Part shown: in pieces, positions 1 to 24,000 of the stretch
How the letters are laid out: the number at the start of each line of letters is the position of its first letter
Position numbering within the stretch: position 1 is the first letter of the stretch
From: an uncultured Bacteroides sp.
GTDB lineage: Bacteria > Bacteroidota > Bacteroidia > Bacteroidales > Bacteroidaceae
Assembly: GCA_963676865.2 (NCBI GenBank)
Contig: CAXXSS010000001.1
Span: forward strand, 477,378-501,377
Length of the DNA: 24,000 nucleotides
Direction of reading: 5' to 3'
Notes under the pieces: generated by a model
Database searches by the model: none
Told to the model about the DNA's origin: nothing
The model's input: only the letters and a program-made list of their open reading frames with translations
Translations under genes and position numbers: made by a program

Positions 1-723
1 TGGCTGGGATTCGGCATATTCTTTCCTTTCACCAGAGGACATGCCTGCGCTGGAACCAACAATAAAGAGCCGTGGGCTTATGGACCCGCTATCGAAAAAT
101 CATCACGCATAGCCATAGAGCGCCGCTATCGGTTGCTGCCCTACATCTATACGCTGTTTCGCGATGCATCGTTGAGCGGACTGCCGGTGATGCGCCCCGT
201 ATTTTTCGCCGATCCGCAGGATCTATCGCTGCGACAAGAAGAAGAAGCATTTATGCTGGGCCAAGACATTCTGGTCATTCCCGCTTTTGCCGAACATCCG
301 TCATTGCCTTCGGGCATCTGGGAAACGCTCAGTCTGGTAGAAGGCGACAAGACAGACAAGTATCAGGCAACGTTGAAAATCAGAGGAGGAAGCATCGTTC
401 CTCTTGGCAAAATTGTTCAAAACACAAACGACAATTCGTTCGATCCGCTCAGCCTCATCGTATGTCTCGACAAAGATGGTAAAGCTATCGGAAACTTATA
501 TCTGGATGCAGGCGACGGATGGTCTTTCCAGAAAGGCGATTATAGCTTGTTGACGTTCGAAGCCGAACAAAAGGGGCAGATGGTACGTCTGGAGCTTACC
601 GGAAAAGAAGGACAACGGATCGTAGACAAAGACATAAAGAAAATAAATGTCACGCTATTGCTCAACGGCAAGACCTATACGGCGTCGGGTACGTTGGGAA
701 GAAACATCGATATAAACCTTTAA
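1..723 (+). CDS. Glycoside hydrolase family 31 (alpha-glucosidase/xylosidase-like), C-terminal part; 5' end outside window
   Basis: Frame 1 is open from nt 1 (WLGFGIFFPFTRGH..EPWAYG..RRYRLLPYIYTLF..GLPVMRPVFF..). This matches the conserved region after the catalytic barrel plus the C-terminal beta-sandwich pattern of GH31 enzymes. Stop at 721-723. The listed 133..723 ORF only starts at an internal Met. Confidence 0.8.
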   Translation, partial: WLGFGIFFPFTRGHACAGTNNKEPWAYGPAIEKSSRIAIERRYRLLPYIYTLFRDASLSGLPVMRPVFFADPQDLSLRQEEEAFMLGQDILVIPAFAEHPSLPSGIWETLSLVEGDKTDKYQATLKIRGGSIVPLGKIVQNTNDNSFDPLSLIVCLDKDGKAIGNLYLDAGDGWSFQKGDYSLLTFEAEQKGQMVRLELTGKEGQRIVDKDIKKINVTLLLNGKTYTASGTLGRNIDINL

Positions 724-760
724 CACGCATACTCAATAGAGCAAACGATAGTCGTTCACC

Positions 761-2317
761 ATGAATAAATTTAGAATATTGTTCTACGCTTGCATTGCCA
801 TATCAATGCAAGCTATGTCGCAAGACAAACCGTCGCTCTATGCAGACGGTTTGATGCGAAGCACTCCCGAAACCGAAGGAGTACACAGCGACGGTATCAC
901 CCGTTTCGTTCAGTCTGTCGAAAAGAAACAGATTCGATTGCATAGTTTCATGCTGCTCAGACACGGCAAGGTGGTTGCCGAAGCATGTTGGAATCCGTAT
1001 CGCCCGGATGCCCGGCACATCATGTATTCCGTCAGCAAGACATTCACTTCAATAGCCACGGGATTTGCCATACAAGAAAAGAGACTGTCACTGAACGATA
1101 AAGTCATCTCCTTTTTCCCCGAATACAAAGATGTTTATAATGAAAATTCGTTCGTAAAGGAACTCACCATTCGAAACCTACTGACCATGACAGCCGGTAA
1201 AGAACCTTTTGTCGACTTCCGACTGAGAGACATCGATTGGATAAAAGCCATCTTGGGCGCCCATCAAGATACAGCTTTAAAAGACAAATTCGAATACAAT
1301 TCGTATGCCTGCTACTTACTTTCGGCCATCCTTCAACGAGCTACCGGAAAGACCGTGCGCGACTACCTCAAACCCCGATTGTTCGAACCGCTGGGAATAA
1401 CAGGAGTCGAAAGAGAGCAAAGTCCCGCCGGGATAGACTGTGGCGGATGGGGCATGAGCGTAAAAACATCCGATATGGCAAAGGTTGGTCAACTTCTCTT
1501 GCAAAAAGGAAAATGGAAGAACCGCCAATTGTTGCCCGTCTCGTGGATAGAAGAATCGACAATGAAACAGATAGAGACCGCCCCAAATTCGACAGAGAGC
1601 GAGAAGGCTCAGTCGGACTGGGCGCAAGGATACGGCTATTTGTTATGGCAATGTCGCAATCAAGCCTTCAGGGCGGACGGATCTTTTGGACAATTCATCA
1701 TCGTAATGCCTCAGCAAGATGCTGTTATGGCGATTACGGCAAACGAGAATGACATGCAACGAGAACTGCAAGAAGTGTGGGACAATATACTGCCCGCCTT
1801 CTCGGCAACCAAGTTGCCGACCGACAAAAAAGCCTATCAGACGCTGACCCACACATTGAGCCATTTGGCATTACCCGCGCCATTCAAAAGTACAGAATCC
1901 AACCCTGCCCGCCCTCATCTGTCGAACACCTATACAATCGAAAGTAACGACCAAGACATCCGAAATATCACTCTGAATATGGATGACGACTCATGCCGAT
2001 TGATTATCAGAACAAACACGGCTACCCACACCCTGGTATGTGGCAACGACAGTTGGAAAACGTTCTTGACAGACAAAAACAGCCCTTACTACAACCAGCG
2101 TTATCGTAATCCCATCGGACTGTCGCCATACACCGTATCAGGATATGCCACATGGCAAAGCCCGTGCCGCCTATCCCTGTTTTTCGAATATCTGGAAGAC
2201 AGCAGCAACGAAACATACGACATTACATTCGATGGCAAACGTATCATACTGCTTCTTTCGAGTAGCGAAGATCCCAAAGGATTGCCCATTCGATTGGTGG
2301 GTCATTGTTGCCCCTAA
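761..2317 (+). CDS. Serine hydrolase, beta-lactamase/transpeptidase-like family (class C-related), secreted
   Basis: 518-aa ORF with an N-terminal hydrophobic signal (ILFYACIAISMQAMS). It has an SxxK nucleophile motif (SVSKTFTS) in the usual N-terminal position and the length expected for beta-lactamase-fold esterases/peptidases. Confidence 0.75.
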   Translation: MNKFRILFYACIAISMQAMSQDKPSLYADGLMRSTPETEGVHSDGITRFVQSVEKKQIRLHSFMLLRHGKVVAEACWNPYRPDARHIMYSVSKTFTSIATGFAIQEKRLSLNDKVISFFPEYKDVYNENSFVKELTIRNLLTMTAGKEPFVDFRLRDIDWIKAILGAHQDTALKDKFEYNSYACYLLSAILQRATGKTVRDYLKPRLFEPLGITGVEREQSPAGIDCGGWGMSVKTSDMAKVGQLLLQKGKWKNRQLLPVSWIEESTMKQIETAPNSTESEKAQSDWAQGYGYLLWQCRNQAFRADGSFGQFIIVMPQQDAVMAITANENDMQRELQEVWDNILPAFSATKLPTDKKAYQTLTHTLSHLALPAPFKSTESNPARPHLSNTYTIESNDQDIRNITLNMDDDSCRLIIRTNTATHTLVCGNDSWKTFLTDKNSPYYNQRYRNPIGLSPYTVSGYATWQSPCRLSLFFEYLEDSSNETYDITFDGKRIILLLSSSEDPKGLPIRLVGHCCP

Positions 2318-2366
2318 CAACAGCAGAACTTTACTGTTTCTTTGGTACCCCAAAAAACAGACGTAT

Positions 2367-2480
2367 GTTACCGCCGTAACTAACGGATGTCGCAGACGAA
2401 ACTAACGTTAGTTATCATGATAACTTCTGTTAGTTACCGCAGTAACTTCCCTTAGTTATAGTAGAAACATACGTTAGTTT
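2367..2480. repeat. 22-bp-phased array of TTAGTT / AACTAA half-sites (iteron- or operator-like)
   Basis: TTAGTT starts at 2408, 2430, 2452 and 2474, exactly 22 bp apart. The complementary WAACT starts at 2377, 2399, 2421 and 2443, also 22 bp apart. A 14-bp perfect palindrome aactaacgttagtt lies at 2400-2413. gttaccgcNgtaact occurs at 2367 and 2433 (66 bp = 3x22). Confidence 0.75.
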
Positions 2481-2784
2481 CTAGAGCAAGAATAAAAACT
2501 TACAAACAAGACACACTTTATGCCCAGAGGAGTTTTTTGGTCAAATTCTAGAAAAGACGTAAATCTGTCCATTTTCAGCTTTTTATGTACTATCATCATT
2601 CACATAAATCGAATGTATTAGCATCAAATAGATTGCATAATATCAGTTTCATAAACTATTTGAAATAATAGCCAAAACGCAACTTTTAGAGAAGAAGCGG
2701 CAAATTTCAAAAAAGCACAAAAAAACTCCTTTTTCCGAAAATCGCAGTTACAATATACTACCGCTTCGAAAATCGACATGCCCT

Positions 2785-2945
2785 TGTCGCATGTGTCGCA
2801 TAGGATTCCCTCCTCTTATATTTTTTTTATTTTTTATTTTTATGTAATCATATTTCATGTAATTACAGTGTCATAATGATAAACGTATTATACACCAATA
2901 AAAAAAATATAGAGTTTATAGGATTTCTATGCGACACATGCGACA
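2785..2945. repeat. Perfect 19-bp inverted repeat pair flanking a 123-bp AT-rich segment (candidate invertible element or TIR-bounded mini-element)
   Basis: 2785-2803 tgtcgcatgtgtcgcatag is the exact reverse complement of 2927-2945 ctatgcgacacatgcgaca. Each arm contains an internal direct repeat, GTCGCAT-GT-GTCGCAT. Confidence 0.8.
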
Positions 2946-3061
2946 TTTTCAGTAATCTTTCACAACACAAAACGATTTTCACCAGATTTCCTATCCTTAT
3001 GCACTTCATCCAATTACACGTATATACTTTAAATGAATGTTACCTTTATCTTTCGAAAACC

Positions 3062-3099
3062 ACGTATGGACCTAAAAATATTGAGGTCCATACGTTTTC
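3062..3099 (+). terminator. Rho-independent terminator-like hairpin
   Basis: A 12-bp perfect stem pairs acgtatggacct (3062-3073) with aggtccatacgt (3084-3095) around a 10-nt loop. A T-run (tttt) follows immediately. No annotated CDS ends here. Confidence 0.5.
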
Positions 3100-3292
3100 T
3101 GAGAAACTTAAGGGCGTCACAAAAAAACTAACATATGACACCACTACACCTCCGCATCTATCGAAGACCATTTACGTGTATGTGGAAGATCGTTTCAGGC
3201 AATTGGTACAGCTTAATTTCTCGTTCAATAATGATAGTAGTAAGGAAGAGAAATAAACCTTTTTGTATTAATGTGTTAAGAAATACTCAACA

Positions 3293-3325
3293 TTTCATTA
3301 TTGTGTGTTTTTTTCATTAACTTTG
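3293..3325 (+). promoter_or_regulatory. Candidate Bacteroides-type promoter for the TIR-like/caspase-like operon
   Basis: taactttg at 3318-3325 fits the Bacteroides -7 consensus TAnnTTTG. A weak -33-like tttc sits at 3293-3296. The ATG at 3356 is 31 nt downstream. Confidence 0.35.
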
Positions 3326-3355
3326 TCATGTAACAAACTAAATACATTCAGATTT

Positions 3356-3718
3356 ATGAAAACTATTTTTATTGCTTTCGCTATTGAAGACGAAAGACAG
3401 CGTGATTTATTAAAAGGTCAATCTCTGTTAACAAATTCACCTTTTGAATATGTAGATATGTCTGTAAAACAGGCTTATGACACAGACTGGAAAAATAAAG
3501 TTAGAACAAGGATTAAACGTTCTGACGGGATAATTGTACTGATAAGCAAAAATTCCCTAAAATCGTCCGGTCAAAAGTGGGAAATTCAATGTGCAAAAGA
3601 AGAGGGTAAAAGAATATTAGGAATTTGGGCATACTCTGACGATAGAACCAATATTGTAGGAGTCAATACACGAGCATGGTCTTGGGATCATATTAAAGAC
3701 TTTATAAACTCTCTATAA
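3356..3718 (+). CDS. Small TIR-like domain protein (DUF1863 / MTH538 TIR-like type)
   Basis: The pattern MKTIFIAFAIEDE..(loop)..RIKRSDGIIVLISKNSLKSSGQKWEIQCAKEEGKRILGIW follows the flavodoxin-like TIR layout: beta-A FISF-type strand plus acidic residues, a second strand, and an S-x-W-x-x-E-type helix with a conserved Glu (W75-E76 counted from the ATG at 3356). The upstream GTG at 3305 is an unlikely start. The stop lies 2 nt before the next ATG. Confidence 0.6.
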   Translation: MKTIFIAFAIEDERQRDLLKGQSLLTNSPFEYVDMSVKQAYDTDWKNKVRTRIKRSDGIIVLISKNSLKSSGQKWEIQCAKEEGKRILGIWAYSDDRTNIVGVNTRAWSWDHIKDFINSL

Positions 3719-3720
3719 AT

Positions 3721-4695
3721 ATGAAGATAGCATTAGTCGTTGGGATAGATCACTATACTCATGGAGAAGATTTATTTGGATGTGTAAATGATGCGCATAG
3801 TGTTAGGAATGCTCTATCAAGGCATGCCGATAATTCTGTTAATTTCGATTGTATGTTGTTGGTCGCATCTTCAAGTAGAGATAGTATAGACCATGGGAGA
3901 CTTAAAGATGCTGTTGAAAAATTATTCTCTACGAAAGCTGAAATCGCATTATTCTATTTTGCAGGACATGGTCATATAGAAGCAACGGGGGGATATTTAT
4001 TAGCATCTGACGCTAAACGAGGAGATGACGGCTTGTCTTTGAATGAAGTTTTACTTTTGGCAAACAATTCACCTGCTACAAACAAAATTATAATATTGGA
4101 TAGCTGTCATTCAGGTATTGCGGGTAATCCGCCTAATATCAAAGATAATGCATTATTGTCAGAAGGAACAACTATACTTACAGCTTCAACGGAAGATCAA
4201 TATGCAAGTGAAAAAGATGGAAGTGGAGTATTTACGACACTTTTAGTTGACGCATTAAGTGGAGGTGCTGCAAATATACTTGGAGACATAACTCCAGGTA
4301 GTGTTTATGCACATATTGACCAATCCTTAGGAGCTTGGGAGCAAAGACCTGTTTTTAAATCAAATGTTAGAAATTTTGTATCATTAAGAAAAATAAAACC
4401 CTCAATACCTTTGGACGATTTAAGGAAAATAGCTATATTGTTTCCCTCTCCAGGTTATAAATACGAATTAAATCCCACATTTGAGCCTGAAATGAAGGGC
4501 CGAGATGCTGGAATGCCAGAGCCAATAAAGGAAAATACCGAAGTGTTTGCTATATTGCAAAAATACAATCGGTTGGGATTATTACTGCCTGTTAATGCCC
4601 CTCATATGTGGAATGCGGCAATGGAATATAGATCTTGTAAACTAACAGTTCTTGGTGAGCATTACAGAAGATTAGTAGAAAAAGGAAGATTATAA
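3721..4695 (+). CDS. Caspase-like cysteine protease (peptidase C14 / caspase-HetF fold) with about 120-aa C-terminal extension
   Basis: KIALVVGIDHY..GCVNDA opens the domain. The His-Cys dyad motifs are FYFAGHGH (His83, codon 3967-3969) and IIILDSCHSGIAG (Cys129, codon 4105-4107), in canonical order and spacing. No signal peptide. The C-terminal region (about residues 205-324) was not recognised. Confidence 0.8.
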   Translation: MKIALVVGIDHYTHGEDLFGCVNDAHSVRNALSRHADNSVNFDCMLLVASSSRDSIDHGRLKDAVEKLFSTKAEIALFYFAGHGHIEATGGYLLASDAKRGDDGLSLNEVLLLANNSPATNKIIILDSCHSGIAGNPPNIKDNALLSEGTTILTASTEDQYASEKDGSGVFTTLLVDALSGGAANILGDITPGSVYAHIDQSLGAWEQRPVFKSNVRNFVSLRKIKPSIPLDDLRKIAILFPSPGYKYELNPTFEPEMKGRDAGMPEPIKENTEVFAILQKYNRLGLLLPVNAPHMWNAAMEYRSCKLTVLGEHYRRLVEKGRL

Positions 4696-4701
4696 TAATT
4701 G

Positions 4702-4733
4702 AAAAAAGTAGCGGTTTCTTTGCTACTTTATTT
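4702..4733 (+). terminator. Weak terminator-like hairpin after the caspase-like gene
   Basis: aaagtagc (4705-4712) pairs with gctacttt (4722-4729) around a 9-nt loop. It has an A-run before and tttattt after. The stem is AT-rich, so it is weak. Confidence 0.35.
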
Positions 4734-5083
4734 CCCGCCTAAGTTCACGAAAGAAAGTAGCTGGAAGGGAGTTCCGTGCGGTGTAGATTACAGTTCCAGA
4801 AAGCTATCAATATCACATTCTAATATAACGGTCTACGTCGGGTGTAGAGACCGCTTTCCGCTGTTGCCTCAACGGCTTTCTTTTCACAGCATTAGCCCAA
4901 AGATCGGACATAATGCGACTCGAGTAGGGATATTACTTTGAAGCGAATCTTCATGCTACTAGCAAACACTTTATAGGAATTCGATTATCAACATAGGAAC
5001 AGGGACTCTCCTCATCGTTTCCTGTTTTTATCAACTATTGATGTCTATAAAAAACAATAGAACGACTTAAAAAGAAACAGATA

Positions 5084-5120
5084 TTTGAGCGATGAACATC
5101 GTAAAAAAGATATATCTTTG
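5084..5120 (+). promoter_or_regulatory. Candidate Bacteroides-type promoter for the 451-aa gene
   Basis: tatctttg at 5113-5120 matches TAnnTTTG. tttg at 5084-5087 is a possible -33 element, though the spacing is somewhat longer than the usual 19-21 bp. Start codons follow at 5151 and 5187. Confidence 0.35.
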
Positions 5121-5150
5121 TATTCACATCTGCTGATTGAATGAGGGTGG

Positions 5151-6506
5151 ATGAGATATGTTACACCTCTAATCTTAAGAGACAAAATGGATTACATTTT
5201 AATTAAAAAAATAAATGGTTATAATAATTTAGAACAATTCGGTTTAACCATCTTACAAAGTACTATTGCAAGCTTTCTATCCTGCGAAGTTAAAATATTC
5301 ACGAATCCATTACTCGAACTTCAAGCTTATAATATAAATATTCTGGAGAATGAAAATAGAGGTTTCTATCCTTTAGATGATGATAATATCATCGTTTTAG
5401 GGCGAATTATGAGCGATGATAGAACACTGATATCTTCATTAGGTATAAAGCTGTCAAAAAAGGGCATTAAGTATTCTGGGAATTTTCTCACTAAACTCGA
5501 AGGGGCACTAACTCACACATTAACGCAAGAGTATAACAATCATTTTGGGAACTGTAAATATTCACTAGGTGATGAACTAATATTGCATACCATTTGCAAC
5601 TACGTATCAAAGGGTGGATATGACAATCGACTGATAAGACATCTAATCAGCATATTCCAAAAGTTGAGAACAACTTCTTTTGAAGGCAGCTTTTTCAGCA
5701 CAGGTTTAATTCTTACAAAGTCTCATTATGCTTATAATAAAAATGATAGATTCGGAAGTTCATATAGCTTGAAACGCCCCTTTTCTTTAGCAAATCAATG
5801 CCAAATAGAAAGACGCATTTGGTATCTTGTCGATGGCAAGAAAACATTCTTCATGTGCAACAAATCATTGTTTGTTGACCAAATATTTGTTTTAGACAAA
5901 GAATATCAAGAAGCGAACTATATCGATAGCCACACATTAGCAAAAAGCTTAAAAGGGGCTGATCTGCTATTTAAAGTGGAAAATGAAAAATCATTTTCTA
6001 TCATAAATACTGCAAACATTGAAATAAGCTACATAGAAAATCAATGGAAATTTAGAGACTACACCTATATTAGAAAGTTATTTCTAGCTCATTTTAATAA
6101 TCCGGACATCGTAGAGAGTATCTTATTTTTCATTATATATTGCTCGAAGAACGCTATTAGTTCTATTATATGGTTACCCGAAAAGATCGATCAAATTGAA
6201 GATTTATTGAAAAAGAAAACGATGAATAGGTTTATAAAGAAGCCCATTTCGATAATGGATAAATCATTTACGAATCACATTATCAGATATCTTTCTAGTG
6301 ACGGAGCAACTATTATTGATAAAAATGGGTTATTACAATACTTTGGCTGCATCATTGACTTAAATAAAATTGAAGTCAAAGGCATTAAAGGTACTGGTGA
6401 GAGCGCTGCCGGTGCTTTATCTGCGAATGGAATTTCTTTGAAGATATCGCAAGATGGAACGATAAAACTGTTCGAGAAGAGAAAGAGTAGACCGTTACTT
6501 ATATAA
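5151..6506 (+). CDS. Hypothetical protein with C-terminal DisA_N / diadenylate-cyclase (DAC)-like motif pattern
   Basis: Long AT-rich ORF with coding-like composition; an alternative start is the Met at 5187. The C-terminus SSIIWLP..HIIRYLSSDGATIIDKNGLL..GIKGTGESAAGALSANGISLKISQDGTIKLF parallels the DAC pattern GALIV..HDGAvII..G-i..GTRHRAA..vivVSEEtG-IS. DGA (Asp384-Ala386, nt 6300-6308) is kept, but RHR is replaced by GES (nt 6396-6404). The N-terminal about 330 aa was not recognised. Confidence 0.6.
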   Translation: MRYVTPLILRDKMDYILIKKINGYNNLEQFGLTILQSTIASFLSCEVKIFTNPLLELQAYNINILENENRGFYPLDDDNIIVLGRIMSDDRTLISSLGIKLSKKGIKYSGNFLTKLEGALTHTLTQEYNNHFGNCKYSLGDELILHTICNYVSKGGYDNRLIRHLISIFQKLRTTSFEGSFFSTGLILTKSHYAYNKNDRFGSSYSLKRPFSLANQCQIERRIWYLVDGKKTFFMCNKSLFVDQIFVLDKEYQEANYIDSHTLAKSLKGADLLFKVENEKSFSIINTANIEISYIENQWKFRDYTYIRKLFLAHFNNPDIVESILFFIIYCSKNAISSIIWLPEKIDQIEDLLKKKTMNRFIKKPISIMDKSFTNHIIRYLSSDGATIIDKNGLLQYFGCIIDLNKIEVKGIKGTGESAAGALSANGISLKISQDGTIKLFEKRKSRPLLI

Positions 6507-6642
6507 TAAATAATTGAGAGTTTCAGCCACCACAGACCATCTTTTTCAGGAAAGCTTTTTGGACAGAATTATCCATTCTCCAGGTCGCTTTAAGCTAAAA
6601 AGTGATAGTTTATAAAAGGGATAGCTACACTTGCCTACGATA

Positions 6643-7323
6643 TCAAAATGAATTAGAGAGAGTAATTAAAAAGTGGACTGATATCATCGTTTTGGATATC
6701 TCCCCGCTATTTTCACACACCTTTTGGGTCAGCTCCGGAGCAATGCCGTTCAGCAGAATGCTGTCGAATTGAGTTTCGTTAATAATACCCGTCACCTCAA
6801 AATAGGCGGTATTGAATCCTGTAAGATTGCCATTCTCGTCTTGAGTATAGAAAATACCTCGTAGAATATCCTTGTATTGGAAGTTGATGGTTACCTCGCC
6901 CAGTTTCTCATTGAATGTAATCAGAAATACGTCGTCCCAATCTTCCCACACATTGTTAATCACTCTAGCATGAGTTATCTAGAATTCATTCCCTGTGGCA
7001 GAGATACGATTATATTTGAGTTCCGACATTTCAAGGTATTCATCAATACTCAGATTCTTCATTTGGGCATTACCATCTACACGCAGATCGCCTGTAATTG
7101 TGCATCCAGCTCTGTCGAACTTCTTTCCAACTCGCTCGGCAGACCATCCACCTACTCCAACGGGTGGATATGTTTCTCCGTTCCAATAGCCTTTTTAGTT
7201 CCGCGCCCGACACTTTAAGCGTAGCATCGGGATCGGACAATCCATCACAAACTCGAACTGATTGAACCCATGTTCGACTACCGACTTAGCACTCTGTAGG
7301 CTTTTTATGTGTACTTCACTCAT
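6643..7323 (-). pseudogene. Frameshifted/interrupted phage-tail-like gene remnant
   Basis: Three minus-strand reading-frame pieces follow one another. They are MSEVHIKSLQ..(stop); KGYWNGETYPPVGVGGWSAERVGKKFDRAGCTITGDLRVDGNAQMKNLSIDEYLEMSELKYNRISATGNEF(stop); and MINNVWEDWDD.. (6643-6963). The stretch is richer in G+C than the adjacent AT-rich genes. The phage tail-fibre flavour is an impression only. Confidence 0.45.
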
Positions 7324-7362
7324 TATTTATCAATTAGATAGTGAAAGTACAAGCCGATTGAT

Positions 7363-7370
7363 TAACTTTG
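7363..7370 (+). promoter_or_regulatory. Candidate -7 box upstream of the PLD-nuclease cassette
   Basis: taactttg at 7363-7370 matches TAnnTTTG, 19 nt before the ATG at 7389. No clear -33 TTTG was seen. Confidence 0.3.
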
Positions 7371-7388
7371 TGGAAACTTTGTCTTGTT

Positions 7389-8453
7389 ATGTACATCATT
7401 GATAATATTACAGGAAATAATCATTATGCTGAAATCGAAAAGCTGGCTTCGATTTCGGATGAACTTGTTATTGTTAGTCCATTTTGTTTCGATGATTTTG
7501 GTGATTTTTTTGATCGAATCGTATCAAAGTCAAATATAAAATCAATAAAGTTGATAACGACATTACGAGATGATGAAGTCATTAGCAAAATAACTTCTAT
7601 ACTGTCATTTAATAAAGAATCAGATAAGCACAATATTAATAGTAGTATATTTGTAAACAACTATTTGCATGGTAAAGTTTATCTATTTAAGAATAATTCG
7701 ATTAATACACACGTAATTATTACTTCAGCGAATATAACGTACAATGGATTGAATAAAAATCATGAGTGGGGATATTGTTTATCTGACACTACTGAAATCA
7801 ATAATCTCGAAAAAAGCATACTAAGAACAATTGAATACGAATTATCAGATAGCATTATTAATCAAATTAAAGATAGGATTGATGCATGGAAAAGCAAAAA
7901 TCCAGACTACAGACCACCTAAATCGCCTAAAATAGAAACGGCTGATATTATTTTGTCAGAAACACACAAAATCAATATCCCTGATTCGATAAAAATATTT
8001 CTAAAACCTGTTGGTACAAAAGAAGATCCTATCATTAAACGTGATTTTTCAGATGAAACAAAACAATATTTCGCAAAAAGACCTAAAGCCATTCATAAAG
8101 ATGATATATTGATATCATACGCTGTTGGAAGAAAGAATATAGTTTCTGCATTTAGAGTCTTAAGCAATCAGCCTATAAAAAGAGAAGCTGATCGATGGCC
8201 TTGGTTTGTTGACGTTGAGAATATTACACCATATTATGGGAAATGTTGGTTTGAAAAACATCTGCATATTACTAATATCAAAAACACATACTTAGGATTA
8301 ACAAATAATTCTCCAATTACTAATAAAGGAGGGATTACTTACGGGTCATTAAGTAGAGGAGGGGATAAACTTTGTCTTGACAAAGGTTATGCTTTATATA
8401 TATTATCAGTAGTGTTAACTGAGGAGAAAAATATTTATGAAAACAAGATTTGA
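7389..8453 (+). CDS. PLD-superfamily (single HKD motif) nuclease with PUA/EVE-like C-terminal domain
   Basis: The HxK(x)4D..SAN motif LHGKVYLFKNNSINTHVIITSANITYNGLNKNHEWG (His94 codon 7668-7670, Lys96) occurs once. A single copy is the Nuc/BfiI-type arrangement, in which the protein acts as a homodimer. The C-terminal IFLKPVG..KRPKAIHKDDILISYAVGRKNIVSAFRVLS..RWPWFVDVENI resembles the beta-barrel pattern of EVE/ASCH/PUA-like domains (weak call). The TTG at 7368 in the ORF track is a less likely start than the ATG at 7389. Confidence 0.7.
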   Translation: MYIIDNITGNNHYAEIEKLASISDELVIVSPFCFDDFGDFFDRIVSKSNIKSIKLITTLRDDEVISKITSILSFNKESDKHNINSSIFVNNYLHGKVYLFKNNSINTHVIITSANITYNGLNKNHEWGYCLSDTTEINNLEKSILRTIEYELSDSIINQIKDRIDAWKSKNPDYRPPKSPKIETADIILSETHKINIPDSIKIFLKPVGTKEDPIIKRDFSDETKQYFAKRPKAIHKDDILISYAVGRKNIVSAFRVLSNQPIKREADRWPWFVDVENITPYYGKCWFEKHLHITNIKNTYLGLTNNSPITNKGGITYGSLSRGGDKLCLDKGYALYILSVVLTEEKNIYENKI

Positions 8454-9249
8454 AGAATGGATTAAGCGAATAGATATGGCTTGTGAAGCTATGGAACAAG
8501 TCGGTCAAACATATAATGGAGCTAAAAATGTTCCAAAGGAGCAATTCGTATTCCTTGATCTCCTAAAGAGGATAAAAGCGAATTTGAAAGGCTGTAGAGA
8601 TATGTTATTCGAGTTAACTAAACTCGATCCTGAAAAGGATAATTTTGAAAAGAAAATACCTCTATCTATTTTGCTACGGTCATGCCTTGCAGATGCTATG
8701 GTAGGCATGTATCTGGCACCATTGACCAAACAAGAGTTCGCAGAAGAACTTGATGTTATAAATCTTGATTTCGTACGGTATATGGGATCAATGATTCCAT
8801 TGGAAATCGAGCTGTATAACCGTCTGTCAGGAGAGAAAATAAACACTCAAGAGGAATTGGATATCAGGTATGACGAATTTTCTCGATTCTTATCATCAGA
8901 TAAGGGGAAACCGTGGACATACCATAAGGCATCGGTATTTAGAGGAGATAAAACGAATAACAAGAAAGTCGATTTTACATTTATACGGAAAAAATTGATA
9001 GAAAGTGAGATAGAGACACAAGCGTTTGCCTATATGTACAACTATTATCGTTATTATTCCCAATACGAGCATTTCACTTCCTTTGGCAGAGAAATCTGGA
9101 ATACCGAATTTGCGGAAGAGATTACTCGAATGGAGATGTCGCTTATATCTGTAATACATTCTTGTTACCTTATAGCTAAAAAATTACCAAAAGCTACGGA
9201 CGCTTTATTGAATCCATTCGTAGTGGTTATAAACTCCATTGTGCCATAA
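8437..9249 (+). CDS. Hypothetical, mostly helical protein, translationally coupled to the PLD nuclease (possible HEPN-like Rx6H motif)
   Basis: The ATG at 8437 overlaps the upstream stop (8451-8453) by 17 nt. There is no signal peptide. The only motif noted is YYRYYSQYEHF (R-x6-H) near the C-terminus, which is compatible with HEPN Rx4-6H but not diagnostic. Confidence 0.6.
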   Translation: MKTRFEEWIKRIDMACEAMEQVGQTYNGAKNVPKEQFVFLDLLKRIKANLKGCRDMLFELTKLDPEKDNFEKKIPLSILLRSCLADAMVGMYLAPLTKQEFAEELDVINLDFVRYMGSMIPLEIELYNRLSGEKINTQEELDIRYDEFSRFLSSDKGKPWTYHKASVFRGDKTNNKKVDFTFIRKKLIESEIETQAFAYMYNYYRYYSQYEHFTSFGREIWNTEFAEEITRMEMSLISVIHSCYLIAKKLPKATDALLNPFVVVINSIVP

Positions 9250-9303
9250 GATTCTCATTTTGATTATGCAGGACAAAGTTTTTTCAAGATAAAAGTATTA
9301 GAT

Positions 9304-10230
9304 ATGAATAAAATTAATAATCATTTTCCCGTTAATATATTGCTTCCAAATGCATCGCAGTTGTTTGAAATTCTATGTGATAAATATGAATTAACAAACA
9401 ACTTTGATAATGGTCTAAGTAAGAAATTAAAAAATGTATGTACAGACAATGCAATTAATGACATAGCTCAAATTCGTGAGCATTACGACAATGAAAATAT
9501 CAAGTATTATCAAATTGCTGTTTGGGAAAACTATTGCCAATTCTTATGGACAATATGCTATTCCTCAATGGTCTATATGGACGAACTTATTATAAAGCCA
9601 TTTCTTGATCCTAATATGAATCGTGATGATCTGCTACTGGAAAAAGCTACTAAGTTGTTTGAAGCCGGAATGAGTTTATTTCATTCTGATTCGACACTTC
9701 GTGCGAATATAAATGTGTTTTTTGAGTTGACAAATCCAATTGAAGACAAAGATGATAAATATGTGAAATCAGCAAACCTCTTATTTGAGGCAAGTCTGTG
9801 TTTTGTCTTATTTCATGAATATCATCATTTTAATTTGGGGCATATAGATAAAGAGCATGTCAAGAATGATGAGATTGAGGCTGATTTTTGTGCTTTTTTC
9901 TCTATGTATGGAGAGAAATCTCTTGAGAAAAGAAAATTCTCATCATTAGGTTGCATTATAGCCTTGTCTTCGCTGTTATTCGTAGATAATACATTAGATG
10001 GAGGAACGCATCCTGATCCTGATGATAGACTTAGTCTGATATTGAATAATATGGATGACTTAGACGAACAAGGGAAAGATTATTGCTATGGTATGGCCAC
10101 AACATTTTATAAAATGTGGGCATTTTATTATAAAGTAAAGGAAATCATACCAAAAGTAGATAAAGCTGAAAACTATAAAGAATATTTTAACATCATTCAA
10201 AAAGCTTTTAATGACTATAAAAAGAAATAG
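9304..10230 (+). CDS. HExxH zinc metalloprotease, Lit (peptidase U49)-like phage-exclusion protease candidate
   Basis: VLFHEYHHFNLGH (H171-E172-x-x-H175, nt 9814-9828) is followed by NDEIEADFCA and later GGTHPDPDDRL. As I recall it, E. coli e14 Lit (about 300 aa) has the same layout: HExxH, a downstream E-x-EAD, then THP..ER. The size (308 aa) agrees. The similarity is recalled from memory, not aligned. Confidence 0.55.
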   Translation: MNKINNHFPVNILLPNASQLFEILCDKYELTNNFDNGLSKKLKNVCTDNAINDIAQIREHYDNENIKYYQIAVWENYCQFLWTICYSSMVYMDELIIKPFLDPNMNRDDLLLEKATKLFEAGMSLFHSDSTLRANINVFFELTNPIEDKDDKYVKSANLLFEASLCFVLFHEYHHFNLGHIDKEHVKNDEIEADFCAFFSMYGEKSLEKRKFSSLGCIIALSSLLFVDNTLDGGTHPDPDDRLSLILNNMDDLDEQGKDYCYGMATTFYKMWAFYYKVKEIIPKVDKAENYKEYFNIIQKAFNDYKKK

Positions 10231-10256
10231 CTGACACATCAATCTTAAAATTCTCT

Positions 10257-10621
10257 TTACCAAGAACACATACCAAATCTCTGACCTTGACCATCAATTG
10301 ACCGCTGAGAGCGATTTGTATATTCTAAGAACCAACTCCACCTACCATCATGCCCTGCAACTTGGATAGCGGGACAATCACTTCGGAATCGATACGGGGC
10401 CCACCATAGCATAAGTGGGGCCGCCTTGGCTAGTTTCGGAGCATTCTTTTGAGATTTTTGTTGATGAGCGCGGTCATCACAGCAATAACCACCATTGCAG
10501 CTCCGATAGCAATCACTGCCCATGGATTGGCAAGTACTGATTTGAGAGCCATCTTAAAAGCAATAATCATCACGCCAAACTCTATCAGTTGTGCGCCGAT
10601 CTGCTTGAGGAAACTCGCCAA
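10257..10621 (-). pseudogene. Remnant of a phage tape-measure-like gene (two frames)
   Basis: The minus-strand piece ..QIGAQLIEFGVMIIAFKMALKSVLANPWAVIAIGAAMVVIAVMTALINKN has a hydrophobic TMP-like segment and ends in a stop. The following sequence reads in another frame as GGPRIDSEVIVPLSKLQGMMVGGVGS.. There is no intact ORF. The stretch is richer in G+C than its neighbours. Confidence 0.4.
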
Positions 10622-10769
10622 TTATAAAAGGATAGCTTTCATCAATCCGTCAAAGCCCAAATCTCCGGCAATGATTTTCACACACCTTTAGGGACACTTT
10701 TTGGAGTCAAATAGTTGGTAGATATTCCGCTTCGGAATCGAATCTTATTAACTAACAATATGAGCAGGT

Positions 10770-11132
10770 TTAAAGACTAATATTGTATTCTTGCAAAAAG
10801 GCTAGAAGATATTCACGTCTTTTATTTCTTGCTTCTAGGCTCTGAACATCTCTACTTTGTGATAGGAATATAATATATGTGCCTATTGATAATCTTTTCC
10901 CAGCATCATTAGCAATGATGGTCTCTTCACTATCTGACCAGCCTATAATTCGGTAAACATTTAAACCCTCCGATTTAACCTTTTCAAGATGATATCCCAT
11001 CCATGGTAACGCTTCGTTGCAATAGTTTGATTTTTTAGTATCAAATCCCCAATAATAAGCTGTGTGTTGAAAGAAATTTATAATAACTTTAGGATTCATT
11101 TTTACCATCTCAGCATGGGTTACTTGTAACAT
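10770..11132 (-). CDS. Hypothetical protein (possibly 5'-truncated)
   Basis: 120-aa ORF. The frame stays open for 39 further codons upstream (TGKSIENEILDSLGNDARAKEHQKLFADYFKPFKDIKAK) without an ATG, which suggests a truncated larger gene. No motif recognised. Confidence 0.4.
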   Translation of the reverse strand: MLQVTHAEMVKMNPKVIINFFQHTAYYWGFDTKKSNYCNEALPWMGYHLEKVKSEGLNVYRIIGWSDSEETIIANDAGKRLSIGTYIIFLSQSRDVQSLEARNKRREYLLAFLQEYNISL

Positions 11133-11413
11133 TTTCGCTTTTATATCTTTGAAGGGCTTAAAATAATCAGCAAAAAGTTTTTGATGTTCTTTTGCTCGGG
11201 CATCATTGCCTAAAGAATCGAGAATCTCGTTTTCTATACTTTTACCTGTCTAAATTATTAATTGTTCTCACAAAGAGAAGCAACTTCCTATGAAAAGACA
11301 TATCATAGGTATAAGAAAAAACACTCAATTTTTCAAGTTAATAATCTTATGAACCAATTTGGCATAGACAAGAATTACATTTGCAAAAAGTTTAAGAAGT
11401 TATTTTGAATTTT

Positions 11414-11745
11414 TAGAATAATAATAAGAAGATGAAACTGTTTCGAGTTCTTTTACCCTTTTACTCTATTGCATACCGCAAAAATATTTCCAGATAGAGA
11501 CAACATGGAAGAAAGGATTTGCCGTATACGCCATCACCATTGTTTTTGCTCTGATGCACATCACGAATTATCCTTTCCACCTACCCTACCTGCCTGTTTA
11601 TTGCCTGCTCGTATTGCCTCAATTCATACTGGGCAGTACTCTTGTATATTTCCGATTAAACCTAGGATTCTTCTATGGATATGGCTTTCATGCGCTGATC
11701 AACTTAATAGGATTCGGCTTGATGCTATCCAAATTATTCTTATAA
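11414..11745 (+). pseudogene. CPBP (CAAX/Abi-type) intramembrane protease remnant, truncated and frameshifted
   Basis: Frame 1 reads ..AVYAITIVFALMHITNYP..FFYGYGFHALINLIGFG, carrying CPBP motifs 2 (FxxxH) and 3 (HxxxN). The N-terminal EExxxR motif is absent. A different frame starting at ATG 11432 gives MKLFRVLLPFY.., possibly a decayed ..LFR.. of motif 1, and ends in a stop. Confidence 0.5.
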
Positions 11746-11935
11746 AAGCGCCCTTATATTTCTCTAAACACCCAAGTATTTTATAGCAGTTTTAATTGAT
11801 CTTTCTACTACCGATAAGAATTTATCGTAACAACATTTATTTACAATATAATTTATCAATATTATTTCCATTTACTGATTGGAAATAAAACACTTGCTAT
11901 ACAAGCCTGACATTACATGAATAGCATATAAAAAA

Positions 11936-11969
11936 GAACCGAACATTAAAAAATGTTCGGTTCCCTTTT
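11936..11969 (-). terminator. Rho-independent terminator downstream of the OMP gene
   Basis: A 12-bp perfect stem pairs gaaccgaacatt (11936-11947) with aatgttcggttc (11952-11963) around a 4-nt loop. On the minus strand it is followed by a T-run (complement of aaaaaa at 11930-11935). It lies about 30 nt after the stop at 11994. Confidence 0.65.
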
Positions 11970-11993
11970 ATATGACTACTTTCTTATTACAAA

Positions 11994-12617
11994 TTAAAAT
12001 TTGTAACCAACGTTAATGCTAAAATTAGAATTATATACTTTAGCACTCTCTTGAACTTTAAGCAATCCAAGTTCAAAACTACCACCTACAAGAAATTTAC
12101 CGAATTCAAGCCCGGCTTCAAAATTCAAACCGGCATCGAAACGTTTCATTCCAGGGAAGGTTTCACCCTCAACCTGTTCATCATCGAAAGTATTCCAATC
12201 AATGCTGACCGTTTGACCCCCAGAAGTTCCACTTGCTTTCGTTTTCCCAAAAATGCCATATGCAATGTAAGGACCTGCAGCAACAGTTAGATTTGTTTTC
12301 TCGGCTACTTTGAAACGGAACTGCACGTCAAGAGGCATATCCAGAAACCAAGCATTGCGTTTCAGATCACCTCCATTAATATCATATTTAGCTCCTTTAT
12401 GAGATAGATACAAAGTCGGCTGTAAAGATATCATATCGCTCAGTGGATATTCAACACCAAAACCGACACGACCACCAACAAGAGTTTTAGACTCATCAGA
12501 GTCACTTCCATGAAAATTACTTAAATTAAAACTACCTTTCACGATCGGAGTGATTTGAGCAAACGAAACCACCGAAATAAAGGTGAAAAGCACCGCAAAT
12601 AAAATTGATTTTTTCAT
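11994..12617 (-). CDS. Small outer-membrane beta-barrel protein (OmpA-like/porin-family barrel)
   Basis: It has the signal peptide MKKSILFAVLFTFISVVSFAQ, alternating amphipathic beta-strand pattern rich in G/Y/F, and a C-terminal ..NVGYKF ending in Phe, as is typical for OMPs. Confidence 0.8.
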   Translation of the reverse strand: MKKSILFAVLFTFISVVSFAQITPIVKGSFNLSNFHGSDSDESKTLVGGRVGFGVEYPLSDMISLQPTLYLSHKGAKYDINGGDLKRNAWFLDMPLDVQFRFKVAEKTNLTVAAGPYIAYGIFGKTKASGTSGGQTVSIDWNTFDDEQVEGETFPGMKRFDAGLNFEAGLEFGKFLVGGSFELGLLKVQESAKVYNSNFSINVGYKF

Positions 12618-12655
12618 TTTAAAAATTTTAAATTAATAATTTATGTTGAACGCGA

Positions 12656-12663
12656 CAAATATA
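12656..12663 (-). promoter_or_regulatory. Candidate -7 box for the OMP gene
   Basis: The minus strand reads tatatttg (TAnnTTTG), 39 nt upstream of the ATG at 12617. No convincing -33 element was seen. Confidence 0.3.
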
Positions 12664-13065
12664 GTAAAAATTTACAACCAATTTTAAATATTTGGACTTA
12701 AATAAATTAAAAACATGCATTTTCTATTATTCCCTATACATACAACAAGCGAAACTATTTAATAGTTTATACAAAGCACTACATTCTACACACAAAAGAA
12801 TGCTTTCTTTACCTGCTCAAAGATATTGTACTTGCCGAAAAATAGGACTGAGACATTACGTACTCCATCGTATTATTATTGGGAGTCGGACGCCAAACAA
12901 AAGATAGTGCAATATCGCAACAAAGTGTTTGAACTCGCCTCTAGAGCAGACCTTGAGTGCTTTTTATTTGGTTCATAAGGTTATAAGTCCTATCTTTATC
13001 GGCAATTAAACTAATTATTAACCCTAACGGAGACTTGTCTCCGGCCAAAAAGCATTTAATACAAG

Positions 13066-14442
13066 ATGAAAAAACGCTTTACTGCACCATTTATGGTGCT
13101 GATTATGCCCGCACTCCTATCGGCATGTATCAACCACATTAACGATGAAGTAGACAACAACCAAACGCAACCCGATGGCACTCGGGGTAGCGCAACGCTC
13201 AAGATTCAGACGAGAGCCGACAAAGGTGCTGCCGACAGCAAAGTGAGTTATCCCGTGCAACTCTATGTATTCAACTCGAGCGGAACATGCGCGGCTACCG
13301 CAACCATCGCTTCCGAAGCAGACCCCATTACTTTCACTCTGCCTACCGGTACCTACAGTGTGAGCGCCATAGCAGGCGCCGATGCCACAAGTTATCAACT
13401 GCCTTCGAAAGAAGAAGCGACCAAAAGCTCGTCCATCGTACTGCGCGAAGGTTACCGCCATGCCGATCTGATGACGGCGCGCAACAGTGTGGTGCTCGGC
13501 GAAGACGAGACCAATACACTGACCCTTTCGCTCACCCGGCAAGTGATGCAGCTCAGCGAAATCACCATACTCAAAGCACCCAAATCGTCGACCTCAGTCA
13601 AGGTCACCTTCTCTCCTCTCCACGGAGGCATAGGCATGGGCGGAACCTATAGCGGTAACGAAAGCAGCCACACCATCAATCTAGAGAAACAAGCCGATGG
13701 CACCACTTGGAAATCATCTTCGGCCGAATATCTGCTGGCACCCACCGACCAAGCCACCATTGCCGTATCCATCGCCTATTCCAAAGGAACCAAAAGTTTT
13801 TCCTATTCGTGCGGCAGCCAACTGCAAGCAGGCTACAAGCTCAATATCAAAGGGACTTATACTTCGAACACGGGCGTCACTCTTTCCGGTTCCATGACAG
13901 GAGTAGCTTGGCTGGGCGAACGTAGCATCGAATTCACTTTCGACGATGACGGCACTACCAACGGAAACGGGGGAACGACCGGCACTGGCACCGACAACTC
14001 CGGTCTAGTCGACCAAATTCCCTCCAAAGGTGACGTATACGCCGGATGTTGCATCTTCGCCGTCACCGAGCAAACAGAAAACAGCGCCACTCTCAAACTT
14101 CTCTCGCCGAAAGAGATTTCCGGAATAATCGATTCAGGATATACGACAGACCAGCTTCAATCGGCCATCCATACAAACATACCTCTATGCAGTGCGCTCG
14201 GCATTGACGGTTGGCGATTGCCCACGGAAGATGAAATAACGACCATATCCAACAACAATGGTTATATCAACCGTATGCTGAAAGAGGCAAATATCGCCCC
14301 AATTGCCGCAGGTTCTTATTTCCGACAGATGACCGACGGCAGCATCGGTGCTTACAACATCACATCCACCATCCATACAGGATACATAGACAAAAATACT
14401 CGCCTGCGCCCCGTAGCGACACTGAAAGTGAGACTCCGATAG
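13066..14442 (+). CDS. Surface lipoprotein, FimB/Mfa2-like fimbrillin N-terminal region with DUF1566/Lcl-like C-terminal domain
   Basis: The lipobox is MPALLSAC. ATLKIQTRADKG..VQLYVFNSSG..TFTLPTGTYSV..HADLMTARNSVVL..TNTLTLSLTRQVMQL is typical of Bacteroidales fimbrial-subunit-like proteins. A G/T-rich linker follows. The C-terminal GWRLPTEDEI..LRPVATLKV resembles DUF1566. Confidence 0.7.
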   Translation: MKKRFTAPFMVLIMPALLSACINHINDEVDNNQTQPDGTRGSATLKIQTRADKGAADSKVSYPVQLYVFNSSGTCAATATIASEADPITFTLPTGTYSVSAIAGADATSYQLPSKEEATKSSSIVLREGYRHADLMTARNSVVLGEDETNTLTLSLTRQVMQLSEITILKAPKSSTSVKVTFSPLHGGIGMGGTYSGNESSHTINLEKQADGTTWKSSSAEYLLAPTDQATIAVSIAYSKGTKSFSYSCGSQLQAGYKLNIKGTYTSNTGVTLSGSMTGVAWLGERSIEFTFDDDGTTNGNGGTTGTGTDNSGLVDQIPSKGDVYAGCCIFAVTEQTENSATLKLLSPKEISGIIDSGYTTDQLQSAIHTNIPLCSALGIDGWRLPTEDEITTISNNNGYINRMLKEANIAPIAAGSYFRQMTDGSIGAYNITSTIHTGYIDKNTRLRPVATLKVRLR

Positions 14443-14460
14443 AACGGAATTCTAAGGCTA

Positions 14461-14541
14461 TTTTTGCGTGCATTTCTTGCATTCGTTTCGAAGGCTTAGC
14501 AGGCTAAATCGAAAAACGAATGCAAGAGATGCACGCAAAAG
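14461..14541. repeat. Long imperfect hairpin (26-bp stem)
   Basis: tttgcgtgcatttcttgcattcgttt (14463-14488) pairs with aaacgaatgcaagagatgcacgcaaa (14514-14539). The single non-Watson-Crick position would be G-U in RNA. The loop is about 25 nt. No adjacent U-run on either strand. Confidence 0.7.
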
Positions 14542-14628
14542 AGAACAAAAAAGCTTCAAAAAGGGTTTACAGTATTATTTTTCTAAGATTCAAAACAGGT
14601 TCTAATAATTTATATTTATTTTTGCAAG

Positions 14629-15138
14629 ATGATAAAGACCGATCATATTCAGACATGCACTGTCCCCAACGACATTATGCTGGGAGAAATACGAAAGCTG
14701 GTTGCCGAAGGGCATCCCGTGAAATTTCGTGTGAGAGGGCAAAGCATGCTTCCGTTTATTGTAGGCGACAGAGACAGCGTAAGGCTGGTGAAGACCAACG
14801 TTTATTGCCCCCAAGATATTGCGCTGGCCGAGATACAGCCGGGACATTATGTGCTCCATCGCATTGTTTCGGTAACCGGACAGCAGCCCAAAGATTCGGT
14901 CATATTGATGGGCGACGCCAATCTGAAAGAACAAGAGCACTGCTCCGTAGGTGACTTGGCAGGCATAGTAGACCGCATTTTCCGCCATTGCAACGAGATA
15001 GACCCACACAGCCGCACAGAGCAAATGGCGGTATATTGCTGGCAGTTGCTCACGCCGCTTCGCCGATGGCTGCTTGCCGTCTATCGGCGCACCTATCTGC
15101 GGCATCAAAACAATAATTGCACCAACACGAAGATATGA
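14629..15138 (+). CDS. S24/S26-family (LexA/signal-peptidase-like) serine peptidase
   Basis: VRGQSMLPFIVGDRDSV (GxSMxP nucleophile motif) and HYVLHRIVSV match the S24/S26 core. The stop overlaps the next start (ATGA at 15135-15138). Confidence 0.7.
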   Translation: MIKTDHIQTCTVPNDIMLGEIRKLVAEGHPVKFRVRGQSMLPFIVGDRDSVRLVKTNVYCPQDIALAEIQPGHYVLHRIVSVTGQQPKDSVILMGDANLKEQEHCSVGDLAGIVDRIFRHCNEIDPHSRTEQMAVYCWQLLTPLRRWLLAVYRRTYLRHQNNNCTNTKI

Positions 15139-15404
15139 AAATCAAACAGGGCTTTTCTCTCCGCCAGATGGGAACAGATTGCATCGTGATCCCGAATGGA
15201 AGCGAAGTCATCGATTTCGACAACATCATCAGCCTCAACGCCACCGCCGTTTATCTGTGGAACGAGTTGCAGAATAGCGCGTTTGACAACGAAACGGCCG
15301 CACAGTTACTGATGCAGCGATACGCTCTCGACATCGACACGGCCCGTTGCGATGCGACGGTACTATTAGACAAATGGATCAAAAACGGCATTGTTGAAGT
15401 ATGA
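15135..15404 (+). CDS. PqqD-family (RiPP recognition element-like) small protein
   Basis: 89-aa product MKIKQGFSLRQMG..ISLNATAVYLWNELQN..TAAQLLMQRYALDIDTARCDATVLLDKWIKNGIVEV fits the PqqD winged-helix pattern. The start was chosen at the ATG 15135 overlap rather than at 15117. Its stop overlaps the ABC gene start. Confidence 0.65.
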   Translation: MKIKQGFSLRQMGTDCIVIPNGSEVIDFDNIISLNATAVYLWNELQNSAFDNETAAQLLMQRYALDIDTARCDATVLLDKWIKNGIVEV

Positions 15405-17062
15405 TACAAATGATTAGACGCTGTATGGGCTGGCTATGGTCGGCATCGAAAGGCATCCGCCTCCGGCTGTTCATCGATTCGTTCCTCGGATTGATACGTG
15501 TAGCGGCGGGTTTGACGTTTATCTACGTCAGCAAAGTATTGGTCGACCTGGCTACACACAGCCACAACGTCTCTTCCACTACCCTACTCGGCTACGGCGC
15601 CCTATTGGTGGCGCTTATTATCATAGAGCTGATGTCCAACATCTGTAGCTCGTGGCTCAGCAATCAGACAGAAATAAAGATGAAAAACCGCATTCGGCGC
15701 AACCTCTTCGCACACCTCATCAATGCCTATTGGGAAGGACACGAGAAGCTGCACAGCGGCGACATACTCAACCGCCTGGAAGAAGATGTACGCGTAGTGA
15801 CCGATACCTTATGCCATTCGCTTCCGGCACTTTTCACCACCGGCGCCCAGCTCATCGCGGCGTTCGTCTTCCTGAGCCAAATGAACCTCACACTCGCGCT
15901 ATCCGTCATCTGCATCATGCCTTTCTTTCTGCTTGTCAGCAAAATCTACATCCGTCGGATGAGGAGTCTCACCAAAGACATCCGAAACACCGACAGCAGC
16001 GTGCAGAGCATCTTGCAAGAAAGCATCCAACACCGCATCGTGATACAGACCATGGAGCAGAACGATGCCATCACCAACAGGCTCAGCCGGCTGCAATCCA
16101 CCCTCTACGGGCAGACGATGAAACGCACGCGCTTCACCCTCTTCTCGCGCAGCATGGTATCCGTCGGCTTTATGGCAGGATACATCACGGCTTTCATGTG
16201 GAGCATCATCGAACTGCACAACGGAGCCATCACTTTCGGCGTAATGACAGCCTTCTTGCAATTGGTAGCTCAGATTCAAGGTCCCACCGTAGAACTCACC
16301 AAGCAGATACCGGGCTTCATCCATGCCTCTACCTCCATCGACCGGCTCACCGAGCTGGACAAGATACCCACCGAAAAGATCTCCCGCCATCAGATGCTGA
16401 CAGGCATTGCCGGCATCCGACTCACCGACATTTCTTTTCGCTACCTGCAAGGCGACAGAGATATATTCTCCCACTTTTCGTACGACTTCACTCCCGGCAG
16501 CCGCACCGCTATCGTAGGCGAGACGGGAGCCGGCAAGAGTACCATGATTCGCCTGATACTCTCGCTGCTCCACCCGCAGCAGGGCAAAATGGAACTCTAC
16601 AACAACCAAGGCCACGCCATTGCCATGGACGCCGGCAGCCGTTGCAATCTGGTCTACGTGCCCCAAGGCAACAGCCTGCTGAGTGGCACCATACGCGACA
16701 ATCTGCTATTGGGCAATCCCGAGGCAACCGACAAGCAGATGTTCGAAGTACTCCATATTGCCTGCGCCGACTTCGTTTCGGAGTTGCCCGACGGACTCGA
16801 TTCGCACTGCGGAGAGCAAGGAGCCGGACTGAGCGAAGGACAGGCCCAGCGCATCGCCATTGCCCGCGGACTGCTCCGTCCGGGCAGTATTCTGCTGCTC
16901 GACGAATTCAGTTCCTCGCTCGACGGCGACACCGAAAGCACCTTGATACAACGCCTACTGCATACCCGGCAGCAGAAAACAATGATCTTTATCACCCACC
17001 GCGAAATGATTCTGCAATACTGCAACAACGTTATCAAACTGGGTGGAGACAGCAGGTCCTAA
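15401..17062 (+). CDS. ABC exporter, fused permease-ATPase (type I exporter half-transporter)
   Basis: The N-terminal half is a six-TM-like hydrophobic region. It has Walker A GETGAGKST, signature LSEGQAQRIAIARGL, and Walker B ILLLDEFSS followed by LD. Confidence 0.9.
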   Translation: MIQMIRRCMGWLWSASKGIRLRLFIDSFLGLIRVAAGLTFIYVSKVLVDLATHSHNVSSTTLLGYGALLVALIIIELMSNICSSWLSNQTEIKMKNRIRRNLFAHLINAYWEGHEKLHSGDILNRLEEDVRVVTDTLCHSLPALFTTGAQLIAAFVFLSQMNLTLALSVICIMPFFLLVSKIYIRRMRSLTKDIRNTDSSVQSILQESIQHRIVIQTMEQNDAITNRLSRLQSTLYGQTMKRTRFTLFSRSMVSVGFMAGYITAFMWSIIELHNGAITFGVMTAFLQLVAQIQGPTVELTKQIPGFIHASTSIDRLTELDKIPTEKISRHQMLTGIAGIRLTDISFRYLQGDRDIFSHFSYDFTPGSRTAIVGETGAGKSTMIRLILSLLHPQQGKMELYNNQGHAIAMDAGSRCNLVYVPQGNSLLSGTIRDNLLLGNPEATDKQMFEVLHIACADFVSELPDGLDSHCGEQGAGLSEGQAQRIAIARGLLRPGSILLLDEFSSSLDGDTESTLIQRLLHTRQQKTMIFITHREMILQYCNNVIKLGGDSRS

Positions 17063-17180
17063 TCGCTCCCTTATCCGTTCTATCTCTATCGGCCATTCAC
17101 CCTATCGGCTATTTATCTCCGCTCGAGGCAAGCATTCAATACAATAAAGAACGCTCCATATCGCAATAACGCACACAAAA

Positions 17181-17234
17181 AAGGGCTTCAGTAGCCTCCT
17201 TTTCATATCAAGGAGTCCACCGAAGCCCTTTTCG
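17181..17234 (+). terminator. Rho-independent terminator after the ABC exporter gene
   Basis: The outer stem pairs aagggcttc (17181-17189) with gaagccctt (17222-17230). An inner stem pairs ctcctt with aaggag. The structure is followed by tttc. Confidence 0.55.
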
Positions 17235-17245
17235 AAGCGCCAAAA

Positions 17246-17520
17246 CCAATCGATTGGGGTTCGGAAATGGTTTTCGAAGCTCGAATTGCAATCATTTGGT
17301 TAACGAAATCCAAATCCGAGGCTCAGATTCGCTTGCTTTGTTAAAGGAAACCAATTACGAGCCTCGAAAAGCAATCACTTGGTTAAAGGAAGCCAAATAC
17401 GAGGCTCATTTTGCATTTCCCGACCCCAATCGATTGCAATCCGAGGCTCGAAAACTACTTCCGAGGACTGGTCGATTGCTTCACGAGGGTCATTTTGCAT
17501 TTCCGAGGCCCCATTGATTG
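17246..17520. repeat. Degenerate tandem repeat tract, period about 83-84 bp, with CCAATCGATTGG palindromes
   Basis: 17288-17324 versus 17371-17407 is 32/37 identical. 17400-17420 versus 17484-17504 is 20/21 identical (cgagg[c/g]tcattttgcatttcc). The palindrome ccaatcgattgg lies at 17246-17257, with near copies at 17426-17436 and about 17510-17520. Confidence 0.65.
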
Positions 17521-17578
17521 GGATTTTAACACTCAACAGATTGGATGCGCTGCGCTCAATGCAAATTCAGAGGGAATA

Positions 17579-19108
17579 CTACTGAGCCTGCCACAGACTT
17601 TGAGCGTATGTGCGATACCAATAAGTGTAGTCAGCGTTGGTGGGACCGAAGGTCAGGCAGTTACTGTTACTGCTATCAAAGCTAGGCGTAGATGACCAAT
17701 AATGGCCGGCCGTTCCTCCTGCGACGAAATCACTCCCCCCAGGGATCAATCTACCGGCAGCCGGAAGAAAGAAATAGTTCGTACTGAGATTGAGAGCAGA
17801 AATCGTCGCAGCACTCAGTGAGGACAACAACGTAGGAGTAGTACTTGTCACACCACTCGAAACAGTGGTAGAATAACCAGTGATGCCCGATTTCTTCCGA
17901 AGCCACATGCCTGACGTAGTATAATTGCCATCTATCAGTTCATACTCCGTTTTATTAACGATTCCATCGTCCCAATAACATCCCGCCTTCAGGTACCAAC
18001 TAATCTCGTAGCCGTTGGGACAAATCTTGCAAGCGTAGAGCGCACGGTTGCTATAGTCGGTAGTGCCGTCGGCCAAAGGAGTAGTATTAACATTGTAACT
18101 CTCGGAACCTAAGGTGGCAGGTTTATAATCGATAGCGTCCCAAAGATAAAGTTTACTCGAATCAAAGAAAGCATTAGTTATCGCCAATGGTTTGGACTTG
18201 ACTTGGGCGGCAGTCAAAGAGAAACCACTCAGCGTTATAATCCGATTGGTATAGGAATTACCCGAATCGTCCGAGCACGAAATGGTGAGCGTACCATTAA
18301 TGCCACTGAAAGGCCACGTCATGAAGTAAACATCCACCACCCCGGCTGTCGTGGGCGTAATGGTAGCAGTCCAACTCGTACCCCAAGAGCCTGTCAACTT
18401 ATTGAGAGTTCCGTCCGCCTTGAGAGTAGCAGTGCCACCGTTACCGGGAAGGATATTGGCGGCCGAAGAAGTGAGCGTCACCGTAACAGGATAGCTCGTA
18501 GAGAAGCTGCTGCTCGTGAGGTGAAGGTTCATCATGCCAAAAAGATGGTGCATCGCCAGCGAACCGGGTAGACCCGTACTGTAATCGACACTGGCGCTGC
18601 CATAGAGCGCATCGTAGGTGGCGCAGTCTGCCAACGTACCCTTCTGGCTCGCCAGCGTGGTAGCCGCAAGGGAACTCGTTCCGTCAGTTGCCACAGTGGG
18701 TGTATAGCCTCCGCCCGAATTACCGGAGAAAGCATAGAGACGCACACCGGGATTGTAGCGATAGCCGATACCGCCCGAATAAGAGAACGTGGCCGAAGTG
18801 CCACTCGTAGTGGTAGTGGCAAACGGTAAAGAAGTCGTCACAGCCTGAACGGCGCGATTCAATACATATGGATGATAGATCTTGAGCTGGTCACTATTCC
18901 AAGAACAACTGAAAGCGCCGCCATACGTATCGCTCATACTCACACGGCTCGATGCCTCGCCCAGCTGAGCCGTGAGCGGAAGGCTCGCCACAGAGGCACC
19001 CTCACTCACTTGAGCGTTATCACTACTTTGGCATGAGCCAAAGCAAAGGAGCAGCGCAAGCACTACATATAGCGGCGCTGCTAAAAGAGGTCGACTAATC
19101 TGTTTCAT
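17579..19108 (-). CDS. Fimbrillin-family surface lipoprotein paralog 1 (conserved N-terminal region, variable C-terminal FISUMP/DUF1566-like domain)
   Basis: The lipobox is LLCFGSC. SRVSMSDTYGGAFSCSWNSDQLKIY fits the fimbrillin (Mfa-like) N-terminal pattern. The C-terminal YFFLPAAG..G..GHYWSSTP..ends in WQAQ. Nearly identical N-terminal two-thirds are shared with the three downstream-coordinate paralogs. Confidence 0.85.
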   Translation of the reverse strand: MKQISRPLLAAPLYVVLALLLCFGSCQSSDNAQVSEGASVASLPLTAQLGEASSRVSMSDTYGGAFSCSWNSDQLKIYHPYVLNRAVQAVTTSLPFATTTTSGTSATFSYSGGIGYRYNPGVRLYAFSGNSGGGYTPTVATDGTSSLAATTLASQKGTLADCATYDALYGSASVDYSTGLPGSLAMHHLFGMMNLHLTSSSFSTSYPVTVTLTSSAANILPGNGGTATLKADGTLNKLTGSWGTSWTATITPTTAGVVDVYFMTWPFSGINGTLTISCSDDSGNSYTNRIITLSGFSLTAAQVKSKPLAITNAFFDSSKLYLWDAIDYKPATLGSESYNVNTTPLADGTTDYSNRALYACKICPNGYEISWYLKAGCYWDDGIVNKTEYELIDGNYTTSGMWLRKKSGITGYSTTVSSGVTSTTPTLLSSLSAATISALNLSTNYFFLPAAGRLIPGGSDFVAGGTAGHYWSSTPSFDSSNSNCLTFGPTNADYTYWYRTYAQSLWQAQ

Positions 19109-19138
19109 CGTATCTTACTTTAAAAATTAAAAGATTCG

Positions 19139-19336
19139 TTACTGATCGCTCCAAGTATCGGAGTCCGTGCCGCCGGCCTTGTTCCAGCTATCCACCGCCA
19201 CTCCACTGGGGCTATTGTCCGTCACGCCCTGAGAGGCTGCAAAGCCGCCCTCGGTAGCAACCTGCACCCGCTCCGTGCGTGGTGCATCGTAGGCAGGCTT
19301 GCCTATCGCACTGTCATGCTCTTTTTCGGTATTCAT
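19139..19336 (-). CDS. Small acidic, low-complexity ORF (65 aa) upstream of paralog 1
   Basis: The ORF lies in the 295-bp gap between paralogs. Its stop is 30 nt before the paralog 1 ATG, on the same strand. There is no signal peptide, and the sequence is G/S/T/D-rich. A 3'-end remnant recurs at 21025-21053. Whether it is coding is uncertain. Confidence 0.35.
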   Translation of the reverse strand: MNTEKEHDSAIGKPAYDAPRTERVQVATEGGFAASQGVTDNSPSGVAVDSWNKAGGTDSDTWSDQ

Positions 19337-19403
19337 ATCTATCTTATCTATTATTTATTAAAAACCTTTTTAAAAATGTTCGTATGTAAATACTGAGAGA
19401 ACA

Positions 19404-20957
19404 CTACTGCCCCTGCCACACGCAGTAACCGCTGGTGCGATTGCCATTGACGAGGCTCGCACCAGAACTGCCCAAGCTCAGGCAGTAGGCGTACGTGGCA
19501 TTAGGGTAGGGGTAGGGCGTAGACGACCAATAGTAGCCCATCGTACCACCACTAAAGAAACTGTTATAATTGCCCTTCGTATAGCCGGCAAGCGGCAGAA
19601 AGAAGTAGTCGGTACTCAAATTTAATGCACTAATTTGAGTAGAAGTCATACCGGACAATGCCACGGAACTACTAATTTGGGTGCCGGTAAAAGCACTAGT
19701 TGAGGAAAAGCCTGTGATTTTTGATTGCTTCAAAAACCACATACCTACTTTAGTAGTAAGGCCGTTAACCATAGTATAGCTTTTGGTATTACCACCATTA
19801 GCCCCCTGGTTACCGTCATCCCAATAGTATTGAGCACTCAAATACCAACTAATTGCGTTATAGTTAGGACAATTCTTGCAAGCATAGATGGCATGAATAG
19901 TGTAGTCAGTAGGGTCGTTGGATACAGTAGTGGTATTGGCATTGGTAGGTTTAACGCCCACGGTTGCAGACTGATAATCAGTGGCATCCCAAGTGTAAAC
20001 TTTGGAATAATCAATAGGAGCATTAGCTAGCGCCAGCGGCTTGGACTTAACCTGAGCGGCAGCCAAACCGAAGTTGCTTAACGTGATGGTGCGGGCAGTA
20101 TAAACATTGCCAGTACCATCCGAGCACGAAACGATGAGAATACCGTTAATGGCACTGAAAGGCCAAGTCATAAAGTAGACATCCACCACCCCAGCTGTCG
20201 TCGGGGTAATAGTAGCGCTCCAGTTTGTGCCCCAAGAGCCCGTCAATACATTGAGACTGCCGTCCGCCTTGAAAGTAGCAGTTCCACCGTTACCGGGAAG
20301 GATATTGGCGGCCGAAGAAGTGAGCGTCACCGTAACAGGATAGCTCGTAGAGAAGGTGCTACTCGTGAGGTGAAGGTTCATCATGCCGAAAAGATGGTGC
20401 ATCGTCAACAACGCAGGTTTACCCGTACTGTAGTTCACACTGGCGCTACCATAGAGCGCATCGTAGGTGGCGCAGTCCGTCAACGTACCCTTCTGGCTCG
20501 CCAACGTGGTAGCCGCAAGGGAACTCGTACCATCAGTTGCCACAGTGGGTATATAGGTTCCACCCGCATTACTGGAGAAAGCATAGAGCCGTGCACCCGG
20601 ATTGTAGCGATAGCCGACACCGCCCGAATAAGAGAACGTGGCCGAAGTGCCGTTCGTTGTGTTAGTGCCAAACGGTAGATAAGTCGTCATGGCCTGAACG
20701 GCGCCACTGAGCACGTATGGATGATAAATCTTAAGCTGGTCGCTGTTCCAAGAACAGCTGAAAGCGCCACCATACGTATCGTTCATAATCACACGGCTCG
20801 ATACCTCGCCTATCTGTGCCGTAAGCGGAAGGTTCGCCACAGAGGCGCCCTCACTCACTTGAGCGTTATCACTACTCTGGCAGGAGCCAAAGCACAAAAG
20901 CAACGCAAGCACTACATATAGCGGCGCTGCAAAAAGGGGTCGATAGTTTTTTTTCAT
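19404..20957 (-). CDS. Fimbrillin-family surface lipoprotein paralog 2
   Basis: The architecture matches paralog 1. By alignment with the paralog N-termini (MKQISRPLL / MIQISRPLF), the start is more likely MKKNYRPLF (ATG at 20957) than the upstream Met at 20978. It ends in WQGQ. Confidence 0.85.
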   Translation of the reverse strand: MKKNYRPLFAAPLYVVLALLLCFGSCQSSDNAQVSEGASVANLPLTAQIGEVSSRVIMNDTYGGAFSCSWNSDQLKIYHPYVLSGAVQAMTTYLPFGTNTTNGTSATFSYSGGVGYRYNPGARLYAFSSNAGGTYIPTVATDGTSSLAATTLASQKGTLTDCATYDALYGSASVNYSTGKPALLTMHHLFGMMNLHLTSSTFSTSYPVTVTLTSSAANILPGNGGTATFKADGSLNVLTGSWGTNWSATITPTTAGVVDVYFMTWPFSAINGILIVSCSDGTGNVYTARTITLSNFGLAAAQVKSKPLALANAPIDYSKVYTWDATDYQSATVGVKPTNANTTTVSNDPTDYTIHAIYACKNCPNYNAISWYLSAQYYWDDGNQGANGGNTKSYTMVNGLTTKVGMWFLKQSKITGFSSTSAFTGTQISSSVALSGMTSTQISALNLSTDYFFLPLAGYTKGNYNSFFSGGTMGYYWSSTPYPYPNATYAYCLSLGSSGASLVNGNRTSGYCVWQGQ

Positions 20958-21024
20958 AAGTGCATTCATTTTAAACATTACTAATAAGATCAGATGTTTT
21001 ATATTAAATACTTTTCACTTCATA

Positions 21025-21053
21025 TTACCGATCGCTCCAAGTAGCGGAGCCCG
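21025..21053 (-). other. Remnant of the 3' end of the small acidic ORF
   Basis: ttaccgatcgctccaagtagcggagcccg matches the 3' end of the 65-aa ORF (19139-19167, ttactgatcgctccaagtatcggagtccg) at 26 of 29 positions. Similarity is then lost, and no ORF remains. Confidence 0.5.
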
Positions 21054-21247
21054 CATCACAGAATTACCTCTTTCGATCTCTTTATTCTTTTTCAATTATT
21101 GGTTATGGCAACGCTTCCGATTCTTCAAACGAGTGGAAACAGCCCAAACTCGATGTTTTTCCTCATGTCCAGTGGATTCATTGATTCTTTCTTCGGCACT
21201 AGATGCCACATAGAAGTGCCTCAGTCAGTAAAAACTCGGAAAGAATA

Positions 21248-22768
21248 CTACTGAGCTATCCACAAAGCACAACCATGCGTACGAAGATGATAGCTGAAGT
21301 ACGCAGTACCGCTATTGAAGCACAGGAAATAAGCATGCGTGATAAGACTATGGGGAGAAGACGACCAATAGACATCACTACTAGTTTTGAATTCGCCAGT
21401 ATCATAGTCCGTATACCCGATAGCTGGTAAGAAGAAGAAATTTGCTTTCAGATTAAGGCTAGAAGCGAGAGAAGCTGTAAGGGAAACAGGAGTACGAGTA
21501 GTGGGAGTACTAGATGCAGTAGAAGAAAAATTTGAGATGAGAGATTTCTTTTTGAACCACATACCCGTCTTTGTGTAATTGCCATCAGCCAATTTGTAGG
21601 ACGTCGTATTCCCACCGTTAATTGTGCCATCGTCCCAATAACAATCTTCACTGAGATACCAAGTTATTTCATTGCCATTGGGGCAGCTTTTACAAGCATA
21701 GCTGGCATGATTAAGATAATCGGAAGATGTAACAACGCTGTTTGCATTGGTCGGTTTGGTTCCTGGAATGACAGGTTGATTGTCTGTAGCATCCCAAGCG
21801 TATAACTTAGAATAGGTAGCATCTGCAGGAATGTTGGCTATCGCCAGTGGTTTGGACTTAACCTGAGCAGCAGTCAGAGAGAAACCGCTCAGCGTAACAG
21901 TACGAGGAGTATAATTATAACCCGTATTGTCCGAACACGAAACCGTGAATGTACCGTTAATGGCACTGAAAGGCCAAGTCATGAAATAAACATCCACCAC
22001 CCCAGCTGTCGTGGGCGTAATGGTAGCGCTCCAGTTTGTGCCCCAAGAACCTGTCAACTTATTGAGAGTTCCATCCGCCTTGAAGGTAGCATTGCCACTG
22101 TTACCTGGAAGGATATTGGCGGCCGAAGAAGTAAGCGTCACCGTAACTGGAAAGCTCGTAGAGAAGGTGCTGCTCGTGAGGTGAAGATTCATCATCCCGA
22201 AAAGGTGATGCATCGCCAGCGAGCCGGGCAGACCCGTACTGTAATCGACACTGGCGCTACCATAGAGCGCGTCGTAGGTGGCACAGTCTGCCAACGTACC
22301 ATTCTGGCTCGCCAATGCGGTAGCCGCAAGCGTACTCGTACCGTCAGTTCCCACATTGGGCGTATAGCCTCCGCCCGAATTAACAGAGAAAGCATAGAGA
22401 CGCGCACCCGGATTGTAGCGATAGCCGACACCACCCGAATAAGAGAACGTGGCCGAAGTACCGTTCGTTGTGTTAGTGCCAAACGGTAGATAAGTCGTCA
22501 TGGCCTGAACGGCGCCACTGAGCACGTATGGATGATAAATATTGAGCTGGTCGCTGTTCCAAGAACAGCTGAAGGCACCACCATACGTATCGCTCATACT
22601 CACACGGCTCGAGACATCACCTATCTGTGCCGTGAGCGGAAGGCTCGACACAGAGGCACCCTGGCTCACTCGAGCATTATCGCTACTCTGGCAAGAGCCA
22701 AAGCACAATAGCACCGCAAGCACTACATATAGCGGCGCTGCAAAAAGAGGTCGACTAATCTGTATCAT
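21248..22768 (-). CDS. Fimbrillin-family surface lipoprotein paralog 3
   Basis: It has the same lipobox and conserved N-terminal region, a divergent C-terminal third, and ends in WIAQ. Confidence 0.85.
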   Translation of the reverse strand: MIQISRPLFAAPLYVVLAVLLCFGSCQSSDNARVSQGASVSSLPLTAQIGDVSSRVSMSDTYGGAFSCSWNSDQLNIYHPYVLSGAVQAMTTYLPFGTNTTNGTSATFSYSGGVGYRYNPGARLYAFSVNSGGGYTPNVGTDGTSTLAATALASQNGTLADCATYDALYGSASVDYSTGLPGSLAMHHLFGMMNLHLTSSTFSTSFPVTVTLTSSAANILPGNSGNATFKADGTLNKLTGSWGTNWSATITPTTAGVVDVYFMTWPFSAINGTFTVSCSDNTGYNYTPRTVTLSGFSLTAAQVKSKPLAIANIPADATYSKLYAWDATDNQPVIPGTKPTNANSVVTSSDYLNHASYACKSCPNGNEITWYLSEDCYWDDGTINGGNTTSYKLADGNYTKTGMWFKKKSLISNFSSTASSTPTTRTPVSLTASLASSLNLKANFFFLPAIGYTDYDTGEFKTSSDVYWSSSPHSLITHAYFLCFNSGTAYFSYHLRTHGCALWIAQ

Positions 22769-22822
22769 AAAAATATTTATTTAAATAAATGAGTCATTAC
22801 TAAACTAAATACTGAAAAGATA

Positions 22823-24000
22823 CTACTGGGCCGTCCAAAGACAGCAGCCGGACGAGCGGTCGTCACCAATGAAAGATGCGCCAGAATTATCGAAATATAG
22901 AAGATAGGCAATCGTGGTATTTGGGTCGGGCATGGACGACCAATAGTATCCGCTCGTACCAGCGCCAGAGAAACCGCCATTACTATCCGTATGGCCGACA
23001 GCCGGAAGGAAGAAATAATCGGTTAAGTCAAAACCGGTAGCAACAATTGCGGCAAGAAGGGTGGACTCACAGTTTTTGGTCTCGCTAAAAAGGGTAGGAT
23101 GAAAGTCCTTGAGGGCCGATTTCTTACAAAGCCATATGCCCGCCTTAGTTGTAGTGCCATCGGCGCAGGTGTAGCTCGTGGTGTTACCACCGGGGACGTT
23201 GCCATTGTCCCAATAGCAATTCCCGTACAGATACCAGCTGATTTCGCAAAGACTGGGGCAGCTTTTACAAGCATAAAGGGCACGACTCATAAAGTCGGGA
23301 TCCGCGTTGGAAACGCTGGTGGTATTGGCATTAGTCGGAGCGGTGTTTACAGTGACAGGCTTAGAATCGGTTGCATCCCAAGTGTAAAGTTTAGAATAGA
23401 TATCGGAAGTGATAGCGGGAGCTGAACTTATCGCCAATGGTTGGGACTTGACCTGAGCGGCAGCCAGAGAAAAACCGCTCAACGTAATGCCGCGAGCAAT
23501 GTAAGAATGAGGCGAATTATCCGAGCACGAAATACTAAGCGTGCCATTGATGGTATTGAAAGGCCATGTCATCAAGTAAACATCTACCACACCGTTAGTT
23601 GTTGGCGTGATAGTAGTATACCAATTGTTTCCCCAAGAGCCTGTCAGCTTATTAATACTGCCATCGGCATTGAGGGTTGCATTACCCCCATTACCGGGAA
23701 TGATATTGAGAGCCGAGGAGTTGAGTGTCACTGTAACGGGATGGTCGGTAGAAAAACCGCTATTGGTGAGGTGAAGATTCAGCATGCCAAAGAGATGGTG
23801 CATCGCCAGCGAACCGGGCAGACCCGTACTGTAGTTCACGCTGGCGCTACCATAGAGCGCATCGTACTTGGCACAATCCGTTAGCGTACCATTCTGGCTA
23901 GCTAGCGTGTTAGCCGTCAGTGTACTCGTTCCGTCAGTTCCCATATTGGCAGTATATCCCCCACTCGTTCCGCTCGAAAAAGCATAGAGCCGCGTACCCG
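22823..24000 (-). CDS. Fimbrillin-family surface lipoprotein paralog 4 (5' end outside window)
   Basis: The frame stays open upstream of the listed Met to the window edge (GTRLYAFSSGTSGGYTANMGTDGTSTL), aligning with residues about 120-145 of paralog 3. It ends in WTAQ. Confidence 0.85.
   Translation of the reverse strand, partial: GTRLYAFSSGTSGGYTANMGTDGTSTLTANTLASQNGTLTDCAKYDALYGSASVNYSTGLPGSLAMHHLFGMLNLHLTNSGFSTDHPVTVTLNSSALNIIPGNGGNATLNADGSINKLTGSWGNNWYTTITPTTNGVVDVYLMTWPFNTINGTLSISCSDNSPHSYIARGITLSGFSLAAAQVKSQPLAISSAPAITSDIYSKLYTWDATDSKPVTVNTAPTNANTTSVSNADPDFMSRALYACKSCPSLCEISWYLYGNCYWDNGNVPGGNTTSYTCADGTTTKAGIWLCKKSALKDFHPTLFSETKNCESTLLAAIVATGFDLTDYFFLPAVGHTDSNGGFSGAGTSGYYWSSMPDPNTTIAYLLYFDNSGASFIGDDRSSGCCLWTAQ

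Follow-up and report, generated by a model that had tools for sequence, protein, structure and literature searches.

The closest described systems are the type IV Thoeris operons, in which a TIR gene is paired with a gene for a caspase-like protease (Rousset et al., bioRxiv 10.1101/2024.10.24.620036; cited elsewhere as Science 387:510, 2025). The type was defined on PsTIR and PsCaspase of Pseudomonas sp. [quoted passage not shown] According to the same study, the system is present in many Bacteroidetes, including Bernardetia litoralis DSM 6794, many loci carry an additional TIR gene (both in Table S1), and PCaspase is reported to be an arginine-directed promiscuous protease, like the type IV effector (bioRxiv 10.1101/2024.10.24.620036). 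On the phage side, T4 counters type IV Thoeris with the sponge TadIV-1, and for T6, sensing depends on a capsid vertex protein in combination with further phage components (PMC13243611).

Here, we analysed a window of 24,000 nt from an uncultured Bacteroides sp. (GCA_963676865.2, CAXXSS010000001.1:477378-501377), the whole stretch of DNA to which all coordinates refer. A first-pass annotation, made from the sequence alone, had noticed a TIR-like gene followed by a gene for a caspase-fold protease and had proposed a TIR-signalling defence system of the Thoeris kind with a caspase-like effector, perhaps of a distinct or undescribed subtype. The first part of this proposal holds and the second does not. 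Both proteins are orthologous to the Pseudomonas sp. 1-7 pair, their catalytic residues are conserved and the synteny of the two genes extends across phyla. Judged from these comparisons, the pair is most probably (probability about 0.9) a canonical, intact type IV Thoeris (ThsB and ThsE), which would signal through N7-cADPR as in the published mechanism.

Architecture and identity of the gene pair

The two genes lie on the same strand (Table 1). The TIR gene was read from an ATG at 3356, internal to a longer ORF that ends at 3718 (stop codon 3716-3718), and its 120-aa product begins with MKTIFIAFAIED. A gap of 2 nt (3719-3720) separates it from the caspase-like ORF (3721-4695, 324 aa). The same 120-aa and 324-aa products were called independently on an identical contig from a metagenome, in agreement with the ORF list and with the layout first described.

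Table 1. Features of the gene pair and of the surrounding island, in window coordinates
Feature	Position	Strand	Basis or observation
Imperfect palindrome with 40-nt arms, at the left GC boundary	2398-2481		
Inverted repeat, 25 nt, 92% complementary	2785-2809 and 2921-2945		
126-aa AT-rich ORF just upstream of the TIR gene	2876-3256	+	112-aa gene call on the identical contig
TAACTTTG, TAnnTTTG box 31 nt before the thsB start codon, candidate Bacteroidota -7 promoter element	3318-3325	+	read in sequence
thsB, 120-aa single-domain TIR, predicted signal synthase, catalytic Glu76	3356-3718	+	Pfam, PADLOC, PsTIR homology
thsE, N-terminal caspase-like (Peptidase_C14) protease domain, residues 1 to ~215, His83/Cys129 dyad	3721-4365	+	Pfam, PADLOC, AF2, Foldseek
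thsE, conserved C-terminal domain, residues ~222-324 plus stop codon, presumed N7-cADPR sensor	4384-4695	+	PsCaspase alignment, family conservation
Stem-loop, 6 nt after the thsE stop, possible transcription terminator	4701-4734	+	MFE -12.2 kcal/mol, z -2.95 (200 shuffles)
Stretch with no called gene	4735-5150		GC ~0.39-0.40
Terminator-like hairpin	4860-4876		terminator scan
TAnnTTTG box of the 451-aa protein gene	5113-5120		
451-aa protein, directly downstream of the Thoeris pair	5151-6506	+	
Stretch with no called gene	6507-7388		GC ~0.39-0.40
106-aa ORF within the preceding stretch	6643-6963	-	not called on the identical contig
PLD-family nuclease	7389-8453	+	Pfam RE_NgoFVII 1.2e-8, PLDc_2; PADLOC ZacB- and DrmC-like
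270-aa protein, start overlapping the PLD nuclease end by 17 nt	8437-9249	+	no family match
308-aa Lit-like peptidase	9304-10230	+	PADLOC Lit, E 3.1e-11

The small protein falls within the TIR/DUF1863 fold family, as had been supposed: it matched Pfam ThsB_TIR (PF08937) with 41.7 bits, above the cut-off of 21.2 (E 1.6e-10), and the PADLOC ThsB model (E 1.2e-8); a search of its sequence against the PDB gave no significant match (best 8wcf 'Tir', E 0.2). The first-pass annotation had placed it in the DUF1863/MTH538 type rather than with canonical ThsB, which is a false dichotomy since PF08937 is now named ThsB_TIR. Some homologues (P0277, P0305 and P0363), at 93% and 89% identity to PsTIR, bear the JGI label 'MTH538 TIR-like domain (DUF1863)'. 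For direct comparison, PsTIR was translated from the cloned Pseudomonas sp. 1-7 operon given in Table S2 (bioRxiv 10.1101/2024.10.24.620036), and a database search with it recovered the exact protein as JF55_15340 of Pseudomonas sp. 1-7. The window TIR is 69% identical to PsTIR over 119 aa with no gap (E 6e-64), and its E76, which aligns with PsTIR E79, is invariant in 69/69 TIR homologues of the fetched loci.

The downstream protein matched Pfam Peptidase_C14 over residues 2-214 with 59.6 bits, the cut-off being 21.4 (E 4.8e-16), and the PADLOC 'caspase' model (E 2.2e-17). Its His/Cys dyad is intact, as first read: His83 stands in the motif AGH83G and Cys129 in DSC129H, and a family alignment of 79 sequences shows each of the two residues conserved to at least 90%. 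PsCaspase (328 aa) was taken from the genomic locus beside JF55_15340 in the Pseudomonas sp. 1-7 assembly. By BLASTP, the window protease shares with it 56% identity and 75% similarity from end to end (residues 1-322 against 1-326, E 3e-143), with a single gap of 4 residues in the C-terminal region and with C129 aligned to C129. Both window ORFs are full length relative to the references (120 vs 123 aa and 324 vs 328 aa), with no frameshift or internal stop, and a caspase of B. litoralis (Fleli_2347) is 79% identical to the window protease.

The C-terminal part of the protease had been described as an unrecognised tail that could act as the ligand sensor. This tail aligns with the C-terminus of PsCaspase, so that the window protease and the reference effector share one domain; all family members have it as their conserved C-terminal domain, and the family alignment shows conserved positions at F241, L250, E255, L287, P290, A300, C306, L308, T309, G312 and Y315. 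Its presumed role as sensor coincides with the hypothesis of the type IV Thoeris authors. An AF2 model of the full effector (pLDDT 97.1) was compared with solved structures by Foldseek, and a caspase-like fold was predicted for the N-terminal ~215 residues, the best matches (11-21% identity, E from 3.7e-13 upwards) being MALT1 paracaspase, caspases, yeast metacaspase and GSU0716. These were generic caspase, paracaspase and metacaspase folds, with no solved type IV effector among them; searched by sequence, the protease matched nothing in the PDB at E up to 0.01, and neither the sequence nor the fold searches of the PDB yielded a solved structure of the effector family. Modelled alone (residues 222-324, pLDDT 96.2), the C-terminal domain had no match in a fold search against the PDB at E up to 0.001, and the best matches were winged-helix proteins (MarR, PadR, small ribosomal; E 0.025-0.5, TM ~0.45-0.5, the top one at E 0.025 and TM 0.47), a weak resemblance of the model from which we claim no fold assignment.

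The published detection rule for type IV Thoeris asks for a caspase-family protein and a PF08937 or PF13676 match with at most one gene between them (bioRxiv 10.1101/2024.10.24.620036), and, applied by proxy, this rule selects the window pair. The family is further recognised by a short single-domain TIR matching PF08937 (ThsB) or PF13676 (TIR_2), which here is the 120-aa PF08937 protein; by the catalytic residues required for defence (TIR Glu; caspase Cys and His), which here are E76, C129 and H83; and by conservation of the pair across genomes, considered below. Like its Pseudomonas sp. 1-7 counterpart, the window locus is a two-gene operon with the TIR first and the genes tightly coupled, by a gap of 2 nt in the window and by overlapping stop and start codons (TGATG) in Pseudomonas; it conserves the catalytic Glu, His and Cys, and it has the C-terminal domain in common. 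The two differ in their hosts (Pseudomonadota vs Bacteroidales), in codon and GC content, and in their neighbours; no structural or architectural difference was found between the Pseudomonas pair and the window copy. This direct comparison with PsTIR and PsCaspase leads us to reject the idea of a distinct subtype. The two features first thought unusual, the very small TIR and the protease tail, are hallmarks of the type IV family.

Other known systems share parts of this architecture. The ThsB TIR of type I Thoeris is also a PF08937 protein that makes an NAD-derived signal activating an effector, but that effector is the SIR2-SLOG NADase ThsA, activated by 3'cADPR, whereas the gene adjoining the window TIR encodes a Peptidase_C14 protein; no SIR2 or SLOG match was found in the scanned window ORFs, and membership in type I was discarded. 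The Peptidase_C14 fold and the His/Cys dyad are common to the gasdermin-activating CHAT/caspase, type III CRISPR PCaspase and EACC1-associated caspase systems, but these have neither the type IV C-terminal domain nor the TIR partner. Assignment to the EACC1-associated caspases (NCBIfam NF047832) was likewise discarded, at 97.3 bits against a cut-off of 140 bits and with residues 4-203 only covered, and beyond this sub-threshold caspase domain model no NCBIfam model matched the TIR or the protease. A gasdermin- or CRISPR-linked caspase system was also set aside: the neighbouring ORFs that were scanned, namely those for the 451-aa protein, the PLD nuclease, the 270-aa protein and the Lit-like peptidase, gave no gasdermin, cas or SAVED-CHAT match above noise.

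Conservation of the pair and its TIR partners

The effector family is large, with at least 7983 clusters at 90% identity (E up to 1e-3); at E up to 1e-30, it counts 449 representatives at 50% identity, nearly all of 310-340 aa and matching from end to end. We scanned one genome per species with an 11-sequence alignment as query and, of the 542 relatives found, kept the best 80. Their identities are 60-80%, and they are spread over Bacteroidota, Pseudomonadota, Acidobacteriota, Cyanobacteria, Bacillota, Patescibacteria and Planctomycetota, with one archaeon. Among these best 80 of 542, a TIR gene lies directly upstream on the same strand in 74 loci; it is PsTIR-like in 65/80 and, in 9/80, like EcTIR, the second validated type IV TIR (~130-138 aa). 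In the remaining 6/80, no TIR was detected within 700 nt, one of these loci having just 55 nt of upstream sequence and another a TIR 2.3 kb upstream. The two genes thus co-occur in other genomes, as the proposed system had been expected to do.

None of the other genes of the window's island was found near the caspase in the 80 other species-representative genomes (best 80 of 542), which indicates a functional unit of two genes; the downstream genes, none of which co-occurs with the caspase in these genomes, were accordingly rejected as parts of the system. At the DNA level, copies with 65-68% identity to the operon occur on plasmids from Shewanella, Klebsiella and E. coli, the match covering 92% of the query for those from Shewanella and Klebsiella. 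These plasmid copies are annotated 'TIR domain-containing protein | caspase family protein', and the plasmids of Enterobacteria and Shewanella are conjugative.

For a defence protein, the effector is unusually conserved: across phyla it retains 60-80% identity over its full length (loci L002-L081, best 80 of 542), reaching 69% in the archaeon BMS3Abin16, and its length is almost fixed at 324 aa. Conservation of this degree implies that the protein is strongly constrained and has often been transferred horizontally.

A further observation concerns the TIR partner. Caspases that are 62-77% identical to that of the window carry an EcTIR-like partner at nine loci (L004, L007, L029, L031, L032, L039, L043, L063 and L076), and a PsTIR-like one (~120 aa) elsewhere. 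The PsTIR-like and EcTIR-like families share 28% identity over 57 aa, so that the TIR partner has been exchanged, with the effector remaining almost unchanged. The type IV Thoeris of E. coli 328 (EcTIR and EcCaspase) has the same effector family and two-gene logic as the window pair, but EcTIR belongs to the other TIR family (~130-138 aa, motif FISHSW) and is 28% identical over 57 aa to the window TIR, which is of the PsTIR kind and not of the EcTIR kind.

This pattern bears on the possibility that the architecture is that of type IV but the chemistry is not, the TIR making another ADPR-derived signal (e.g. another cADPR isomer) to which the effector tail is tuned, which would amount to a functional subtype. 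Nearly identical caspases are paired with these two distant TIR families, TIR clusters that are close relatives can, according to the literature, be connected to different Thoeris effectors, the C-terminal domain differs from that of PsCaspase at roughly 45% of positions, and the references are just 56-69% identical, which leaves room for a changed signal specificity or phage trigger. Nevertheless, the identities to the references (TIR 69%, effector 56%) run over the full length and the conserved C-terminal positions are kept, and Ps and Ec TIRs have both been used as activator sources for PsCaspase (PMC13243611). This use of two divergent TIR families with one PsCaspase speaks for a signal set by the effector family, and we consider a change of chemistry improbable. 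It is similarly doubtful that the Bacteroidales copy, though orthologous, differs functionally, by responding to another phage trigger (gut Bacteroidales phages) or through a signal other than N7-cADPR read by the C-terminal domain.

Many bacterial TIR domains are NADase effectors (CBASS, Pycsar, TIR-pAgo), and the window TIR could by the same token deplete NAD+ itself, with the caspase-like protein as an unrelated neighbour or a sensor and no signalling between the two. The gene order speaks against this, the TIR being directly upstream across phyla in the 74 loci counted above, as does the orthology of both proteins to a pair with demonstrated signalling; we regard such an arrangement as very unlikely, and the pair is better read as type IV Thoeris.

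The AT-rich island and candidate regulatory elements

As the first-pass annotation had stated, the pair sits inside an AT-rich island (~2400-13000), where GC is 0.28-0.40 against 0.43-0.59 in the flanks. The flanking genes encode a GH31 protein, a beta-lactamase-fold protein, an OMP beta-barrel protein and an Mfa-type fimbrillin, a set that points to a Bacteroidales chromosome. The island showed no integrase, no tRNA (tRNA scan) and no convincing flanking direct repeats or attachment-site repeats (repeat search), and Rfam gave nothing at gathering thresholds across the whole window, nor at E-value thresholds in 4650-7420. An imperfect palindrome marks the left GC boundary, and a shorter inverted repeat follows it (Table 1).

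The regulatory elements first proposed for the pair stood in part. A TAnnTTTG box is present upstream of the TIR gene, but the motif is non-specific and is not in itself evidence for a promoter: the window holds 32 matches where 21.6 are expected, a mild enrichment that leaves the promoter assignment tentative. The TAACTTTG box is compatible with a Bacteroidota promoter, and a sigma-70 promoter scan was at chance level (12 found vs 12.3 expected). Downstream, the hairpin folds at -12.2 kcal/mol (Table 1), but its role as a terminator is tentative, the consensus terminator scan making no call at 4701-4734 because the T-run is weak.

One could take the operon for a decayed or silent remnant, given its AT-rich, apparently horizontally acquired island and the weak promoter and terminator assignments, but with full-length ORFs, all catalytic and family-invariant residues retained and an identical copy in an independent metagenome assembly, this is highly improbable.

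The island holds at least three or four defence-type modules. PADLOC, run on the window, gave ThsB and caspase matches for the pair and defence-type matches among its neighbours; the PLD nuclease and the Lit-like peptidase are such neighbours and count in favour of a defence reading of the type IV pair. The C-terminal half of the PLD nuclease had no family match. This gene and the overlapping gene for the 270-aa protein look, from their sequences, like a separate two-gene defence candidate. The Lit-like peptidase matched the NCBIfam model 'phage exclusion protein Lit' with E 1.4e-15, below the model cut-off, and is listed as Peptidase_U49 in the precomputed annotation of the identical contig; a Pfam scan returned nothing at E up to 0.01, a discrepancy probably due to a difference in Pfam version.

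Directly downstream of the Thoeris pair, with a TAnnTTTG box of its own, lies the gene for a 451-aa protein that had no match in Pfam, PADLOC, NCBIfam or PHROGs, nor in the PDB by sequence or profile. Its family is small (125 clusters, ~435-450 aa), occurs in Bacteroidota, Acinetobacter, Vibrio and Pectobacterium, and carries an invariant C-terminal motif, SSDGA..IID...G.KGTGESAA...NG.SIKISQDGTIK. Two members are labelled 'DAC domain-containing protein' in UniRef, and the family profile gave a weak KH-like match to PNPase (E 0.21). In Culturomica massiliensis, an 87% identical homologue is found between tyrosine integrases and a Mob_Pre relaxase. It may represent an undescribed protein, either a single-gene defence or cargo of mobile elements.

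The 126-aa ORF just upstream of the TIR gene had no family match except a sub-threshold TraQ (E 0.0096). Although additional TIR genes are described at many type IV loci, this ORF is not one of them. Two stretches of the island have no called gene and a GC content somewhat above that of the rest of the island; neither had an Rfam match at E up to 1, and they may be remnants of earlier island content.

Predicted mechanism and significance

By homology to the published system, the TIR would sense phage infection and, on infection, convert NAD+ to the cyclic nucleotide N7-cADPR. This signal would bind the caspase-like effector, probably via the C-terminal domain in a dimer, and the activated protease would then cleave many cellular proteins indiscriminately after arginine, EF-Tu included. 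The infected cell would die or arrest before the release of progeny phage, which would protect the population (abortive infection).

Altogether, the window most probably holds a further intact type IV Thoeris operon, located in a defence island of Bacteroidales and belonging to a family already catalogued in hundreds of genomes, Bacteroidetes among them. The finding is real and already known, and it opens no new question: the gaps in the mechanism, namely how the C-terminal domain reads N7-cADPR and how the TIR senses infection, are family-wide and are not more tractable through the window copy. Its use lies in the annotation of the present genome and in the mapping of defence islands in gut Bacteroidales.

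Follow-up and report, generated by a model that had tools for sequence, protein, structure and literature searches.

Pilin-like lipoprotein genes in a Bacteroides tandem array: mosaic structure and a putative variable region of the DGR type

Four neighboring genes of a Bacteroides genome encode lipoproteins that are similar in their N-terminal parts and divergent in their C-terminal parts, and the locus raises the question of which processes have produced this combination of constancy and diversity. The genes, designated w1 to w4, lie in the window, i.e. the 24-kb stretch of DNA that was analyzed. In the explanation that we consider probable, they belong to a family of pilin-like surface lipoproteins whose head has a variable region (VR) of the kind diversified by diversity-generating retroelements (DGRs), and the diversity of the family was built up in three layers: (i) retrohoming into the VR, (ii) reassortment of heads, and (iii) conversion or duplication of bodies.

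Gene array and protein architecture

The four genes are co-directional and arranged head to tail (Table 1). The start-to-start spacings of 1849, 1811, and 1590 nt agree with the first-pass annotation, which had described four minus-strand genes recurring every 1.6-1.9 kb. Start codons and signal peptides are present in w1-w3, and w4 is full-length in the database; the w2 reading frame is open up to position 20978, with 20957 as the likely true start. The likeness of the four proteins is far beyond chance, the whole-protein identity to w1 being 70% for w2, 71% for w3, and 59% for w4. They are part of a lineage-specific multigene family, of which the 3.69-Mb source contig (3,692,182 bp) carries 29 copies, including w1 at 100% identity. 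Among 5.8 billion proteins, the family comprises 63 members at E<=1e-3, and 29 of these 63 are located on this one contig.

Table 1. Coordinates of the array genes and of the segments discussed in the text
Feature	Position in the window	Strand	Remarks
w1	17579..19108	(-)	ORF, 509 aa; = P0001; 100% database match
w2	19404..20957	(-)	517 aa, length identical to P0005; = P0005
w3	21248..22768	(-)	ORF, 506 aa; = P0004
w4	22823..24000	(-)	Runs past window end; full protein P0016, 511 aa
VR-like segment of w1	17582..17716	(-)	Last 45 codons, G465-Q509; aligned to L016 template repeat
VR-like segment of w2	19407-19547	(-)	Equivalent of the w1 segment
VR-like segment of w3	21251-21385	(-)	Equivalent of the w1 segment
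VR-like segment of w4	22826-22960	(-)	Equivalent of the w1 segment
Post-stop element, w1	17556..17578	(-)	TAGTATTCyyTCwGwATTT, ~20 nt; repeat family D4, alignment
Post-stop element, w2	19381-19403	(-)	Directly after stop codon
Post-stop element, w3	21225-21247	(-)	Directly after stop codon
Post-stop element, w4	22800-22822	(-)	Directly after stop codon
Homogenized N-terminal half, w1	18329..19108	(-)	Codons 1-260; low 4-fold divergence, low dS
Homogenized N-terminal half, w2	20178-20957	(-)	Equivalent of the w1 half
Homogenized N-terminal half, w3	21989-22768	(-)	Equivalent of the w1 half
72-nt identical tract, w1/w2	18435..18506 = 20284-20355	(-)	Offset 1849
80-nt identical tract, w2/w3	20650..20729 = 22461-22540	(-)	Conversion tract, ~codons 61-120
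Mfa2-like gene	13066-14442	opposite to the array	3 kb off; the only one in the window

None of the arrays examined is flanked by an operon for stalk or anchor pilins; the single Mfa2-like gene of the window stands apart from the array. The arrays at three loci (L004, L005, and L016) adjoin genes for LuxC/LuxE, a Wzc-like kinase, FdtA, and glycosyltransferases; polysaccharide-biosynthesis genes are neighbors of the arrays. Phase variation of the array was set aside because its intergenic regions contain neither inverted repeats nor an invertible promoter. Rfam families and tRNAs were absent from the 24-kb window, and a scan for sigma-70 promoters and terminators gave background-level results, the sigma-70 model being inapplicable to Bacteroidetes promoters.

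The body of the proteins is predicted to be of the type V pilin kind, with a signal peptide, a lipobox at Cys26, Arg55, and two beta-sandwich domains extending to approximately residue 310. The lipobox motif LLCFGSC is present, Cys26 is invariant in 53 aligned family members, and R55 (SSRV) is at least 90% conserved among them. The AlphaFold model of w1 (pLDDT 84) consists of a pilin-like body (approximately residues 40-310) and a globular head (approximately residues 311-509). R55 is located in a low-confidence loop (52-65) that follows the strand 45-49 and, as an Arg/Lys residue after the first beta-strand, would be the maturation site at which cleavage is predicted. A Foldseek search with this model retrieved the Bacteroides pilins 4k4k, 3sy6, 3ufi, and 3t2l (E 4e-9 to 3e-8, target-normalized TM 0.51-0.55), the tip pilin 4eps (4e-7), as well as Mfa2 (5nfi) and Mfa4 (5dhm), and it assigned the two-domain beta-sandwich pilin fold to the body. 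The matches to type V pilins (E 4e-9 to 1e-6 overall), together with the lipobox, corroborate the earlier description of a lipoprotein with a fimbrillin-like body. None of the four proteins had a Pfam or NCBIfam match to the fimbrillin HMMs (P_gingi_FimA, Mfa_like_1, Mfa2), and a PDB sequence search with the family profile retrieved no match; a remote profile match, P0070, reaches Mfa_like_1 at 3e-6.

The head comprises approximately 190 aa, its isolated model has a pLDDT of 94, and it includes an additional N-terminal subdomain, in which the motifs WD, CxxCP, and YWD are invariant. The C-terminal ends are WQAQ (w1), WQGQ (w2), WIAQ (w3), and WTAQ (w4), so that the W-x-[A/G]-Q ending recorded previously is found in 4/4 proteins. 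As a direct Fib_succ_major/DUF1566 assignment, the FISUMP/DUF1566 label given to this region fails, since neither the window proteins nor the isolated head matched any Pfam or NCBIfam model at E<=0.1, and the distant family members P0055 and P0063 matched only Lcl_C (DUF1566, PF07603; E 0.017 and 0.095, respectively). Two indirect lines point to it: (i) the family profile A2 reaches P0084 at 1.5e-48, which in turn matches Fib_succ_major (2e-22) and Lcl_C (5e-18), and (ii) in BFVD, the head model is matched best by two phage proteins that have a FISUMP domain (probability 1.00, rmsd 1.5 A), with E 0.013 over ~58 columns only, approximately the last 60 residues of the head being superposed. Foldseek comparison of the head with the PDB yielded nothing significant (best matches: 4eps, E 2.6; human C-type lectin, E 4.7). 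Only by indirect evidence, then, can the head be placed among domains of the CLec2/DUF1566/FISUMP kind. Although Pfam and NCBIfam do not detect the family, the analysis marks it as one of likely ligand-binding surface proteins; they would act as ligand-binding adhesins, possibly mounted on a pilus. Glycan binding, phage-receptor variation, and immune evasion are roles that the first-pass annotation put forward as possibilities.

Recombination among the paralogs

Similarity is distributed unevenly along the genes. Identity is 83-87% among w1-w3 in residues 121-300, whereas across w1-w4 it amounts to 42-50% in the head (residues 311-509), which conforms to the previously noted pattern of a similar N-terminal and a divergent C-terminal part. 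The same contrast is observed at synonymous sites. In a comparison restricted to conserved 4-fold sites, w1-w3 diverge by 0.18-0.26 in the N-terminal half versus 0.53-0.63 in the head, and the Nei-Gojobori dS is 0.23-0.52 versus 1.3-2.6, i.e. synonymous divergence is approximately 3-fold lower in the N-terminal half. The 4-fold divergence of orthologous flanking genes between the window and a syntenic relative is 0.22-0.35. The unequal 4-fold divergence of the two parts implies different histories, which means that recombination or gene conversion has acted and that constraint is not the sole cause.

Purifying selection on a structural body combined with laxer selection on the heads, and no conversion or recombination at all, would agree with the low dN/dS of the body (0.15-0.23), but it is already contradicted by the synonymous contrast between the body and the head, and we assign practically no probability to it. 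The same body region reaches a 4-fold divergence of 0.45-0.50 when compared with w4 and is therefore free to diverge. Selection alone is also at odds with the 80-nt tract that is identical in w2 and w3, where 16 consecutive polymorphic sites are concordant (permutation p=1e-4; pS 0.06-0.11, pN 0.00-0.01). It is equally at odds with the incongruence of body and head similarities among the 29 paralogs, exemplified by P0003 and P0050, which are 41% identical in the body and 83% identical in the head, and with a strain-level breakpoint directly after the w2 stop codon. At array position 2, the head differs between close strains.

The first-pass annotation had proposed gene conversion or recombination among the paralogs and had named an identity plot, recombination tests, and a strain comparison among its checks. 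The outcomes of these three speak for its proposal: identity is not uniform along the genes, also at synonymous sites, the w2/w3 conversion tract is significant, and the head at position 2 varies between strains. The 72-nt identity between w1 and w2 on which it had drawn does exist, but its first interval (given as 18434-18505) and its offset (given as 1850) were off by one. As judged from these comparisons, the genes are mosaics of body and head due to recombination or gene conversion.

Tandem copies, conserved flanks around a variable segment, and conversion tracts would also fit classical antigenic variation of the pilE/pilS or vlsE type, in which silent donor cassettes are copied into one expressed gene. 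This explanation is very improbable, as the ORFs of all copies in the window are complete and include a start codon, signal peptide, and lipobox, truncated cassettes were not encountered, and the intergenic regions of the array are free of inverted repeats and invertible promoters. Furthermore, the detected conversion homogenizes the constant part of the genes and imports no variable cassettes.

The putative variable region

The most variable part of the proteins, which the first-pass annotation overlooked, is encoded by the last ~45 codons, and these have the organization and the codon footprint expected of a DGR variable region. The comparison is based on a distant family member in the L016 locus, which sits in a complete DGR with the order target-Avd-TR-RT-target, where Avd is the accessory protein, TR the template repeat, and RT the reverse transcriptase. 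The RT carries the IGNLTSQ and YVDD motifs, and 21/24 and 17/25 of the TR-VR mismatches fall on TR adenines. At the columns corresponding to Asn (AAY) codons of the L016 template, 55 of the 60 codons in w1-w4 (92%) are NNY, versus 62% at the scaffold columns (p=2e-5). The NNY fraction at the same columns is 89% in 21 close relatives and 97-99% in the positive control. In the 29 genomic paralogs, the entropy is 3.02 bits at the template-Asn columns versus 1.24 bits (p=4e-7).

An amino-acid repertoire test for DGR activity (absence of K/E/Q/M/W) proved uninformative, since these residues are scarce throughout the protein; a test within 4-fold codon families took its place. At the template-Asn columns of the 21 relatives, 116/130 codons of such families (89%) end in C or T, compared with 62-64% elsewhere (p=2e-9 and 3e-10), so that amino-acid composition cannot explain the footprint in the relatives. 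For the four window genes alone, the result is weak (17/20, p=0.06).

The location of the segment likewise resembles that of a DGR VR: it forms the 3' end of the gene and is followed by a conserved, candidate IMH-like sequence. This post-stop element shares homology with the 3' end of the TR and VR of the DGR in L016 and with the 3' flank of co-templated VRs in a close relative; behind w1, the similarity extends further (GCATTGAGCGCAGCGCATCC).

In the syntenic relative, rewriting from one template appears to have affected five or more copies, which lie in three places. Five paralogs have a common VR scaffold (87-97% nt) with randomized NNC codons, positions 1 and 2 of the N-column codons being 30-47% identical, and the rest of the genes are only 48-92% identical. 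The positional orthologue of w1 is among the five. The w2 head is likely orthologous to that of j1, a gene targeted by a DGR in the relative, their 4-fold divergence of 0.37 being about the orthologue level, and w4 is the orthologue of j2 (510 aa; heads 74% identical in amino acids, 4-fold divergence 0.33).

Ordinary divergence of the paralogs would dispense with a retroelement: point mutation and positive selection for Tyr/Ser/Asn/Gly/Asp-rich loops would produce the variable segment, and its DGR likeness would reflect shared fold ancestry. The lack of a DGR in the window, the dN/dS below 0.4 everywhere along the genes, the silence of the repertoire test for generally Lys/Glu/Gln-poor proteins, and the p value of the window-only test are in line with such a process. 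We nevertheless regard it as quite improbable, given (i) the excess of C/T endings within 4-fold families of the relatives (p about 1e-9), (ii) the coincidence of the variable columns with AAY codons of a real template, and (iii) the five paralogs of the relative that are near-identical in the scaffold and randomized in the NNC codons.

The location of a retroelement was addressed by several searches. Short-word BLAST for a template repeat in the 24-kb window returned only the four VRs, and neither the window nor ~60 kb of the close relative contains an RT, Avd, or template repeat. No DGR RT and Avd were detected in the loci L001-L015 and L017-L031, no RT on the source contig was found among the best 120 of 7997 matches, and a search of viral contigs for the 3' scaffold of the VR gave zero matches. 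It is possible, but on the whole unlikely, that a DGR located elsewhere in the 3.69-Mb genome is active and now diversifies several or many of the 29 paralogs in trans. The array would then consist of live remote targets rather than fossils, and w2 and the paralogs with the ending GFSLWQGQ would be candidates. The presence of at least five co-templated VRs in three places of the relative, with no RT within ~60 kb, indicates that remote targeting operates in this lineage. Moreover, w2 is 83% identical to the implied template scaffold of the relative, about as species divergence predicts, the proteins P0002, P0003, P0010, and P0055 of the source genome have scaffold residues in common, and the post-stop element is retained. 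Against current activity stand the searches described above, in which no RT or TR was seen, as well as the lower identity of the w1, w3, and w4 scaffolds to that of the relative (64-71%). The four window scaffolds are 64% identical to each other, with mixed C/T in the third positions of the N codons, which indicates that w1-w4 are not currently rewritten from one shared template. In w4, several N-column residues are kept relative to j2 with only synonymous changes, which argues against recent rewriting of this gene.

The layered explanation that we prefer can be outlined as follows. Adenine-specific mutagenic retrohoming from a template repeat would have turned AAY codons of the VR into NNY; this layer is documented in the relatives, and for the window genes it is suggested by the footprint and may be past rather than current. 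Whole heads would represent old lineages that were reassorted onto different bodies by recombination. Finally, the body-coding halves of neighboring copies would be kept near-identical via gene conversion or recent duplication. The outcome would be a germline repertoire of constant stalks with different ligand-binding tips, in which all copies are full-length and potentially expressed.

Comparison with known systems

In the usual description, a DGR has one or a few target genes, which lie beside it. The locus suggests that a Bacteroidales lineage has grown a DGR-type target into a 29-copy repertoire with a converted constant part and reassorted heads marked by adenine mutagenesis; this repertoire appears to be the joint product of gene duplication, gene conversion, and mutagenesis by a retroelement. 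If the shared-template rewriting of the relative holds in a cultivable strain, three subjects become testable: (i) the trans reach of a DGR, (ii) the cis elements that define a target, for which the conserved post-stop element is a candidate, and (iii) the cooperation of duplication, conversion, and retrohoming in a surface-receptor repertoire.

BfrT, BthT, and BunT are DGR-diversified tip adhesins of Bacteroides type V pili, and BovFim1C (4EPS) is their static homologue (bioRxiv 10.1101/2024.11.15.621889). The proteins described here are similarly lipoproteins with a pilin-like body, a C-terminal globular head, and a putative VR that forms the very end of the protein; the structures matched by the w1 model include 4EPS, and the family member in L016 has a full Avd-TR-RT cassette. 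Unlike BfrT, BthT, and BunT, the window genes have no adjacent DGR and no stalk/anchor operon. Instead of one target ending a pilus operon, there are 29 copies in tandem arrays located in polysaccharide-type loci, with bodies homogenized by conversion and heads swapped between body classes.

The pilE/pilS and vlsE systems differ by their silent truncated donor cassettes, whereas w1-w4 are full-length. The Fibrobacter succinogenes major paralogous domain family (TIGR02145/PF09603) is likewise a large paralog family of lipoproteins with an end module of the FLPAAG...YWSS type, but its HMMs do not match the window proteins directly, and the head of ~190 aa has an extra N-terminal subdomain.

Variable-protein paralogs of cyanobacterial DGRs are duplicated and dispersed in the genome, with remote targets among them, and some have only remnant TR-VR homology and no nearby RT (Vallota-Eastman et al. 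2020, PMC7517822). The duplication and dispersal of DGR-type targets in the genome, including remote ones, is common to both cases. The cyanobacterial proteins belong to another phylum and have kinase or caspase N-terminal partners in place of a pilin-like lipoprotein body, and the passages of the study that were consulted make no mention of tandem arrays with a gene-converted constant region.

The category 'd'/CLec2 targets of DGRs (DUF1566, DUF823, Fib_succ_major), for example Legionella LdtA, include proteins fused to fimbrial domains (Wu et al. 2018, PMC5758913). Like the proteins of the array, they are surface lipoproteins with conserved cysteines and a C-terminal VR scaffold of the YWSS...R..G..(W/V) type, some having fimbrial N-terminal domains; unlike them, the window proteins are not recognized directly by the Pfam and NCBIfam models. 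The largest target sets per DGR in that survey are 8 tandem or 7 non-adjacent (remote) targets, compared with 29 members of the present family. It is doubtful that one trans-acting DGR serves up to dozens of dispersed tandem-array targets, with bodies kept uniform by conversion and heads reassorted; if it does, germline variable-gene arrays would be combined with targeted hypermutation on a scale far beyond the 7-8 targets per DGR (PMC5758913).

Architecture and genomic setting of the tandem lipoproteins

The four tandem paralogs w1-w4 probably represent a variable surface-lipoprotein repertoire of diversity-generating retroelement (DGR) lineage, which would have been shaped by (i) gene duplication building the set of paralogs, (ii) reassortment of C-terminal heads (residues ~311-509) onto different pilin-like N-terminal bodies, (iii) homogenisation of the bodies, and (iv) adenine mutagenesis, past or present, diversifying the tips.

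The four co-directional similar genes reported by the first-pass annotation are present, with small coordinate corrections (see the table), and their start-to-start distances are 1849, 1811, and 1590 nt. Whole-protein identity to w1 is 70, 71, and 59% for w2, w3, and w4, respectively; body identity among w1-w3 (residues 121-300) is 83-87%, and over the last 200 residues identity drops to 42-50% in every pair. The C terminus is W-x-[A/G]-Q in all four proteins, as initially noticed. The 72-nt identity between w1 and w2 is real, but its coordinates are corrected to 18435-18506 and 20284-20355 (offset 1849). The spacers 5' of w1 (19109-19403) and w2 (20958-21247) have ~30 nt in common, GGrCTCCGmTACTTGGAGCGATCrGTAA, with a short internal hairpin (GCTCC...GGAGC), and no more than 54 nt separate w4 from w3; the motif may be a common 5' regulatory element, or, alternatively, some of the genes may share a transcript.

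No Pfam or NCBIfam family matched the w1-w4 proteins. In an AlphaFold model built with the family alignment (pLDDT 84), residues ~40-310 resemble the Bacteroidales type V pilins 4k4k, 3sy6, 3ufi, and 3t2l (E 4e-9 to 3e-8 in a structure search) and the tip pilin 4eps (E 4e-7); Mfa2 and Mfa4 were also matched. The lipobox Cys26 is invariant in the family alignment, and the fimbrillin-like lipoprotein architecture proposed earlier is thus largely right. Arg55, conserved in at least 90% of sequences, is located in the loop that follows the first strand, which is the site of maturation in type V pilins. The pilus-tip role stays putative, since no stalk or anchor pilin operon was found beside any array inspected. 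The array neighbours are of polysaccharide type: LuxC/LuxE, a Wzc-like kinase, FdtA, and glycosyltransferases.

The head model (pLDDT 94) has no significant match in PDB. The top BFVD hits of this model are two phage proteins that carry the annotation Fibrobacter succinogenes major paralogous domain (probability 1.00, rmsd 1.5 A, ~58 columns). The family profile also matches proteins built of repeats of the last ~65 residues, one of which, P0084, gives hits to Pfam Fib_succ_major (2e-22) and Lcl_C/DUF1566 (5e-18). Because these links are accompanied by no direct match of the heads themselves, their initial assignment to FISUMP/DUF1566 is right in kind only.

Only one further fimbrial-type gene lies in the window. 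It encodes an Mfa2-like lipoprotein, whose extra C-terminal domain contains the motif GWRLPTEDE, which recalls DUF1566/Lcl_C; with 86% identity to the orthologue in a syntenic relative, this lipoprotein is not variable. In this relative, the JGI contig Ga0183100_1000066 (loci L004/L006, L005, and L010), the gene order is OMP, Mfa2-like, S24-like, PqqD, and ABC transporter (80-90% amino acid identity to the window), then four paralogs, j1-j4, then LuxC/LuxE; a second array of seven paralogs lies ~20 kb away. The three-gene cluster preceding the array starts with an S24/S26-like protein (169 aa, motif GQSMLP...GD) and may serve in peptide maturation and export. The ABC transporter-w1 spacer (17179-17521) also contains inverted repeats of 24-63 nt, and its repeat nest may be a REP/MITE-like element. 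A low-GC island (2000-12900; 32-38% GC versus 47-56% elsewhere) carries defence-type genes and several ORFs without a family match; it looks like an insertion, since in L004 it is SelR that comes after the neighbouring OMP gene.

Coordinates of features in the window and in related loci
Sequence	Feature	Position	Strand	Remark
Window	ThsB-like TIR protein	3305-3718	plus	
Window	Caspase-like peptidase	3721-4695	plus	
Window	PLD nuclease	7368-8453	plus	resembles ZacB/DrmC/NgoFVII
Window	Lit-like peptidase	9304-10230	plus	
Window	Mfa2-like lipoprotein	13066-14442	plus	Pfam Mfa2 1.7e-14
Window	Three-gene cluster	14629-17062	plus	overlapping ORFs; conserved in syntenic relative too
Window	PqqD-like protein	15117-15404	plus	95 aa
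Window	MsbA-type ABC exporter	15401-17062	plus	
Window	Bidirectional terminator-like hairpin	17179-17232		between ABC transporter and w1
Window	Nest of direct 42-nt repeats	17275-17407		3.2 copies; between ABC transporter and w1
Window	w1	17579-19108	minus	ORF, 509 aa
Window	w2 (P0005)	19404-20978	minus	ORF; probable start 20957, 517 aa from that start
Window	w3 (P0004)	21248-22768	minus	ORF, 506 aa
Window	w4 (P0016)	22823 to beyond 24000	minus	ORF, cut by window end
L004 (Ga0183100_1000066)	Four-paralog array j1-j4	4614-11563		
L005 (Ga0183100_1000066)	Seven-paralog array	1486-13141		
L016 (Ga0302211_10000647, 1-6330)	VR1	977-1187		in first target gene
L016	ORF without family match	1276-1746		
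L016	Avd	1751-2098		PF22296
L016	Template repeat	2320-2530		194 nt
L016	RT	2552-3781		RVT_1; IGNLTSQ and YVDD motifs
L016	Two FdtA genes			listed between RT and VR2
L016	VR2	6117-6327		in second target gene

Mosaic divergence of bodies and heads

By the Nei-Gojobori method, w1-w3 have a dS of 0.23-0.52 over codons 1-310; over codons 311-509 it is saturated at 1.3-2.6. For a cleaner measure, we used third positions of 4-fold codons only at residues identical in both proteins. The divergence obtained in this way is 0.18-0.26 in the N-terminal half of w1-w3, 0.53-0.63 in their heads, and 0.22-0.35 for orthologous flanking genes of the window and the syntenic relative. By these values, the w1-w3 bodies trace back to about the time of the species split or later, and their heads are much older. 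Constraint alone cannot account for the low 4-fold divergence of the bodies next to the high divergence of the heads; the w1-w3 bodies differ from the w4 body by 0.45-0.50, hence the body is free to diverge synonymously.

The recombination or gene conversion among paralogs proposed in the first-pass annotation is therefore largely right, identity being split between body and head rather than uniform along the genes. An 80-nt identical tract in w2 and w3 includes 16 concordant polymorphic sites in a run (permutation p=1e-4), and the closest gene pair changes from segment to segment. Among the 29 paralogs of the source genome, body and head similarities are incongruent: P0001 (w1) and P0002 are 94% identical in the body and 53% in the head, and P0003 and P0050 are 41 and 83% identical, respectively. 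The array also varies between strains. L009, a 1290-nt contig of a close strain (Ga0070399_1067256, 1-1290), is 90-98% identical to the w2-w1 spacer and the w1 start, but upstream it has a quite different head, only 50-80% identical to the end of w2. The breakpoint lies ~20-30 nt past the w2 stop codon, at a conserved post-stop element.

Retroelement footprint in the variable tips

The earlier account of diversity was incomplete, as it missed a retroelement layer. In codon alignments of the last ~45 codons, hypervariable columns are nearly all NNY, even for Gly, Ser, and Thr, and nearby conserved residues use G/A-ending codons. The family member L016, ~33% identical to w1, holds a complete DGR in the order of first target gene with its variable region (VR1), accessory protein Avd, template repeat (TR), reverse transcriptase (RT), and second target gene (VR2). 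The two targets belong to the same family. Template adenines account for 21/24 and 17/25 of the TR-VR mismatches, and the template encodes GSNGYYWSSTPNSNATNAYNLNFNSSNVNANNNNRNNGFCLWSVQ. More VR variants of the subfamily are found on many sibling contigs from the Ga0302 sample series.

VR columns matching the Asn (AAY) codons of the L016 template were defined as N columns. At these columns, 55 of 60 codons (92%) are NNY in the four window genes versus 62% at scaffold columns (p=2e-5), and 89% versus 61% in 21 close relatives; in the latter, the excess persists when 4-fold codon families alone are counted (116/130, 89%, versus 62-64%, p about 1e-9). The DGR-bearing subfamily, a positive control, reaches 97-99%. 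Over the 29 paralogs, N columns have an entropy of 3.02 bits and scaffold columns one of 1.24 bits (p=4e-7). In each of the four window genes, the stop codon is followed by ~20 conserved nt, with likeness running on further behind w1; this stretch is homologous to the sequence ending TR/VR homology in L016. A template repeat would be expected to match ...TATTGGTCGTCT...CTGTGGCAG(G/C)(G/C)GCAGTAG plus ~20 nt, with AAC/AAT at hypervariable columns. The precomputed Pfam family PF26707 is found on the source-genome paralogs P0002, P0003, and P0055 and, among the matches listed, on N-terminally extended RT ORFs (P0264, P0272, P0301, and P0312), sometimes with Lcl_C. These extensions probably represent template repeats in translation, and PF26707 may therefore model this type of VR.

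In the JGI relative, five paralogs have one VR scaffold in common, with 87-97% nucleotide identity: j1, which is orthologous to w1 by position, three members of the seven-gene array, and a gene on contig Ga0183100_1000645. Their N-codon positions 1 and 2 are only 30-47% identical; outside the VR, the heads are 60-92% and the bodies 48-88% identical. The implied template is ...CTC nAC nnC nnC nnC CGC ACC nAC GGC TTC AGT CTG TGG CAG GCG CAG. This is the pattern that would be expected if one template rewrote several remote targets, which implies a multi-target DGR in this relative; no RT was found in ~60 kb of its sequence.

Among w1-w4, identity between the VR scaffolds is only 64%, and N-codon third positions are mixed C/T; hence, these four VRs are not being rewritten from one common template. 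Identity to the scaffold of the JGI relative is 83% for w2, about what species divergence predicts, and 71, 66, and 64% for w4, w1, and w3. Several N-column residues are the same in the orthologues w4 and j2, where only synonymous changes have occurred. The 24-kb window contains no RT, Avd, or template repeat. The codon footprint therefore shows DGR ancestry of the variable tips; current activity is possible, most plausibly on w2.

Family distribution and comparison with known systems

A search of 5.8 billion proteins yielded only 63 relatives, 29 of them on one 3,692,182-bp contig that carries w1 at 100% identity and is taken to be the source genome. An exhaustive profile search gave 2724 clusters at E<=1e-3, of which 425 reached E<=1e-10; the full-length architecture is the same in many clusters, so in its wider form it is not rare. 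Related loci occur in MAGs of uncultured Prevotellaceae and Bacteroidales and in JGI metagenomes.

The searched literature contains no description of a 29-copy tandem-array family combining a gene-converted body, reassorted heads, a DGR footprint, and polysaccharide-type loci. CLec2 DGR targets overlap DUF1566 and Fib_succ_major and are sometimes fused to fimbrial domains, and the largest sets on record comprise 8 tandem or 7 non-adjacent (remote) targets (PMC5758913). Paralogs of cyanobacterial DGR targets are dispersed, and some of them have no RT nearby (PMC7517822). In Bacteroides, type V pilus tip adhesins diversified by DGRs are known, with BovFim1C/4EPS as a static homologue (bioRxiv 10.1101/2024.11.15.621889); those adhesins belong to pilus operons, whereas the family described here resides in polysaccharide-type loci.
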